Positions 1 to 64,000 of a DNA stretch of 64,000 bases are shown in pieces. This DNA is from a plasmid: the sequence record NZ_CP123987.1; one strand, written 5' to 3'. The position numbers and the translations under genes were made by a program. Under the pieces are notes generated by a model. That model ran no database searches. It saw only the letters and a list, made by a program, of their open reading frames with translations, and was not told where the DNA came from. How positions within the stretch are numbered: position 1 is the first letter of the stretch; every line of letters starts with the position of its first letter.

Positions 1-1946
1 CAAAAAAGTCAAGAAACCTAATCATAGAAGCGGGAGAGCTAATTGGTTGGGACAAGGTAAATCCAGATATTTTAGGTTCAATGTTACAAGCAGTTGCTAG
101 TGAAGATAAACGTAGCCATTTGGGTATGCACTATACTTCTGTACCTAATATCATGAAAGTAATTAATCCATTATTTTTAGATGATTTACATGAAGAATTT
201 GAAAAAGCAAAAGGTAATGAAACTAAATTAAATAATTTATTGGAACGTATGCGTAAGATGAAATTCATGGATCCAGCATGTGGTTCAGGTAATTTTTTGA
301 TTATTACATATAAGGAACTCAGACGCTTGGAAATGGATATCTTTGAAGAACTAGGTAAGATAAACAATAGTACTATGTATGTACCAACTATTGATTTAGG
401 TCAATTTTATGGTATTGAGATTGAAGATTTTGCAGTTGATGTAACTAGATTATCTTTGTATATTGCAGATCATCAAATGAACTTGGAATTAAAACGACGT
501 TATGGTGATTATTTGCGCGAAACTTTACCTTTACATAAAGTTGGCGATATTAGATGTGGCAATGCTCTAAGACTTAATTGGAATGAAATTTTACCACATG
601 AAAAAGATGATGAAGTGTATTTATTTGGTAATCCACCATATTTAGGGGCAAGTGGACAAAATCAAGATCAAAAAAAAGATATGGAATTTGTTTTAGGAAA
701 AGTAAAAGGATATAAAAAGTTAGATTTCATAGCTGCATGGTTCTATTTAGGAATGGAGTATTGCAAGGAAACAAAAGCTAGGTATGCATTTGTTACTACT
801 AATTCAATATGTCAGGGTGAACAAGTAAATTTATTGTGGACACCGATTTTAAAATTTATGCAAATAATCTTTGCCTATCAATCATTTAAGTGGGCAAATA
901 ATGCTAAGAGAAATGCAGGAGTTACAGTAGTCATTATTGGCATAAGTAGCAGAAACGAAAAAAATATAGAAAAAAGAATATACTCAATTAATAATTATAT
1001 TAAAAAAGTAAAAATTATAAGTCCTTACTTAATAGAAACAGAGAATGAAAGCCTAATTGTAGAAAATACAAAGAAAACATTGAATAAGTTACCCTTAATG
1101 TCTAAAGGAAGTTCTCCAACGGATGGTGGCTATCTACTGATGAGTGATGAAGAAGGTAAAACTGTTCTCGAAAAATATGATGGTATAAATGATATTTTGA
1201 AAAAGTATGTAGGGTCTAAAGAATTTATAAATGGTTATTATAGATATACTATTTGGATTGCTGATGATGACATAAAAACATGGAAGAATAACAAATTTAT
1301 ATCAGAACGACTTAAAAAAATAACAGAATATAGAGATAAAAAGAAAGGAACAGTAAAGAAATTAGCTGATAAGCCTTGGAAATATGTGTCACAAGGGAGG
1401 TTTTCGGAAACATTATCAAAAAAGAATAGGACAGGATACAATATTATTGTTCCGCGTGTTTCTTCAGAAAATCGTATATATGTCCCAATGGGAACTGTTG
1501 ATGATAATACTGTTATTTCTGATTCTGCTATGGCTATCTACGATGCACCACTTTGGTTATTGGGACTCCTGGAATCACGTATGCATATGGTTTGGTTGGA
1601 AAATGTAGGAGGAAAATTAGAAACACGCTATCGCTATTCTGCTGGACTTGTCTACAACACATTCCCAGTTCCAGAACTTTCTACACGTCGTAAGAATGAA
1701 ATTGAAGAATTAATTGGAAATATTTTGGACATTCGAGAAGAAGAAGGTGGAACTTTAGCTGAATTGTATGGTTCACCATTAGCTGCTAAGAATCCTAAGC
1801 CAATGAATCCAAGATTATTAGAAGCACATAAAGAACTAGATAAAGTTGTCGATAGAGCGTATAAATCAACTGATTTTAAAGATGATAATGAACGTTTGGC
1901 ATTGTTATTAAACATGTATAGTGAAATGGTCAATAAAAAGGGGTAA
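1..1946 (+). CDS. N6-adenine DNA methyltransferase, gamma-class (YeeA-like); 5' end lies outside the window
   Basis: The ORF stays open to position 3 in the same frame with no upstream stop, so the gene is 5'-partial. Motif I DPACGSGNFL (SAM binding) and motif IV NPPY (FGNPPYLG) are present. A helicase gene sits 6 nt downstream. Confidence 0.8.
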   Translation, partial: KKSRNLIIEAGELIGWDKVNPDILGSMLQAVASEDKRSHLGMHYTSVPNIMKVINPLFLDDLHEEFEKAKGNETKLNNLLERMRKMKFMDPACGSGNFLIITYKELRRLEMDIFEELGKINNSTMYVPTIDLGQFYGIEIEDFAVDVTRLSLYIADHQMNLELKRRYGDYLRETLPLHKVGDIRCGNALRLNWNEILPHEKDDEVYLFGNPPYLGASGQNQDQKKDMEFVLGKVKGYKKLDFIAAWFYLGMEYCKETKARYAFVTTNSICQGEQVNLLWTPILKFMQIIFAYQSFKWANNAKRNAGVTVVIIGISSRNEKNIEKRIYSINNYIKKVKIISPYLIETENESLIVENTKKTLNKLPLMSKGSSPTDGGYLLMSDEEGKTVLEKYDGINDILKKYVGSKEFINGYYRYTIWIADDDIKTWKNNKFISERLKKITEYRDKKKGTVKKLADKPWKYVSQGRFSETLSKKNRTGYNIIVPRVSSENRIYVPMGTVDDNTVISDSAMAIYDAPLWLLGLLESRMHMVWLENVGGKLETRYRYSAGLVYNTFPVPELSTRRKNEIEELIGNILDIREEEGGTLAELYGSPLAAKNPKPMNPRLLEAHKELDKVVDRAYKSTDFKDDNERLALLLNMYSEMVNKKG

Positions 1947-1952
1947 GGAAAT

Positions 1953-3911
1953 ATGAGTAATAACATAGAAGTAAATTATCATACAACTGGAGAAAGTACT
2001 GTTACTAACAAATTAGGCATGCGTCAGATGCAAGAAAGAGTATATGCAAAGCGAAATTCTAAATATTTGTTAGTTAAAGCTCCACCTGCTTCTGGTAAAT
2101 CGCGTGCCTTAATGTTTGTTGCCTTAGATAAATTAGCTAATCAAGGAATTAAGAAAGTAATTGTAGCCGTTCCAGAACGTTCAATTGGAAGTTCATTTAA
2201 AAATACAGAATTAGTTAAATATGGCTTTTATGAAGATTGGATAATTGATCCATACTATGATTTAACATCTGCTGGAACTAGTGATAGTAAGGTACAGAGA
2301 CTAATCAAATTTATGGAAGATACAGAAGCTAAAGTAGCTATTTGTACTCATTCAACTTTGCGAAATGCTTATCAAAAAATTGATAGTGATAAAAAATTCG
2401 ACAATACTCTAATTGCTATTGATGAATTTCATCATGTATCAGCAGAGGATAATTCTGTTTTAGGTGGTGCATTAAAAAATATTATGCATAATTCCAATGC
2501 ACACATTTTAGCAATGACTGGTTCATATTTTAGAGGGGATTCTGCACCAATTTTAACAGAAGAAGATGAGCGTGAATTTGATAAAGTTAATTATTCATAC
2601 TATGAACAATTAGATGGATACAAGTATTTGAAGTCATTTGGGATAGATTATAAATTCTATCAAGGTCGATATACAGATGCGATTGGTGAAGCGATGGATT
2701 TAGATAAGAAAATGATAATCCATATTCCCAATGTTAATTCTGCTGAATCAACTAAAGATAAATATGATGAAGTTGATCATATTTTTGATGCAATTGGTGA
2801 AATTGAAAAGAAAGATGAAGAAACAGGTATCTACTTTGTTAGACGAAAAACTGATGGAAAACTTTTGAAGGTAGCAGATTTAGTCAATGAAGATGGTCGT
2901 GAAAAGATCCAGGCAACTTTAAGAAAAATCAAAGATGCTGATGATTTAGATATTATTATTGCTCTTGGTATGGCAAAAGAAGGTTTCGACTGGCCATGGG
3001 CTGAATATGCCTTAACTATTGGATATCGAGGATCATTGACAGAAATTGTACAAATCATAGGTCGTGTTACTCGTGATAGTGAAAATAAGACACACTCACA
3101 ATTTGTTAACTTGATTGCACAACCTGATGCAGACAATGAAGATGTTACTTACGCGGTAAATACGATTATTAAAGCTATTACTGCTTCATTATTGATGGAA
3201 CAGGTTTTATCACCTGAAATAAAATTAAAATCTAAAGGAAGTAAGATTGATACTACAGATAAAAATAATGATGATGTGGTATTTATTAAAGGTTTAAAAG
3301 AACCACCAACTCAAAAGGCTAAGGATATCATTGAAAATGATCTACCTGATTTAAAGGCAGCTATTTTACAAGATAGACAAGTTCAACAAGCTATTGCGAC
3401 TCAAGAAGATACAGAATACGTAAATAAAGTGCTTATTCCTAAAGTAATTATGCAACAAGAATTAGACTTGGATGATGAGGAACTTGAATCTGTAAGGCAA
3501 CATTTAGTGGCTGATATGGTGGTTAGTCAAAGTCAAAACAAGACTTCTAAGGGTGAAAATGGCGATAATAATAAATTTTTAAGTATGGCAAATAGGTTGA
3601 TTGATGTAGAAAAATTAGATATTAATATGATTGATAAGATCAATCCATTTCAGAGAGCATACGAAATTATGTCTACTAATATCAATAGTAGTACTTTGCG
3701 TATCTTGCAAAGAGAGATAGATTCTAAGAAATATGATTTTAGTGAAGATGAATTAAGATTAATATATCCTAAAATTTTGAAGTTTATTTCAGAAAATGAT
3801 GGTAAATTACCAGATAAGGGTTCAGATGATGAAATGGAAAGAAAGTATGCATATGCATTGATTAAGTTAAAAACTATGAAGGAAGAAAAGGAACGTTTAG
3901 AAAATGCCTAA
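1953..3911 (+). CDS. Superfamily-2 DEAH-box helicase (YeeB-like)
   Basis: Walker A APPASGKSRA, DEFHH (motif II) and QIIGRVTR (motif VI) are present. An RBS (aaggaaat) precedes the ATG. The stop overlaps the next gene by 8 nt. Confidence 0.8.
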   Translation: MSNNIEVNYHTTGESTVTNKLGMRQMQERVYAKRNSKYLLVKAPPASGKSRALMFVALDKLANQGIKKVIVAVPERSIGSSFKNTELVKYGFYEDWIIDPYYDLTSAGTSDSKVQRLIKFMEDTEAKVAICTHSTLRNAYQKIDSDKKFDNTLIAIDEFHHVSAEDNSVLGGALKNIMHNSNAHILAMTGSYFRGDSAPILTEEDEREFDKVNYSYYEQLDGYKYLKSFGIDYKFYQGRYTDAIGEAMDLDKKMIIHIPNVNSAESTKDKYDEVDHIFDAIGEIEKKDEETGIYFVRRKTDGKLLKVADLVNEDGREKIQATLRKIKDADDLDIIIALGMAKEGFDWPWAEYALTIGYRGSLTEIVQIIGRVTRDSENKTHSQFVNLIAQPDADNEDVTYAVNTIIKAITASLLMEQVLSPEIKLKSKGSKIDTTDKNNDDVVFIKGLKEPPTQKAKDIIENDLPDLKAAILQDRQVQQAIATQEDTEYVNKVLIPKVIMQQELDLDDEELESVRQHLVADMVVSQSQNKTSKGENGDNNKFLSMANRLIDVEKLDINMIDKINPFQRAYEIMSTNINSSTLRILQREIDSKKYDFSEDELRLIYPKILKFISENDGKLPDKGSDDEMERKYAYALIKLKTMKEEKERLENA

Positions 3912-5106
3912 AAGTATAGATGAAATTTTAAATGATCCACAGTTAAATGAAATTCTGGATAGATTAGAGACTAATAAAAAGAGTAAAAAGGTATTGAATG
4001 TTGATTCTGACATTAAAAATTTCATGGAAATTGTAGAGTGGGTTAAAGAAAATAGACATGAACCTGTAGCTGCTGAATATGGTAGTAATGAAAGAAAACT
4101 TTATAGCCGGTTAAAGGGAATTAAGAAAAGACATAGCGACGATGAGTTAGCTGAATATGATCCGGAACATCTATTAATAAAAGAAGTAATACCTGAATAT
4201 GAGACGTTAAAAAATAAGATAGATTTAAATAAAAAGTACGATACGTTAGATGATATCTTGAATGATGATTTGGGAATATTTGATGAATTAGATATAGATA
4301 AAGACTTAGAAAATAAGTTACATGATACAAGTAAGCTCAAACGTAAAATAACAGTTTCTACTTCAAATAGAGCTAGGCCAAAGAAAATGGCTAACTTTGC
4401 TCCTTATGAAAGAATGTTTAAGAAGATTCAAGCTGACTTAGCTAGTGGGAGAAGAAAGTTAGTTAGATTTAAGAATTATGAAATTGAAGAAGATAGATTT
4501 TATGTATTACGTGGGCAGTTAATCTATATCGACGCAATTGGCGATACTTTTGATGCTAATAACAACGATCGTTATAAGAAAAAAGATGCTAGAGTGCATA
4601 TTATCTATGAAAATGGAACTGAAAGTATGCCTTTACGTAATGGTCTGGCAGCTTCATTGTATGGTAGTAGTAAGGAAAGTAATGTTAAAGGCATGATGGT
4701 TACTGATCGTTTAGACAGTGAAGTAGAAATAAAAAATGATGATATTGTAACAGGTTACATTTATGTGTTAAAATCATTGAGTAATAATTCACAAATTTTA
4801 AGTATTAAGAATTTATACAAAATAGGTTTTACTACTGGAAGTATTGAGAAGAGAATTGCTAATGCTGAGAATGAATCCACGTATTTATATGCTCCTGTAA
4901 AGGAAGTCATGCAATTTAAAGTTATCAATTTGAAGGCTGAAAGTTTAGAAACTGCAATTCATCATGCTTTGGCTCAATATCAATTAGATGTTGATATTTT
5001 AGGCCCTAATGGTAGAAAAATTAAACCTAAAGAATGGTTTGTTGTGGATTTAGATACTATTTCAGAAATAGTTAATGAAATAGTGGCTAAACTCCAAATT
5101 GGATAA
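3904..5106 (+). CDS. T5orf172 / GIY-YIG-like domain protein (YeeC-like)
   Basis: C-terminal region YIYVLKS...KIGFTTGSIEKRI...YAPVKEV resembles the T5orf172 (GIY-YIG superfamily) domain. It is translationally coupled to the helicase and followed by a terminator. Confidence 0.6.
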   Translation: MPKSIDEILNDPQLNEILDRLETNKKSKKVLNVDSDIKNFMEIVEWVKENRHEPVAAEYGSNERKLYSRLKGIKKRHSDDELAEYDPEHLLIKEVIPEYETLKNKIDLNKKYDTLDDILNDDLGIFDELDIDKDLENKLHDTSKLKRKITVSTSNRARPKKMANFAPYERMFKKIQADLASGRRKLVRFKNYEIEEDRFYVLRGQLIYIDAIGDTFDANNNDRYKKKDARVHIIYENGTESMPLRNGLAASLYGSSKESNVKGMMVTDRLDSEVEIKNDDIVTGYIYVLKSLSNNSQILSIKNLYKIGFTTGSIEKRIANAENESTYLYAPVKEVMQFKVINLKAESLETAIHHALAQYQLDVDILGPNGRKIKPKEWFVVDLDTISEIVNEIVAKLQIG

Positions 5107-5119
5107 AATAAAAAAGAAG

Positions 5120-5160
5120 TAGCTCCTATTCCTTAGTTTTTGAGGAGTAGGAGCTTTTTT
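5120..5160 (+). terminator. Rho-independent terminator
   Basis: Stem gctcctattcc / ggagtaggagc followed by tttttt. Confidence 0.7.
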
Positions 5161-5177
5161 GCAGGGGAAGATGATGT

Positions 5178-8100
5178 ATGGTTGTTGTATTAAGCGAAAA
5201 AGATAGAAGAGAAATATTTGATACTCTAACTAATAAACAAATAAGAGTTATTAAAAGATATGTATTAGATACAGTAAAATCAGAATTACTAACAAAGTAC
5301 TTTTGGAAAGGAATTAATTGGGACCTAATTGGCTTAGAATATGATCCGTTTTTTCACAAGAAACTTGCTGAGAGAGTGAGTCAGCCGAGACTCTTTTGTT
5401 CAGCATGTGGAAAGCCACTGAAAAATCAGTATATCGTTAAATCAAAACAAACTGGACACATACAAGAACTTGGATCAACCTGTTTATCTGATAGAGCAGG
5501 AATAGATATTCGAATAGTCAAAGAAATTCATAATAGTAGAAAAAGAATTAATCTTTTTCAAGATGAGATTCTTTCTGATTATAGAAATAAGGAGCGATTT
5601 CCGAATAGGATATATAAAGATATTATTGAAATTAATGCTGATAGGTCATGGGGCCCGAAGTTTCGAAGCAAGATATTAGATTTTAAGGGAGCTAACTTAC
5701 CACTTTTCCATAAGGATCATAATAAGCTTCTTAAAGATCTAAGCAATAGGCGAAATGAACTTGATGAAGAAGAACAATTTGGTCATAAAGATAAAGTTAG
5801 AAATAATATTCAAGAATACATTCATTTAAAACGTTATATTAATGAAATTATTCGAAAAGATCGAAGTTTAAATATAATTCGAAAAGAAGAAACATTAAGC
5901 GATGCTTTAGAGAGAATTACTAATATTAATAATAGTATTAATGATGATTTTGCTGTGATACCAATTTCAAAACAAAAAGAACTAGCTAAACAATATATTG
6001 ATCCATTTAATCAGAAATTAAGTCGGATTAGAAAAGTAAAACAAATAGATAGTAAGACTTGGATTGATGAGGCTGTTAAAATAAGTACAACAATTATGAG
6101 TATAGTTCAAGACTTTAATGAGATTAAAGATAAAAGGATAAATGAATATAAGCGTGTTGTTCAAGAGGTTAATGATGTAAGTAAAACTATTCCAGGGAGA
6201 AATCAATATTTTGAACCAGATTTGACCAAAAATATTGATGAAGAAATAGCCTTTTATAAGCAGTATTTGGAAGAGTTGAAGTTAGAAAAAAAGATTATTT
6301 ATTATCCAAAGAATTTAAAGAGGAGGTTGAGTGAAAAGGAAAGCAATCTTAAACGCAATCCAAGTGCAATCCAAGATGATTTAAGTAGAAGTGTGACACT
6401 TCCTGAAAAAGATGCACTAGTAAGATATTACTTATTAAAACAAGGATTTTATCAAGAGTTTACATTAGATGATTTTGATCAAAAAAGTGAAAGTGAACAA
6501 GTACAAATTCTAGAATACGCATCTTTAAAGGCAGAACTTATAAAAGAAATCTATAAATTTGAAATTGAGATTACTGCTAGAAAAAATGCAATGAATAATC
6601 TAATTAATGAAATTAATGGTCTAGCTAAGGGAATGTTAGACGATAGATACATTCATTCAGCAGAGAGGGATAGATACATTAGTACAAAAGTTCTTTATTA
6701 TGATAATAATTATTCAACGACTATACTAAGGCTTAAGAATGAAAAACAAGTTTTAGAAAATTTTGTTGATAAATTTTCAAAATATCCACAGTCTTTGTTA
6801 AATAACTTGGAAGTAGCTAGTGAAAAAATTTATAATGTTCCAAGTGACAGTAGAAGAATCATGCATGAATATGTCAAGCAACTTCATATATATGAAAAAA
6901 ATAGATTGTTAATTGATGATTATAGATTATTACTTGAATATTATTTTATGAAGAGTAAGGAAACTAATGATCTTAAAAAAATTAGTTTTAGTCAAGTAGC
7001 AGAAGTATTGACTAAAGAGCAATTTAAAAAATTAAATCATAAAAATAAATTAAATAGATTACAAGGTATTTATTTAATCAATGGATTAGTAACGGAAATA
7101 AAAAAATATATTATAGATGTTGATCTTGCAAAAAAGATTAAAAGACTTAATGAATTAAGGAAAGAAACTGATGGTAAAAATTATCAAGTACATCATCTTC
7201 CTCAAGAGATTTTGATGAAAGCGGATGTTGATGAAATCAAAGAATATAGCGATAAAATAGACAAGAATATTCAATACAAAGAGTATATTAAAAAGATAGA
7301 AGTACTAATCAACGAAATATATGAATTACAAGAAGAATTATTTGGCAATAATGTAAATCCAATTGATGTCTTAGCAGAACTTCAAAATAATCATAATTTA
7401 AAATTAGCTAAGACTAAATTTAAATCTTTAAGTAATATAAAGGAAGAACTAGAGATTGGACTGAAAAGAACACATAATATTTGGAGAGAGCCAGAATTTG
7501 ATGAAATTAGAACTCCCTTGCATCAGGTGATTGCTGAAAATATATTTATAGAAAAAGAGGATCTTGATACCTTTGAAAGTATTAAACAACAAGCAGAAGA
7601 ATTAGAATTAAGTCTAACTGATAATGAAAAACAAGTAGTAGAATATTTTTTGAGAAAGAAAAAATTTATGGATAGTAGTGGGAAAATCCAACAAAATTTA
7701 TATTTTAATAATATTGATTCAAAAACATTTGAATTAAATAAATTAAGTAGAAAAATTTTTATAGAATATTATGTATTAAAACTGAAGTTAGAAAAATACA
7801 TATACTACTACAATAAACTTGAAAGTAATTCTGCATATATTAGGGAACTTGAAAAAATTATCTCAATGAATGGTAAAATTGTAAAAACTAAGATAAAGAA
7901 AAGTTCTGGAGACCCTGAAGAATTATCAACGCTTTTAAAAGATAACTTGAATATTTTTAGAAGTACAAATAACAACAAATCCCAAGAATATGCATTGATA
8001 TTTAGTGACTACAATAACAAGATAATGAAGATCTTACATCTTTCTAAAAAACAAGGTAATAATCTTGAATTTATTAAAGAATCGATTGAATACTTAATGG

Positions 8101-8474
8101 ATAAATACCAAAGTAAAAAATATCTAGTTAAAAGTAATGCAAAATCTAAAAAATCTAAGTACTTAGATACGTATCAAAATGAACTAGATATTAAGTGGAA
8201 AAAAGATTTAATTGAATCAATGTTTAAAGTTGAAGATGAAATTAATTGGGATAAGGTGAAGTATAAAATTGTTAATTATTTAAGTGATTATCGAATTCAA
8301 ATTAACGACGAATGGAAACAAGAACTAATTAATTTATTATTTGAAATTAATTATAATTATTTTGGGAACTACTTATCTGATTTGAGTAAAGAAAATGAGG
8401 CAGCTTTAATTAATAGGAATATGTTATTTTTAGGTTTTATGAATAACACAATTAAACAATTATCAAAAATGTAA
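5178..8474 (+). CDS. Large hypothetical protein (1098 aa), K/E/N/I-rich; paralogue of the 8557-10992 protein
   Basis: Long uninterrupted ORF with a GGGGAAG RBS. The N-terminal module (FCSACGKPL...GSTCLSD...ANLPLFHKD) and the C-terminal module (NWDKVKYKIVNYL...LINLLFEINYNYFGNYLS) are shared with the next gene. No recognisable catalytic motifs were found. Confidence 0.75.
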   Translation: MVVVLSEKDRREIFDTLTNKQIRVIKRYVLDTVKSELLTKYFWKGINWDLIGLEYDPFFHKKLAERVSQPRLFCSACGKPLKNQYIVKSKQTGHIQELGSTCLSDRAGIDIRIVKEIHNSRKRINLFQDEILSDYRNKERFPNRIYKDIIEINADRSWGPKFRSKILDFKGANLPLFHKDHNKLLKDLSNRRNELDEEEQFGHKDKVRNNIQEYIHLKRYINEIIRKDRSLNIIRKEETLSDALERITNINNSINDDFAVIPISKQKELAKQYIDPFNQKLSRIRKVKQIDSKTWIDEAVKISTTIMSIVQDFNEIKDKRINEYKRVVQEVNDVSKTIPGRNQYFEPDLTKNIDEEIAFYKQYLEELKLEKKIIYYPKNLKRRLSEKESNLKRNPSAIQDDLSRSVTLPEKDALVRYYLLKQGFYQEFTLDDFDQKSESEQVQILEYASLKAELIKEIYKFEIEITARKNAMNNLINEINGLAKGMLDDRYIHSAERDRYISTKVLYYDNNYSTTILRLKNEKQVLENFVDKFSKYPQSLLNNLEVASEKIYNVPSDSRRIMHEYVKQLHIYEKNRLLIDDYRLLLEYYFMKSKETNDLKKISFSQVAEVLTKEQFKKLNHKNKLNRLQGIYLINGLVTEIKKYIIDVDLAKKIKRLNELRKETDGKNYQVHHLPQEILMKADVDEIKEYSDKIDKNIQYKEYIKKIEVLINEIYELQEELFGNNVNPIDVLAELQNNHNLKLAKTKFKSLSNIKEELEIGLKRTHNIWREPEFDEIRTPLHQVIAENIFIEKEDLDTFESIKQQAEELELSLTDNEKQVVEYFLRKKKFMDSSGKIQQNLYFNNIDSKTFELNKLSRKIFIEYYVLKLKLEKYIYYYNKLESNSAYIRELEKIISMNGKIVKTKIKKSSGDPEELSTLLKDNLNIFRSTNNNKSQEYALIFSDYNNKIMKILHLSKKQGNNLEFIKESIEYLMDKYQSKKYLVKSNAKSKKSKYLDTYQNELDIKWKKDLIESMFKVEDEINWDKVKYKIVNYLSDYRIQINDEWKQELINLLFEINYNYFGNYLSDLSKENEAALINRNMLFLGFMNNTIKQLSKM

Positions 8475-8556
8475 AAGAAGCTGATAATAAGATAAGTGCT
8501 GGACATTGTTCAGTGCTTTTTCAAAACTTAAATAATTTTCTGAAGGGGAGCTATGA

Positions 8557-10992
8557 ATGGAGATTTATACATTAACAGATGAAAAAAGACGAAAAATTTT
8601 GTCTAAATTAAAATACAATCAAATTCAAACTTTATCAGATTTCACAATGTATAAAGCAAAGTCAGAAATGATAACGAAAGATTTTGTTATTGCAAATGAC
8701 TGGAAACTTGCTGATATACGAGAAGATGCATTTTGGAATTTAAGATCTATGGATAATAACCAAGGAAAGAAAATTCCTAAATTAAAATGTGAATGTGGTA
8801 AAAATTTAAGATATCAATATATACTTAGATCAAGTAGTGGTAAAGAGCTAAAATTAGGGGTTACACACTTTGCTCAACATGCAGGGATTCCGCAAAATAT
8901 AGCTAGACAAATTCATAGTAGATTAAATAAAGTTATGATTTTTAGAGATGAAATCTTAACAAAATATAGTCAAGGACAGAGATTCCCTTTAGAAGAATAT
9001 AATGTAGTTTCTAAAAAGGGATTGCTGTTAGAATTTGGAGAAGACTTTAATTACAAGTTGAAAAAATTTAAAGATGCTAACTTACCACTATTTCATGTTG
9101 ATGAAAGTAGATTAATGAAAAAATATTTTAAAGCTAAAGAAGCAAACATAACATTGTATAGGATTATAGATGATGAAAATTTTGATGATAAATATTTATT
9201 ATTTAAAGAAACTTTAAATCGATATATTGATTTTTCCGAATTTATAGATACTAAAAGTGATGCTAAATGGTTAAGCAAGACTTTAATTGGTTGTTATGTA
9301 GTAGAACAAAGTATAGAAAATATAATGTTATTTAGTATTGGTAAGACTGGAAAGATTCTAAGAGAAGACTACATAAAAAGAACTAATACTAGATTAAAGA
9401 ATCTCCTGATAGATGAAAACTTCAAGCAAGGATTTATTCGGATTTTAGATGAAATTAAAGATAGTGTGTATGAAAAAGATGAAATAGATATCTTATTACG
9501 CAAAGAAGAAGAAATTTTAATTGATTTAAATGTACTTCAAGTTGAATTATACGGAAAAGATGCAATTCAAGATTCTCAAGATGAACAAACAAAACGTACA
9601 GCCAAAGAAATTGATAGAAATATAAATAGAATAAGAAAAAAGTATGATGAATATACTATTGTAAGAGAAGAGTATCTACAACTGATAAATAGTTATAGAA
9701 GTAAAAATCCTAAACTAGTTAGTAATTTAGAGAAGATTAGTGACGGGCAAATAATATTACCTGCTACTGTTGAAGAAGAATATCCAAAAATGATAGGCAA
9801 ATATAATAATTTACCCAAATTGAATAAAGATGAAAATAAAATAGTTAGATATTTTATGTTGAGACATAAGATAAATATTCCTGGTGAAGGTATAAAACAA
9901 GGGTATTCCTTATCAGCTTCTTTAGATAAATTCAAACGAGTGAAGGACGATGAAGTTAAAAAATTATTATTAGAATATTTAATTTTAAGAGTGAAACTTA
10001 CTGAAAAGATAATAGAATTTAAACAGCAAAATATGCGAGATATGTATTTTAAGGCAGTAAAAATAATTTCTAAATATGACGTTTATTCCTACAAGAAAGA
10101 TAGTAATATCGAATTGTATGATATAGACTTCTTGATTAATAACAGTTCAAATAACACAAATATAAAGTTAGATGAGGATATTAAAGTTTTAAAACCCGAA
10201 TTAGAGTCAATTATAGCTAAATCAAAACAAAAGGATTTGATTAGAGGGATTCTAAATGAATTAGTTAAGATATACAAAAAAACAGAGACACCTACTATGG
10301 ATATATTAAATATTCTTGATAAGATAGTGGCAAGAGAATCAACGTTTTATTATGGTGAGATACATAATTCATCTAATTTATGGAAACAAGAATTCATAAA
10401 TTTTTTGTATAAGGTAAATTATTATTATGTAGGAAATAAGCTTTCAAACGATTTTTTAAAGGTTGATAAGACAATTCTAAACAAGAATTTGGAGTTTCTT
10501 GTATTTATAGATGAAGTCGTTAAACCTGGATTAGAAACAGGGATACTGTCAAAAGAAGAAAGAATTAAAGTACATAGGAAAAAGTTAATCAAAAAAGTTA
10601 AATTAATATATGGAAAAAGTAAAAAATCTAAATCAATATATGGGGAAAATAAAAGAGTTAATAAAGATAAATTAGGAAAGTATTTTTATGGAATAAGAAG
10701 AAATTTAAGTGCAATAGATACGTTATCTGGCTATGGTAACCTTCAAAGAAGCGAACGTACAGAGAAATTGTTATCAAAGAGATTAAATATATCAAGTAAG
10801 AAAGTAGAAATGATTAGGAAGATTTTGGAAAAGTATCCACAGAGAGATTCTGTTGACTTTAAACGAGAGATTGAGTCTCTCCCAATACCTAAAGATATGC
10901 AAGAAAGAATAATTTTCTTTGAGGCAAATAAAAAAGATATACGAGAAATTAAAGATGCTTTTGAGATTAAAAATAAGCTGGTGATAAAATGA
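8557..10992 (+). CDS. Large hypothetical protein (811 aa), paralogue of the 5178-8474 protein
   Basis: Shares KCECGKNL...GVTHFAQH...ANLPLFHVD and the C-terminal FINFLYKVNYYYVGNKLS module with the upstream gene. RBS gaaggggag precedes it. Its stop overlaps the next start (ATGA). Confidence 0.75.
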   Translation: MEIYTLTDEKRRKILSKLKYNQIQTLSDFTMYKAKSEMITKDFVIANDWKLADIREDAFWNLRSMDNNQGKKIPKLKCECGKNLRYQYILRSSSGKELKLGVTHFAQHAGIPQNIARQIHSRLNKVMIFRDEILTKYSQGQRFPLEEYNVVSKKGLLLEFGEDFNYKLKKFKDANLPLFHVDESRLMKKYFKAKEANITLYRIIDDENFDDKYLLFKETLNRYIDFSEFIDTKSDAKWLSKTLIGCYVVEQSIENIMLFSIGKTGKILREDYIKRTNTRLKNLLIDENFKQGFIRILDEIKDSVYEKDEIDILLRKEEEILIDLNVLQVELYGKDAIQDSQDEQTKRTAKEIDRNINRIRKKYDEYTIVREEYLQLINSYRSKNPKLVSNLEKISDGQIILPATVEEEYPKMIGKYNNLPKLNKDENKIVRYFMLRHKINIPGEGIKQGYSLSASLDKFKRVKDDEVKKLLLEYLILRVKLTEKIIEFKQQNMRDMYFKAVKIISKYDVYSYKKDSNIELYDIDFLINNSSNNTNIKLDEDIKVLKPELESIIAKSKQKDLIRGILNELVKIYKKTETPTMDILNILDKIVARESTFYYGEIHNSSNLWKQEFINFLYKVNYYYVGNKLSNDFLKVDKTILNKNLEFLVFIDEVVKPGLETGILSKEERIKVHRKKLIKKVKLIYGKSKKSKSIYGENKRVNKDKLGKYFYGIRRNLSAIDTLSGYGNLQRSERTEKLLSKRLNISSKKVEMIRKILEKYPQRDSVDFKREIESLPIPKDMQERIIFFEANKKDIREIKDAFEIKNKLVIK

Positions 10993-11552
10993 AAAAACTA
11001 ACCATATCATTATTAGCATTAATAACAATTCTTTCCTGTGGAGCTACTACTGTCAGTGCAGCAAGATTTCGAACCTATCGTTATCATACGCCACGTGTGA
11101 GAAGAACACCAAGATACCGAATTCGCAAATCAGAGTATTCTTATAGCCATAAGATGAGTTCTGATCATAACAGCTATAGTCATCATGATAATATGTCGAG
11201 CTATCGTAGTAGCAGCTACTCTAATACAGGGTCGACAGCGACATTTACTGGATCGCAGACAGATGATGTTTTGAATAATCAGATTTCCAAGAAAAAATAT
11301 CGCAATGACTATTATCGTCAAAGTATTATTACAAATCCTTGGATCTGGGCGATGTTAATCAACCATCACGCTAGATATCGTCATAATGAGGAATATACTA
11401 GAGGCTATAATGCAGGTTTTGAAGCTAGTCAGCAAGATAAAAAAGAGGGGACGACTGAGCATCAAACATTATCTAGCGATAAAAGCGCACAACATACTAG
11501 ATACTATCTTCGAGGATATAAGGAAGGATATCGTGACGGAATAAATAGATAA
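10989..11552 (+). CDS. Small secreted Tyr/Arg/Ser/His-rich protein (187 aa)
   Basis: N-terminal signal peptide MKKLTISLLALITILSCGATTVSA/AR. The composition is low complexity with repeated GY..GY motifs. The ATGA overlap with the upstream gene indicates translational coupling. Confidence 0.7.
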   Translation: MKKLTISLLALITILSCGATTVSAARFRTYRYHTPRVRRTPRYRIRKSEYSYSHKMSSDHNSYSHHDNMSSYRSSSYSNTGSTATFTGSQTDDVLNNQISKKKYRNDYYRQSIITNPWIWAMLINHHARYRHNEEYTRGYNAGFEASQQDKKEGTTEHQTLSSDKSAQHTRYYLRGYKEGYRDGINR

Positions 11553-11635
11553 TCATTTGAAGGAAGAAATTAACTAACTTCATGTGGTACATAACTAAGG
11601 CTTCAAAAACTATTAGACAACAGGAGGGGTTAACA

Positions 11636-11737
11636 TGGAAGATTTAGCAGGATGTGTAGGTTGTATTTTTTATATTATTTTAGGATTATTTGGCCTAGCC
11701 TTATTATTCTTTAGTTTGGTTCAAATGTCTTTATAAA
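11636..11737 (+). CDS. Putative 33-aa hydrophobic membrane peptide
   Basis: A strong RBS caGGAGGgg sits 7 nt before the ATG. The product MEDLAGCVGCIFYIILGLFGLALLFFSLVQMSL is a single transmembrane helix. It lies just upstream of a bidirectional terminator and is below the ORF-track size cutoff. Confidence 0.4.
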
Positions 11738-11754
11738 ATTATCTTGTATAACAA

Positions 11755-11800
11755 AACAAAATCCGTCCAATGAACGAAAATTCATTGAACGGATTTGTTT
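11755..11800. terminator. Bidirectional rho-independent terminator
   Basis: Stem atccgtccaatgaa / ttcattgaacggat flanked by an A-run on one side and a T-run on the other. It sits between convergent genes. Confidence 0.75.
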
Positions 11801-11809
11801 TATATCAAT

Positions 11810-13159
11810 CTATTCAGCTTCTCCAGCATGTTCTTGATCGATATCAATATGACGAACTGAGTAGCCGAGATAGAATAGTACGCCGATTCCGAGCCAGATA
11901 AAGTAACTAATCCAAGCTGGTAGGGTGATGTTTAACATTAAAACAACACACACAATGATTGATAGGATCGGTAGGACATTTCCAAACGGAACTTTAAATG
12001 GACGTGGTAAGTCTGGTTGTTGTTTGCGTAATAAAATTACGGCTAAAGAGATTAGACTGAAGACTGCCAGAGAACCAACGTTAGCAATTAAAGCTAAGTT
12101 TCTCATGTCCATAAATCCAGCAAGGATAGCTGCTAGAAGTCCATTTAACCATAACGCACGATTAGGACTGTGACTCTTTGAATTTAGGTGGGATAGTCGT
12201 CGAGGTAAAAATCCTCCACGACTCATCGCCATTGTAATATTAGCGCCGGCGTAAACAAAGGCAAGTACCACAGCCATGATACCTAAGATGGCTCCGGCTG
12301 ATACGATTTGAGCAGTCAAAGTGTGTCCTTTTGCTAATAATACAAATGCCATAGCTTCGGCAACATTAAGATCCTTGTAAGGAACTACCCCTGTCATTAC
12401 TAGACTAACTGCTACATACAAGGCAGTTGAAACTACAAGTGAAATGATAATAGCACGAGGCAAGTTGCGTTGAACATTCTTAGCATCTTCGGCTGAAGTA
12501 GCTAGGGCATCAAAACCAAGAAAGGTGAAGAAAACGGTTGATGCTCCAACCATGATCCCATGACCACCATATGGGAAGAAAGGATGCCAGTGAGCAGGGC
12601 GTATATGTTTAACACTAACAATGATGAACAAGAAAATCACAGTTAGTTTAATAATAACTAAGATGTTATTAAGTAATTTACTCTCACTAGTTCCCTTCGT
12701 TAATACAAGGGTGATAAATAAAATCATGATGATCGCAGGTAGATTCATAATTCCTCCTGCAGATGGTGCAGCTAGGAAAATCTTAGGTAAATGTACTCCA
12801 AATTCAGCTAAGAATGAGTGAACATAACCTGTCCATCCATTTGCAACTGTAGCGGTTGTAGTAATGTAAACTCCTAATAGAGTCCAACCAGCAAAGAAGG
12901 CCATAACCTGTCCAATCGTAACCCAAGCGTAAATATAGGCACTTCCGGAATTAGGAATAGTGGTTGAAAGTTCAGAATAACAAAGTCCAATCAAGCCACT
13001 AGCGATTGCGGCTACAATACCAGTTAAAACTAAAATCCCAGTTCCAATCATCGCACCGATTCCCAGAATGGAAAGATCAAAAAGACCTAAAGAACGCTCG
13101 TCTTCCGACTTAATGCTGGCGTTTTTCAATACTTTGTTAACGTCAATTTTATTTTTCAT
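11810..13159 (-). CDS. Amino acid permease (APC family)
   Basis: Polytopic membrane protein of 449 aa with an N-terminal GIGAMIGTGILVLTG segment. It is co-oriented immediately downstream of the ald remnant. Confidence 0.85.
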   Translation of the reverse strand: MKNKIDVNKVLKNASIKSEDERSLGLFDLSILGIGAMIGTGILVLTGIVAAIASGLIGLCYSELSTTIPNSGSAYIYAWVTIGQVMAFFAGWTLLGVYITTTATVANGWTGYVHSFLAEFGVHLPKIFLAAPSAGGIMNLPAIIMILFITLVLTKGTSESKLLNNILVIIKLTVIFLFIIVSVKHIRPAHWHPFFPYGGHGIMVGASTVFFTFLGFDALATSAEDAKNVQRNLPRAIIISLVVSTALYVAVSLVMTGVVPYKDLNVAEAMAFVLLAKGHTLTAQIVSAGAILGIMAVVLAFVYAGANITMAMSRGGFLPRRLSHLNSKSHSPNRALWLNGLLAAILAGFMDMRNLALIANVGSLAVFSLISLAVILLRKQQPDLPRPFKVPFGNVLPILSIIVCVVLMLNITLPAWISYFIWLGIGVLFYLGYSVRHIDIDQEHAGEAE

Positions 13160-13198
13160 AGTTTAGGCCGCCTCCTTTCCGGGCTAAAGGAGCAGGGC

Positions 13199-14289
13199 TT
13201 AACCTTTATAGGGTGTGAATGGTAGGTCTAAACTATCTGCAACAGCCTTGGAAGTAAGGTCTCCTTGGTGTGTATTAATTCCTGTAAGGATTGTGTTGTT
13301 TTCAGCAGCTGCTTTATCAATACCTTTATTAGCAATTTTAATTGCATAATGTACTGTTGCGCTGGAAAGTGCTTCTGTCGCTGTCTTTGGAACAGCACCA
13401 GGCATGTTAGCAACTGTGTAATGAATAACATCATGTGTTACATAGATTGGATCTTCGTGAGTTGTTGTTCTCACTGTTATTTCGAAGATACCACCTTGGT
13501 CGATAGGAATATCAACGATAACAGAACCAGGTTTCATGTTTTTAACCATTTCTTCTGTAACTAATTTTGGTGCCTTAGCTCCTGGGATTAGAACAGCACC
13601 AACTACTAAGTCAGCTTCTTCAACAACTTTCTTGATGTTAGCAGTATTAGACATTAAAGTTTGAATCTTTCCATCGAAAATATTGTCGATTTCGGCTAAG
13701 TGTTGAGCATTAATATCAAGGATTGTAACTTGTGCGCCCATACCAACAGCGATCTTAGCAGCGTTGAAACCTACAGTACCACCACCGATAATAGCAACTT
13801 TACCGCGATGTACACCGGAAACACCACTCAAAAGAATACCTTTGCCACCATGTGCTTGTTCTAAGAAATGAGATCCAACTTGGATTGACATACGGCCAGC
13901 GATTAGAGAAGTGGAAGTCCGCCGCCTCTACCAATCATTGTTTCGTATGCTACCCCTGTAACCTTCTTTTCGATTAAGGCTTCTGTTAATGGTTTATCTG
14001 CGGCCAAGTGAAGATAAGTATAGATGATTTGGCCTGGTTTGAAGTATTGGTATTCATTTTCCAAAGGTTCTTTAACTTTGATGACCATTTCTGTGTCCCA
14101 TGCTTCTTCTGCTGAACCCATCTTTGCACCAGCAGCGATGTATTCTTTATCTGGAAAACCGGAGCCAACCCCAGCTCCTTTTTCGACAATTACTGAATGG
14201 CCTGCATGAACTAAGCTTGCTACAGCACTTGGAGTAGCACCAACACGTTCTTCTTGCTTCTTGATTTCTTTAGGTACACCGATTAACAT
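13199..14289 (-). pseudogene. ald: Alanine dehydrogenase disrupted by a small deletion/frameshift
   Basis: The N-terminal part (MLIGVPKEIKKQEERVGATP...VAYETMIGRGGGLPLL) and C-terminal part (MSIQVGSHFLEQAHGGKGILL..., NAD-binding GGGTVGFNAA) lie in different frames. They are separated by a stop near 13891-13905, and about 6 residues (APMSEV-like) are missing. Confidence 0.75.
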
Positions 14290-14826
14290 AATAGGATACT
14301 CCTTTCCAAATAATGAATAAATATTCAAATAATTTCTCGTTTTTTGTTGATAGCGCTTTCAATCTAATACAAGAATAACACTTAAAAAGATAAATATCAA
14401 CCCTAAAATTCAAAGTTTGTGAAATCTAATTTGCCTTTAATTAGCGTGTTTTGGGAGTTTTTCACAAAGTTGATTTTATCCTGTTATTTATAAATCAACA
14501 TTAGAGTGATTATTAGAGAATAAGAAAATATACATTAAATGTATAATTAGTTTGCGGTTAGATTTAGCTAAGTAAATAAATTTAAAATATATTGGACGGG
14601 ATATTTAAAGGAATTTAAAAAAGATAGAATATTAAACTATTAAAAAAATAGATAAATAAAGAAACCTTGATTTAATAATCTCATTATTTTTTAAGGCTGA
14701 GTAGAGGGAAATGTAGATATTGGTCGCTTTTTATGATGATTTTGCTTATCTAAAAAATAAAATAGCACCTTATTTTTACCACAATATACAATATAGGTAA
14801 AGATAAGATGCCTTTTTACTAATATT

Positions 14827-15603
14827 TTAAACAGTTTCGCCATTAATTTTAAAAGTTATTTCAGGAAATTCTTTATCTGCATCTTTGCCTTCTAAGAATT
14901 CAAGAGCTTCCCGTCTAATTTTACTTAAATCGACTCCCTGAGCTTTAGCAGCGAAGACACAGCCACAGTAACATTGACGATAAACATCATATTCATGACA
15001 CATTTCAACTGAACGTTGGTAACCACCATTTTTCTTGAAATCACTAGGTAGATAGTGAGTAGTATATAAACTTTGTACCTTTAAGCCAACTTGGTTGATA
15101 ACTTGGGAATTTTTATGTGGACTGATTGTCAATGCACTTCCAAAGTAATCAAACCCCAATTCTACAGCTTTTTGAGCTACTTTATCTAGGCGATAGTCAT
15201 AACATACACGACAACGTGCGCCACCTTCGACTTCTTTTTCTAGTCCACGAACTTTCTCAAAGTATTCTTGTGGTTCATAAGGGGCGGAGATAAATTTAAC
15301 ATTATTGCCAGTATTTTCATTAAAATCATGAATGAATTTTTGTTGAACGTATTTTCTGCGTTGATATTCAGCGCGTGGATGAATATTAGAATTAGCATAG
15401 TAGACTGTAACATCAGCAAATTTGGTTAAATATTCAAGCGTATATGTACTACATGGGGCACAACAACTATGTAAAAGAATACGTGGGCGAGTGTCAGCTT
15501 CTTCCCATTTCTTAACCATTTTTTGCATGACTTTGTCGTAATTAATCTTTTGATTTTTATTCATCTTAGCAAGAATTTCTTCCACATCTATCATTTGACT
15601 CAT
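14827..15603 (-). CDS. queH: Epoxyqueuosine reductase QueH (DUF208)
   Basis: Conserved HSCCAPCS cysteine motif and further Cys cluster (CRVCYDYR, CYCGC). Confidence 0.75.
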   Translation of the reverse strand: MSQMIDVEEILAKMNKNQKINYDKVMQKMVKKWEEADTRPRILLHSCCAPCSTYTLEYLTKFADVTVYYANSNIHPRAEYQRRKYVQQKFIHDFNENTGNNVKFISAPYEPQEYFEKVRGLEKEVEGGARCRVCYDYRLDKVAQKAVELGFDYFGSALTISPHKNSQVINQVGLKVQSLYTTHYLPSDFKKNGGYQRSVEMCHEYDVYRQCYCGCVFAAKAQGVDLSKIRREALEFLEGKDADKEFPEITFKINGETV

Positions 15604-15680
15604 CTCGATTCTATAACGAACTCAAATACTATAATACCAGTCGATAAGTGAGATTTAAACCCTAAAAATCGCAGTTTAAA

Positions 15681-16190
15681 CTAATTTTCTTGACGCAAAT
15701 CAGCATAGTATTTATCAATGTAAGCTTTATAACTAACAGCCATAACAATATTATGCAGCATGCGTTGATATTCGGTATGTTCGTTACCCACTTCATCTAG
15801 TTCAGATTTCAAACCAAACACATAAGGGAGAACATTTTCCAATTCTGCCACAAAATAATCATAAGCAACTTTTGTTGAGTAAGTTTGTCTCTGTAATTCA
15901 ATTGCTGCTTTTAAATCGCTAAGTTGCATCACATTTTTAGCAACAGCAATAAAAAATAATTCTGCAATTTGATCAGCTGCATAACGTTTTTTAACAGGAC
16001 GGCGAATTAATTTATGTTTAACATAATTACTAATCATTGAACTAGTTAGCTTTACATCGCCTAAAATTTCAAGCCTTTCGCTGATGTATGCAGTAGTTTG
16101 GTCTAAATATAATTCAACTTCAGGTAAATCATCATACCTTGGTAGTTTAAAATTTTGAACACTTTGGCTTATTTTAAATTCTCTATTCAT
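15681..16190 (-). CDS. Hypothetical protein, possibly DUF1836 family
   Basis: ORF of 169 aa. The family assignment is tentative. Confidence 0.5.
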   Translation of the reverse strand: MNREFKISQSVQNFKLPRYDDLPEVELYLDQTTAYISERLEILGDVKLTSSMISNYVKHKLIRRPVKKRYAADQIAELFFIAVAKNVMQLSDLKAAIELQRQTYSTKVAYDYFVAELENVLPYVFGLKSELDEVGNEHTEYQRMLHNIVMAVSYKAYIDKYYADLRQEN

Positions 16191-16338
16191 AAATCAATAC
16201 CTCGCTATTCCCAGTATATAGGCAAAAACATAATTTATCAACAAAAAACTTATCATCAGTTTTTCAAAAACCGTTGACAATGTTTTTTATATTTTGTAAG
16301 CTTAATGAGAATTCTATAAATTAAGTAGGTAATAAGTT

Positions 16339-17181
16339 ATGAAGAAAATAATTACAGATTCAGCAGCAAATTTAAATGTAACTAAATTGAATGGTATTGA
16401 ATATCAGAGTGTAGGTTTAACTTTAGTTTGTGGGGATAAAGTATTTTTAGATGGTGCTGATTTTGATCAAGTGGAGTTCGATAAGTTTATCGAAAACAGT
16501 TCAACAGAAATAAAATCTTCTTGTCCTAGTGTTGAAAGTTACTTGGCAGCAATGGGGGATGCTGATGAAGTATATATTTTTACAATTTCAAGTGCGCTTT
16601 CGGGTTCATACAATACTGCGCAAACAGCTAAAAAAATGATTTTAGAGGAAGATCCAAATAGAAAAATACACGTTTTTGATACAAAAGCAGCAGGTCCAGC
16701 AGAGCGTATGGCAGCTGTTAAAGCTAGTGAATTATTGAATGAAGGGGTAGACTTTTCTGAAGTAGTAGCACAAGTTCAAGCTTATATCGATCATGTGAAG
16801 ATCTTTTTTAGCTTACAGTCATTAACGAATTTAGCAAATAACGGTCGAATAAATAAAACTGTTGCGAAACTTGCAGGAGTTTTAAAAATTAATGTGCTAG
16901 GTTGGGCTAACGAAGAAGGAAAGATTGAACAATTAGGAAAAGCACGTGGAGCTAAACGAGCATATCAATCTTTGGTAGATATATTGGTTAAGCATAATCT
17001 TAATAGTAAAAAAGTGGTAATTGATCACGCAAACAATGAAAAAGGTGCATTAGCTTTGAAGGACTTAATTCAAGCAAAGTATCCTAATTGTCAGATAGAA
17101 ATTGGAATTTGTACAGCACTATGTAGCTTTTACGCAGAAAAAGGGGGTTTAATGGTTGGCTGTACTGTGAATGATGGTTAA
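16339..17181 (+). CDS. DegV family fatty-acid-binding protein
   Basis: Typical DegV N-terminus MKKIITDSAANL and overall length of 280 aa. Confidence 0.85.
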   Translation: MKKIITDSAANLNVTKLNGIEYQSVGLTLVCGDKVFLDGADFDQVEFDKFIENSSTEIKSSCPSVESYLAAMGDADEVYIFTISSALSGSYNTAQTAKKMILEEDPNRKIHVFDTKAAGPAERMAAVKASELLNEGVDFSEVVAQVQAYIDHVKIFFSLQSLTNLANNGRINKTVAKLAGVLKINVLGWANEEGKIEQLGKARGAKRAYQSLVDILVKHNLNSKKVVIDHANNEKGALALKDLIQAKYPNCQIEIGICTALCSFYAEKGGLMVGCTVNDG

Positions 17182-17205
17182 AAATAAAATTTATTAATAA
17201 GAATT

Positions 17206-17232
17206 CCTCATCCTTTTGGGTGGGGATTTTTA
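17206..17232 (+). terminator. Rho-independent terminator
   Basis: Stem cctcatcc-tttt-gggtgggg with two G-U pairs, followed by atttttattt. Confidence 0.55.
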
Positions 17233-17353
17233 TTTGGAAAACTCTGTAAAATAAAGCTTTTCTATAATATTATAAAAGAGATACATAAGAGTAATGCTAC
17301 ATTAACTTTGGATACAATTCTAAATAATAAAGCTATTTATAGGAGAAAATAAA

Positions 17354-17788
17354 ATGATAAGAGAATTTCAGATATCAGACACCCAGCTAGTTATGCAGTT
17401 ATGGCTTGCAGGAAATGAAGATGCTCATTCTTTTGTTGCTAAAGAGTATTGGCAAGCTAATTTTGAAGAAGTGGAAAAACAATTATTGAAAGCTGATATT
17501 TTTGTTTATGATTTAAATGGAGAAATAAAGGGATTTATTGGACTAATGGATGAATATATTGCAGGGATTTTTGTTGATAAAGCGTATCGTTCTCAAGGGA
17601 TTGGTAGGCAACTTTTGGAATATGTAAAACAATTGCACAGTACATTGTCATTAAATGTGTATCAAAAGAATGAACGTGCATTAAGATTTTATCGTGAAAA
17701 TGGGTTTACTATTGTTTCTAAGCAGAATGATGAACATACAGGGGAAATTGAATTTACGATGATTTGGAATAAAAATAAAGTCGAATAA
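17354..17788 (+). CDS. GNAT family N-acetyltransferase
   Basis: Acetyl-CoA-binding motif GIFVDKAYRSQGIGRQLL. Confidence 0.85.
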   Translation: MIREFQISDTQLVMQLWLAGNEDAHSFVAKEYWQANFEEVEKQLLKADIFVYDLNGEIKGFIGLMDEYIAGIFVDKAYRSQGIGRQLLEYVKQLHSTLSLNVYQKNERALRFYRENGFTIVSKQNDEHTGEIEFTMIWNKNKVE

Positions 17789-17860
17789 ATTCTATTTTTT
17801 AGCGAGAAAATTTTTGAATTGCGTATACTATTATTAGCACTGAAAAACGGGGGATAAATT

Positions 17861-18814
17861 ATGAATACAGTAAATATGAAAAAATTAAAGAATTTAACTC
17901 AATATAATTTTACTGCAACTTTTATTAAAGCAGATGTAACTGTTCGTGAAAGAAAATCAAGTAGCTTAGAATACATATATCCAACTGTATTGCTAAAAAA
18001 TGTATGTTTAGTGGATACTGGAGAATTAATCGCTAAATATTATTGGTTGGGATACGGGAAAAGTCTAGCTAAGCTTGGAAAGCTAACATCAGGTACGCAA
18101 TTAAATTTTGAAGCAAGACCAGATATTAATGTTTTAGGGAACAAGAATAATGGAGATATTGCATCTTTAATTGCATGGCCAAAGAAATTTCAAAGACTGG
18201 ATAAAACATATCAATATCAAGCTATTCCTGAAAACGAAAATCAACTGGTAGGATATATACTATCTAATAAAAAACAAGAATATAGTGAGAATGAACAATG
18301 GTATCTGGATCAATATAAGTTATGGCGAGAAGAAAATGGAGATGAATTAGATACTATTGTGGAAGATATACCAGCAATAGATGATTATCAAGATATAGAA
18401 GTGAAAGATATATTAGATGATAAATTAGAAAAATATGCTGCTGTAAAGTCTGATGAATTATCAGATAGTAAAAATAGAAAATATGTAATAATTGATAGAA
18501 AAACAAAGAAGATTTTGGATGATAATAATCATGAGGGTTACTTAAGAGTTAAAGATGCTTATAAAAGTTATGAACATCGCCTAATCAATGCTAAAGAACG
18601 TTATCGAAAACGTCGTGCATTAATCTGGTTATTGAATCATGCTGATTTTGATAAGAAATTATTGGAAATTTATGTTGAAATAACTGATAAAGGCCAATGG
18701 GAAGGTTATATCAGTTTTGATAAAAAATTAGTTGAAGATTTGTTGTTACAAGGAAATCATACTCATTTAGAATTTACTTCTAAAGATTTGCTTGAAGTTT
18801 GGTACAAAGGATAA
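17861..18814 (+). CDS. Hypothetical protein (317 aa) upstream of the type I R-M locus
   Basis: ORF with RBS and a downstream terminator. No recognisable domain. Confidence 0.6.
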   Translation: MNTVNMKKLKNLTQYNFTATFIKADVTVRERKSSSLEYIYPTVLLKNVCLVDTGELIAKYYWLGYGKSLAKLGKLTSGTQLNFEARPDINVLGNKNNGDIASLIAWPKKFQRLDKTYQYQAIPENENQLVGYILSNKKQEYSENEQWYLDQYKLWREENGDELDTIVEDIPAIDDYQDIEVKDILDDKLEKYAAVKSDELSDSKNRKYVIIDRKTKKILDDNNHEGYLRVKDAYKSYEHRLINAKERYRKRRALIWLLNHADFDKKLLEIYVEITDKGQWEGYISFDKKLVEDLLLQGNHTHLEFTSKDLLEVWYKG

Positions 18815-18832
18815 GAGAAAGAGACACAAGAA

Positions 18833-18865
18833 GACCCTAACTCAATTACAAGTTAGGGTCTTTTG
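18833..18865 (+). terminator. Rho-independent terminator
   Basis: Stem gaccctaac / gttagggtc followed by ttttg. Confidence 0.7.
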
Positions 18866-18985
18866 ATTATCTGTTGATGAAAATTTGTTTGAATTTGTTA
18901 ATTTTCTAGATTAAGAGCATTTTAGCTTTTAAAAGCTTGCAAAATAAAGATTTTTTATAATATTATTAGTACTGAAAAGAATGGG

Positions 18986-21900
18986 GTGAGAGTAGTGTAT
19001 ACAAATAATTTTGAATATAACAATGAAGCAATAAAAGATTTTGCAGATTTTGGTAAAAAAGCAGAAAAATATATCTATCAGTCTCCACAAGATGCATTAA
19101 CAGCTTTTAGAACTTTAGGGGAAGCATTATTAAATGATATCTATGAAAAAGATCGAATTTTTGTGGAAATAAGAGTTACTGCTAGCGAATACAGCACACA
19201 AGATAAAAAAATTAAGTTATTATCTACATATAATAGAAAAATAGGTGAAGTTTATTATCCTGAAAATATCATCAATAACTTCAAAACTATTAAAAATACA
19301 GGAAATATTGCTGCACATAATATTAAAAGTAAGTTTTTTACAGTAGAAAAGGCCTTAGAAATAGAAAAGGTTATGTATAAAATCTGGTCTTGGTATCTTG
19401 AAATTTATACAAGTGAGGAATGTTTACCTTACGTTAAGCCGGAAAATACAGCTGTCAATAATGATGAAGAGTTAAAAGATGAAGTTGATAAATTAAAAAA
19501 GAAAATCGAAGAACTGAAAAAACGTAATGAACAACAGAAAGAAAAAGTGGATAGTTCTAAGAAACAAGAACGTCAAAGTCGAAGTAGAAAATATCAACAA
19601 ACTCATGATTTATCAGAAGAAGAAACACGAGAAATCATTGATCAACAATTACGTGATGCTGGTTGGGAAGCAAATACTAAGAAGTTAAATAACAATAAAA
19701 ATAAAAATAAAACACTTCCTAAAAAAGGTAAGAGAATGGCAATTGCTGAATGGGTACTTTCTAACGGTAAACGTGCTGATTATGCTTTATTTGAAGGTTT
19801 GAATTTAGTTGGAGTGGTGGAAGCAAAAGAATGGGGAAAGGACATTCCTGGTGATCTTACTCAAGCTAAAGAGTACGCTAAGTTAATTACAAAGGATCCT
19901 GATGTGTATAACCTAGTTGTTAAAGATGATGCTACTTATAAAGTGCCTTTTATCTATTCTACTAATGGCCGTCCTTATATCAGACAATATAAGTCTAAAT
20001 CTGGTATTTGGTACTTAGATACACGTAATCTTAATAATCATGCCAAACCATTACAAGCTTGGCATTCACCAGACGATTTAAAGTTAAAACTAAGTGCAAA
20101 GCCAGAAAAAGAAGCTAACGAAGACTTAAAAAATGAAAGTATGTTAAGTTTTGCTAATCGCTACTATCAAGTAGAAGCTATTAGAGCAGTAGAAAATGCG
20201 ATTATTGATGGTAAGAAAAGAATTCTGTTACAGATGGCAACAGGTACTGGTAAGACACGTACTGCAATTGCATTAATGTACCACTTATTAAAGGCTAAAA
20301 AAGCCAGAAGAATTTTATACCTTGTAGATAGGAATTCTTTGGGACGTCAAACTGAAGATACGCTTAAAAATCTAAAAGTAGACGCAACTTCAATTGCTGA
20401 TATTTATGGAGTTAAAGCTTTAAGTGGTGGAAAGGTAGAGAAGGACACTAAAATTCATATCGCAACAGTGCAAAGTATGATAAGTCGCCTATTTAGTGGA
20501 ATAAATTATTTAGTGGAATAAATAATGATGAAAGTGTTACGGTAGGAACTTATGATTTTATCATTGTTGACGAAGCTCATCGCGGTTATGCTTTGGATCG
20601 AGATATGAGAGAAGGCGATGAAAGAATCTATGATGAACAAGACTATGTCAGTCAATATCGTCGTGTAATAGACTTTTTTGACGCAACTTCAATTGCTATG
20701 ACTGCCACACCTGCCAAACATACAGTAGAGATATTTGGTAGTCCAATCTATTCATATAGTTATCGTCAAGCAGTACTTGATGGGTGGTTGATCGATCATG
20801 ATACACCTTATGTTTTTAAAACAGAATTGTCAGAAAATGGTATAAACTTTGAAGTCAATGAAGACGTAACTGTATATGATAGTGAAAAAAATACCATCTC
20901 AACGGAAACTTTAGATGAAAATATGAATTTTGATGTTAGTCAGTTTAATCGTCGCGTAATTGCCAATGATTTTAATCGCGTAATTGCAGAAAAATTAACT
21001 GAATACATTGATCCAACTGATGAAATGGCTGGTAAAACTCTAATTTTTGCAGTTACTGATAAGCATGCGGATGATTTTGTAATTGCTTTGAAAGATGCTT
21101 ATGAAAAAGCAGGTATTCCAGTGCCGGATGATGCTATTCAAAAGATTACTGGGCAAACATATGAATATGGTCAGGCAATAAAGAACTTTAAAAATGAAAC
21201 TTATCCAAATATTGTTGTAACTGTAGATTTATTAACAACTGGAATTGATGTTCCGGAAATCACTAACATTGTCTTTTTAAGGCAGGTACGTTCGCGTATT
21301 TTATACGAACAAATGATTGGTCGTGCTACACGTCCATGTGAAAAGATTCAAAAAGATCATTTCAATATTTATGATGCGGTTGGAATCTACGATAAGATGA
21401 AGAGCGTGTCTAATATGAATATGGTAGTAAAAGATCCTAATCATAATCTAGATTATTATGTTAATAAGACAAATCCTTTAGATTATGAAGATGAAGCAGA
21501 TTATGAAACTTATCGAGAAGATCTTCTTGCTACTATACAAAGAAAGATTAAACGAATCCCTGAAGACAAATTATCTGAATTTTGTGATTTTGCTAAGATT
21601 AATTCGACAAATGAATGGACACAATCTATAAAGAATATGTCTAAAGAAGAGTTGTCGCAAGAGATGCCAAAAATTGCAAAATTAGCCAGTTTTAAATATA
21701 ACGATGCCAAGATGATTATTTCAGATAAAGAAGATAGGTTTAAAAATGTGGACCGATCATATGGAGATAGTGGTAAAAAGCCAGAAGATTATCTGGAAAG
21801 TTTTAATCAATATATCCAAAATAATCAAAATGAATTGCTCGGTTTAGAGATTATTAAAACTCGTCCGCAAGATTTATCTTTATCGGAACTGAAAGAAATT

Positions 21901-22290
21901 GTATTAACGTTGAGTCAATATGGTTATAATGAGAGAGATTTGCAAAATGCTTGGAAGAAAGTTAAAGGCGAACAAACTGCTGCAAGTATCATTAGTTTTA
22001 TCAGACAAGCAATGATGACAACTGATAGACTAGAAGATCATGAGGCAATGGTAAATAGAGCGATGAATAAAGTTTATGGTATGACCGAATGGACAGTTAT
22101 GCAAAGAAAATGGTTAGACAAAATTGCTAAACAATTAAAGCAAAATGAAGTTTTAGGTAAAAATGCTCAACAAGCTTTTGATACAATTCCAGCTTTTAAG
22201 AGTAATGGTGGTTATAATCGAGTGAATAAATTACTTGATGGCAAAGCTGATGAAATTATCAAAATTATTAATGAAAATTTATATGCTTAG
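18986..22290 (+). pseudogene. hsdR: Type I restriction enzyme R subunit HsdR, interrupted by a 17-bp tandem duplication
   Basis: Helicase motif I QMATGTGKTRTAIAL lies in ORF 1. DEAHRGY, motif VI QMIGRATRP and a C-terminal domain lie in ORF 2 (20593-22290) in another frame. Removing one copy of tatttagtggaataaat restores ...SRLFSGINNDESVTVGTYDFIIVDEAHRGY.... Confidence 0.85.
20490..20523 (+). repeat. Perfect 17-bp tandem duplication (tatttagtggaataaat x2) inside hsdR
   Basis: Two adjacent copies are read directly from the sequence. Length 17 is not a multiple of 3, so the duplication causes a frameshift. Confidence 0.9.
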
Positions 22291-22305
22291 AAAAGGAAGA
22301 AGAAA

Positions 22306-23757
22306 GTGAACAATCAAGAAATTGTAGCGAAGTTATGGAATGAAGCAAATGTATTACGTGATGATGGAATTACTTATCAAGATTACGTAACCGAATTAAC
22401 GTATATTTTATTTTTAAAGATGAGTAAGGAACAAGGTCAAGAAGATGATATTCCTGAAAAATATCGTTGGGATAGTTTAGTAGAAAAAGATGGACTTGAA
22501 TTGAAGAACTTCTATCGTCAATTATTAATAGATTTAGGCAATCCTGAGATCGTTAAGAACAATAAAATTAACTTAATTTATAGTAATGCTTCAACAAGTA
22601 TTGATGAACCAGCTAATTTAGAAAAAATAATCAAAGATATTGATGAACTTGACTGGTTTTCAGCACGTGAAGAAGGTCTAGGTGCTTTATATGAAGGATT
22701 GTTAGAGAAAAACGCCAGTGAAACTAAATCAGGTGCCGGACAATACTTTACTCCACGTGTTTTAATCAATGTTATGGTTAAGTTGATGAAACCACAAGTA
22801 GGCGAAAGATTGAATGATCCAGCTGCTGGAACTTTTGGATTTATGATTGCTGCTAATCAATATCTTCGTGATCAAACAGATGATTATTTTGATTTGACTG
22901 ATGATCAACAAAAATTTGAGATAGAAGAAGCATTTTCTGGTATGGAATTAGTACCAACAACCCACCGTTTAGCGATGATGAATGAGTATCTACATGGTAT
23001 GGATGGCAAGTTAGAACTTGGTGATTCTTTATCTGCCAATGGGAAATGGATGAAAGATTATGACTTAGTATTAACTAATCCACCATTTGGAACTAAAAAG
23101 GGTGGTGAACGTGCTACTCGTGATGATTTAACTTTTGAAACTTCAAATAAGCAATTGAACTTCTTACAAACGATTTATAATTCGTTGAAGAAGAATGGTA
23201 AAGCACGTGCAGCAGTTGTTGTGCCAGATAATGTTCTGTTTGCGGATGGGGTAGGAGAAGAAATTCGTAAGGACTTATTGAATAAGTGTAATTTGCATAC
23301 AATTTTGCGCTTGCCAACAGGAATTTTCTACGCTCAAGGTGTACAAACTAATGTGTTGTTCTTTACTCGTGGTGAAAGCGATAAAGAAAATACCAAAGAA
23401 ACTTGGATTTACGATATGCGCAATAATATGCGTTCATTCGGTAAGCGTAGTCCGTTAAATGATAAGGACTTTACTGATTTTATCGAAAAATACCAAGCTG
23501 ATGATATGAGTAAGCGACAAGAAGATTATGATAGTCAAAGTAATCCTAATGGTCGTTGGCGTAAATTTACGATTGATGAAATTATGGCACGTCCTAATAC
23601 AAGCCTAGATATTTCTTGGATGACTGAAGAAAGCGACGAAGAAGATAAGTCATTGAGTGAAATCTTAGTAGAAATGAACGAAAAATCAATGACAATCTCA
23701 GCAGCTATTGCAGAGTTAACAGATATTTTGGAAGGGATAGATGATAGTGAAGAATAG
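22306..23757 (+). CDS. hsdM: Type I R-M DNA methyltransferase subunit HsdM
   Basis: Motif I DPAAGTFGF and motif IV LTNPPFGTKKGG. GTG start. The gene overlaps the hsdS start. Confidence 0.9.
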   Translation: MNNQEIVAKLWNEANVLRDDGITYQDYVTELTYILFLKMSKEQGQEDDIPEKYRWDSLVEKDGLELKNFYRQLLIDLGNPEIVKNNKINLIYSNASTSIDEPANLEKIIKDIDELDWFSAREEGLGALYEGLLEKNASETKSGAGQYFTPRVLINVMVKLMKPQVGERLNDPAAGTFGFMIAANQYLRDQTDDYFDLTDDQQKFEIEEAFSGMELVPTTHRLAMMNEYLHGMDGKLELGDSLSANGKWMKDYDLVLTNPPFGTKKGGERATRDDLTFETSNKQLNFLQTIYNSLKKNGKARAAVVVPDNVLFADGVGEEIRKDLLNKCNLHTILRLPTGIFYAQGVQTNVLFFTRGESDKENTKETWIYDMRNNMRSFGKRSPLNDKDFTDFIEKYQADDMSKRQEDYDSQSNPNGRWRKFTIDEIMARPNTSLDISWMTEESDEEDKSLSEILVEMNEKSMTISAAIAELTDILEGIDDSEE

Positions 23758-25234
23758 CAGTTTGAGTGTCGATACAGAAAAGTTACGTAAGAAAATTCTA
23801 GATTTGGCGATGCGTGGGAAATTGGTTCCACAAGATAGCCAAGATGAGCCAGCAAGTGTCTTATTAGAGAAGATAAAAGAAGAAAAGGCTCAATTAATCA
23901 AAGAAAAGAAAATCAAGAAATCTAAACCACTTCCAGAAATCACAGAAGAAGAAAAGCCTTTTGAAATTCCAGAAAGTTGGGAATGGGTAAGGTTAGGGGA
24001 AATATTAGATGTTAGAGATGGTACGCATGACACACCAAAATATTTAGATTCAGGTGTTCCACTAATAACAGCTAAAAATTTAGACAATGGAAGCATAGAT
24101 TTTAACAATGTAAATTATATTTCTTTTGAAGATGCGAAAAAAATAAATCAACGTTCGAAAGTTGATAAAGATGATATTATCTTTGCAATGATAGGAACTA
24201 TTGGAAATCCTGTATTAGTTCAAGAAGAATATAGCATGGCTATAAAAAATGTTGCGTTGTTAAAGAAAATTTATTATCTCAATATGAAATATATTTTAAG
24301 ATGTATACAATTTTCAGAAAATAGGATGTATAAGAAGTCCAATGGTGGAAATCAGAAATTTATTTCATTGAAAAAGATACGAGAATTCACAATCCCTCTC
24401 CCACCATTAGCCGAACAAAAGCGTATTGTTGCTAAAGTCGAAGAATGTATGCAGGCAATTAAGACAATTGAAGACAGTAGCAAAGAATACGAAAAGCTGG
24501 AAAATCAATTGGATAAGAAAGTACTTGATTTGGCGATGCGTGGAAAATTAGTCCCAAAAGATAGCCAAGATGAACCAGCAAGTGTCCTATTAGAGAAGAT
24601 TAAAGAAGAAAAAGCTCAATTAATCAAAGAAAAGAAGATTAAAAAATCTAAGCCACTTCCAGAAATCACAGAAGAAGAAAAGCCTTTTGAAATTCCGGAA
24701 AGTTGGGAATGGGTAAGGTTAGGGGAAGTGGCTAAAAATGAGTTATACTCAATGGCTGATGGGCCTTTTGGCAGTAATTTAAAAAAAGATCATTATACAC
24801 TTAGTCAAGAAGTTAGGATTATTCAATTAAGTAATATAGGCGAAGATGGCTGGCGTAATGAAAATAAAAAATATACTACATTTGATCATTTGAAAGAAAT
24901 TTCAAGAAGTGAAGTAAAAAGTGGTGATATTGTTATTGCTAAAATGATGCCAGCTGGAAGAGCCATTATAGTTCCTGACATAGAGAAAAAATATGTTTTA
25001 TCGTCAGATGCCGTTAAATTTATTCCAGATACTAGAATTTTCAAGCCATATATGTTGCATTTAATCAATAGTCCAGTATTTAAAAAGCAAGTGCAATCAG
25101 ATTTACAAGGTTCTACACGACCAAGAACAAGTATAACAAAGCTTAAAAATATTTTGTGCCCTCTCCCACCATTAGCTGAACAAAAGCGGATTGTTACTAA
25201 AATTGAAGAAATAGATATATATTTAAAAAATTAA
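23741..25234 (+). CDS. hsdS: Type I R-M specificity subunit HsdS with two target-recognition domains
   Basis: Two target-recognition domains are each preceded by the near-identical LDLAMRGKLVP.DSQDEPASVLLEKIKEEKAQLIKEKKIKKSKPLPEITEEEKPFEIPESWEWVRLGE segment. The PLPPLAEQKRIV motif occurs twice. Confidence 0.85.
   Translation: MIVKNSSLSVDTEKLRKKILDLAMRGKLVPQDSQDEPASVLLEKIKEEKAQLIKEKKIKKSKPLPEITEEEKPFEIPESWEWVRLGEILDVRDGTHDTPKYLDSGVPLITAKNLDNGSIDFNNVNYISFEDAKKINQRSKVDKDDIIFAMIGTIGNPVLVQEEYSMAIKNVALLKKIYYLNMKYILRCIQFSENRMYKKSNGGNQKFISLKKIREFTIPLPPLAEQKRIVAKVEECMQAIKTIEDSSKEYEKLENQLDKKVLDLAMRGKLVPKDSQDEPASVLLEKIKEEKAQLIKEKKIKKSKPLPEITEEEKPFEIPESWEWVRLGEVAKNELYSMADGPFGSNLKKDHYTLSQEVRIIQLSNIGEDGWRNENKKYTTFDHLKEISRSEVKSGDIVIAKMMPAGRAIIVPDIEKKYVLSSDAVKFIPDTRIFKPYMLHLINSPVFKKQVQSDLQGSTRPRTSITKLKNILCPLPPLAEQKRIVTKIEEIDIYLKN
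23795..24727 (+). repeat. Pair of ~205-bp direct repeats (23795-24003 and 24519-24727, >90% identical) inside hsdS
   Basis: The nucleotide-level repeat is seen directly in the sequence. Confidence 0.8.
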
Positions 25235-25353
25235 AGTTTATATAGTGTTGAAATAATTATTATTTGAATTAATATAGTTGTATTTTAATTTAAAAGCAGG
25301 AAGTAGAAAAAGTTATTATTTCCTTTAAGATGAAACAATAGTTAACAATAAAA

Positions 25354-25402
25354 GTAGCTAGGATTAACATTTTAAGCAATTTAATTCTTAGCTGCTTTTT
25401 AA
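25354..25402 (+). terminator. Possible terminator downstream of hsdS
   Basis: Stem agctagga / tcttagct with a long loop, followed by ttttt. The signal is weak. Confidence 0.3.
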
Positions 25403-25559
25403 TTTTATTTTCTTTAATTTATAAGTTATAATTGAAATATCAATAAAAAATTTAAAAGATACATCTATGTTTATATGAAATATAAATATAGAAAAGTAAA
25501 GTAGTATGTAATGAGTAACAAAATTTATATATTGATATTTTTAATATAAGGAGTAATTA

Positions 25560-26354
25560 ATGACTAAAAATACCATTAATAAGATTATATATTTTGATAA
25601 AGAAACTATTCGTAATATACTCCAGGAAAGAGATAGAGGAGAACTTACACGAAAAACTGATATATCTTCTAATTTACAGACAGAAGGATCGGTAAAGTCA
25701 GAAGGTTCAGCTAAATTAAAGCTCAATGTTCCGCTAATTTCAAGATTATCTTTTTTATTTACAGGGAATATAAAAGCATCATATTTTTTTAATAAGGATA
25801 GTGTAACTACAATTTCTTCAACAGAAATTTCTGAATTTGAACAATTAAAACCACTATTAGAAGTTCTTCGAGACACCCAGATATCGGATATTGAAAATTC
25901 TTCTACGTTTTTACGTGTAGCTGGTGGATATCTTAAAATCATTAAAGGTGGTATCGAAGGGGTAGATACACAAGAGTTTAAGTCCGTTATGGATAGCTAT
26001 GATGGATACGATACATACAAAGTAAGTGATGAAAAGTACGTTCGTTTTAACAATTCTGCCTTTGTGAGCAATTACAAAAGGAATGATTTACTTACTACAA
26101 CAATGACGTTATATTGTATTCCAGTAGGTAAGTTTGATAAAAAGCGCTTTGATTTTATTAAAGAAGTTGGGAAAATGGAACGTCTAATTACTTCAACAGA
26201 GAAATCAGATGTATTATCGGATATATACCCTCCTAAAGATCAATTTTTAAATGAACACGTTGAAAATCATGTTGATGATGAAAAAGATAATTTAATAACA
26301 CTTTATGATGTAATTTATGCTTGTATTATATCGGAGGTGGAAAATGGAAACTAA
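25560..26354 (+). CDS. Hypothetical protein (264 aa), partner of the downstream AAA+ ATPase
   Basis: Strong RBS aaggag 7 nt before the ATG. It overlaps the downstream gene. No known domain. The sequence is AT-rich. Confidence 0.6.
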   Translation: MTKNTINKIIYFDKETIRNILQERDRGELTRKTDISSNLQTEGSVKSEGSAKLKLNVPLISRLSFLFTGNIKASYFFNKDSVTTISSTEISEFEQLKPLLEVLRDTQISDIENSSTFLRVAGGYLKIIKGGIEGVDTQEFKSVMDSYDGYDTYKVSDEKYVRFNNSAFVSNYKRNDLLTTTMTLYCIPVGKFDKKRFDFIKEVGKMERLITSTEKSDVLSDIYPPKDQFLNEHVENHVDDEKDNLITLYDVIYACIISEVENGN

Positions 26355-27465
26355 TATGAGAAATTATCACATTGTTATTGGTTCAAAAAGATATTTTGAC
26401 GAATATTTACCAGATTTTAAGGAAGAAGATATTGTATATGATTTTTCAGATTCAATAAAACTTTCTGATGCGTTTAGAGAAAGTGGAAGAATAAACGATC
26501 ATTTTGTTAGTATACTCGTTGTAAGAAATAATAATTATAATGGAATTGTTGAAAATGCCCATGATCGTTTGGGCCCATTAATTGAAGAATTAACAACAAA
26601 TAGTGCTGAAATATATATTCATAATCCGCCTCGTATTTTGATGAAGTATTTAGAAGAACAGCATGAGCGTTTACCAATAAAATTATCTATTTCAAGTGAA
26701 AAATATGAAATAAATAGAGATCCTAATATATTTATAAATAATATTAAAGAAATCTCGTCACATATATTAGGTCAGCAGTCAGCTCTTACAGAAATAAGCA
26801 AGAGCTTGTGGTATCTCACAACGGTTAAAAGAGAGAAGCCATATGTAATAATGTTGTATGGTAATAGCGGGCTTGGAAAAACTGAATTGGTAAGAGAGAT
26901 TGCAAAAAAATTCTTTGATGGAAAATTTTTGGAAAAACACTTATCTATGTTTAAAAATGATAATTATACAAATTATTTTTTTGGAGATAAACCTAATCGA
27001 CGTAGTATAGGATTTGATTTGTTAGAACGCGAATCTAACTTAATTTTTTTTGATGAATTAGATAAATGTCCAGAATATTTCTTTTCTACATTCTACACAT
27101 TATTTGATAATGTTCAATTTAAGGATTCTACCTATGATGTAAATGTATCAGGAACTGTAATTATACTCACTTCTAACTATAATTCGAAAGAAGAAATGCA
27201 AGAAAAACTAGGACTGCCTATTTTTTATCGTATTGATAAATTTATTCATTTTAATGAATTTAATTGTAATACTATATACAGAATTGTTCAAAATGAAATT
27301 TCGGAAAGAAAAGCTGAATATAATGATAAAATTTCTCCAGATGCAATATATGCTGCTGTTAGTCCACTTGTTTCAACATCAGGAGAAAATGCTCGAACAA
27401 TAAAATATAAGGTTCAGCAAGTAATAGAGGATCTTCTATTCGAAGAAATACACGAAAAATTTTAG
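26344..27465 (+). CDS. Clp-D2-like AAA+ ATPase with an unknown ~170-aa N-terminal domain
   Basis: An RBS ggaggtgg precedes the ATG at 26344. ILGQQSALTEI...VIMLYGNSGLGKTELVREIAKK matches the sensor/Walker A region of ClpA/B D2. Walker B is LIFFDELDKC. Confidence 0.7.
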   Translation: METNMRNYHIVIGSKRYFDEYLPDFKEEDIVYDFSDSIKLSDAFRESGRINDHFVSILVVRNNNYNGIVENAHDRLGPLIEELTTNSAEIYIHNPPRILMKYLEEQHERLPIKLSISSEKYEINRDPNIFINNIKEISSHILGQQSALTEISKSLWYLTTVKREKPYVIMLYGNSGLGKTELVREIAKKFFDGKFLEKHLSMFKNDNYTNYFFGDKPNRRSIGFDLLERESNLIFFDELDKCPEYFFSTFYTLFDNVQFKDSTYDVNVSGTVIILTSNYNSKEEMQEKLGLPIFYRIDKFIHFNEFNCNTIYRIVQNEISERKAEYNDKISPDAIYAAVSPLVSTSGENARTIKYKVQQVIEDLLFEEIHEKF

Positions 27466-27550
27466 ATAACTGTAGTAAGATTATATTAATAGATCTTGTA
27501 ACTTTCTGTAAAAAATGATTAATAAAAAATATGATTATTGTTGTTAATAA

Positions 27551-27612
27551 TAAAAACAGCTGGAGACTAACTTTTTTTGGAAATTTATGTTAGTCTTCAG
27601 CTGTTTCTTATA
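27551..27612. terminator. Bidirectional terminator between the ATPase gene and hup
   Basis: 16-bp stem acagctggagactaac / gttagtcttcagctgt with one mismatch, flanked by an A-run and a T-run. Confidence 0.75.
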
Positions 27613-27626
27613 TTACTCGTTAATAA

Positions 27627-27902
27627 TTATTTGTTAACAGCATCTTTCAAGCCTTTACCTGGTTTGAATGCAGGAACTTTAGATGCTGGAATTTCGATTT
27701 CCTTACCTGTTTGTGGGTTACGACCCTTACGAGCTGCACGTTCACGTACTTCGAAGTTACCAAAGCCGATGATTTGTACTTTCTTACCATCTACTAAAGC
27801 TTCTTTAACTGTTTCTGTGAATGCTGAAACAGCTGCTTCTGCTTCTTTCTTAGTTGTACCCATCTTTTCTGCGATAGCTTCTACTAATTCGTTCTTATTC
27901 AT
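27627..27902 (-). CDS. hup: HU family DNA-binding protein
   Basis: [13 protein letters not shown]...[38 protein letters not shown] is a canonical HU sequence. Confidence 0.95.
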
Positions 27903-28144
27903 TAATAATCACTCCCAATAAATATAGGTATTAGGGCTATAAAACCTTAATCTTCTGCAATTGTACTATATTCAAATGTGTTTTTGCAAGGGCTTTATAA
28001 AAAAATTACAAGAATCTAGAAATTAAAAAGTAAAAATCAAGTAAATTTTATCAATTATCTTTTATATAGGACTTTTTATCACATTAATATGAATAAATTA
28101 TGAATTTAAATTTTATTTATAATGAACAAACGATTAAAGAATAA

Positions 28145-28173
28145 TTGTTTATTAATTAAAAATATGTTAATAT
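28145..28173 (+). promoter_or_regulatory. Candidate sigma-A promoter for prtP
   Basis: A -35 ttgttt, a 17-nt spacer and a -10 taatat lie about 35 nt upstream of the prtP start. Confidence 0.35.
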
Positions 28174-28207
28174 GAAAAATAACTTTTAGAAGAAGGAGAT
28201 GAAGTGC

Positions 28208-31200
28208 ATGGAAAAGTTGCTAGGTGAAAAACGTCGCTACAAGCTTTATAAAGCTAAATCTAAGTGGGTGGTGTCAGCGATTATTACTATTTCTGGAGTT
28301 ACATTTTTAGTGACAAGTCCAGTTTCTAACGCTCAAGCCGATACCGTTAATGGTAGTGAAAGTGTAAAAACAGAAGCTACTCAGGCATCAAGTTCGAGTG
28401 TGCAGAATAATGCGACAGCTCAAACAACTGTTACAACCAATAGTAATAGTCCTAACAATGTTTCTAATGTTCAAACTGATACCGTAAAAGAAGCAACAAC
28501 AAGTGATGTTGACTCAGTAGCTAGTCAAAATCAAGCTACAACAGCTCAACAGGCTAAAACTATTGCTGATACTGCTGATCAGACAGTGCCACCAACAACC
28601 TATAAAGACCATGTCAAAGGAAATGTTCAAACTGCATGGGATAATGGCTATAAAGGGCAAGGTATGGTGGTTGCTGTTATTGATTCTGGTGCTGATACAA
28701 ACCATAAAGATTTCTCTAAAGCTCCTGAATCTCCAGCAATTTCTAAGGAAGATGCTGACAAGAAGATTAGTGAGCTAGGCTACGGGAAATATGCTTCAGA
28801 AAAATTCCCATTTGTATATAATTATGCGAGTCGTGACAACAACTGGGTTAAAGATGATGGCCCAGGTGCATCAGAACACGGTCAACACGTTACTGGTATC
28901 ATTGGTGCTGACGGCCAACCAAATGGCAATGAACGCTATGCAGTAGGGGTAGCACCTGAAACACAGTTAATGATGATGCGAGTATTTAATGATCAATTCG
29001 CTGATGAAAATACTGATGATATTGCTCAGGCAATTTATGACGCAGTTAAATTAGGTGCTAATGTAATTCAAATGTCCCTAGGTCAAGGCGTTGCAGCTGC
29101 TAATTTGAATGATGTAGAGCAAAAGGCAGTTGAATATGCAACTCAACATGGTGTATTCGTCTCCATTTCAGCTTCTAACAATGGTAATTCGGCAAGCGTT
29201 GATGGTGAAAAAGTTCCTTATGAACCAGGTGGAGCAGATGGAAACTTTGAACCATTCTCTAGTAGTACGGTAGCTAATCCAGGTGCATCGCGCAATGCAA
29301 TGACAGTTGCAGCTGAAAACTCAGTTGTAGGTGACGGCGATGATATGGCAGACTTCTCTTCTTGGGGTCCTTTACAAGATTTCACTTTGAAACCAGATGT
29401 ATCAGCTCCTGGGGTTAGTGTAACTTCAACAGGGAATGACAATCGTTACAATACTATGAGTGGAACTTCTATGGCTGGTCCATTTAACGCTGGGGTGGCA
29501 GCTTTAGTAATGCAAAGATTAAAAGCCACTACTAACTTAAGCGGAGCAGATTTAGTTCAAGCTACTAAAGCCTTAATCATGAATACAGCTAAGCCAATGA
29601 CGCAACAAGGATATGACACTCCGGTTTCTCCTAGACGCCAAGGTGCTGGTGAAATTGATGCAGGTGCTGCAACTGAATCTCCAGTATATGTTGTGGCAGC
29701 AGACGGCACAAGTTCTGTATCTTTGAGAAAAGTTGGAGATTCAACTCAATTCGCACTAACATTTAAGAACTTATCCGATAAAGATCAAACATATACTTTT
29801 AATGATTTTGGTGGTGGATTAACTGAAGTGCGCGATGCTGATACAGGAACTTTCCACGATGTTTATCTGGCAGGAGCACATGTCTATGGAGATAAGACAG
29901 TAACCGTTAAAGCTGGACAAAGTGCAACTTATAATTTCACATTATCTTTAACAGGTTTGAAAGAAAACCAATTAGTTGAAGGTTGGTTGAGATTTGTTGG
30001 AAATGATGGTCAAAATCAACTAGTAGTTCCATATCTTGCATATTATGGTGATATGACAAGTGAAGATGTATTTGACAAAGCTGCTAATCAAGAAGGTACA
30101 GTCTATGGTGGTAACTACTTTGTTAATGAAGACAACTATCCAAGAGGGGTAGCTGATGAAGATTCCTTAAAGGCTTTAGTAAATCTTGAAGGTAATTATA
30201 ATTGGCAACAAGTTGCTAAATTATATCAAGATGGAAAAGTTGCATTCTCACCAAATGCTGATGGTAAGAGTGACTTATTAAAACCATATGCCTTTGTTAA
30301 ACAAAATCTAAAGGATCTTAAAGTTGAAGTATTAGATAAGAATGGAAAAGTTGTTCGTGTAGTTGCAGATGAACAAGGTCTGGATAAGTCTTACTATGAA
30401 AGTGGAGTTAATAAAGATGTAACTTTATCAGTTTCAATGCGTAATAATCCAAATACTTTAGCTTGGGATGGAAAAGTATACGATGATAAGACCGGTGAAA
30501 TGGTAAATGCAGCAGATGGTGAATATACATATCGTTATGTTGCTACTTTGTATAATGATGGTGCAAATAAGGTTCAAACAGCTGATTATCCAGTAGTTAT
30601 CGACACAACAGCTCCAGTATTATCAAATGTTAAGTATGATGCTACGACACATACTTTAAGCTTTGATTATAAAGATACAGGATCTGGCTTTACAGATTAT
30701 TCTTATGCAGTAGTTAAAGTCAATGATAAGACATTTGGCTATAAGTTAAATGATGGCAAGAATTCGAAATTCTTAAATGCAGCTAAAACATCAGGAACAT
30801 TTAAAGCCGTATTAGATAGTGATACTTTAGCAGCACTAACTGCAGCAAAGAATGCTTTATCAGTTGCAGTTAGCGATGTAGCTGATAATACTTCAACAGT
30901 AACCTTACTGGTAAATGGAAACAATGATGCAACAACTAGAGTATCTGTTTGGAATGCAACTAACGGATTAGAACTCGATCAAAGTTCTCCAGATTATCAA
31001 GCAACAACTTCAACTTATAACTTACGTGGGAATGCAACATCTGATTTCTATTACAATGGTGCATTAGTTCAAGTTGATAACAGTGGTAATTTTGTGGTTC
31101 CTGTAAGTACAAGTGATACTGCGGTTGTCTTCACATCAGATGCAGCTGGTAAGAATGTAGTATATAAATTGAATACAGCAACTCCAAAGGCTGTTTTTGC

Positions 31201-32797
31201 ATGGCAAGTAAATAATACTGTTAAGGAAAACTTTGGTATTGTTTTAGATACAGTCGTAAGCAACAACAAGGATGATGTAGTCGTACAAGCAGCGGTTACT
31301 AAGGGGGATAATGTTGAAGCTTATGCACGTGACTACTTCACAGGTGCAGTATATAAAGCAGATGTAAAAGATGGATTAGCAACTTTCCATGTGAAAGTAA
31401 CTAATAATAGTGGTAGAACTGTATTGTTAGGATGGACAGAAGTTGTGGGACCAACATTTAATGATGTCCAACAAACATCTGCAAATGGTGTATATTTAGG
31501 AGTTGACGCATATGCAGGAAATCCGGCACCAGCACCAGCCTTTACAAATGCTGATCAATTAGGAACAAATGTTGTTCAAGAACAAGCTGATTCTGCTACA
31601 ATTGGTAATCCAGGAGATTTGCCAGGACACAGTCTAAAGGATCTAACAACACGTGCAGATGCTAACCCAGATATCCACTTTGACTACTTAAAAGATAATG
31701 ATTACAACTGGGTAGGAGCACAAGCTGTTAAAGATGGTGTATATAATCCATCAACACAAGTATTTACTTTAACAGGTAAGGTTGATCCAAATGTTAAATC
31801 ATTGGTGGTATTAGGAGATAGTTACAATGAAGCTGATCCTGTAAATAAGGTTAACTTAAATAGTGATGGAACATTTAGTTTCCAATTCCATACAGCACCA
31901 ACTTCACAAAGACCTGTTGCTTACATCTATACAAAAGATGATGGTTCAACAACTAGAGGTACAATGGAGTTAATCTTAGATACAGTTCTTCCAACACTTA
32001 GCTTAAATAATGTGGCTAATTTACAATTAGATAGCAATGGTGATTACCAAGTCTACACTAATAATAAAGACTTTAGTGTATCTGGAGAAGCTACTGATAA
32101 TTTGGACGGATATTGTTTCTTCTTCAATGGAGATAATGATTATCGCGAATTCCACAATTCTGGTGTGAACTTTGTTACTGAAGCACATCAAGATGGAAGC
32201 ACAGTAACTAATCCATATCCAGCATATAAGTTTAGCAAGACATTTAATTTAGCTGATACAACTGGCGAAACAACACACGTATATACATTGAGTGTAGTTG
32301 ACTTGACAGGTAATACTGTAACTAGGAAGTTCTATGTTCACTATCAACCAGCTAGTGATACAGTTAAGACTGTAACAACTGATAAAGATGGTGCAACTAA
32401 AGTACTAGTAGATTACAGTAACAATACATTGCAAGTAAAAGATAATACTGGTAGCTGGGTAAATGCTACTGGAGTCGAAGCTGCTAAGGATTATCGAGTA
32501 GTTAATGAATACGGTAATGTAGTGTTGCTACTAAATGTTCTTGTAGATAAAGAACAAGACAATAATAAAGTACAAGTTAATGAAGTTACAAATAATAAAG
32601 TAGAACAAACAGTAGTAACTAAGACTGTTTCAAATAAATCTGTAGCTAAAGTGGGCAAAAAAGCTGCAGAACCAGTAAAAGTATTACCACAAACTGGTGA
32701 AAATAACAGTAAATCTACTTCTGTTCTAGGTGCAGTCTTAGCCTCAATCGCAGGATTCTTAGGTGCATTAGGCTTAAGACGTGTTAAAAAAGATTAA
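28208..32797 (+). CDS. prtP: Cell-envelope subtilisin-like serine proteinase (lactocepin, S8 family)
   Basis: KxYKxGKxW-type signal peptide (RRYKLYKAKSKWV). Catalytic-triad motifs are VAVIDSGAD, HGQHVTG and GTSMAGP. A C-terminal LPQTG sortase motif is followed by a transmembrane segment and RRVKKD. The RBS aaggag favours the ATG at 28208 over the one at 28199. Confidence 0.9.
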   Translation: MEKLLGEKRRYKLYKAKSKWVVSAIITISGVTFLVTSPVSNAQADTVNGSESVKTEATQASSSSVQNNATAQTTVTTNSNSPNNVSNVQTDTVKEATTSDVDSVASQNQATTAQQAKTIADTADQTVPPTTYKDHVKGNVQTAWDNGYKGQGMVVAVIDSGADTNHKDFSKAPESPAISKEDADKKISELGYGKYASEKFPFVYNYASRDNNWVKDDGPGASEHGQHVTGIIGADGQPNGNERYAVGVAPETQLMMMRVFNDQFADENTDDIAQAIYDAVKLGANVIQMSLGQGVAAANLNDVEQKAVEYATQHGVFVSISASNNGNSASVDGEKVPYEPGGADGNFEPFSSSTVANPGASRNAMTVAAENSVVGDGDDMADFSSWGPLQDFTLKPDVSAPGVSVTSTGNDNRYNTMSGTSMAGPFNAGVAALVMQRLKATTNLSGADLVQATKALIMNTAKPMTQQGYDTPVSPRRQGAGEIDAGAATESPVYVVAADGTSSVSLRKVGDSTQFALTFKNLSDKDQTYTFNDFGGGLTEVRDADTGTFHDVYLAGAHVYGDKTVTVKAGQSATYNFTLSLTGLKENQLVEGWLRFVGNDGQNQLVVPYLAYYGDMTSEDVFDKAANQEGTVYGGNYFVNEDNYPRGVADEDSLKALVNLEGNYNWQQVAKLYQDGKVAFSPNADGKSDLLKPYAFVKQNLKDLKVEVLDKNGKVVRVVADEQGLDKSYYESGVNKDVTLSVSMRNNPNTLAWDGKVYDDKTGEMVNAADGEYTYRYVATLYNDGANKVQTADYPVVIDTTAPVLSNVKYDATTHTLSFDYKDTGSGFTDYSYAVVKVNDKTFGYKLNDGKNSKFLNAAKTSGTFKAVLDSDTLAALTAAKNALSVAVSDVADNTSTVTLLVNGNNDATTRVSVWNATNGLELDQSSPDYQATTSTYNLRGNATSDFYYNGALVQVDNSGNFVVPVSTSDTAVVFTSDAAGKNVVYKLNTATPKAVFAWQVNNTVKENFGIVLDTVVSNNKDDVVVQAAVTKGDNVEAYARDYFTGAVYKADVKDGLATFHVKVTNNSGRTVLLGWTEVVGPTFNDVQQTSANGVYLGVDAYAGNPAPAPAFTNADQLGTNVVQEQADSATIGNPGDLPGHSLKDLTTRADANPDIHFDYLKDNDYNWVGAQAVKDGVYNPSTQVFTLTGKVDPNVKSLVVLGDSYNEADPVNKVNLNSDGTFSFQFHTAPTSQRPVAYIYTKDDGSTTRGTMELILDTVLPTLSLNNVANLQLDSNGDYQVYTNNKDFSVSGEATDNLDGYCFFFNGDNDYREFHNSGVNFVTEAHQDGSTVTNPYPAYKFSKTFNLADTTGETTHVYTLSVVDLTGNTVTRKFYVHYQPASDTVKTVTTDKDGATKVLVDYSNNTLQVKDNTGSWVNATGVEAAKDYRVVNEYGNVVLLLNVLVDKEQDNNKVQVNEVTNNKVEQTVVTKTVSNKSVAKVGKKAAEPVKVLPQTGENNSKSTSVLGAVLASIAGFLGALGLRRVKKD

Positions 32798-32810
32798 TAA
32801 GTAATAACAA

Positions 32811-32853
32811 AGTGTCATTTGAGATATGAGTGAATCTCAATGGCACTTTTTTG
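32811..32853 (+). terminator. Rho-independent terminator of prtP
   Basis: Stem agtgtcatttgagat / atctcaatggcact followed by tttttt. Confidence 0.7.
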
Positions 32854-32925
32854 GTTTGAGTTGAAATAATAGTTAATTGATATAAAAAGTGATATCATAA
32901 TGATATCAAGAAAGAAGGTGGCGGA

Positions 32926-33285
32926 ATGACACAAGATGAGAAAATGACTTCGTTTTTGTTTAGATTATCAAAAGATTTGAAACAAAAATTAGAAAAAAGA
33001 GCACAGCTTGAAAATAAAAGTGTCAATGCAACTTTGCAAGAAATTGTATCGGTAACTTTAAAAGATCCACCTAAGCAAGTAGAACAGGGTTCACTTGAGC
33101 AAAGAAATTTTTTAGGTCACAAAGTAGCTGGTAAAGAAATTGATCAAATTAATGGATTAGTTAGTATTAAAGGTATTTATTATCGGTATTTGATTGAAGG
33201 AAATCAATCAGTAAATGAAAATATTGACTACATCGTAATTGAAGCAGTAGGCAATATAATAACTTTAAGACCGTTTACAACATAA
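32926..33285 (+). CDS. Hypothetical protein with an N-terminal ribbon-helix-helix-like segment
   Basis: SFLFRLSKDLKQKLEKRAQLENKSVNATLQEIV resembles an Arc/CopG RHH fold. Confidence 0.45.
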   Translation: MTQDEKMTSFLFRLSKDLKQKLEKRAQLENKSVNATLQEIVSVTLKDPPKQVEQGSLEQRNFLGHKVAGKEIDQINGLVSIKGIYYRYLIEGNQSVNENIDYIVIEAVGNIITLRPFTT

Positions 33286-33300
33286 AGAAGAGGTAATATC

Positions 33301-34113
33301 ATGTTAGGAATAAAAATTGTTCGACAAAATTGTCAAGGGTTAGTAGAAACGTTAGGAAAATATAGCCGAAGTGTTGAAGCTGGGTTACACTTTTATATTC
33401 CTTTTATTCAACGAATTCAATCAGTAGAATTAGCAATGCATCCATTAAGACTAGAAAAATATTCAGTAATAACTCAAGATAATGCGGAGATTGAAGCTAG
33501 TGTAACTTTAAATTATCATGTAACAGATGCAAAAAAGTATACTTATGAAAATACTGATTCAGTTGAGTCAATGGCACAATTAGTTAGAGGGCATTTACGT
33601 GATATCATTGGTCGAATGGATTTGAATGCAGCGTTAGGATCTACTTCAAAGATTAATGCTGAATTAGCTAGTGCAATTGGTGATTTGACCAATATCTATG
33701 GTATTAATGTGGATCGTGTTAATATTGATGAATTGACTCCTTCTGTTGAAATACAAAAAGCAATGGATAAACAATTGACAGCTGATAGGGAAAGAGTGGC
33801 AGTAATTGCGAAAGCTGAGGGTGAGGCTAGAAACATTAAATTAACAACAGATGCAAAGAATCAAGCATTAGTTGAGACTGCTCAAGCTGAAGCAGAAGCT
33901 ACAAAAAAACGTGCAGATGCTGAAAGTTACCGAATTAAAAAAATTCAGGAGGCACTGGAGTCAGTATCAGATAATTACTTTAAAGATCAGAGTATTGTAG
34001 CATTTACTAAGCTAGCTCAATCAGATACTAATTTAGTAGTTATGTCAAAAGAAGAAATTTCTGATTTAGGTAATATTCCTGTGATTGAAAAAATGTTAGA
34101 AATGAAAAAATAG
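33301..34113 (+). CDS. SPFH/band-7 (stomatin/prohibitin-like) domain protein
   Basis: SPFH core followed by an Ala/Glu-rich coiled-coil (AQAEAEATKKRADAESYRIKK). Confidence 0.8.
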   Translation: MLGIKIVRQNCQGLVETLGKYSRSVEAGLHFYIPFIQRIQSVELAMHPLRLEKYSVITQDNAEIEASVTLNYHVTDAKKYTYENTDSVESMAQLVRGHLRDIIGRMDLNAALGSTSKINAELASAIGDLTNIYGINVDRVNIDELTPSVEIQKAMDKQLTADRERVAVIAKAEGEARNIKLTTDAKNQALVETAQAEAEATKKRADAESYRIKKIQEALESVSDNYFKDQSIVAFTKLAQSDTNLVVMSKEEISDLGNIPVIEKMLEMKK

Positions 34114-34166
34114 TATAATTCACCATGGTATAGATGAGATTGGATTATATAAGGAAGGTAAAGAGT

Positions 34167-34502
34167 ATGGCGAAAAATGATTATTATGTGATTGTATATC
34201 GGGTTTTAATGTATTTGTATAATTGTTTAAGACAAGATGAGGTAGTCGATATGCAAAAACTAACACCTGAATACCTTCATATTAATTAAAGATACTTTGA
34301 GTATATTTTTGATACTTTAAATGATGAAGGATTAATTCTTAATAAAGCACATTACGAAGATATGCTTGGAAAACATTTAGAATCTGATATTATGATCAGT
34401 CCTAAAGGAATTTCATTTTTACATGAAAATAGCACTATTGATAAAGTCAAGAAGTCAGTTAAGGGAATTGCTGTTATTATTAGTGATATTCCTGGATTAT
34501 AA
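34167..34502 (+). pseudogene. YjcQ-like small protein interrupted by an in-frame TAA at 34287-34289
   Basis: A single reading frame gives MAKNDYYVIVYRVLMYLYNCLRQDEVVDMQKLTPEYLHIN*RYFEYIFDTLNDEGLILNKAHYEDMLGKHLESDIMISPKGISFLHEN.... The total length of about 111 aa fits the YjcQ family. Confidence 0.45.
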
Positions 34503-34687
34503 TATATCAACCTGAGCAAGTCGATAGTATGCTCTTTTTATGAACGAGAAAAACGATGAGATCAATAGTATAGTTGATTTTAAAAAGACTAGAAAATTAT
34601 TATAATCTTAAGGCAATATATTTGATAAAATGTTAAAAGTTAAATAAAATAATGTTGTACATAACTCTATGGAAAGAAGATGATATC

Positions 34688-35383
34688 ATGGCAGAAGAAT
34701 TACCAAGCTACAAGACAGAATTAATTTCAATCGAAAATTTGGAAAAAGACTACTATGAAATAAAGATTAAAAAACCTAATGATATGAATTGGGTGGCAGG
34801 TCAATACATGAGACTAGGCTTACCTACTAAAGAAATTACAGAAAAGAAAAAGTTACGTGCATTATCATTTGCTTCCTTACCTGAAGATGATGTAATCTTG
34901 CTAGGTACAAGAACAGGTAAAGAAATCAGTAACTTTAAACAAAATCTTTTAACTGTACAACCAGGTGAAGAAGTAGAAGTTAAGGGTCCATTGGGCCAAT
35001 TTACACTTCCTGAAGACGGAAATCAAACTTTAGTATTTTTTGCTGGTGGGGTAGGTGTTACACCTATTAGAGCATTACTTGAAAAACTAGCTAAAGATAA
35101 GAGTGAACGTACGATTAAATTTGTATATTCATCTTTGGATTATTATTTCTACAAGGAAGACTTTGCTGAATTTAAGAAATCATTACCAAATGCAGAATTT
35201 ATTTTTGTTCGCGATGAAAATGATGTAGATAGAGAATTAACAAAGTTGACAAGCGAACTAGCTAATGATGCGTTATATTATGTATCTTCTTCAGAAAAGA
35301 TTGTAGAAGCTGTAAGTCAATCGTTACAAGATAAGGGAATTGATGCTGAAAACATTAAGCACGATATCTTATACGGATACTAA
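34688..35383 (+). CDS. FNR-type FAD/NAD(P)-binding oxidoreductase
   Basis: RALSFAS (RxYS-type FAD motif) and FFAGGVGVTPIRALL (NAD-binding GxGxxP motif). ATG at 34688 has an RBS. Confidence 0.7.
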   Translation: MAEELPSYKTELISIENLEKDYYEIKIKKPNDMNWVAGQYMRLGLPTKEITEKKKLRALSFASLPEDDVILLGTRTGKEISNFKQNLLTVQPGEEVEVKGPLGQFTLPEDGNQTLVFFAGGVGVTPIRALLEKLAKDKSERTIKFVYSSLDYYFYKEDFAEFKKSLPNAEFIFVRDENDVDRELTKLTSELANDALYYVSSSEKIVEAVSQSLQDKGIDAENIKHDILYGY

Positions 35384-35540
35384 AATTATATAGATACGCA
35401 AAAATCTCTAAATATACAATGTGTATACTTAGAGATTTTTTCTATATTTTTTTAGAAATTGGTAATTTAATGACAATTTGGCGGAAATCTCCTTACTTTA
35501 GTGAGGGGATGGATAGCCTAAGCCTAGGACTCGTAGAGTC

Positions 35541-35972
35541 CTATTTTTTATATGCATTATATTTTTGGTCGTTAATATATCTCTCAACAACATCTTTACT
35601 CATGCTACCTAGAGAGCCTAGATAATAGCTAGAAGACCATAAATGACCGCCCCAATATTGTTTTTGTCTAATTTCTGGATGTGTTTGTAAGAATAGGAAT
35701 GCACTTCTGCCTTTTAGTGCTTTGATTACGTCTATTGCTGATTTTCTTGGTGGAAATGAAATAAGCATATGTACATGGTCTGGCATTACTTCCATTTTTT
35801 CAATGACTATTTCATTGTCGTCAGCTACTCTTTGTAGAATATCTTTCATTTCGTTAGATAACTTTTCATTTGTAAAAGTCTTATTTCTGTATTTTGTACA
35901 CCAAATTAAGTGAAAATGTAAATTATACACATAACGTTTTGTGTATATTGCGTCTTTTATTTTATTAGTCAT
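35541..35972 (-). CDS. tnpA: IS200-type Y1 (HUH) transposase TnpA
   Basis: HVHMLISFPP (HuH motif) and catalytic Tyr region YWGGHLWSSSYY. Confidence 0.9.
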   Translation of the reverse strand: MTNKIKDAIYTKRYVYNLHFHLIWCTKYRNKTFTNEKLSNEMKDILQRVADDNEIVIEKMEVMPDHVHMLISFPPRKSAIDVIKALKGRSAFLFLQTHPEIRQKQYWGGHLWSSSYYLGSLGSMSKDVVERYINDQKYNAYKK

Positions 35973-36071
35973 TGTATAGTCTCCTTTACCTTATAAAATT
36001 AACGATTTCTCTTGATACAAGCTAATACATTGATTATAATTATAGTATAAACTTAAAGGAGGTGAAATACA

Positions 36072-37349
36072 ATGAAGAAGATGAGTGATTTAGAGTATCA
36101 TTATGGATTGAAAATGCGTATTTATCCAAGCACTAACCAAAAGAAGATTATTAAAATCAATGGTAACATTGCTAGAACTGTTTATAATAAAATGGTTGCT
36201 ATTGACCAAGAATTATACAAGTTAAAACAAGTTAAGTTACCTATTGATATTGTTAAGGAACGTATTAAAGAATTAAAAAGTCGTAAAAACGCTAGAAATT
36301 TGTCTAATCATTATCAGTACATGCAAGATAAGAATATTGATAGTTTAGCTAAAGCTAACGCTATTCAAAATTATCAAAAAGCGTGGAAGATGTTTAGAAA
36401 AGTACATTTATCTGGTACACCTAAGTTCCATAAAAAGAGTTACCGTTTGAGTTATCAAACTAATGCTCAATATGGTAAAGATGCTAAAATGGACGTTTAT
36501 TCTGCTAGCGTAAAATTTCTTGATAAGAATCATATTAGTTTGCCTAAATTAGGTAGATTAAGAGTATCTGGTTCTCACCGTCGTATTATTGACAATAAAG
36601 ATGATATTAGAATCGGTACTGTTACTATCTCTAAAGATACAGCTGATAGATATTTCGTATCAATGCAATTAGGCTCTGATACACCATTTGTAAAGAAATT
36701 AGCTAAAACTAATTCTCAAGTTGGTGTTGATTTGAATACAGAGAATTTTTTGACCGATAGTTTTGGTAAAGTGGTAGCTAATCCGCGTTATTACCGTACT
36801 ATTAAAGGTAAAATAGCTAAAGCTCAAAAAGTATTATCTAGAAGGCAAAGAAGAGCTAAAAAAGAAAAACGTTCTTTACGTGATAGTAAAAATTATCAAA
36901 AACAAAGAGTTTTAGTAGCTAAGCTCCATGACAGAGTGCGCAATCAACGTAATAACTTTTTGAATCATGTTACTACTGCACTTATCAATAACCACGATTT
37001 GGTGGTAGTAGAAAATTTGAGAAGTAAAAATATGCTCAAGAATCATGCTTTAGCTATGTCTATATCCGATGTTGGCTGGAGAAGCTTTTTACAGAAATTG
37101 GATTATAAAGCTAATTTGTATAACAGAACAGTTATATCAGTTAATCCTAAAAATACAACACAGACTTGTTATGCTTGTGGCTTTATAATGGGAACAAATG
37201 GAACTGATAAGTTGAATCTCAAGGATAGAGAATGGACTTGTCCTAATTGTCATGAACACCATATTAGAGATTGGAATGCAGCTAAAAATATTCTAGCTAA
37301 AGGATTAGACAAGTTAGAAAAACCAAAAAACTTAGCTAAAGCTAAGTAA
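36072..37349 (+). CDS. tnpB: TnpB (IS605 OrfB, RNA-guided RuvC-like nuclease)
   Basis: RuvC-like core and C-terminal zinc finger CYACG...CPNCHEHHIRDWNAAKNI. Confidence 0.9.
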   Translation: MKKMSDLEYHYGLKMRIYPSTNQKKIIKINGNIARTVYNKMVAIDQELYKLKQVKLPIDIVKERIKELKSRKNARNLSNHYQYMQDKNIDSLAKANAIQNYQKAWKMFRKVHLSGTPKFHKKSYRLSYQTNAQYGKDAKMDVYSASVKFLDKNHISLPKLGRLRVSGSHRRIIDNKDDIRIGTVTISKDTADRYFVSMQLGSDTPFVKKLAKTNSQVGVDLNTENFLTDSFGKVVANPRYYRTIKGKIAKAQKVLSRRQRRAKKEKRSLRDSKNYQKQRVLVAKLHDRVRNQRNNFLNHVTTALINNHDLVVVENLRSKNMLKNHALAMSISDVGWRSFLQKLDYKANLYNRTVISVNPKNTTQTCYACGFIMGTNGTDKLNLKDREWTCPNCHEHHIRDWNAAKNILAKGLDKLEKPKNLAKAK

Positions 37350-37560
37350 AGGGTGCGTTTGGCAGCTCGCGCCACCCGTATATTATTGTATACAAAGTGC
37401 TGTGGTAAATTGATGTGTAAGATGTAAGTATCTTTTTTTGGATATTTATGCTGTATTTTACCCACGGAAGAGTGTGTTAGTAGAGCCGAAAGGCTTGAAC
37501 ACTCACAAGCTCCATGTCTTTAGACTGGAGTGAGTTGACTAGAGAAGCCTGGCGTCTATT
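37350..37560 (+). ncRNA. Putative TnpB omega-RNA (right-end-derived guide-RNA scaffold)
   Basis: Highly structured region immediately 3' of tnpB: gggtg...caccc, then cactcacaagctcca...tggagtgagtg. In IS200/IS605 elements the TnpB guide RNA derives from this right-end region. Confidence 0.35.
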
Positions 37561-37689
37561 AAGAAATACTTTTCTTGATGAGCGTCAATTTTTTTAACGG
37601 AAATCTATCCTATACTAAATTCAGTAAAGAAAAAGGAGGAATCAAAGAAAGCTATTTTAAACAAACCAAAATTATAGGAGGAATAAATC

Positions 37690-38262
37690 ATGACTGAAAA
37701 TAAAGCTACTCAAGAAAGAACACCCCAAGAAAGATTGCAAGAAGAACAAGAACACAAGGAACATGTTCATCATACGAAAATTAATGCAGCGGCCATTGCA
37801 GATCATCTTTTAGGCAACATGCATACATTACATGTGAAACTGCACCAATATCACTGGTATGTAAAAGGAGCCAATTTCTTTACGTTGCATGAAAAATTTG
37901 AAGAGTTGTATAACGAAAATGAAAAATGGTTCGACAAACTTGCGGAGCGTCTAATTACTTCTGGGCATAAACCTGCTTCGACAACGGTTGAATTTGAAAA
38001 ATATTCGATACTTTCGGAAGATGCAGTTAATAAATACTCTAAAGCAGAAGACATGGTTGAAAATATTATCGAGGACTTCAGAAGCACTCGTGACCTAACT
38101 ATTCGCGCGATTCGTTTAGCTCAAGACGAGGGTGACGATGCTTTAGAAGATACATTGATTGCTTTTAAAAATGACTTAGACAAGAACATTTGGATGCTGC
38201 AAGCGTTCATTGGTAAAGAAGCATTAGAAGATGATGACGCTCTTGATGAGGATGGAGATTAA
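37690..38262 (+). CDS. dps: Dps family DNA-protecting ferritin-like protein
   Basis: HVKLHQYHWYVKGANFFTLHEKFEELY matches the Dps ferroxidase-centre region. Strong RBS aggagg. Confidence 0.85.
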   Translation: MTENKATQERTPQERLQEEQEHKEHVHHTKINAAAIADHLLGNMHTLHVKLHQYHWYVKGANFFTLHEKFEELYNENEKWFDKLAERLITSGHKPASTTVEFEKYSILSEDAVNKYSKAEDMVENIIEDFRSTRDLTIRAIRLAQDEGDDALEDTLIAFKNDLDKNIWMLQAFIGKEALEDDDALDEDGD

Positions 38263-38406
38263 GGTAAAAGTAGAAGCTGATTTAGGGATTGGAATTCTTT
38301 CCAGTCCTTTTTCCATTTTCTTGATGTGCATCAATTTTTTTGTAGTAAGAGACTTATATAATAAAAGCAGCGAATATAAACAAAATAAATAAAGGGGGAG
38401 AATGAA

Positions 38407-39110
38407 TTGACTAAACATACCCATCATGAAATTGGCGACCACGCAGCCTGTATCCGCTTGGTTCCAATATTCAATCACTTAGAGGATAGCGCGATGAATT
38501 ACATTGCTGAAAAAGCCCACACGAAACAGTATCAAAAAGGAGAGTTTCTGTTTCGTTCACAAGAAAAAGAGGATACTTTATATATTATCAATCGTGGGAA
38601 AATCCGTATTTATCGATTGGCAGACTCTGGCAAAGAGCAGCTAGTGCGGATCTTGAACCCTGGTGATTTCACCGGAGAATGGACCTTGTTCAACCCGGAT
38701 GCAGTACACGAGGAATATGCCGAAGCAATCCGAGATACCGTTGTCTGTACAATTCAGCGAAAAGATGTCCAAGATTTTTTGGAACAATACCCAGCTATTT
38801 CTTTAAAACTATTGGCGGAAATGTCTAAACGGTTAGAAAGTTCAGAACGTCAAACGACACAAGTAGCCTTGGAGAGTGTCATTACCCGTTTAGTTTTGTT
38901 TTTGGCAGAAAATGTGGAACCTGAAATGGGCAACTCTCCCACCATCACCCTGCCGATGGGAAAAAAGACATTGCTTCCTATTTAGGAACGACACCTGAGA
39001 CCATCAGTCGCAAATTTGGAGAATTGGAGGACGAGGGATTGATTCAACAGCTGTCTGGGAAAAGGATCAAGATTCTGGATTTAGATGATTTATTGCTTTA
39101 CAGCGAATAA
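38407..39110 (+). pseudogene. Crp/Fnr-family regulator with a -1 frameshift in an A6 tract
   Basis: An N-terminal cNMP-binding domain (TTG start with RBS aaggggga) ends at ...ITLPMGKKTLLPI*. In the +1 frame the text continues GKKDIASYLGTTPETISRKFGELEDEGLIQQL... (Crp HTH) to the stop at 39110. A seventh A at 38961-38966 would fuse the two frames. Confidence 0.7.
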
Positions 39111-39304
39111 TCGGACACACTTTTTTCTACACGTTGGTGTTCTGTTGCTCTTCATTAACAACGGAACAGAACTCAGTGCTTTTGCTTCCATCTGTCCGTT
39201 TTTAGCTTTTTTAAGACAGAACGACCTTCATTCATTGGGAAAATAAAAGCACAAACATGATATGGAGTGACCCCTGTCAAGTAGACAATTAAATATGTAA
39301 AATT

Positions 39305-39721
39305 TTATGCGGCCTGATTTCGGCATTCTGCTGGAGTCAGGCTTTTTAGTTTCCATTGATAACGCTCATTGTTGTAATAATTAATATATCCAGCGATCCC
39401 GGACACTAATTCTTCATAAGTTATAAAAGTATGATCATAGTAGTACTCATCTTTAAAATGACTCCAGAAACTTTCCATTGGTGCGTTATCAATACAGCGT
39501 CCGACTCGTGACATACTACGTGTAATTCCTGCTTTTGAAACTTCACGAACATATTCTTTTGATGTATATTGAAAGCTACGATCACTGTGTAAAATTAGAG
39601 TTACTCCTGGATTAGCTTCAATAGCTGCCTTAATTGTTTTCATAACTAAAGGATTGTCGTTAGTTTTACTTACCACCCAACTTATAATCTCTCCAGTATA
39701 AAGATCCTTTACAGCACTCAA
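39305..39721 (-). pseudogene. IS3-family orfB (DDE integrase core) fragment, truncated at its 5' side by the IS1216-like insertion
   Basis: HSDRSFQYTSKEY...CIDNAPMESFWSHFKDE is the DDE C-terminal region. The N-terminal half is missing. It abuts the IS6 inverted repeat at 39744. Confidence 0.7.
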
Positions 39722-39743
39722 GTAGGCCTTATATTCATGATTT

Positions 39744-40547
39744 GGTTCTGTTGCAAAGTTTTAAATAAAGAATAAAATCCCTTACGGTATCTATGATTTA
39801 AGCTGGGATTCTCAATAATACCTTGATTTCAGTACAGACCGAAAACCCGAAGAGAGTGCCTTCTTTTTGGGTTTTCTTATATAATCCTCGGATGGCTTCC
39901 ATGCCTTTAATCGTGGTAGAGGCAGTGCGTAAACTTCGATAGAATTTATTGCGTCTCTTTACTGGACGATGGTCTTGTTCAATCAAATTATTCAGGTATT
40001 TAATGGTACGATGTTCTGTCCCTTGATAAAAGCCGTATTCTTTTAGTTTCTTAAAGACACTTGTAATAGAGGGGCTTTATCTGTGATTACAACCTTCGGT
40101 TCATCAAACTGCTTCACTAACCGCTTAAGAAAAGCATAGGCTGCTTGTGTGTCCCGTTTTTTACGTAACCAAATATCCAAGGTTAAACCATCTGCATCGA
40201 TGGCTCGATACAAATAATGCCATTTTCCTTTAATTTTGATGTACGTTTCATCTATTTTCCATGAATAAAAGGATTTTTTATTTTTCTTTTTCCAAATTTG
40301 ATAGAGTAGTTTGCCATATTCTTGCACCCAACGATAAATCGTCGTATGAGAAATGTTAATGCCACGATCATATAAGATTGAACTTCACGATAGCTAAGGT
40401 TATAACGAAGATAGTAGCCCACGGCTACAATAATCACGTCCTGCTGAAATTGCTTTCCTTTAAAATGATTCATCGCCATTCCTCCTGCTATCTTTTTCTA
40501 TTATTCTACCTTATTTGATAGTAGATTTAAAACTTTGCAACAGAACC
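39744..40547 (-). mobile_element. IS1216/ISS1-like IS6-family element (804 bp) with a frameshifted transposase
   Basis: Terminal inverted repeats ggttctgttgcaaagttt (39744-39761) and its reverse complement (40530-40547). The transposase is split into three ORFs (39798-39986, 40043-40327, 40252-40479) encoding MNHFKGKQFQQD..., ...KWHYLYRAIDADGLTLDIW... and ...IEQDHRPVKRRNKFYRSL.... Confidence 0.8.
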
Positions 40548-40689
40548 AAAAGAAGTGCAAAACTTGATATGCGTCAATTTTCGTCTGCTAAAAGTGAGCT
40601 ATACTACAGTTGTAAAGAGGAAAAGGAAGTGTTCATTAATCTGCAATCTGCTGCGGATAAAATAAAAACACATAAAGGAGATAGGAATT

Positions 40690-40923
40690 ATGGAAAAAGC
40701 TATATTGCAATTAGAAACGTTGTCTTGTCCAAGTTGTATGCAAAAAATTGAAGGTGCCTTGAAATCAGTTAACGGTATTGATAAAGACAGCATTAAAGTA
40801 TTATTCAACTCTAGCAAAGTCAAAATCAATTTTGATTCAGCTGTCACTTCGATTGAAGAGATTCAAAAAGCTATTGAAAACGTAGGCTATCCGGTCCTCA
40901 AAGCAAAAGTCAAGGCCGCTTAA
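40690..40923 (+). CDS. Heavy-metal-associated (HMA) domain metallochaperone, CopZ-like
   Basis: LSCPSCMQKIEGAL CxxC metal-binding motif in a protein of about 70 aa. Confidence 0.7.
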   Translation: MEKAILQLETLSCPSCMQKIEGALKSVNGIDKDSIKVLFNSSKVKINFDSAVTSIEEIQKAIENVGYPVLKAKVKAA

Positions 40924-41241
40924 CAGATTAAATAAACTAGGCAATTCTGGAAGAAAAGCTATTTTTCCGGGATTGCTTTTTTGTTGCAATCCGATTCGAG
41001 GTGCTTAGAAACGATAAAAGAGAACTTTCTAAACTTGATAGCCATAAATTTTTATTCGATAAAAAGAGGGTATCGTTATAACTGTAAAGAGGAATAAGTG
41101 TCATTGAGGCTGTTAGATAAAAAAATAGTGAGAAGGGACACGTATTTTTTCAAAACTTGATGTCAGTCAATTAATTACTTAGGCAATTATCTTATACTGT
41201 ATTTATTAATAAAAGAGAAATTAAATTTGGAGGGAAAAAGT

Positions 41242-43146
41242 ATGCAACGATATATATTAAGCAAGAAAAATGTTATCACCGTCATCAGTGGCTTGTTAAT
41301 CGCACTCGGTTTCTTCAGTCACTTTGTTTTAGAAAACGTAGGACTTTCAGAGTGGTCTTTGATCATTGCCTCTGTCTTTGGGATTACGCCAATTGCCATT
41401 CAAGCATTTCAAGCAATGAAAGTCAAAGTCATCAGTATTGATGTCTTAGTCAGTATTGCAGCGATTGGTGCGCTTTTTATTCAAGATTATGAAGAATCGG
41501 CTATTGTCACGTTCTTATTCTTATTCGGACACTACTTGGAACAACGAACATTGAACCAAACGCGATCTGCTATCAAAGAATTGACTGAAATGGCACCCGA
41601 AAGCGCCTTGAAACAAATGGATAATGGCAAATTTGAAGAAGTAGAAGTGGATGATGTAGATGAAGGGGATATCTTGCTCGTTAAAACGGGTGCGAAAGTT
41701 CCAGTAGATGGCACAGTCCTTACGGGCGAAGGGCATATCAATGAAGCTAGCATTACAGGGGAAGCTGTTCCGGTCAACAAGCTAGCTGATGCAGAAGTTT
41801 TTGCAGGAACCATTTTAGAAAACGGAACGATTCAAATCAGAGCTGACCGAGTTGGTGAGGACACCACATTTGGAAAAATTATTGAACTCGTGGAAGAAGC
41901 ACAAGATTCTAAATCCGAAGCGGAACGGTTCATTGATCGCTTTTCTAAATACTATACACCAGCTGTCTTGGTTCTGGCAATTGTTGTATGGGCGTTCAGT
42001 CAAAATATTGAGTTAGCAATCACCATCTTGGTTCTAGGTTGCCCAGGCGCATTAGTTATCGGAGTGCCTGTCTCAAACGTTGCCGGTATCGGGAATGGTG
42101 CTCGTAACGGTGTTCTTTTAAAAGGGAGTGAAGTCATTCAAGACTTCAGCAATGTGGATACAATTGTATTTGATAAGACAGGTACTTTAACTGTCGGAAA
42201 CCCAACCGTTGCAGCGACTGAACTGTATGAAAAAGATTCTGCTGAAACGCTTGGCTATCTGGCCAGTGTGGAACGGGAATCAGATCATCCATTAGCAAAA
42301 GCAGTCTTAAACCAAATTGGAGAAACAAATTTTTATCCTGTTGAAGGAACTGAAGTCGTGAAAGGCGGCGGAATCGTTTCAAGCGTAGCTGGACATAGAG
42401 TGGCTGTTGGGAATGTGGCCTTGATGGAAAAAGAAAATGTCACTCTCAGCAAAAAAGTGCAAAAAGATGTCAAACGGTTTGAACAACAAGGGAACTCTCT
42501 CGTTTTGACAGCGGTCGATGGTGAATTAAAAGTACTGATGGGCATTCGCGATCAAGTCCGTCCGGGTGTGAAAGCTAATTTGCAGGAATTAAAAGACTTG
42601 GGCGTGAAAAATCTAGTCGTTCTTTCAGGAGATAACCAAGGAACCGTTGATGTGGTCGCCGGCGAACTTGGTTTGACCGAAGCTCACGGCCACATGTTGC
42701 CGGAAGACAAAGCGGCTTATATCGGAAAACTACAACAACGTGGTCAAATTGTAGCCTTTGTTGGAGATGGCGTTAACGATAGTCCGTCCTTAGCTTTAGC
42801 AGACATTGGAATCGCAATGGGAAGCGGAACGGACGTAGCGATTGAAACATCCGATGTCGTTTTAATGAACTCGAACTTCAGCAACTTGCCTCACGCATTA
42901 GGATTAGTAAAAGCCACCGTAAATAATATGAAACAAAATATCGTGATTTCAATTGGAGTAGTGTTGGTCTTGTTGACCAGCGTCTTCTTCAGCGAATGGA
43001 TGAATATGTCTATCGGAATGTTGGTTCATGAAGGTAGTATCTTGGTGGTAATTTTCAATGGCATGAGATTAACGAAGTATAAGTTGAAAGGTCGAAAAGA
43101 ACAAAAAGAAGTATCAACACCTGCAGAGAAAGTAAAAATATCTTAA
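41242..43146 (+). CDS. P1B-type heavy-metal-translocating P-type ATPase without an N-terminal HMA domain
   Basis: DKTGTLT phosphorylation site, GDGVNDSPSLA hinge and a transmembrane CPG motif (VLGCPGALVIG). The ATG at 41242 has RBS ggaggg. Confidence 0.8.
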   Translation: MQRYILSKKNVITVISGLLIALGFFSHFVLENVGLSEWSLIIASVFGITPIAIQAFQAMKVKVISIDVLVSIAAIGALFIQDYEESAIVTFLFLFGHYLEQRTLNQTRSAIKELTEMAPESALKQMDNGKFEEVEVDDVDEGDILLVKTGAKVPVDGTVLTGEGHINEASITGEAVPVNKLADAEVFAGTILENGTIQIRADRVGEDTTFGKIIELVEEAQDSKSEAERFIDRFSKYYTPAVLVLAIVVWAFSQNIELAITILVLGCPGALVIGVPVSNVAGIGNGARNGVLLKGSEVIQDFSNVDTIVFDKTGTLTVGNPTVAATELYEKDSAETLGYLASVERESDHPLAKAVLNQIGETNFYPVEGTEVVKGGGIVSSVAGHRVAVGNVALMEKENVTLSKKVQKDVKRFEQQGNSLVLTAVDGELKVLMGIRDQVRPGVKANLQELKDLGVKNLVVLSGDNQGTVDVVAGELGLTEAHGHMLPEDKAAYIGKLQQRGQIVAFVGDGVNDSPSLALADIGIAMGSGTDVAIETSDVVLMNSNFSNLPHALGLVKATVNNMKQNIVISIGVVLVLLTSVFFSEWMNMSIGMLVHEGSILVVIFNGMRLTKYKLKGRKEQKEVSTPAEKVKIS

Positions 43147-43239
43147 GAATAAATTAGAGGATGAACATAGGCACTGATTGTCCCTTATTCAAAAAATAGT
43201 TTTTTGCGTATTGGGAAAAGTCTTTAATGGGGTCAGAAA

Positions 43240-43306
43240 CTTAAAGGAAAATGGCATTATTTGTATCGAGCCATCGATGCAGATGGTTTAACCTTGGATA
43301 TTTGAA
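43240..43306 (+). mobile_element. IS6 (IS1216-like) transposase remnant in opposite orientation
   Basis: Encodes GKWHYLYRAIDADGLTLDI, matching the internal region of the element at 39744-40547. It is truncated by the IS3 insertion. Confidence 0.7.
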
Positions 43307-43385
43307 GGTAGAATAAAATTGGGACAAGTTAAATGTGATAGAATCATGTATAATAATTAAATAATTTTATTGAGGAGGACATTAT

Positions 43386-43667
43386 ATGCCCAAGAAAACA
43401 TATACTGATGAATTTAAAACAGATGCCGTAAACTATTATTATGATAGTGGACTTTCTATTAATACCACTGCTAAAAAACTAGGAGTAAGCATCAGTGCAT
43501 TAAGAAAATGGATTAAATTATCAAAAAAAGATGGATCAGTGATAACTAGAGGAAGTGGAAATTATTCTAGCGATAAAGATAAAGAGATTGTAAGATTAAA
43601 AAGACAATTAAGAGACGCAGAAGGAGCGATTGAAGTACTAAAAAAAGCAATAAGCATTCTGGGATAG
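43386..43667 (+). CDS. IS3-family transposase OrfA (HTH)
   Basis: MPKKTYTDEFKTDAVNYYYDSGLSINTTAKKLGVSISALRKW... helix-turn-helix with a leucine-zipper-like C-terminus. Confidence 0.85.
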   Translation: MPKKTYTDEFKTDAVNYYYDSGLSINTTAKKLGVSISALRKWIKLSKKDGSVITRGSGNYSSDKDKEIVRLKRQLRDAEGAIEVLKKAISILG

Positions 43668-43741
43668 TAACAACGGAAGAAATTTATAAGAATATAAAAG
43701 AAGTAAGTGAAAATTCTAAACAAAAGCCTACTGTAGCTGGA

Positions 43742-44569
43742 ATGCTTAAACGTATAGGATTATCAAAATCAGGATATTATAGACATAAGTCTAAAGGATT
43801 GAGTAAATCAAAAGAACGTCAGCTAAAAATCAAGGATCTTATCATGGAAATATGGGAAGAAAGTCAGCACCTTTATGGTGCACCCAAAATTACAGCTAAA
43901 CTAAGAAAAATGGGCATACAAATTTCTGAACGTACTGTTGGAAAATATATGAAAGAACTAAAAATACGTGCAAAGTACTGTAAACCCTTTACTGTAACTA
44001 CTAGAGATTCCAACCTTAATAATAAATTGAAAAACACCCTAGATGAACAATTTAATCCTGAAGCACCTGATACGATTTGGTGCATTGATACAACTTATAT
44101 TCCAACTAAAGAAGGATTTGTATATCTAACTAGTATCATGGATTTGTTTTCACGGCGTATAATTTCTTGGGATTTATCAACTACATTGGAGACCACAAAT
44201 ATAATATCTCTTATAAATAAAGTGAAAGCTACTCGTAAGAGTAATCCAAAAATTATTCATAGTGATAGAGGTAGTCAATTCACCTCTAAAGAGTATTGCG
44301 AAATAACAGCTGGAATAACAAGAAGTTATTCAAAGAAAGCTTATCCGTGGGATAATGCTTGTATTGAGTCTTTTCACGCTATAATTAAGCGTGAATGCTT
44401 AAATGAATATAATATCAGTTCATATAATAAAGCTAGACGATTAGTATTTTCATATATAGATGGTTTTTATAATACGGTGAGAATTCATAGCCATTGTGGC
44501 TACATATCACCATTAGAATTTGAACAGACATACTTTGATAAAGTACAAAAAGTAAATAAAGCAGCTTAA
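43742..44569 (+). CDS. IS3-family transposase OrfB (DDE integrase core)
   Basis: DTTYIP...HSDRGSQFTS...ESFHAIIKRE DDE motifs. OrfB is expressed by a -1 frameshift from OrfA. Confidence 0.85.
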   Translation: MLKRIGLSKSGYYRHKSKGLSKSKERQLKIKDLIMEIWEESQHLYGAPKITAKLRKMGIQISERTVGKYMKELKIRAKYCKPFTVTTRDSNLNNKLKNTLDEQFNPEAPDTIWCIDTTYIPTKEGFVYLTSIMDLFSRRIISWDLSTTLETTNIISLINKVKATRKSNPKIIHSDRGSQFTSKEYCEITAGITRSYSKKAYPWDNACIESFHAIIKRECLNEYNISSYNKARRLVFSYIDGFYNTVRIHSHCGYISPLEFEQTYFDKVQKVNKAA

Positions 44570-44609
44570 AAGATGATGATTTAAGATTATTTTCCTTGCC
44601 AACAAAGGA

Positions 44610-44676
44610 TTAGAATCATTATTTTTGTCAAGGGTTTCCCGTATGGGCTTGCCCTTGATAGAAATAATGATTCTAA
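44610..44676. repeat. 25-bp imperfect inverted repeat with a 17-bp spacer
   Basis: ttagaatcattatttttgtcaaggg [tttcccgtatgggcttg] cccttgatagaaataatgattctaa shows 23/25 complementarity. The arms resemble the IS3 element end sequence (tgatagaatcat...). Confidence 0.6.
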
Positions 44677-45007
44677 TAAAATTTTTATAAGGAAAATTAT
44701 CTTTGTTCTATTTAACTTATCCATTTTCTTGACATAGTACCATGGCGAAATAGGTATGGAATTGATAATGCAAAATTTGGAAAAATTATATAATGGCTAC
44801 TTCACGCTTAACTTACCTTCGATAAAATAAAAAAACAATAAGCAATTTTCGAATATTGAAAATCACTTATTGTTTTTCAGGAAGATAGGTATTTTGTCCC
44901 ATCCTCTAGGACTTACATCCATTTGTAATAAAAAAGGCTAAAAAATGCCACTAGATCAATAGTTTTGATAACTATGATTTAGTGGTATTTTTGTACTAAT
45001 AATTCAA

Positions 45008-46207
45008 TTATTTAACATCAAATTTACGACTACGTTGAATAAGTAGAAGTGTTACAACAACAGTGATGATAGTATCGACTGCTGTAATCCAGAATACACT
45101 TAGTACACTTGCTGCAGTGTCACTAATTACGAAACTGGATAACAAAGGTCCTAAGAAGTATGTCAAGGAAGCCATGAAACTATAGTAACTTGTCAACTTA
45201 CCATGACCAGTAGGAAAGTAACTTGTTAATACAGATAGACCAACTTGCCAGATACCACCAGCACCGAAGAAACCAACTGCGATACTACCGATACGTGCAG
45301 TCATTAGAGATGGTGAAAGTACCATCAATAATAAGCCAAGTGCTGATAATGTTGAGTAAAGTAAGATTAAAGTTAAACGCTTAACTTTTGTAACAACAAT
45401 AGCAGTCACAAAAACAGAAATCATAGATGACATTGCGTACCAAGATAATAGAGTTTTAGCAGTTGCAGGTGCAACACCTAATACGTTGATTCCAAAGTTT
45501 GGAATATATTGTGAGAATACGTAGAAAGTGAAACAAATTGTAAAACCTAGAGCGATGATTAGGGAACCATCAATTGCCATTTTTGGTTGGTTAGCTGATG
45601 AAACAGTTGTTGTTTCTTGCTTAACTTCAGCCTTTGGTTCAGTCTTTTTGCTTTCATCATGAGGAGCAAATGGTGTCCACATAACAAGTAAAATATCTAA
45701 GAATAATGCGACAGCTAAAATAATTGCAGTTAATCTAGCATTTGAAACAGAAGCTACCCAGAATGGGAACAAGAATTGACACAATGACATAGCAGCTTTA
45801 ACCAATGAATTCATTGTAGCTGATTTTTCTGGGAAAGCATCTGTTAAGGCTGGGTAACAAGCTGAATCACCAAAGGAGTTAGTAACACCAAAGAATAAAG
45901 CAGCAACACAAGCCATAAAGAGATTATGAGCAAATGCAGCACCTAATAAGAAAATAATATCGGAAGTGATTGCGATAATCATGGTTTTTTTACGGCCAAT
46001 TTTATCTGAAATAACACCGGCAAATAAGATTGTTAAGATACGGCCGATACCAACAACTGAAAGTACAGTTGAGATACCTTTAACATCAGTATTCCACGCT
46101 TTTTGGAAATAAGAACTGTATTGTGAAATGATGATTGTTGCCATACCAACTAAAGCAAAGTTGATATAAACACTGGCAGCGACGCCAGCATAATTTTGTT
46201 TTTTCAT
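45008..46207 (-). CDS. MFS transporter
   Basis: About 12 transmembrane segments. The ATG at 46207 has RBS aggtgggtgg. It is paralogous to the divergent MFS gene. Confidence 0.8.
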   Translation of the reverse strand: MKKQNYAGVAASVYINFALVGMATIIISQYSSYFQKAWNTDVKGISTVLSVVGIGRILTILFAGVISDKIGRKKTMIIAITSDIIFLLGAAFAHNLFMACVAALFFGVTNSFGDSACYPALTDAFPEKSATMNSLVKAAMSLCQFLFPFWVASVSNARLTAIILAVALFLDILLVMWTPFAPHDESKKTEPKAEVKQETTTVSSANQPKMAIDGSLIIALGFTICFTFYVFSQYIPNFGINVLGVAPATAKTLLSWYAMSSMISVFVTAIVVTKVKRLTLILLYSTLSALGLLLMVLSPSLMTARIGSIAVGFFGAGGIWQVGLSVLTSYFPTGHGKLTSYYSFMASLTYFLGPLLSSFVISDTAASVLSVFWITAVDTIITVVVTLLLIQRSRKFDVK

Positions 46208-46519
46208 GACTTTCCACCCACCTAATTGTGATTTTTTTATCAATCTATTTACATTTTTAATATAAGTCATCTATTGAGTATTGTCTAATTGATATATTTT
46301 AAGTTAATCATATAAATATTCTATAGGATCTAATTATTTATAAATGCTTTAGTAACCGTAACCAATATTAATTTTATAGCATATAAAATATAAAATAATT
46401 ATACATATAGATAAAATTGAAAATTAAAATAAATAAAGTCTATTGGAATTTTTTAAAAATAATAGATAAAATTAACGTGTAATAAATGTGAAAAAGATAA
46501 CAAGTTAGGAGGGGACGGA

Positions 46520-47740
46520 ATGGAATTCCCTATTATGTGTAAGAAAAATCAATCTAAAGCTAAAAGATCAGTATTAGCCTTCTATGTATACTTTAATTAT
46601 TTCGTCTGGGGATCATCAATCATTCTGGTTTCTCAATTCCATAGTTGGTTCATGGAATTATGGCATACAGATCTAAAAGGAATTTCAATTGTTATTTCTA
46701 TGTTAGGTTTAGGACATTTGATTACTGTTTTATTAGCGGGTTGGTTTTCGGATAAATTTGGTAGAAAAAATACTATAATTATCGGAACAATTTCCAACAT
46801 CATATTTTTGATAGGTTTATTAATAAGTAGAAATATTTGGATGGCGTCAATTTGTAGTTTATTTTTAGGCAATGCCAATTCATTTAATGATTCTGGTAGC
46901 TATCCTTTATTAACGGAAAAATTTCCAGAGAAACCTGCTAGTATGAATGCCTTAGTAAAAGCTTCAATGTCATTATCGCAAACGATCTTACCGTTAGTAA
47001 TTGCAGCAGTACACAGTGCATACATCATTATTCCAGCTATGGCAGTGATGCCAGGATTACTTCTATTAAAAGTAAGTGTAACTAATTTTGGTAAAAATGG
47101 ATCAATAGTTAAAGAAACAGTTAGTGAACAAAAAGAAATCTTGGAAACTTCTACAAATAAGCCTTCTGTTTTGATTGATGGGGTAGGAATGGTAATATTA
47201 GGATTTACTTTATCATTTATATTTTATATGTACTCACAATATGCACCAGTATTTGCAGAAAAAGTTATTGGATCAACACCAGTTTTTTCTAAAACGTTGA
47301 TTTCATGGTATGCTATTTCTTCTTTAATCTCGGTATTTATCACATCGACTGTAGTTAGAAAGGTACATCCATTTAAAGTGTTATTGACATATTCAATTGT
47401 TGCTGCAGCGATGTTAGCTGTGATGGTTGTTCATCCAACTCCAACAATTGCACGTTTGACAAGTATAGCAATTGGTTTCTTTGCGGCAGGCGGTATTTGG
47501 CAAGTTGGTCTAACAATTTTATCTCGTTATTTTCCACGAGAAAAAGGGAGAGTTACAGGATACTATAGTTTTGCGGCTGCTTTAACATATTTTGTGGGTC
47601 CGATTGTGTCTACCTTTATCCTAGATGATACAGCAGCCAGTTTAGTTCATGTATTTGTTTTAGATGTAGCTGTCTCAGTGTTAGGGATAATCGTAATGAT
47701 AATTTTAGCAGTACGTTGCTTCAAGTATAAATTCATCTAA
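46520..47740 (+). CDS. MFS transporter, paralogue of the 45008-46207 protein
   Basis: Shared segments NSFNDSGSYPLLTEKFPEKPASMNALVKASMSLSQ vs NSFGDSACYPALTDAFPEKSATMNSLVKAAMSLCQ. RBS aggagggg. Confidence 0.8.
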   Translation: MEFPIMCKKNQSKAKRSVLAFYVYFNYFVWGSSIILVSQFHSWFMELWHTDLKGISIVISMLGLGHLITVLLAGWFSDKFGRKNTIIIGTISNIIFLIGLLISRNIWMASICSLFLGNANSFNDSGSYPLLTEKFPEKPASMNALVKASMSLSQTILPLVIAAVHSAYIIIPAMAVMPGLLLLKVSVTNFGKNGSIVKETVSEQKEILETSTNKPSVLIDGVGMVILGFTLSFIFYMYSQYAPVFAEKVIGSTPVFSKTLISWYAISSLISVFITSTVVRKVHPFKVLLTYSIVAAAMLAVMVVHPTPTIARLTSIAIGFFAAGGIWQVGLTILSRYFPREKGRVTGYYSFAAALTYFVGPIVSTFILDDTAASLVHVFVLDVAVSVLGIIVMIILAVRCFKYKFI

Positions 47741-47791
47741 AAAAAGAATCACTAGAACGAATTAATTAAAATTCAATTCTAGTGATTTTTA

Positions 47792-48688
47792 TTATTTTCC
47801 AGCATCGGAATTTTGTTTAATAAAATTGATGAAATCTAAAGCAGCTGGAGATTGGTAATGACGCTTAAGAGTAGCCATGTAGATGAAGCGATGCCATTTA
47901 GGAAACTCAATTGGGATTTGTTTAACATCTAATGTTCTAAGAATTGGCATTTCTGGGACAATTCCTACACCAAAGTTAGCCGCAACCATACCAGCTACGG
48001 TTTCATCTTCGTCAACTTCGAAGACACTATCAGGGGTGCCACCGCAAATTGAAAATAGTTGTTCAGTTTCCGCACATAAACCAGTATTAGAAGAATAAGT
48101 AATATATTTAAAATCTAAAGTATCTTTCAAATTAATTTTATTTTTATTAGCTAAGGGATGATCTAGTGGAGTTATGAATTTTAATTTTTGTTCATATACA
48201 GGGAAATAATCAACATCATCCAAGTTATCAATCTTTGAACAGAATGCAACGTCTACTTTTTCTTCTCTTAATTCATCTAAGATTGAGTGTGAAAAACCGA
48301 TACCACTTTCAAATTCAAAGGAAGGTTGTTTTTCTTCAGGAATATCATCTAAAAATTTTCGAATAGTAGTTGGTAACCAGTGAGAACTAATAGAACGTAG
48401 CATTGAAATTTTAATAACTTCTTTGTTATTTTCGGATTTCTTGGCTCTTTCAATAGCACGATTGAGTGATTCGATAGCAGCTAAGCTTTCTTCAACAAAG
48501 ATTTTCCCACTACGAGTTAACTTAATGTTTCGACCGGATTTTTCGAATAATTTGATATTAACTTGACTCTCTAAGGAACTAATCGCGTAACTTAAAGAAG
48601 GTTGTGTAATATGTAACATTTCAGCAGCCTGTGTATAATTCTCAGTCTGAGCTAAGACATGAAGATATTGTAATTGTTGTAAATTCAT
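47792..48688 (-). CDS. LysR-family transcriptional regulator
   Basis: N-terminal HTH QLQYLHVLAQTENYTQAAEMLHITQPSLSYAISSLE. The ATG at 48688 is preferred. Confidence 0.85.
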   Translation of the reverse strand: MNLQQLQYLHVLAQTENYTQAAEMLHITQPSLSYAISSLESQVNIKLFEKSGRNIKLTRSGKIFVEESLAAIESLNRAIERAKKSENNKEVIKISMLRSISSHWLPTTIRKFLDDIPEEKQPSFEFESGIGFSHSILDELREEKVDVAFCSKIDNLDDVDYFPVYEQKLKFITPLDHPLANKNKINLKDTLDFKYITYSSNTGLCAETEQLFSICGGTPDSVFEVDEDETVAGMVAANFGVGIVPEMPILRTLDVKQIPIEFPKWHRFIYMATLKRHYQSPAALDFINFIKQNSDAGK

Positions 48689-48846
48689 AAAAGGCCCTCT
48701 TTTCAATTTTTGATAACGATTGCAACGTATAGAAATATTATATCAATTATAGAAAAAATATCAATTAGACGTATAGAAATTATTGATATATATTAAAAGT
48801 GTAAAAATTAATTAAATAAATCACAAACTCTGGGGAGGGTTTTATT

Positions 48847-49683
48847 ATGAGTAAGAAAAATCCTATTACTATAAGTTCTTGGACATTGGGAGACAAGTGT
48901 ACATTTGAACAACGCTGTAAAGCTGCTGCTGAAGCTGGCTATGATGGTATCGGTTTAAGAGCCGAAACATATGTAGATGCTTTAAATGAAGGGCTTACAG
49001 ATAAAGATATTATAGATATTTTAAATAAATACAATATTACTTGTACAGAAGTAGAATACATCGTTCAATGGTGCGAAGAACCTCGCTCATATGAACAAAA
49101 GTATAAGGAACAAATGTGCTTCCATATGTGTGAACTATTTGGTGTAAAGCATATTAATACAGGTTTAATGGAAGATTATCCTGTAGACTATACCGCACAA
49201 AAACTTAGAGAGTTATGTGATAGAGCCGGAGATTTAATTATTGCCCTTGAACCAATGCCATATAGTGGTTTACCAAACTTAGATAAGACATGGAAAGTAT
49301 TGCAAAAAGCTGATTGTGATAACGCAATGATGCTATTGGATACATGGCACTGGGTTCGTGCTAACCAACCATATGACTTATTGACAAAAGAACAAGCTAA
49401 GAAAGTTATTTCTATCCAAATTGATGATGCTTATGAAAGACCATATGCAGATTCAATCTTGAGAGACGAATCAATGCATGATCGTTTAGCTCCAGGTGTG
49501 GGACAAGCTGACACAGTAGCATTCTTAAAGATGATCAAGGAAGCAGGTATCGATCCAAAAGTTGTTGGGGTTGAAGTTATTTCTGATAACTATATGTCCA
49601 AAGGTATTGATTGGGTAGCTGATTATACTTATAAGAATACAGAAAAAGTTTTGAAAGAAGCTTGGCCAGAAATTTTAGACTAA
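48847..49683 (+). CDS. Xylose-isomerase-like TIM-barrel protein (sugar-phosphate isomerase/epimerase; possible 3-dehydroshikimate dehydratase)
   Basis: The family assignment rests on overall sequence character. The functional guess comes from the context with aroE-like and aroD-like genes. Confidence 0.55.
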   Translation: MSKKNPITISSWTLGDKCTFEQRCKAAAEAGYDGIGLRAETYVDALNEGLTDKDIIDILNKYNITCTEVEYIVQWCEEPRSYEQKYKEQMCFHMCELFGVKHINTGLMEDYPVDYTAQKLRELCDRAGDLIIALEPMPYSGLPNLDKTWKVLQKADCDNAMMLLDTWHWVRANQPYDLLTKEQAKKVISIQIDDAYERPYADSILRDESMHDRLAPGVGQADTVAFLKMIKEAGIDPKVVGVEVISDNYMSKGIDWVADYTYKNTEKVLKEAWPEILD

Positions 49684-49711
49684 TTGAATTGAAGAAAAGA
49701 GGTTAATATTT

Positions 49712-50539
49712 ATGACTGAATGGTTAGGATTAAGAGATAAAGTTGTTGTAATTACAGGTGCTGCTGGTGGTATGGGAACAAAGTTTTCTCATGACTTTGC
49801 TGAACAAGGCGCTAAATTAGTATTGATGGATATCGCTGAAGAACGTGTTGAAAAATTAAGTAAAGAATTAGCTGATGAATTTAAAGTAGAAACACTTGCA
49901 GTTGTATGTAATTCTACAGATGAACATGATGTAGATGAAGCTGTAAAGAAGGTAGTTGATAAATTTGGTCGTGTTGACGTATTGGTTAACACAGCAGCAA
50001 TTCTTCGTTTCTCACCATTAGAAGATTTAACATTTGATGAATGGAAACAACAAATTAATATTAACATTAATGGTTATTTCTTAACTTCTCAACGATTTGG
50101 TCGTCAAATGATTAAACAAAAGAAAGGTACAATGGTTCATATTTCAACAGTTGCTTCTCATTTCCCAGAAACATACTCTGGTGCATATAGTACAACCAAA
50201 GCTGCTGTAAACATGATTTCTAAACAAATAGCAGCCGAATGGGGACAATTTGGTGTACGTAGTAACTGTGTACTTCCTTGCTTAGTTAAGACTCCATTAT
50301 CAAAAGACTTCTACAAAGATAAGGAAGTTGAAGATGGACGTAGTCGTTTAGTAGCAAGCAAGCGTATTGGTGAATTAAAGGATATTTCTAATACTGTACT
50401 ATTCTTAGCAAGTGATCGTTCAGATTATACAAATGGTGATGAAATCAATGTTGATGGTGGTATCGGTATTATGATGCAAGATATGATTCCAAAGCCAGGT
50501 GGACGTCGTCAATATGCAATTGACCACCACAAGAAGTAA
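49712..50539 (+). CDS. Short-chain dehydrogenase/reductase (SDR)
   Basis: VVVITGAAGGMG (TGxxxGxG) and YSTTKAA (YxxxK) motifs. Confidence 0.85.
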   Translation: MTEWLGLRDKVVVITGAAGGMGTKFSHDFAEQGAKLVLMDIAEERVEKLSKELADEFKVETLAVVCNSTDEHDVDEAVKKVVDKFGRVDVLVNTAAILRFSPLEDLTFDEWKQQINININGYFLTSQRFGRQMIKQKKGTMVHISTVASHFPETYSGAYSTTKAAVNMISKQIAAEWGQFGVRSNCVLPCLVKTPLSKDFYKDKEVEDGRSRLVASKRIGELKDISNTVLFLASDRSDYTNGDEINVDGGIGIMMQDMIPKPGGRRQYAIDHHKK

Positions 50540-50558
50540 TTTAGTGGAGTGAAAAAAT

Positions 50559-52274
50559 ATGACTGAAAAGAAAGTAATTACTGCTCAAGCTCAAGGGCAT
50601 AACGGACCAATTGATTTGGAAATTGGAGTTGAAAATCAAGAAATTGTAAATGTTGATGTAAAGAAACATTCTGAAACAAAAGGTATTTTTAATCAAGTTT
50701 TCTCAAAACTAAGAAATGATATTCTTGATAATCAAAGTTTTGATATCGATGCAATTAGTGGCGCTACTGTCATGAGTGATGCAATTTTGAAATCAGCTAA
50801 AGATGCGGTGGAAGAAGCAGAAGTAAAGATTGATTCTAAGAAAAAAGATATTCCTCATGTAACTGAAGAATTGCATACAGATGTTGTTGTTATCGGTGGT
50901 GGGGAAGCTGGTTTAGTTGCTGGATGTCGCGCCTTAAAATTAGGAAAGAAAGTAATTTTAGTAGAAAAAAATGGTTACCTAGGTGGAGCTACAATCCTAA
51001 ATGGTTCTAATGTAACTGCAACAGGATCTAAAGTTGCTAAGAATATTTTTGGTGATGAAGCGAATAATGATACACCAGAAAAATTAGCAGATGATGTTAG
51101 ACGTGAATCAAAAGATACTAATGTTCCTGAGTTAACTAATTTAATGGCAAATAACATTGGTGATGCAATTGATTTTATTTCTGAATTTGCTGGCTTAGAA
51201 TATCGAAAAGCTCAAACTCAAACACCAGAACATTCAGTTGAACGTCAAGTTGAATTACCAACATCAAGTAGTTATGAATTTATCACTAAAGTTGCTAAAG
51301 CTTTTGAAGAAAAAGGTGGTCAAATCTTACTTGATAGTCGAGTAGAAGAAGTTATAATTGACGGTGATAAGATTACAGGTATTGTGACTGAAGGAAAGCA
51401 TAAAACAACCAAGATTTTTGCTTCAGCAGTAGTCCTAGCTTCCGGTGGTTATGGTGCTAATACAAAGATGCGTGGACCGGAAAGTCAAGGTTTATACTAT
51501 TATGGACCAATGACATCAACTGGCGATGCTTATCAATTCTTAGCTCCATTACAATTGAAGACAAGAAACTTAGGCTGGTATAAAGTATATCCTCATGGGG
51601 TAGAAACTGAACCAGGAATTGCTAAGTTAACAACATATGCATCTAAACTTGCTACTGATATGGGAGCAATTTATGTTAATACAGATGGTAAACGAATCGT
51701 TAATGAATCTGATGTATATGCTGAATTAAGGGATGCAGTCTTAAAACAAAAAGACAGAGTGGCATTCTTAGTAATGGATAAGCGAACATGGGATGAATTC
51801 TACAAATTGTTAGTCTTACATGACTTTAGTGAAAGTGAAATCGCTGATTACTTTGCAAAAGACGGAAAGAGTAATCCAATTCTTGTGAAGGGTAGTTTAC
51901 AAGAGGTTGCACAAAAAGCAGGTATTGATGTAGCTGGTTTAAGTGAAACTGTTCAAAAATACAATGACTATGCTAAACAAGGAAAAGATGAAGAATTTGG
52001 CCGAGATAGTAAATTCTTACATGAATATGAAGGCGATGAATTTTACATCATTGAACAACGTGATCGTTTTGCAACCACATTAGGTGGATTTGTAACAGAT
52101 GCAGATCTACATCTACAATTTGAAAATGGTAATAAATTGGCTAATGTAGTTGCTGCAGGTGAAGTAATCGGTGGAGCAAATGGACATGATTCTATGCCAA
52201 GTATGATGAACTCATGGGGCATTTCTTCCGGATTTGTAGCAGGAAAAGAAGCAGCTGAAATAAGTGAAAATTAA
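50559..52274 (+). CDS. FMN-binding, FAD-dependent reductase of the fumarate reductase/flavocytochrome c family
   Basis: N-terminal FMN_bind-like segment (ISGATVMSDAI). FAD-binding DVVVIGGGEAGLVAGCRA motif. C-terminal FAD_binding_2-like domain. Confidence 0.75.
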   Translation: MTEKKVITAQAQGHNGPIDLEIGVENQEIVNVDVKKHSETKGIFNQVFSKLRNDILDNQSFDIDAISGATVMSDAILKSAKDAVEEAEVKIDSKKKDIPHVTEELHTDVVVIGGGEAGLVAGCRALKLGKKVILVEKNGYLGGATILNGSNVTATGSKVAKNIFGDEANNDTPEKLADDVRRESKDTNVPELTNLMANNIGDAIDFISEFAGLEYRKAQTQTPEHSVERQVELPTSSSYEFITKVAKAFEEKGGQILLDSRVEEVIIDGDKITGIVTEGKHKTTKIFASAVVLASGGYGANTKMRGPESQGLYYYGPMTSTGDAYQFLAPLQLKTRNLGWYKVYPHGVETEPGIAKLTTYASKLATDMGAIYVNTDGKRIVNESDVYAELRDAVLKQKDRVAFLVMDKRTWDEFYKLLVLHDFSESEIADYFAKDGKSNPILVKGSLQEVAQKAGIDVAGLSETVQKYNDYAKQGKDEEFGRDSKFLHEYEGDEFYIIEQRDRFATTLGGFVTDADLHLQFENGNKLANVVAAGEVIGGANGHDSMPSMMNSWGISSGFVAGKEAAEISEN

Positions 52275-52294
52275 TTTTAAAGGGGATAATTAAA

Positions 52295-53170
52295 ATGGAA
52301 CGTATCGATGGACATACTTTATTAATTGGTTTGATGGCATATCCTATTAGACATTCTATGTCACCAACAATGCATAACAATGCTTTTGCTAAATTAGGTT
52401 TAAACTATGCATATTTAGCATTTGAAATTGATAATGATAAACTAGAAAAAGCTGTAGATGCAATTAGAACTTTAGATATGCGTGGATCTAACGTATCTAT
52501 GCCAAATAAGCAAAAGATTATTCCTTATTTGGATAAATTAGATCCAGCAGCTAAAATGGCTGGTGCTGTAAATACAGTTGTAAACGATAATGGTGTATTG
52601 ACTGGATATACAACTGACGGAACAGGTTTCATGAAGTCACTAGCTGATGAAGGCTTAGATATTCGTGGTAAGAAGATGACATTAGCAGGTGCAGGTGGTG
52701 CTGGTACTCCAATTGCAATTCAAGCAGCACTTGATGGGGTAAAGGAAATTTCTATCTTCAATTTAGATGATGCTCAATGGGAACAAGCTGAAAAGAACGT
52801 TGAAATCATCAATCGTGAAACAGATTGTAAAGCAACACTACATCACCTAGAAGATAAAGAAGACTTTAAGAAGGAAATTGCTTCAAGTTATATCTATTGC
52901 GATGCTACAGGTGTAGGTATGAAACCATTAGAAGACATGACATTAGTTGAAGATCCTAGTTGGTTCCACAAAGATATGATTGTTTTCGATACAGTCTATG
53001 CACCAAGAGAAACAAAATTAATGAAAGTTGCTAAAGAAGCTGGCGTAGATCATGTTCTTAATGGTTTAGGTATGATGTTAGAACAAGGTGCAGAAGCATT
53101 CAAGTTATGGACAGGTGAAGATATGCCTGTAGACTACATCAGAGAATTATTATTTAGCGAAGATAACTAG
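52295..53170 (+). CDS. Shikimate/quinate 5-dehydrogenase (AroE family)
   Basis: LIGLMAYPIRHSMSPTMHNNAF substrate-binding N-terminus and GAGGAGTPIA NAD(P)-binding motif. Confidence 0.8.
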   Translation: MERIDGHTLLIGLMAYPIRHSMSPTMHNNAFAKLGLNYAYLAFEIDNDKLEKAVDAIRTLDMRGSNVSMPNKQKIIPYLDKLDPAAKMAGAVNTVVNDNGVLTGYTTDGTGFMKSLADEGLDIRGKKMTLAGAGGAGTPIAIQAALDGVKEISIFNLDDAQWEQAEKNVEIINRETDCKATLHHLEDKEDFKKEIASSYIYCDATGVGMKPLEDMTLVEDPSWFHKDMIVFDTVYAPRETKLMKVAKEAGVDHVLNGLGMMLEQGAEAFKLWTGEDMPVDYIRELLFSEDN

Positions 53171-53173
53171 GCG

Positions 53174-53941
53174 GTGAATTTGATGAGGATAGTCAAAGTA
53201 AGAAATGTTGAATTCGGTACGGACCGTCCTAAAATAGCTGTTCCAATTACCGGAAAATCAAGTGATGATATTATAAAGCAAGCCGAAACAATTATGTCTA
53301 GTGATAACGCTGATTTAATTGAATGGAGAATAGATTTCTTTGATCAAGTTGAAGATGCTGAAAAGTTGGTTGAAACAGCCAAAAAGCTACGCCAAGTTAT
53401 GGGTGAAATGCCTTTATTAACTACATTTAGAACTCATTTCGAAGGTGGAGTTAAAGAATTATCAGAAGAAGAATATTTCGATATTTGTCGCGTATTGATT
53501 AAAGAAAAGGCAACAGATTTGTTAGACTTAGAATTGTTCAGAAAAACAAGTAAGCTAAAGGAAATTATCGCCGAAGCTCATGAAAATAATATCTATATTA
53601 TCATGAGTAATCATGATTTCGATAAGACTCCTGCAACTTCTGAATTAGAAAGACGACTAACTTTGATGAAGACTTACGGTGCTGATATTGCTAAGATCGC
53701 AGTAATGCCTAATAGTGCACGTGATGTCCTAAATCTATTACTAGCTACAGATAATATGAAGTACAAATTAAATTGTCCATTAATTACAATGGCGATGGGA
53801 GACTTAGGTAAAGTAACCAGAATAAGTGGTGAAGTCTTTGGTTCTTGCTTAACATTTGGTACAGTAGGCGATGCTTCTGCACCAGGACAAATTGAAAGTA
53901 CTAACTTAAAAGGAATCTTAAATACATTAAAGTTTGACTAA
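53174..53941 (+). CDS. aroD: Type I 3-dehydroquinate dehydratase
   Basis: Type I dehydroquinase-like sequence (PKIAVPITG, LIEWRIDFF). The start may be GTG at 53174 or ATG at 53183. Confidence 0.75.
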   Translation: MNLMRIVKVRNVEFGTDRPKIAVPITGKSSDDIIKQAETIMSSDNADLIEWRIDFFDQVEDAEKLVETAKKLRQVMGEMPLLTTFRTHFEGGVKELSEEEYFDICRVLIKEKATDLLDLELFRKTSKLKEIIAEAHENNIYIIMSNHDFDKTPATSELERRLTLMKTYGADIAKIAVMPNSARDVLNLLLATDNMKYKLNCPLITMAMGDLGKVTRISGEVFGSCLTFGTVGDASAPGQIESTNLKGILNTLKFD

Positions 53942-53942
53942 G

Positions 53943-53985
53943 CAAAAAGAAGTTGAATCAAATTTGGTTCAACTTCTTTTTTTGT
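53943..53985. terminator. Bidirectional terminator
   Basis: Stem agaagttgaa / ttcaacttct flanked by an A-run and a T-run. It sits between convergent aroD and the integrase gene. Confidence 0.75.
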
Positions 53986-53988
53986 GTA

Positions 53989-55107
53989 CTATAAAGAATT
54001 CAATGCATCCGTAGTTTCATCATTATCAATATGAGTATAAAGAGTAGTTGTAGCAGTTGAGCTATGTCCTAATTGTTGTGCAGTTAAAACAAGGTTATTA
54101 GTTTGTTTATACAATCTAGTAGCTAAAGTGTGTCTCAACTTATGAGGAGTAACTCTGACTTTGAAACCTTTAGAGTATTTGGAAACCATTTTTTCAATAG
54201 CAGAGCCAGTAATGCGTTTGGAACCACCACGACTAATAGCTAAGAAGAATGCTTTTTCATATTTATCTGCACGATAACGACTAGCACGGATATCACGATA
54301 ATTAGCTAGATATTCCATTGCAAAAGCGGCAATTCTAACAGAATCTTTTTTATTTCCTTTTCTAAGTACAGCAACTCGATTGTTTTCGAAATCTAAATCT
54401 TCAATATTGATATTAACAACTTCAGATAAACGGAGACCGGATCCTAACATTAAAGCATTGATAGCTAAATCTCTTTCAACATCGCGATTGTAGAATTTTT
54501 TAGCTTGAGTAGATAATGACTGAGGATAAACTTCTTTGATATATTGCAGATATTCATCAGTTTCATCATCTAAAAATAACTTTTCTTCTAAGGCATCAGC
54601 TCTAGCTTGTAGCGTTTGCTTATCAGCCACATTATCAATACTTTGCATAACGTCGTGTGTTAAAAAAGGTTTTTCTTGAGAGTTATTAGCACTTCTGCTT
54701 AAGAACTTAAATATCACCTTTAAAGCAGTGATATTGCGCTGAATAGTTACTTTAGATAGAGTCTCAGTAGATTCTTCTTTATGACCATTTTTATCAAGAG
54801 CTTTTTTATTTTGCTTTTTTCGGCGTAAAAGATAAGATTTGTATTCAGTAGCAGTACGAACTGTAAGCTTATCAAGCGATTCTGGGGCGATGTCACTAGT
54901 TTTATTTTCGTTAATATAATGATTTTCAATCAACCAAATCAAAAATTGATGGAAATTCTTCAAGTATTCAAGAATAGTATTAGGAGAATATTCATCAGCG
55001 GTTTTTACAATAACAAAATCATTCATATAATAAGGGAGCTCATGTAGCAACTCATCGATTTTTTTATTTGCAACTTCTTTTTGCATAGTTATCCTCCGAA
55101 CATTCAT
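53989..55107 (-). CDS. Tyrosine-type site-specific recombinase/integrase
   Basis: C-terminal catalytic region RHTLATRLY...LGHSSTATTTLYTH (R-H-R-Y). N-terminal SAM-like domain. Confidence 0.85.
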   Translation of the reverse strand: MNVRRITMQKEVANKKIDELLHELPYYMNDFVIVKTADEYSPNTILEYLKNFHQFLIWLIENHYINENKTSDIAPESLDKLTVRTATEYKSYLLRRKKQNKKALDKNGHKEESTETLSKVTIQRNITALKVIFKFLSRSANNSQEKPFLTHDVMQSIDNVADKQTLQARADALEEKLFLDDETDEYLQYIKEVYPQSLSTQAKKFYNRDVERDLAINALMLGSGLRLSEVVNINIEDLDFENNRVAVLRKGNKKDSVRIAAFAMEYLANYRDIRASRYRADKYEKAFFLAISRGGSKRITGSAIEKMVSKYSKGFKVRVTPHKLRHTLATRLYKQTNNLVLTAQQLGHSSTATTTLYTHIDNDETTDALNSL

Positions 55108-55464
55108 TTGATAATAGTATTATACCATGAAATTTAAGTTTCGTGTTAAATATAACTTATACTTTGTGTTAATTCACAATGTAAATATATATGTTAAGTG
55201 GTAAATGGTAATGAAATGAGTCTTACTTAAGAGTAGAAGTAAGACTTTTGATTAAGGAATACAGATGTATTATAAAAAAGAGGGGAATGTAGACAAATTA
55301 CGTGTGAGATAAAGTAATCTTTTTTGAATTAAACTACTGTACGAAAATAATCTTATCAATAAAGAAAATAGTATAATAAAATATAAGTAGAGTATAGTAA
55401 TGTACCTGTACAAAGGTGAATCTAATCATAATGTTATTTCTGTGAACAAAGGAGATGTTCAAAA

Positions 55465-55722
55465 ATGAAAATTACAACTCAAATTAGTCTTGATGATGTT
55501 TTGGATAATTTTGAAAGATTATGGACTATCGTTCATATGAAAGATGGACGAATATTAAATTTATATATCGTTGATGTTGATGATGAGTTCCAGAGAAATG
55601 ATGAAGAAGATGAACCAGAGTTAAAAGCTATCGTTTATAACACTACAGGTAGTAATTCGTATGGAAATGGGATTGCTTTTGATGATATTGACAGTATTGA
55701 ACTAGATCCTGACAAAAATTAA
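55465..55722 (+). CDS. Small hypothetical protein (85 aa), paralogue of the next gene
   Basis: Shared motif KLYIVDVD...YNTTGSNSYGN.I.F.DID.IEL. RBS aaaggag. Confidence 0.6.
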   Translation: MKITTQISLDDVLDNFERLWTIVHMKDGRILNLYIVDVDDEFQRNDEEDEPELKAIVYNTTGSNSYGNGIAFDDIDSIELDPDKN

Positions 55723-55771
55723 TTAAAAAGCTGTCATACAATTTAAACTTTACTGGAGGAGTTGAGAATTA

Positions 55772-56005
55772 ATGAAAATAAATAAAGAAACTAAACTTTG
55801 GGACGTTATAAAAGCTTTTAATTGGAAATGGTGTGTAGTTACTTTAAAGAATGGTAAAAGAATAAAATTATATATTGTAGATGTAGATTATGAAGCATTT
55901 GGGTATAATATTATAGTTTATAATTATACTGGTAGTAATTCTTATGGTAATGATATTCCATTTAGCGATATAGATGAAATTGAATTATATAAGAGTGAGG
56001 AGTAA
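55772..56005 (+). CDS. Small hypothetical protein (77 aa), paralogue of the previous gene
   Basis: Same motif set as the 55465-55722 protein. RBS ggagg. Confidence 0.6.
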   Translation: MKINKETKLWDVIKAFNWKWCVVTLKNGKRIKLYIVDVDYEAFGYNIIVYNYTGSNSYGNDIPFSDIDEIELYKSEE

Positions 56006-56050
56006 TATTGATCTAGATTTAAGTAGTCTCAAGAGATTGGAGAGATACTA

Positions 56051-56275
56051 ATGAAAGCTATAGATGTTCTTTATTTAGAAAGTGAAGATATTTCATGTAT
56101 TACTATACAAAGAACGGATATTGTGGCAGGTCAAAAGATAATTGATAAAAATGACACAACATTTGAAGTATATGGTCTTGTTCCTAATGGCCGTGGATTG
56201 CTTAATGGAATTTCTAGTTTATTAGTCCATGGAAAATTCGAAGGAAATATTGTGAATTTGGTAGATGAAGAATAG
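56051..56275 (+). CDS. Small hypothetical protein (74 aa)
   Basis: ORF with a plausible RBS (gattggagag). No known domain. Confidence 0.5.
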   Translation: MKAIDVLYLESEDISCITIQRTDIVAGQKIIDKNDTTFEVYGLVPNGRGLLNGISSLLVHGKFEGNIVNLVDEE

Positions 56276-56357
56276 ATAATAGCTATTAAACTGCTTTTTA
56301 CAATTAAAAACTACTAGTAATTATTAGTTTAAAAAGGTATTGATACTTTTATAGGAA

Positions 56358-57179
56358 GTGATAGAAATGTGTACAGCAATTACTTTAAATGGTAATAGTA
56401 ATTACTTTGGAAGAAACTTAGATTTAGATTTTTCATATGGTGAGGAGGTAATCATTACTCCGGCTGAATATGAGTTTAAATTTAGAAAGGAAAAAGCTAT
56501 AAAGAATCATAAATCATTAATAGGTGTTGGAATTGTCGCTAATGATTATCCACTGTATTTTGATGCTATTAATGAGGATGGACTAGGAATGGCAGGATTG
56601 AATTTTCCTGGAAATGCATATTATAGCGATGCTTTAGAGAATGATAAAGATAATATTACGCCGTTCGAGTTTATTCCATGGATTCTGGGACAGTGTAGCG
56701 ATGTTAATGAAGTAAGAAATTTAGTTGAAAGAATAAATCTCATTAATCTTAGTTTTAGCGAACAGTTACCTTTAGCAGGATTACATTGGTTAATTGCTGA
56801 TAGAGAAAAATCCATCGTAGTAGAAGTAACTAAATCTGGAGTACATATTTATGATAATCCAATTGGAGTATTGACTAATAATCCAGAATTTAATTATCAG
56901 ATGTACAATCTGAATAAATATCGCAATTTATCTATCAGTACACCACAAAATACATTCTCAGATAGCGTGGATTTAAAGGTAGACGGTACTGGTTTTGGTG
57001 GTATTGGCTTACCAGGCGATGTATCTCCCAAATCTCGTTTTGTGAGAGTTGCTTTTAGTAAGTTAAATTCAAGTAAAGGGACGACCGTAGAAGAAGATAT
57101 TACTCAGTTTTTCCATATACTAGGGACAGTAGAACAGATAAAGGGCGTTAATAAGACAGTTAGTTACATATCCATTTGA
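56358..57179 (+). CDS. Choloylglycine hydrolase family (bile-salt hydrolase/penicillin V acylase, Ntn hydrolase), C-terminally truncated
   Basis: MCTAITLNGNSNYFGRNLD (Cys2 nucleophile), LHWLIADREKSIVVE and VLTNNPEF conserved blocks. The ORF stops about 50-60 aa short of typical BSH length, and no continuation exists in other frames. Confidence 0.7.
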   Translation: MIEMCTAITLNGNSNYFGRNLDLDFSYGEEVIITPAEYEFKFRKEKAIKNHKSLIGVGIVANDYPLYFDAINEDGLGMAGLNFPGNAYYSDALENDKDNITPFEFIPWILGQCSDVNEVRNLVERINLINLSFSEQLPLAGLHWLIADREKSIVVEVTKSGVHIYDNPIGVLTNNPEFNYQMYNLNKYRNLSISTPQNTFSDSVDLKVDGTGFGGIGLPGDVSPKSRFVRVAFSKLNSSKGTTVEEDITQFFHILGTVEQIKGVNKTVSYISI

Positions 57180-57216
57180 AAGGAAACAAATAATAAATAA
57201 GTTGAATTAAGCAAAA

Positions 57217-57250
57217 TAACTGGTATCATAGTAGGGTACCAGTTTTATTT
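57217..57250 (+). terminator. Rho-independent terminator
   Basis: Stem ctggtatc / ggtaccag followed by ttttattt. Confidence 0.6.
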
Positions 57251-57294
57251 ATTGTGATAAATATAGAAATTACATTGCAACTATAAGCATTTTA

Positions 57295-57323
57295 AAACAA
57301 AAAAAGCTGAACTTAATTCAGCC
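57295..57323 (-). terminator. Terminator of the phosphatase gene
   Basis: Stem gctgaa / ttcagc with a minus-strand T-run (plus strand caaaaaaagc). Confidence 0.45.
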
Positions 57324-57331
57324 ATTAAGTA

Positions 57332-58129
57332 TTATTTGTCTGTCAAGTATATCTTTCTTAAATCTGAAACTTCTTGTTCATTCAACTTCAATTCTGTATG
57401 CAAATAATTATTTATCCCACCAAAGTTATCTTTCATCAATTGCAAAGCATGATTTAAATAAGCTTCATTAACTTCAAATAGGGCCTTAATATTCGCGGAC
57501 ATCACTGGACCCATTCCACTTACATCAGCTATTTTCTTTGCTCGAACAGTTTCTGTATAAACGTTAGATGCTAAGTAATCTTGATGAATTATTTTACTAT
57601 CTACACCTAGTGCAGTTAACAAATAAACAGCTCCCATACCAGTTCTATCTTTACCAGCTGTACAATGGAACAATAGAGCTTCATTTTCTTTATCATTAGC
57701 TAACAATAAATCGAAGAATTGGCGATATGCTTTTTTAGCTCCATCTGTAAGTACAATATCTTTATATGCTTTCAACATATCCTCAAAACCAGCATTTTTA
57801 ATCTTGCTGTAGGTCTTATATCTAGTCTCTTGATCTTTCTTAGTACTACGAGTCTCATCCTCTGAAAAAACTGGATTAAAATGATAATGAACATTATTGC
57901 TAATCCGATCAGGTTCAACTTCCTTTTCAGATATTGAACGAAAATCTACGTCATATCTAAGACCATAGTCATCTAAATAGTTAACATCTCGTTCAGACAA
58001 ATATGCCAAATTAGCAGAACGCAGAATTTTATGCTTTTTAATCTTACGTCCATCTAATGTTTTATAACTGCCTAAATCACGAAAATTAAATCCATGTTTT
58101 ATATCTAGTAATAGTAGTTTTTGTTCCAT
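57332..58129 (-). CDS. Protein-tyrosine phosphatase (CX5R family)
   Basis: Active-site HCTAGKDRTG. Confidence 0.8.
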   Translation of the reverse strand: MEQKLLLLDIKHGFNFRDLGSYKTLDGRKIKKHKILRSANLAYLSERDVNYLDDYGLRYDVDFRSISEKEVEPDRISNNVHYHFNPVFSEDETRSTKKDQETRYKTYSKIKNAGFEDMLKAYKDIVLTDGAKKAYRQFFDLLLANDKENEALLFHCTAGKDRTGMGAVYLLTALGVDSKIIHQDYLASNVYTETVRAKKIADVSGMGPVMSANIKALFEVNEAYLNHALQLMKDNFGGINNYLHTELKLNEQEVSDLRKIYLTDK

Positions 58130-58201
58130 ATAATCCCTCCATGGAGTGTGGCTTTAAATATGATTTTAACAAAAAATAAGCCTATTACCAAATATAAGTT
58201 A

Positions 58202-58807
58202 TTATATCCAGTTTCGTTTTTCAGCTAAATTTACAGCTTCTAAGCGCGAACGTGTTCCTGTCTTACTGAGAATAGAGGAGATATAATTTCTAATAGTACC
58301 TTCAGACAAGAAAAATTTTTGTGCCAATTCTTTAGTTGAAGCACAAGTTTTTAAAGCAGCCAGAATTTCTTGCTCGCGATTTGTTAGGGGATTATCAACA
58401 GTGTTCAAAACACTAGTAACAAGTTTAGGATCAAATACTGCATCACCATTCATTATCATTTTTATTGCATTAACCAAAGAATCACTTGGACTATCTTTTA
58501 ATAAATATCCATTAACCCTTGCTGCAAGGGCGTCTTTGAAATATTTGCTACGTGCAAATGTAGTTAAAATTATGATTTTTATATCTAATTTCATTAGCCG
58601 AAGTTGCTTGGCAATTTCTAATCCAGAAAGTCCTGGCATTTCAATATCCAGAATAGCGACATCTGGTTTTAGCGTAATAACTTTTTCCAATGCTGCCTGA
58701 CCATCTGTTTCAGTTCCGACTACCGAAAAATCATCTTCTAAATCAAGTAACATCGCCAAAGCACTATTTAACATTTGCTGATCTTCAGCCAAAAATATAC
58801 TGACCAT
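58202..58807 (-). CDS. LuxR/NarL-family two-component response regulator
   Basis: Receiver domain with DIEMPGLSGLE. C-terminal LuxR HTH (LTNREQEILAAL...TKELAQKFFLSEGTIRNY). Confidence 0.85.
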   Translation of the reverse strand: MVSIFLAEDQQMLNSALAMLLDLEDDFSVVGTETDGQAALEKVITLKPDVAILDIEMPGLSGLEIAKQLRLMKLDIKIIILTTFARSKYFKDALAARVNGYLLKDSPSDSLVNAIKMIMNGDAVFDPKLVTSVLNTVDNPLTNREQEILAALKTCASTKELAQKFFLSEGTIRNYISSILSKTGTRSRLEAVNLAEKRNWI

Positions 58808-58809
58808 TC

Positions 58810-59931
58810 TTAATCACCCTTTACAATAGGAATACTTATATCTATTTTAGCACCATTGTCATTATCAAAATTAACATTACCATCTAGATAATCAATTCTC
58901 TTTTTTATTCCAGATAAACCAAATGATTTTTTGTAAGATATATTTTTATCAAAACCAATCCCATTATCATGTACAGTTATTAAATATTGATTTTTGTTCT
59001 GACTAAAAGTAACACTAAAGAGATTTCCATGACTGTAGCGAATAGCATTAGTAACCAACTCAGTAATAATTTGACTTATTGTATTTTGAATATCCTTATT
59101 CCAATCTACTGTAATCTCTTCGTTTTTTGTATGTAGCATTATACCAGATTTATCCAGATTAGATTGTTGTATATCCAAAGTTTGTAGTATTGTAGAATGT
59201 TTCATATCTGCTACAATTTCTCTAACCAAGTCTAAATTTTGACGAGAAGCCGCTGCAATGTCTTTTAATTGTTGTTTAGCCAATACTGGATCTTTCTCCA
59301 GTAATTTCTCAGCTAATTCAGCTTTTAGGGCAAGCATAGAAAAGGATTGTCCCAAATTATCATGTAATTGTTGAGCTATTCTATCACGTTCACTGTGCCT
59401 AGTTATTAATTCTAAACGATTATTTTGTTTTCCTAAACGATAGCTCTTTGATAAAGAATTTGAAGCTGGAATTGTTCCAAAAATGAATAAATAATTGATA
59501 ATAGCTGCTGGTACATCTCCCACTGCCATACTGGGTAATGGATAAGCTAGATATAAACTTATCGTAGATAAAACATAATAAGGAACAATCACTAATTTGG
59601 CGTTTTTCATATTAATACTAAAGGTTCCAATAATAAAGCCCGTATAAATATATAAAAATGGATATCTTGCAAAGAAAGAGAGTGTAGCCGCCAAAATTAA
59701 TTGACAAAAGATATTAATAACTACTCCTTTATCTCTGGCTAAAAAACAATCTCTGTAAACTTTGACAAAAATAATTAGTAAAATTAACGTTATATTACGC
59801 ATAATAGTGGGCAATGTAAGTAACACACTTACTGCTGGAAATAACCATAGTAACCAGAAATAAGGAGCTAGTCCTACGTAACTTGGAAATAATACGTGCT
59901 TTTTTAGAAACTTCTTCATTAGTTTTTCCAA
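58810..59931 (-). CDS. Sensor histidine kinase (HisKA_3/DesK-like) with a polytopic N-terminus
   Basis: H-box ERDRIAQQLHDNLGQ and an HATPase_c region (VTNAIRYS, DNGIGF). Confidence 0.8.
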   Translation of the reverse strand: MEKLMKKFLKKHVLFPSYVGLAPYFWLLWLFPAVSVLLTLPTIMRNITLILLIIFVKVYRDCFLARDKGVVINIFCQLILAATLSFFARYPFLYIYTGFIIGTFSINMKNAKLVIVPYYVLSTISLYLAYPLPSMAVGDVPAAIINYLFIFGTIPASNSLSKSYRLGKQNNRLELITRHSERDRIAQQLHDNLGQSFSMLALKAELAEKLLEKDPVLAKQQLKDIAAASRQNLDLVREIVADMKHSTILQTLDIQQSNLDKSGIMLHTKNEEITVDWNKDIQNTISQIITELVTNAIRYSHGNLFSVTFSQNKNQYLITVHDNGIGFDKNISYKKSFGLSGIKKRIDYLDGNVNFDNDNGAKIDISIPIVKGD

Positions 59932-60671
59932 TCCTTTTTTGAAGTAAATATATAACTAATTCCTAGAGCTAAGACTAACACAACAAACCAAATTATTAAA
60001 CCTACAAGCGAATTATAGTTGATGCTATTTCCATGTAAAATGTTATTAGACAAATTTGAAATGTAGTATGTTGGTGTTACTTTACCAATTTTTTGTAGCC
60101 ATTGTGGAAGTACACTAAGCGGCCACCATAAGCCACTACAAATTGCCATAGGAAAAACTAAGATGTTGGCTAAGGCATTGATAACATTACTATCTTTAAA
60201 TGATGAAATCAAAATTCCTAATAAAACGAGAGGCAAACTCATAATAGGAATTAGAATTAATAAAAGTATCCAGACCTTTGTCGGTAATGTGAGATTATTA
60301 ACTAAAATACCGGCTAAACCAATTCCTACAAGACAAAGTAAGTTTAATACTTCAAAAATAATGATCATTTCAATATAATACATAAATTTAGGGAAAGGGC
60401 TTAAATCTATAAATAGTGTAAATTTGCGGTCTATATCGGAACTTAGTGTATGTGCAACAGTCATAATAGATCCAAGTAGAATTCCGTAAATCGCCATACT
60501 TACTAAATAATCTACCTTCCATTGCATTGTATTACTATAATGTGGTAAGGCTTTTGTAAAAAGTAAATAAAAAGTCAAAGGCATTGCTAAATCAAACATG
60601 AAGAATGCCGGATTTCTTAAGATTATGCGTTTAAAATCAATTTCAAGTTGATATAAAAAATTGGTCATCAT
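59919..60671 (-). CDS. ABC-2 type transporter permease
   Basis: Six-transmembrane-segment profile. It overlaps the start of the kinase gene and the ATPase stop. Confidence 0.7.
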   Translation of the reverse strand: MMTNFLYQLEIDFKRIILRNPAFFMFDLAMPLTFYLLFTKALPHYSNTMQWKVDYLVSMAIYGILLGSIMTVAHTLSSDIDRKFTLFIDLSPFPKFMYYIEMIIIFEVLNLLCLVGIGLAGILVNNLTLPTKVWILLLILIPIMSLPLVLLGILISSFKDSNVINALANILVFPMAICSGLWWPLSVLPQWLQKIGKVTPTYYISNLSNNILHGNSINYNSLVGLIIWFVVLVLALGISYIFTSKKDWKN

Positions 60672-61546
60672 TATTCCTCGTTTCTAATTAAAGAGTCCAT
60701 TAATGTGTCTAAGTTTTGTTGTCTAATTTCTAAATTATCAATTGCTGATAAATAGGGGACTAACTGAGTTATTAATCTATTAACATCACTTGTAATAAGT
60801 GTATAATGGTGGTTCAATTCACTTACTCTAAGTACAGCTGGTAATTTATTAAAAATATCTTCTATCAACTCACTATTGAAGGTTACTTGAACCTTTTTTA
60901 ACTGCTTTCCCATTTCATTTAAACTACCATCAAAAATAATCTTTTGATTATGCAGAAAAATAAACCTATTAGCAACTTTTTCTAATTCTTCTAAATAATG
61001 ACTAGTAATTAAAAATGTTTTCCCTTGTTTCTTTAACTCATCGACATGCTTCCAAAATTTAGTGCGACTTTCTGCATCCATTCCTACAGTAGGTTCGTCT
61101 AAGAAAATTAAATCTGGATTCCCGGCTAAAGTAAGAGCGAACTGTAGCTTTCTTTTTTGACCTCCAGATAATTTATCCATAGGATGGTTTGTATAATTTT
61201 GCAACTCTGATAAAGCTAATATCGCTTGATAAGACATAGGATTACGATAATATGTTCTAGTTAATTTAATTATTTCTTTCACTGTTATTCGATCTAAGGA
61301 GATATTTTCTTGCATCATTACTCCAATTAAATTTTTATCAAATTTTTCTTTCTCAAAAATCTTGCTTTGTCCACTATCTTGTTGAATTAACTTCGTAATA
61401 ATATTGATCAAAGTAGATTTCCCAGCACCATTTTTACCAATTAAGGCAACAATTTCTCCAGATTGAATTGAAAAATTAATATCATTTAAAACAACTTTAT
61501 TTTTATATTTTTTATTGATATTTTTTACTTCAAGTGCGGTGGTCAT
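60671..61546 (-). CDS. ABC transporter ATP-binding protein
   Basis: Walker A GKNGAGKST, signature LSGGQKRKL and Walker B LIFLDEPT. Confidence 0.9.
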   Translation of the reverse strand: MTTALEVKNINKKYKNKVVLNDINFSIQSGEIVALIGKNGAGKSTLINIITKLIQQDSGQSKIFEKEKFDKNLIGVMMQENISLDRITVKEIIKLTRTYYRNPMSYQAILALSELQNYTNHPMDKLSGGQKRKLQFALTLAGNPDLIFLDEPTVGMDAESRTKFWKHVDELKKQGKTFLITSHYLEELEKVANRFIFLHNQKIIFDGSLNEMGKQLKKVQVTFNSELIEDIFNKLPAVLRVSELNHHYTLITSDVNRLITQLVPYLSAIDNLEIRQQNLDTLMDSLIRNEE

Positions 61547-62073
61547 AATTTATCATCCTTCCCTGTATTACATCTTCAATATAAACAAAATCAGTTAAGG
61601 TTAATAGAATTGAAAGTCATTACTCTTCGTGACAATTGTCATAAGATGTATGGAATTAATACTATTAAATAAATAATTTCGAATTATGGTGATTTTTATA
61701 AATAACTTGTAATTATGTAAAAATACAGACCTAACTCAGAGCCTAAAATAAATCTATACAAGCCCTTTACATTGCTAAGGAGTTTTTTATGTTGCTTATT
61801 TTATCGCGATGAGTTGAACGTTATATTGATGTATAATAAAATTTTTGATAATATTATTAAGTCAAATTTATTATTGTCAGAGGAGAGCAAAGAAATTAGT
61901 TACGACTAATTTTCATAACACACACAATAATACAGAATTGCGTTTTTATTTTTAAAGGAGGAAGTTATCAAGCTATAAGGAAGATAATTTCATAAAATAT
62001 AAAGAAGGATTAAAATACCAAAGCACCGAACAAGCGGTGTGTATAATACATATTGTAGTTACAAGGGTGAAAC

Positions 62074-63453
62074 ATGATGACAAAACTTTTAATTACTAAC
62101 TATGAGCGGAATGTTTTGATTAATAGCTATCTTTTAAAAAATACACCTGAATTGGATGATATCAGAAGATTGCTTGTACATAATAAACATATCAGTGAAA
62201 ATGATGTGTCAACTGAAATGGCTAGAAGGATCAAGAAGCATAAAGCTGATTGGTTAAGAGTTACATATTTGGACTTAACAAAAGATAAAAGTAGGAGTTC
62301 GTATTATGTAAAAAATGGTGAAAAATTTACGTGCTATTTTTGTAATAAACCTTTGACATCAAAAGCTTATTTTGTTACTGATAAGGATGACAAAGTTTTT
62401 CAGGTTGGTTCAGAATGTGTAAAAAAAATAGCCAATCCAGAATTTATGATTAATTCACAATTGGCTAAAAACTCTAGAGAGCAAAAACGGTTAGAAAAAT
62501 TACAAGCAAATTATCCAGAAGCTATTGAAGTAGCAAAATATAATGTGTTAGCTATTAGATATATGTTCAAATTGGTTTTAAGCAAGAAAGAGTTGGATAA
62601 ATTACAAAATATAGTTAAGAAATGTCACAATATAGTCCGTAGGTATATTAGTGGAAAAGGTAGTGGAACAGGGGATTTGAGTCTTTACACAAAGGAGTTC
62701 AATAGATATAAAAATTGGTTGATGAATTATCACACAGATAATCTAGATACACCATCGAGATTTCCCACTTCTATACTAACAAACATGATTATTACAGGTC
62801 AAAAAGATGAAGCAAATAAGATATATGATAATGTTAGTAAAAGTGATGGAATTATTACTAATGATATAGCTATTAAAATTAAAAATGAAGAATTTTTAAA
62901 TTGGTGTCTATCAAATATGCTAAGATTTGATGGATATGAAAAACATAAGATAACGGTATCGAAGTTTGGTGAATTTAATATGGTAGTTGGTAAAAGACGC
63001 AATAATTATTGGTATAAAGTTGATTCTTCTATCATGTTAAGGATGGCAAATTATCCCAAAATAAAGCCATTGTCAGTCGAACGATTATCATTATTAAAAG
63101 ATGGAATGATTCCAACTCCTGAAACACGTAAAAAATTGATAGCAGATTTCATATTGTTATTAAACAATAATAAATTCCACATATACCATCCAAATTTAAA
63201 AAGGTTATCTGACAGAAATTACAGAAAATATTCTAATAATATATATGTATATTCGAATAAAGGAGATTTAGCGATTTTTAGTATTGATGATATTTTAAAT
63301 AAAATAATGTTAGATTATATTACTACACCAAATTCTGTTAAATTAAACATACACAACCTCGTAGATAATGCGAATAAAATTACTGTAAAAGAATTGACAC
63401 AACAAATTGAAAAAGATATACAAATTGACCAATCAATAAAGGAATTATTTTAA
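62074..63453 (+). CDS. Hypothetical protein (459 aa) sharing the Cys-containing N-terminal module of the giant paralogues
   Basis: FTCYFCNKPL...VGSECVKKI aligns with FCSACGKPL...LGSTCLSD (5178 gene) and KCECGKNL...GVTHFAQH (8557 gene). K/N/I-rich composition. Confidence 0.7.
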   Translation: MMTKLLITNYERNVLINSYLLKNTPELDDIRRLLVHNKHISENDVSTEMARRIKKHKADWLRVTYLDLTKDKSRSSYYVKNGEKFTCYFCNKPLTSKAYFVTDKDDKVFQVGSECVKKIANPEFMINSQLAKNSREQKRLEKLQANYPEAIEVAKYNVLAIRYMFKLVLSKKELDKLQNIVKKCHNIVRRYISGKGSGTGDLSLYTKEFNRYKNWLMNYHTDNLDTPSRFPTSILTNMIITGQKDEANKIYDNVSKSDGIITNDIAIKIKNEEFLNWCLSNMLRFDGYEKHKITVSKFGEFNMVVGKRRNNYWYKVDSSIMLRMANYPKIKPLSVERLSLLKDGMIPTPETRKKLIADFILLLNNNKFHIYHPNLKRLSDRNYRKYSNNIYVYSNKGDLAIFSIDDILNKIMLDYITTPNSVKLNIHNLVDNANKITVKELTQQIEKDIQIDQSIKELF

Positions 63454-63466
63454 AAGGAGATAAAAT

Positions 63467-64000
63467 ATGTTTTGTACTAAATGCGGAGCAAAGAACCCAG
63501 AAGATGCAACTTTTTGTTATAAATGTGGAAATGAAATGTACACAGATAAAACAAGAACTATGGTAGATGATACTACTGATACTACTGACGAAATTGTAGC
63601 AGAAGAAGTTAATCCCCTAATTGATTTTTGGACTAATATTGTTAATTTTGAAGGTAAAATGAATAGACATAACTTCTGGGTTGCTGTGTTCATAATGGCA
63701 CTTATTAACATAGTAATTGTAGCGATATCATATGGTACAGAAGCTATGATATTATGGTATCTTTACGACCTATTCTTCCTTATTGCAACACTATCTGCTT
63801 CCGTGAGAAGATTACACGATATAAATAAAAGCGGTGCATATGTATTACTTAATCTTATACCGCTTGTTGGACAAGTAGCATTGCTGATTATGTTGTTGCA
63901 AGAAAACGAAGTAGATAAAAAGAAGGTCGTAGACGACCCTATAAATAATATGGATGACAAAGGTTTTTATCTTACAGCTGCTGTTTTTATAGGCATTATC
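63467..64000 (+). CDS. Zinc-ribbon plus DUF805 membrane protein; 3' end lies outside the window
   Basis: RBS aaggag. MFCTKCGAKNPEDATFCYKCGNEM is a double CxxC zinc ribbon. Transmembrane helices follow, with the DUF805-like RRLHD motif. The ORF is still open at the window end. Confidence 0.7.
   Translation, partial: MFCTKCGAKNPEDATFCYKCGNEMYTDKTRTMVDDTTDTTDEIVAEEVNPLIDFWTNIVNFEGKMNRHNFWVAVFIMALINIVIVAISYGTEAMILWYLYDLFFLIATLSASVRRLHDINKSGAYVLLNLIPLVGQVALLIMLLQENEVDKKKVVDDPINNMDDKGFYLTAAVFIGII

Follow-up and report, generated by a model that had tools for sequence, protein, structure and literature searches.

The closest described relatives of the two giant proteins considered here, ORF1 and ORF2, are the DUF3895 (PF13034) proteins of Bacillus cereus-group plasmids. 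These have the same N-terminal domain of ~190 residues and are true relatives, but they are only ~300 aa long as against 800-1100 aa for ORF1 and ORF2, and DUF3895 itself comprises only their last ~70 residues (246-316 of 317); its model finds no match in ORF1 or ORF2 at E<=0.1. Twenty of 105 family representatives carry DUF3895 and three carry pXO2-34 (PF17362). We know of no function for either Pfam family, and a literature search found no mention of DUF3895.

A second point of comparison is provided by the McrB-type ATPases, whose relatives carry a variable DNA-binding domain at the N-terminus. In P0163, a 957-aa protein of Vagococcus xieshaowenii, the N-terminal domain (N-domain) found in ORF1 and ORF2 is fused ahead of an McrB-like AAA module (AAA_5, McrB_lid), and another family member follows an McrB/McrC-like gene pair. 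The 370 bp of flank available for P0163 show no McrC-like gene. In contrast to McrB, ORF1 and ORF2 have no hit to any NTPase model, P0163 being the only relative to carry AAA_5, and the apparent likeness of the N-domain to the McrB DNA-recognition domain is positional only. Third, the gene types of the cassette that lies upstream of ORF1 match those of Bacillus subtilis YeeA(DnmA)/YeeB/YeeC, although the described cassette does not include ORF1-3. This trio of MmeI-type methyltransferase, helicase and T5orf172 protein (yeeABC) is reportedly treated in one published paper. Against this background, we tentatively read ORF1 and ORF2 as nucleic-acid-binding accessory proteins of restriction/defence islands, a reading that may well give way to one of the rivals considered below.

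The locus lies in a 64,000-nucleotide stretch (the window) of a Ligilactobacillus salivarius repA-type megaplasmid (NZ_CP123987.1). All three of its genes stand on the + strand, with the overall extent and lengths given in a first-pass annotation made from the sequence: ORF1 (5178..8474; 1098 aa, pI 9.0, rich in K/L/I/E/N), ORF2 (8557..10992; 811 aa, pI 9.4, predicted all-alpha) and ORF3 (10989..11552; 187 aa). Upstream, an MmeI-type methyltransferase, a DEAD/ResIII helicase and a T5orf172/GIY-YIG protein form the YeeABC-like cassette that the annotation had described as terminated, and it is indeed closed by an intrinsic-terminator-like hairpin (5121..5155, + strand; 16 pairs and a T run). 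The start codon of ORF1 comes only 22 nt after this hairpin, which leaves no room for a promoter-like site; transcription of ORF1-ORF2 would probably be read-through of the cassette terminator. That a strong terminator stands between the two genes and the cassette speaks against the accessory reading. Downstream of ORF3, a putative hydrophobic 33-codon ORF (MEDLAGCVGCIFYIILGLFGLALLFFSLVQMSL; 11635..11736, + strand) with the ribosome-binding site AGGAGGGG is the last ORF ahead of a bidirectional terminator hairpin (11759..11796; 17 pairs, T runs on both strands) that is common to the convergent amino-acid permease gene. The AT-richness noted earlier is borne out, with GC falling to 24-27% across 6-11 kb, the minimum of the window.

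ORF1 and ORF2 belong to an undescribed family of Bacilli proteins, and this family and its fold are what is new here. Their N-domains (ORF1 aa 1-190, 5178..5747; ORF2 aa 1-195, 8557..9141; both + strand) are 34% identical over residues 1-188 (E 2e-27 by sequence alignment). Both match positions 2-189 of the family profile (E 5e-62 for ORF1, 7e-64 for ORF2), partly by construction since both were in its input; independent support comes from the 360 other members recovered with profile A2. An exhaustive search with this profile puts the family at no fewer than 360 cluster representatives (E<=1e-3), 283 of which pass E<=1e-10, and those members that have a source organism name are all from Bacilli (Lactobacillales and Bacillales). 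The domain is ~190 residues long and, in 144 of 152 matches, begins no further than 30 residues from the N-terminus. The C-terminal regions of the family are extremely diverse, 42 of 121 being singletons. As the first-pass annotation had held, there is no known domain or described family in the locus: ORF1, ORF2 and ORF3 have no match in Pfam, NCBIfam, PHROGs (E<0.01), PADLOC (PADLOC-DB v2.0.0, 5027 models, E<=0.1) or PDB sequences. The ORF2 N-domain has a confident AlphaFold model (pLDDT 90.1, pTM 0.83), for which no fold neighbour was found. A domain without family assignment, fold neighbour or literature is a rare gap in such well-studied bacteria. The ORF at 62074, proposed earlier as a third homologue, drops out: among the six-frame ORFs of the window the family profile finds only ORF1 and ORF2, and BLASTP with this ORF hits ORF1 only, at E 0.008, and not ORF2.

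On the AlphaFold model and the conservation pattern, the N-domain is a helical domain with a predicted zinc knuckle formed by an invariant Cys, Cys and His/Cys (145/147, 147/147 and 147/147 sequences, respectively); a Trp (145/148), an Arg (138/144), a Gln (138/146) and an Asp (141/146) are further conserved. The fourth ligand is His or Glu in ~84% of the family. ORF2 has the canonical form, C78-E-C80-G ... H104-F-A-Q-H108 (8788..8880, + strand), on a predicted beta-hairpin followed by a helix, whereas ORF1 has a minority variant, C74-x2-C77 ... C102, with Arg at the fourth (+4) position. Of the shared N-terminal module described earlier the module itself holds, but ORF2 departs from the CxxCG motif, having C-x-C-G. 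The predicted arrangement in ORF2, in which a beta-hairpin bears both Cys and the next helix bears H-x3-H, is reminiscent of classical Cys2-His2 zinc fingers; it differs from them in spacing (C-x-C-x23-H-x3-H vs C-x2-4-C-x12-H-x3-5-H), in its placement inside a helical domain of ~190 residues and in the lack of the fourth ligand in ORF1. The HF(A)xH signature also presumably resembles the N-terminal zinc finger of CoiA (C-x2-C ... H-F-A-H), and one family member carries a CoiA_C domain; Pfam zinc-finger and CoiA models have no match in ORF1 or ORF2. The N-domain is mostly basic (median pI 9.1) and would, under the accessory reading, bind nucleic acid, though the predicted zinc site could equally have a structural or protein-contact role.

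Beyond the N-domain lies a lineage-specific, basic, all-helical region of partly duplicated modules. Its middle was thought to diverge completely between ORF1 and ORF2, but profile-profile comparison aligns ORF1 1-463 with ORF2 2-490 (E 1.8e-55) and ORF1 704-1095 with ORF2 314-658 (E 1.5e-12, probability 97.7%). The two are thus tandem, full-length paralogues, homologous along most of their length. The ANLPLFH[KV]D motif occurs in both, as noted before. A middle module of ORF1 (aa ~808-887, LTxxEKQVVEYFLRK ... IEYYVLKLKLEKYI; 7599..7838, + strand), with weaker additional copies at aa ~400-481 and ~537-620, is shared by profile-profile match with ORF2 aa ~420-497 (9814..10047, + strand), where it is unchanged among ORF2 alleles that are >50% different. 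An NY/YF-rich C-module (ORF1 aa 1043-1093, WKQELINLLFEINYNYFGN..., 8304..8456; ORF2 aa 606-656, WKQEFINFLYKVNYYYVGN..., 10372..10524; both + strand) aligns over 48 residues (ORF1 1046-1093 vs ORF2 609-656) with 42% identity and E 9e-9, and has a partial internal duplicate in ORF1 at aa 989-1018. The module is thus shared as claimed, but it is not terminal in ORF2, where 155 residues follow. This C-terminal extension (aa 657-811; 10525..10989, + strand), which passes from a Lys-rich stretch into a short helical unit, is missing in ORF1 and in the 663-aa ORF2 alleles. The helical unit (pLDDT 70-80) is the sole region outside the N-domain modelled at that level, the full-length ORF2 model being unreliable (pLDDT 43.7). 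The combination of an ABC-type ATPase head with a long antiparallel coiled coil, as in SMC/Rad50-like proteins, is absent from ORF1 and ORF2.

Neither protein has a signal peptide, membrane segment, LPXTG or other wall-anchor motif, and their maximum 19-residue hydropathy is 0.85 (ORF1) and 1.26 (ORF2), without a hydrophobic segment; they are therefore cytoplasmic rather than surface proteins. ORF3 is of a different kind. It has the N-terminal signal sequence recognized earlier, residues 4-22 being hydrophobic (hydropathy 2.0); L-S-C17 fits a relaxed lipobox and VSA24 an A-x-A site. The mature part is basic (pI 9.9), has a high content of Ser/Arg/Thr/Tyr/His and bears two RGYxxGY/F motifs towards its C-terminus. 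ORF3 is found only in L. salivarius, where it is 90-100% identical between strains, and it does not co-vary with ORF1 and ORF2, which fall to 35-50% identity. The ATGA overlap that suggested translational coupling to ORF2 is present but allele-specific, giving way to a 23-nt gap in pBNS11. ORF3 is probably a separately conserved, predicted exported protein, possibly lipid-anchored, which is co-transcribed with ORF1 and ORF2 but independent of them in function. A diversifying surface or surface-exclusion system, with cell-exposed ORF1 and ORF2 partnered by secreted ORF3, could draw on this signal peptide and overlap, but the lack of export or anchoring signals in ORF1 and ORF2 and the missing co-variation of ORF3 make it highly improbable, and the functional partnership proposed with it is not upheld. 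That ORF1-3 constitute one "system" is likewise unproven. It appears quite unlikely that the N-domain is the nucleic-acid-recognition module of a new Bacilli defence class, with ORF1-ORF2-ORF3 forming a self-contained anti-phage/anti-plasmid system in which the helical paralogues would act as sensors of invading DNA or of phage proteins and ORF3 or the 33-residue membrane peptide would serve as effector.

Comparison of L. salivarius megaplasmids places ORF1-ORF2 on the downstream margin of a slot in which strains swap restriction cassettes. Upstream of the same ORF1-3 locus, the window and pBNS11 have the MmeI-type methyltransferase, helicase and T5orf172 genes, and pMP118 and L021 have type III Mod/Res. 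This supports the earlier placement of the locus in horizontally exchanged, defence-rich DNA and makes it a clear natural instance of a slot for exchanging restriction cassettes, with ancient mosaic alleles as its flanking genes. The alleles of ORF1 and ORF2 are mosaic and deeply divergent (35-98% identity within the species) and are set between flanks that are 93-99% identical, and dS between allele classes is 1.1-1.5 vs 0.04-0.27 in flanking genes. With dN/dS of 0.19-0.34, including between alleles with saturated synonymous divergence, these are ancient recombining alleles under purifying selection; the variation is allelic mosaicism rather than the hypervariable middle between conserved termini that was first supposed. 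In L. salivarius, ORF1 and ORF2 also frequently carry truncations, fusions or frameshifts and are therefore dispensable for the plasmid: ORF2 of pMP118 is split into 112 + 685 aa, and elsewhere there is a single 841-aa gene or 392+393+400-aa forms. This frequent disruption is a further observation at odds with the accessory reading. Taken with the GC minimum and with several plasmid records that have no annotated gene under the match, consistent with pseudogene calls, the many disrupted or rearranged versions could point to decaying, functionless mosaic genes, imported remnants kept by linkage to the restriction slot and ORF3. This is improbable in view of the low dN/dS even at saturated synonymous divergence, the invariant residue blocks kept across ORF2 alleles >50% different and the intact 1098-aa and 811-aa frames in many independent assemblies.

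Gene neighbourhoods in other genomes also bear on the accessory reading. Relatives often adjoin restriction or defence genes, as the first-pass annotation had suspected, which was seen in 8 of the ~19 contexts sampled (a raw count). Family genes are found beside a Wadjet JetC/JetD system, directly 3' of a SNF2 helicase and after an McrB-like AAA_5 protein and its PDDEXK partner, which match the PADLOC candidate PDC-M26A, and in P0163 the family domain is fused to an McrB-like AAA domain. In three more contexts the gene precedes a 1467-aa ResIII+Eco57I enzyme, follows BREX genes plus a PLD-SNF2 helicase, or stands ahead of a GmrSD-like gene and a DrmD-like helicase, and in one it lies 6 kb from a second MmeI/helicase/T5orf172 cassette. 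Under the accessory reading, ORF1 and ORF2 would serve the adjoining helicase/NTPase restriction-type modules in the cytoplasm, whether by sensing, recruiting or regulating, and the variable helical body would provide specificity or an interaction surface. The recurrent siting by type III, MmeI-type, McrBC-like, GmrSD-like, BREX-linked and Wadjet modules is a testable lead on restriction accessories, to which the McrB-like ATPase fusion adds.

Other contexts are of a different character. Stand-alone 217-aa members adjoin nrdI, downstream of it, in conserved housekeeping positions, and further members lie beside tsaB/rimI/tsaD, beside upp/glyA or beside a glycogen phosphorylase gene and an HU-HIG gene; others sit in plasmid backbones with no defence gene adjacent. 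Members in such housekeeping loci or backbones, together with the acidic character of ~13 of 47 N-domains, go against the accessory reading. A somewhat unlikely rival is that these are plasmid or chromosome DNA-management proteins unconnected with defence, whose N-domain would bind DNA and which would have a part in plasmid organisation, maintenance or gene regulation; defence genes would be their neighbours only since both gather in the variable regions of mobile elements. Consistent with this, Bacillus, Alicyclobacillus and other members occur near ParM, ParA, ParB, FtsK/relaxase and HU genes; tblastn matches in annotated collections are all on Bacillota plasmids, bar two short, unannotated Listeria "phage" records, the only phage-labelled matches; and no ORF3-bearing L. 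salivarius megaplasmid lacks a family gene, each search giving 29 records. However, an essential maintenance role is hard to square with how often the genes are frameshifted, truncated or fused in L. salivarius, allele identities of 35-50% within a species whose flanks are at 93-99% would be unusual for backbone genes, and the pMP118 replication and partition genes are ~30 kb away.

In Enterococcus and Bacillus plasmids the family gene occurs within co-oriented runs of small unknown genes, which in Bacillus lie just downstream of an FtsK/relaxase module. Along with the enrichment of the family on plasmids, its C-terminal diversity and the deeply divergent L. salivarius alleles, these runs raise the prospect of plasmid-borne counter-defence, the helical body blocking host restriction NTPases and allelic diversity reflecting an arms race. 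We consider such an anti-restriction role unlikely: a motif scan of viral contigs retrieved zero family members, some members sit on chromosomes, either at housekeeping loci or within host defence islands (BREX, GmrSD), and one is fused to an McrB-like ATPase. Moreover, dN/dS is well below 1, and ORF1 and ORF2 are basic, unlike acidic DNA mimics.

The locus comprises three co-directional genes on the plus strand, namely ORF1 (5178-8474, 1098 aa), ORF2 (8557-10992, 811 aa) and ORF3 (10989-11552, 187 aa), the last of which codes for a small, predicted exported protein and is joined to ORF2 in the window by an ATGA overlap. The unit is bounded on its 5' side by a 16-pair hairpin terminator (5121-5155) and on its 3' side by a bidirectional hairpin (11759-11796), and the GC minimum of the window, 24-27%, falls at 6-11 kb. 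Upstream lies a YeeABC-like cassette whose genes code for an MmeI-type methyltransferase, truncated by the edge of the window, for a DEAD/ResIII helicase and for a T5orf172/GIY-YIG protein. As no promoter-like site fits into the 22 nt between the strong terminator and the ORF1 start (5156-5177), we infer that ORF1-3 are transcribed by read-through from the upstream operon. Expression of ORF1 may depend on passage of the polymerase through the terminator, or the hairpin may be an attenuator. Between ORF3 and the bidirectional terminator sits a further hydrophobic ORF of 33 codons (11635-11736, plus strand), preceded by the strong ribosome-binding site AGGAGGGG; its product, MEDLAGCVGCIFYIILGLFGLALLFFSLVQMSL, is a candidate small membrane or toxin-like peptide.

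The first-pass annotation recognised no known domain in the three proteins, and the database searches bear this out: ORF1, ORF2 and ORF3 find no recognisable match in Pfam, NCBIfam, PHROGs or PADLOC, and single-sequence and two-profile queries recover nothing from the PDB sequences. Scanning 22 ORF2 alleles against the same four collections likewise yields nothing consistent; a KorB match to ORF2, seen in 4 of these alleles (E 0.0095), was rejected as too weak. A word-indexed homology search with the alignment of the N-domain, the ~190-residue N-terminal region bearing a Cys/Cys/His-or-Cys knuckle, returned three proteins, and a genome-collection scan with a weak pattern returned one locus. 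An exhaustive profile search over 1.84 billion cluster representatives uncovers 360 proteins at E<=1e-3, 283 of them at E<=1e-10. The N-domain is N-terminal in 144/152 matches. Its two cysteines are conserved in 145/147 and 147/147 sequences, the third knuckle position is His or Cys in all 147, and the fourth is His (69%) or Glu (16%). Further conserved positions are a Trp, an Arg, a Gln, a Gly, an Asp and the Pro of an '[AV][ND]LPL' motif. The ORF2 knuckle is canonical (C-E-C-G ... H-F-A-Q-H); that of ORF1 is a less common variant, C-x2-C ... C, which lacks the fourth ligand.

An AlphaFold2 model of ORF2 residues 1-200, built from a 47-sequence alignment, reaches a pLDDT of 90.1 and a pTM of 0.83. 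In it, two N-terminal helices and a β-hairpin are followed by a second hairpin, which bears the Cys pair, then by a short His-pair helix and a bundle of roughly five helices. The full-length ORF2 prediction is all-helical with a pLDDT of 43.7, and we draw no claim from it. The N-domain defines a new family with a confidently predicted fold and a putative zinc knuckle. C2H2 and CoiA-type fingers resemble this knuckle, and McrB N-terminal domains resemble the N-domain, by analogy rather than by membership. Literature searches on DUF3895, the protein accessions and the megaplasmid region gave nothing relevant, and the family is unmentioned in the literature searched. We consider the family and its fold new, and the family a good lead for experiment; ORF1-3 are at most a candidate 'system'.

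Members with a named source organism belong to Ligilactobacillus, Lacticaseibacillus, Vagococcus, Enterococcus, Lactococcus, Bacillus, Priestia and Alicyclobacillus, and are labeled either 'hypothetical' or after another domain that they carry (DUF3895; AAA family ATPase). The median length is 341 aa, the outliers being the Ligilactobacillus salivarius proteins and one protein of 1472 aa. The C-terminal regions are very diverse, with singletons accounting for 42/121; DUF3895 occurs in 20/105 members and pXO2-34 in 3/105. The only labeled true relatives, the Bacillus plasmid proteins, are named for an unrelated C-terminal DUF3895 or pXO2-34, two domains of unknown function that are absent from ORF1 and ORF2. 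One member, P0163 from Vagococcus xieshaowenii, carries a McrB-like AAA domain. Recurrent NTPase fusions were considered and dropped, as the 'STAND' and multiple 'AAA' matches all trace to this single protein. Outside the N-domain, the helical parts of ORF1 and ORF2 have no relatives beyond L. salivarius.

ORF1 and ORF2 had been described as sharing conserved ends around an unrelated middle. BLASTP recovers the shared ends, with residues 1-188 being 34% identical (E 2e-27) and a 48-residue module (ORF1 1046-1093, ORF2 609-656) 42% identical (E 9e-9). The unrelated middle does not survive the alignment of profiles made for each protein from L. salivarius alleles, in which ORF1 1-463 matches ORF2 2-490 (E 1.8e-55) and ORF1 704-1095 matches ORF2 314-658 (E 1.5e-12, probability 97.7%). 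The segment ORF2 314-490 thus aligns at two sites of ORF1, which points to an internal module duplication in the latter; this is stronger evidence for the duplication than the self-comparison of ORF1, which lends weak support to internal repeats (hhalign probability ~3%). A 155-residue C-terminal extension is present in ORF2 and not in ORF1. Both proteins are basic (pI 9.0 and 9.4, respectively), as are most N-domains (median pI 9.1, with about a quarter acidic), and both lack any hydrophobic segment, which places them in the cytoplasm. They are thus cytoplasmic paralogs, homologous along most of their length. The surface system proposed at first is contradicted by the absence of export signals from either protein, and we consider it extremely improbable. 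Nor did a supposed third homolog at 62074 hold up: searched against all six-frame ORFs of the window, the family profile finds ORF1 and ORF2 only. The 459-aa ORF at that site (62074-63453, plus strand) has a CxxC...C motif and no family match; its product in plasmid pR1 is the 'hypothetical protein' WP_147655628.1, and a DUF805 gene comes after it.

In every case, the L. salivarius locus has a variable restriction slot on one side and the conserved ORF3/permease region on the other. The slot is filled by the MmeI-type methyltransferase/helicase/T5orf172 genes in the window, pBNS11 and several metagenomic contigs, and by type III Mod/Res in the megaplasmid pMP118 and contig L021; ORF1 and ORF2 are hence placed at an exchange point of restriction cassettes. 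ORF1 alleles are 97%, ~84% or ~41% identical to the window copy, with P0029 being a recombinant, and those of ORF2 are visibly mosaic at 98, 86, 83, 47-53 and 35-40%. Structural variants include a single 841-aa gene, 392+393+400-aa forms and a truncated ~550-aa form, and ORF2 of pMP118 is frameshifted. Tandem duplication of family genes recurs among these variants. In one more variant of the L. salivarius locus, on metagenome contig L025 (2191-4577), two tandem ~392-aa family genes come after the same helicase/T5orf172 cassette and precede a 400-aa gene and an ORF3 homolog. The dN/dS values are 0.19-0.31 for ORF1 and 0.29-0.34 for ORF2, and synonymous divergence is 1.1-1.5 between allele classes versus 0.04-0.27 in flanking genes. 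Together, these figures indicate old alleles, shuffled by recombination and held under moderate purifying selection. ORF1 and ORF2 are therefore neither rapidly diversifying nor dead, and this selection makes it highly unlikely that they are decaying genes.

ORF3, with a dN/dS of 0.07-0.09, is found in L. salivarius megaplasmids only (29 records, 90-100% identity). Its variation does not track that of ORF1 or ORF2, and the ATGA overlap is missing in pBNS11, so that it is best described as a separately conserved, predicted exported protein. In pMP118 (L002 18357-22415) and NZ_CP123972.1, two genes are added between ORF3 and the permease gene, coding for a 925-aa double-AAA ATPase resembling IetA/TRIP13 models and a 416-aa 'zinc-finger-containing protein'; the downstream side is thus also an insertion point.

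Across other genomes, eight contexts adjoin restriction or defence genes: Wadjet; an SNF2 helicase; a McrBC-like pair matching the PADLOC candidate PDC-M26A; the fusion to the McrB-like AAA domain; a 1467-aa ResIII+Eco57I enzyme; BREX with a PLD-SNF2 helicase; a GmrSD-like gene with a DrmD-like helicase; and a second MmeI/helicase/T5orf172 cassette, at a distance of 6 kb on a plasmid-like contig with ParM. A McrC partner was sought beside the McrB-fused member, where the 370 bp up to the contig end hold no ORF. In this small sample, it is the longer members that tend to lie near defence genes, a tentative trend. We tentatively propose that the N-domain might bind nucleic acid and that ORF1 and ORF2 might be accessory components of the neighboring helicase/NTPase restriction modules, in which they would act as a sensor, recruiter or regulator.

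Other members occupy plasmid or mobile-element backbones without adjoining defence genes (Enterococcus, Bacillus, Lactococcus, Alicyclobacillus and two metagenomic contigs) or housekeeping contexts (nrdI/nrdEF, tsaB-rimI-tsaD, upp-glyA, a two-component system, and a locus between glycogen phosphorylase and HU-HIG genes). A role in DNA management or regulation, unrelated to defence, is a somewhat unlikely alternative to the accessory role, and plasmid counter-defence an unlikely one. On four metagenome contigs (L023, L027, L031, L034; GC ~37%), a 217-aa stand-alone N-domain gene lies directly 3' of nrdI in a conserved position opposite nrdE/nrdF, with an 86-aa gene after it; the N-domain can hence occur by itself at a housekeeping position.

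All of the window belongs to an L. salivarius repA-type megaplasmid that is a relative of pMP118. Among annotated copies of the locus, that of pBNS11 (NZ_CP089851.1) is the closest: its ORF1 is 97% identical, and its counterparts of ORF1, ORF2 and ORF3 are all labeled 'hypothetical protein'. An Rfam scan of the window gives no RNA families, and the abundant pMP118 lncRNA was dropped as a feature of the locus as it maps to LSL_1885. The first 27 kb are rich in defence genes. A type I restriction-modification cluster on the plus strand (18986-25234) codes for HsdR in two ORFs (18986-20521, ResIII; 20593-22290, Helicase_C and EcoEI_R_C), probably split by a frameshift, HsdM (22306-23757) and HsdS (23741-25234). 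It is followed on the same strand by a 264-aa DUF6414 protein and an overlapping 382-aa AAA ATPase (25560-27465), which may form a two-gene defence candidate; a similar pair occurs in the defence island adjoining the family member P0074 (L015 10513-12171). On the minus strand, alanine dehydrogenase is divided into a C-terminal-domain ORF (13199-13891) and an N-terminal-domain ORF (13903-14328); pMP118 has the gene undivided (367 aa), and the split suggests a frameshift or pseudogene.

Follow-up and report, generated by a model that had tools for sequence, protein, structure and literature searches.

A tandem duplication of 17 bp splits the type I restriction gene hsdR in one subclone assigned to Ligilactobacillus salivarius: probably a sporadic, recent loss-of-function allele rather than a programmed switch

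When restriction–modification (R-M) systems decay towards orphan methyltransferases, it is the restriction gene that is broken first, whilst the methyltransferase is kept. In type I enzymes such as EcoKI, EcoR124I and EcoAI, the ATPase motifs of the R subunit are needed for both translocation and cleavage; the M2S1 assembly, for its part, methylates DNA without HsdR. Staphylococcus aureus RN4220 reportedly carries a nonsense mutation in sau1hsdR, and in hsdR-null strains of this type a single lesion in the R subunit, with HsdM and HsdS intact, goes together with lost restriction, acceptance of foreign DNA and retained methylation.

Other described systems are reversible. Tandem-duplication phase variation has been documented for the Streptococcus pneumoniae genes cap3A, cap8E and tts (Waite et al. 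2001, 2003; as cited in PMC11163986 and PMC4022640), and a reversible duplication for phcA of Ralstonia solanacearum (Poussier 2003; as cited in bioRxiv 10.1101/2023.04.27.538605); according to PMC4022640, which cites the pneumococcal work, a 9-bp insertion is expected to revert at a frequency no higher than ~1e-5. Type I R-M systems can themselves be phase-variable, by way of hsdS invertons (PMC7672463), the simple-repeat NgoAV hsdS (PMC9577141) or spnIII (PMC6620402).

The locus described here lies within a 64-kb stretch of DNA (the whole of the sequence analysed; hereafter ‘the window’), the relevant features of which are collected in Table 1. A sequence-only reading had reported that the type I R subunit is split into two open reading frames (ORFs) at a perfect 17-bp duplication, and on this point Tandem Repeats Finder, the ORF list and the raw sequence all agree: the unit TATTTAGTGGAATAAAT occurs twice, head to tail, across positions 20490-20523 (period 17, 2.0 copies, 100% matches). 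The bases flanking each copy are unlike (C/T on the 5' side, T/A on the 3' side), which fixes both ends of the repeat and its size of exactly 2 x 17 bp. No other perfect tandem duplication with a period of at least 17 is present in the 64 kb, and 30 first-order Markov simulations of the window gave no comparable tandem duplication; chance is no explanation for it. A hairpin or quasi-palindromic origin was considered and rejected, the candidate TATTTA/TAAATA stem being no stabler than those of shuffled sequences.

Table 1. Positions of the features discussed in the text (window coordinates), with lesions of hsdR in relatives given by nucleotide of the gene
Feature	Position	Strand	Basis or remark
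Promoter-like site TTGCAA-18-TATTAT, upstream of hsdR	18937..18966	+	Consensus scan only
hsdR 5' fragment, 511 aa (507 native residues plus YLVE), stop at 20519-20521	18986..20521	+	Translation
T>A at hsdR nt 381, giving D127E	19366	+	Sole other hsdR change private to the window lineage (alignment, 11 alleles)
Copy 1 of the 17-bp tandem duplication	20490..20506	+	Tandem Repeats Finder (TRF), raw sequence
Copy 2 of the duplication	20507..20523	+	Frameshift of +17 nt (+2)
Helicase motif II codons (DEAH, residues 523-526 of the restored protein)	20569..20580	+	Past the premature stop, before any ATG/GTG/TTG of the downstream frame
hsdR 3' remnant, 565 aa from TTG 20593 or 561 aa from ATG 20605	20593..22290	+	Pfam Helicase_C, EcoEI_R_C
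hsdM, intact, 483 aa	22306..23757	+	Pfam N6_Mtase 1.3e-66; PADLOC MTase_I 1.7e-205, end to end
hsdS, intact, 497 aa, two target-recognition domains	23741..25234	+	Pfam Methylase_S, 2 stretches; PADLOC Specificity_I 11-496, 1.5e-131
-1 A in A5 run	hsdR nt 252		L020-L022; 17 contigs
+1 A in A6 run	hsdR nt 735		L015, L016
-5 bp, one AAGAA lost from (AAGAA)2	hsdR nt 1228		L018, L019

The 5' fragment of hsdR retains a DUF4145-like N-terminal domain, a nuclease-type motif (D265...E279-A-K281) and helicase motif I (GTGKT, 20243-20257), and is matched in Pfam by ResIII, DEAD and, weakly, HSDR_N. The 3' remnant is read in the -1 frame, which is open from 20497 and continues to the end of the gene; its shorter form is the one chosen by gene callers, and an obvious ribosome-binding site is absent. 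Lying outside both products are the codons of the DEAH box, which aligns with the DECH box of PDB 3H1T. Deletion of one copy of the unit in silico produces a single ORF of 3288 nt, encoding 1095 aa and reading ...SRLFSGINNDESVTVGTYDFIIVDEAHRGY...; the earlier expectation that HsdR would become continuous through this region is thereby borne out. In Pfam the restored protein matches ResIII (6.9e-23), Helicase_C (3.6e-12) and EcoEI_R_C (1e-34), with HSDR_N falling below its cut-off (22.1 vs 25.1 bits); it also matches REase_I of PADLOC (5.1e-188) and the HsdR fragment of PDB 3H1T (6e-41), both motif I (GTGKT) and the DExH box being aligned in the latter. The N-terminal nuclease region, SF2 helicase motifs and C-terminal assembly domain that characterise a type I HsdR are hence all found in the restored 1095-aa sequence; as it stands in the window, hsdR is split and lacks motif II.

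Immediately beyond hsdR, a type I HsdM and a two-domain HsdS are encoded, and the sequence-only reading was correct in describing both genes as intact: each is full length, with matches in Pfam and PADLOC. The HsdM protein is identical to that of L001, a strain with an intact hsdR, whilst HsdS has the same length as its L001 counterpart and differs from it at 4 amino acids. A gap of 15 nt separates hsdR from hsdM, hsdM and hsdS overlap, and the GTG start of hsdM is preceded by its own Shine-Dalgarno-like sequence, AAAGGAAG. A terminator-like hairpin (18829-18864) stands ahead of the promoter-like site; since that site precedes hsdR, and the consensus scan found no terminator-like site between hsdR and hsdM, the three genes likely form an hsdR-M-S operon, as judged from these sequence signals. 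The premature stop may have a polar effect on expression of hsdM and hsdS. Given that motif II is present in neither hsdR product and that M2S1 methylation is independent of HsdR, we infer a restriction-minus, modification-plus state; a predicted phenotype, yet a well-founded one, and the earlier proposal to the same effect is a reasonable one in view of the hsdR lesion and the full-length hsdM and hsdS.

Further afield, the R-M genes are followed by DolA/DolB, identified by PADLOC as a Dodola defence system, and preceded by core genes: degV, a GNAT acetyltransferase gene, queH, an amino-acid permease gene and ald. Neither Rfam nor tRNA scans gave a hit in the window. When the R-M operon was compared with plasmids by megablast, the only match was one of 73%, to a Haliovirga methylase, which places the operon on no known plasmid; we take the hsdR-hsdM-hsdS operon, with the Dodola pair after it, to be probably chromosomal. 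Within hsdS there is an internal repeat of 214 bp (23788-24001 and 24514-24727). Contigs recurrently break 216 nt into hsdS, and hsdS shuffling was considered on that account; the internal repeat explains the breaks. The window contains no recombinase, no spare or inverted hsdS copies and no repeat tract.

Is the duplication real? Exact look-up of both hsdR fragments on Logan contigs recovered two-copy contigs from six SRA runs (SRR24294555 and SRR26908821/28/30/37/38), all matching the window at 100% identity across 3.6-15 kb, and each of the six run assemblies passes through the duplication site unbroken. A search of the literature for the run and assembly accessions brought up no mention of them. 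Sequencing reads, and the words that assemblers usually work with, are longer than 17 bp, such that words spanning the junction come only from real reads. Six independent run assemblies carrying two copies therefore exclude an assembly artefact, a possibility that the sequence-only reading had left standing. It also follows from the unbroken assemblies that the two-copy allele is the majority in each run, minority alleles being invisible in data of this kind.

The sequence assigns the organism to Ligilactobacillus salivarius: DegV shares 96% identity with that of L. salivarius DSM 20555, and the NCBI names agree within the HsdR cluster, a set of 283 L. salivarius sequences obtained by hsdR homology search. 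A search of genome contigs with HsdR found no related locus (the L. salivarius representative contig ends just past degV and is uninformative on the operon), and nothing was returned when JGI metagenome contigs were scanned twice, by exact pattern, for the region common to one- and two-copy alleles. The sequence-only reading had called for comparison with hsdR of related strains, and in the closest of these the gene is intact and has one copy of the unit. Near-identical relatives have exactly one copy, the second being missing from L001, L002 and L023-L025, and one copy is found in every other allele examined (L001, L002 and L015-L025); two copies occur in a single subclone. Among the public assemblies examined, only these one-copy and two-copy alleles are seen, with no third copy-number state.

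The intact consensus allele (P0135, with D127) is present by exact look-up on 252 contigs (494 index blocks), as against 6 for the two-copy allele, and three of its carriers (L023, L024 and L025, the last being NCBI assembly GCA_040924775.1) differ from the window by just 4-7 SNPs and the 17-bp indel over 20-23 kb. With carriers of the intact allele this close, the duplication must, on sequence divergence, be very young, as well as rare and limited to one subclone of a very common clone. This sets it apart from a 13-bp frameshifting deletion in ald, which is common to the window and L023-L025, the gene being intact in the type strain, and which is by the same reckoning old and shared. Beyond the conservative D127E the dead hsdR carries no secondary lesion. 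Between the restored protein of the window and P0001 there are three differences (E127D, P825L and Q874R); of these, L825 and R874 occur in the L001/L002 lineage only, as the 11-allele hsdR alignment shows. A restored one-copy protein with E127 is absent from a collection of 15 billion proteins, a look-up that sees full-length consensus gene calls only.

Shorter members of the HsdR cluster proved to be the 3' pieces of three further, independent hsdR frameshifts (Table 1, last three rows), none of which is a duplication of 6 bp or more. In all of these alleles hsdM is intact, as is hsdS where the contigs extend to it. Taken together, the four broken alleles are found on 29 contigs; in the 11-allele alignment each is separated from the consensus by 0-2 SNPs and is free of secondary decay. 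Small frameshifts of a similar sort are borne by ald and degV, neighbouring genes with no role in defence, and hsdR is not enriched in slippage-prone tracts, homopolymer runs of at least 6 occurring at 3.03/kb in the gene and 2.80/kb in the window as a whole (the longest in hsdR being A7).

We consider it likely, with good confidence, that this is a sporadic and recent loss-of-function allele of hsdR and not a programmed switch. In the sequence of events that we envisage, a spontaneous replication error in one recent subclone would have duplicated 17 bp within hsdR, the resulting frame shift ending translation past residue 507, at a point that follows helicase motif I and precedes motif II. 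The DEAH box would thereby be stranded in an untranslatable gap, leaving no ATP-driven translocase or nuclease, and restriction would be lost. With hsdM and hsdS untouched, and hsdM having its own ribosome-binding site, the M2S1 methyltransferase should keep modifying the genome; a restriction-minus, modification-plus state would indeed be the sole order of loss that is not self-lethal. The duplication would then be one of at least four independent small frameshifts of hsdR among close relatives, and hsdR could be repaired at a low rate by exact loss of one copy, which holds for any short tandem duplication.

The parallel with RN4220-type strains is close, in that a single lesion strikes the R subunit and HsdM and HsdS are intact. 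It is not exact: the lesion is here no point mutation but a tandem duplication of 17 bp, hsdR belongs to what is likely one operon with hsdM and hsdS, and the phenotype is a predicted one. Decay towards an orphan methyltransferase likewise begins with a disrupted hsdR beside intact hsdM and hsdS, as found here; in contrast to advanced R-M decay, however, the locus would be at the very earliest stage, with no accumulated secondary lesions and with an intact allele dominating the clone. The sequence-only reading would have taken the same lesion, with further decay, in relatives as the mark of a fixed pseudogene; no relative examined carries it in that form, and the closest have an intact hsdR.

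That earlier reading had put forward a population-level ON/OFF switch as a candidate, and the case for one deserves to be set out. Were the duplication the OFF state of a true bet-hedging switch, slipped misalignment independent of RecA would revert it, cultures would be mixtures of restricting and non-restricting cells, and the recurrent lesions would reflect cycling. For RecA-independent deletion no substrate is better than two perfect copies side by side; their precise collapse into one would give an intact ORF with a single conservative private change, and the duplications of cap3A, cap8E, tts and phcA are precedents: like them, ours is a perfect, frameshifting, in-ORF duplication that corresponds to OFF and whose precise excision would restore ON. 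Four independent and uniformly young lesions of slippage type in hsdR, and the freedom of the gene from secondary decay, are also compatible with cycling.

Against this, there are just two copies, and the one-copy allele has neither a prior repeat nor microhomology at the site, from which it follows that the ON-to-OFF step is an infrequent and unprogrammed mutational event. In each of the six runs of the subclone the assembly passes unbroken through both copies, the one-copy allele with the E127 marker is absent from the collection, and only one- and two-copy states are seen. The other lesions of hsdR differ in site and kind, including events in A5/A6 tracts no commoner in hsdR than elsewhere, and similar frameshifts occur in ald and degV, which are not defence genes. 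In cap3A-type systems, moreover, many different duplications arise at high frequency in one gene and reversion has been demonstrated, whereas here we see one duplication in one subclone, no revertant among the consensus gene calls, and other hsdR lesions that are not duplications. Simple-sequence contingency loci have, within the gene, a hypermutable tract of numerous short repeats or a long homopolymer, and a copy number that varies both among and within close strains; hsdR has two 17-bp copies and homopolymers no longer than A7, and its copy number is one, or two in the single subclone. With phase-variable type I R-M systems the locus would share variation in activity or specificity within a clone, yet those systems rely on dedicated machinery or long simple-repeat tracts acting on hsdS or hsdM, and here only hsdR is affected. 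An allele private to one very young subclone, of a clone in which the intact allele is overwhelmingly common, looks like sporadic loss of function, and we regard the proposed switch as unlikely.

A weaker form of the same idea dispenses with programming: reversion at ~1e-5 per generation or more could allow hsdR to cycle between intact and slippage-broken states within a widespread clone. Reversion increases with duplication length, and a 17-bp duplication might revert somewhat more often than shorter ones. Such cycling would explain four young, undecayed alleles, and would offer transient permissiveness to foreign DNA with the genome protected by methylation. Saying this, young and undecayed broken alleles fit purging as well as reversion, and do not separate sporadic loss from cycling; we hold an unprogrammed switch, too, to be improbable.

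Alternatively, loss of hsdR may have been selected, be it through relief from self-restriction, easier uptake of plasmids or prophages, or the laboratory handling and transformation of a probiotic strain, the duplication being one convergent solution among several. Four independent lesions confined to hsdR, on 29 contigs that keep hsdM whole (and hsdS too, as far as they extend), would sit well with this, as would the 10- to 100-fold gain in transformation that follows inactivation of a type I hsdR in Limosilactobacillus reuteri (PMC6122466). Intact alleles nonetheless dominate (252 contigs for one allele alone), and four lesions in a non-essential gene of 3.3 kb, across hundreds of assemblies, need no selection; since loss of R, unlike that of the other subunits, is not lethal, an hsdR-only pattern is moreover what drift would be expected to leave, and selection seems to us decidedly doubtful. 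Least credible by far is that the split is an artefact of sequencing or assembly, or that the gene functions in spite of it through ribosomal frameshifting or two-piece assembly, for which nothing speaks beyond a priori possibility: the junction is in six independent run assemblies, the sequence of the 22-nt frame overlap (20497-20518), read directly, has no X XXY YYZ slippery heptamer for -1 frameshifting, and the DEAH box is in neither ORF.

Sporadic loss of function, the reading that we prefer, makes this locus a new instance of a known event. R-M decay is well known, and expected, to start with the loss of hsdR, reversible tandem duplications are known too, and the conceptual gain is little. 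In practical terms, the subclone is predicted to be restriction-deficient for its type I system and yet methylating, and may be easier to transform and more open to phages and plasmids than the relatives nearly identical to it; this is of relevance for L. salivarius, both a probiotic and an engineering chassis. At the level of the population, the point of interest is that four independent and uniformly young frameshifts of hsdR occur in one widespread clone, which bears on the question of transient selection for the loss of restriction.

Besides the 17-bp tandem duplication that splits hsdR in the window, we see that the gene is broken by three more independent frameshifts in other L. salivarius assemblies (the loci L015-L022), two of them single-base changes in A-runs and the third a 5-bp deletion; hsdM is intact alongside all three, as is hsdS wherever the contigs extend that far. 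At the N-terminus of HsdR, a DUF4145-like domain precedes the usual nuclease region, and this part of the protein is also matched by the PADLOC profile PDC-M16A (1.4e-17); D127E, the one substitution private to the window lineage, sits just past it. At the other end of the locus, seven independent Logan contigs (assemblies of individual SRA runs) share a single endpoint, window 23956, stopping there because of the internal direct repeat of hsdS.

Features in and around the hsd locus (window coordinates unless stated)
Feature	Position	Details
MmeI-family type IIG restriction-methyltransferase gene	open from base 3	window begins inside ORF; MmeI_Mtase, TRD and C domains
ResIII/DEAD helicase	1953-3911	next after type IIG gene
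T5orf172/GIY-YIG-like protein	3904-5106	next after helicase
Three consecutive ORFs	5178-11552	1098, 811, 187 aa
ald (alanine dehydrogenase) pseudogene	13199-14328, - strand	frameshifted, 230 + 141 aa
HsdR extra N-terminal DUF4145-like domain	18986-19360	residues ~25-124; weak Pfam match, 8.7e-4
hsdR frameshift, relatives	hsdR nt 252	-1 A in A5 run; 17 contigs
hsdR frameshift, relatives	hsdR nt 735	+1 A in A6 run
hsdR frameshift, relatives	hsdR nt 1228	-5 bp from (AAGAA)2
hsdS internal direct repeat	23788-24001 and 24514-24727	214-bp, ~92% identical; matches two conserved spacer regions
Dodola defence system, two genes	25560-27465	directly 3' of hsdS; profile matches DolA, DolB
TnpB RNA-guided endonuclease gene, IS200/IS605-family	36072-37349	NCBIfam 2e-93

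Small indels are also seen in other genes. The ald pseudogene of the window owes its frameshift to a 13-bp deletion, as comparison with the type strain DSM 20555 shows, and this deletion is shared by the relatives with intact hsdR (L023-L025); in L001 the gene was hit separately, by an independent 2-bp (TG) deletion rather than that of the window. In some relatives degV (window ~16630) is found in two pieces of 99 and 181 aa, at 604-1445 in L015, where the split is known from the gene call alone, and at 7355-8196 in L024, where alignment confirms a 1-bp deletion; split degV is a candidate for a further small-indel pseudogene in this clone, an assembly error being the possible alternative.

At the left end of the window, the type IIG gene (PADLOC REase_MTase_IIG, 3.5e-224), whose nuclease end falls outside the window, may form a second defence cluster (1-5106) together with the helicase and GIY-YIG-like genes. 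The three ORFs that follow are without match in Pfam, NCBIfam or PADLOC and occupy the lowest-GC part of the window (~25% GC at 6-10 kb); possibly, they represent a horizontally acquired island.

Downstream of hsdS, one gene of the Dodola pair matches DolA (7.7e-52; Pfam DUF6414) and its partner, an AAA ATPase, matches DolB (4.1e-106). Both are undamaged in the window and in its relatives; the type I R-M system and Dodola therefore make up a small defence island, bordered on one side by an HU-like gene and on the other by orf317, which itself follows degV and a GNAT gene.
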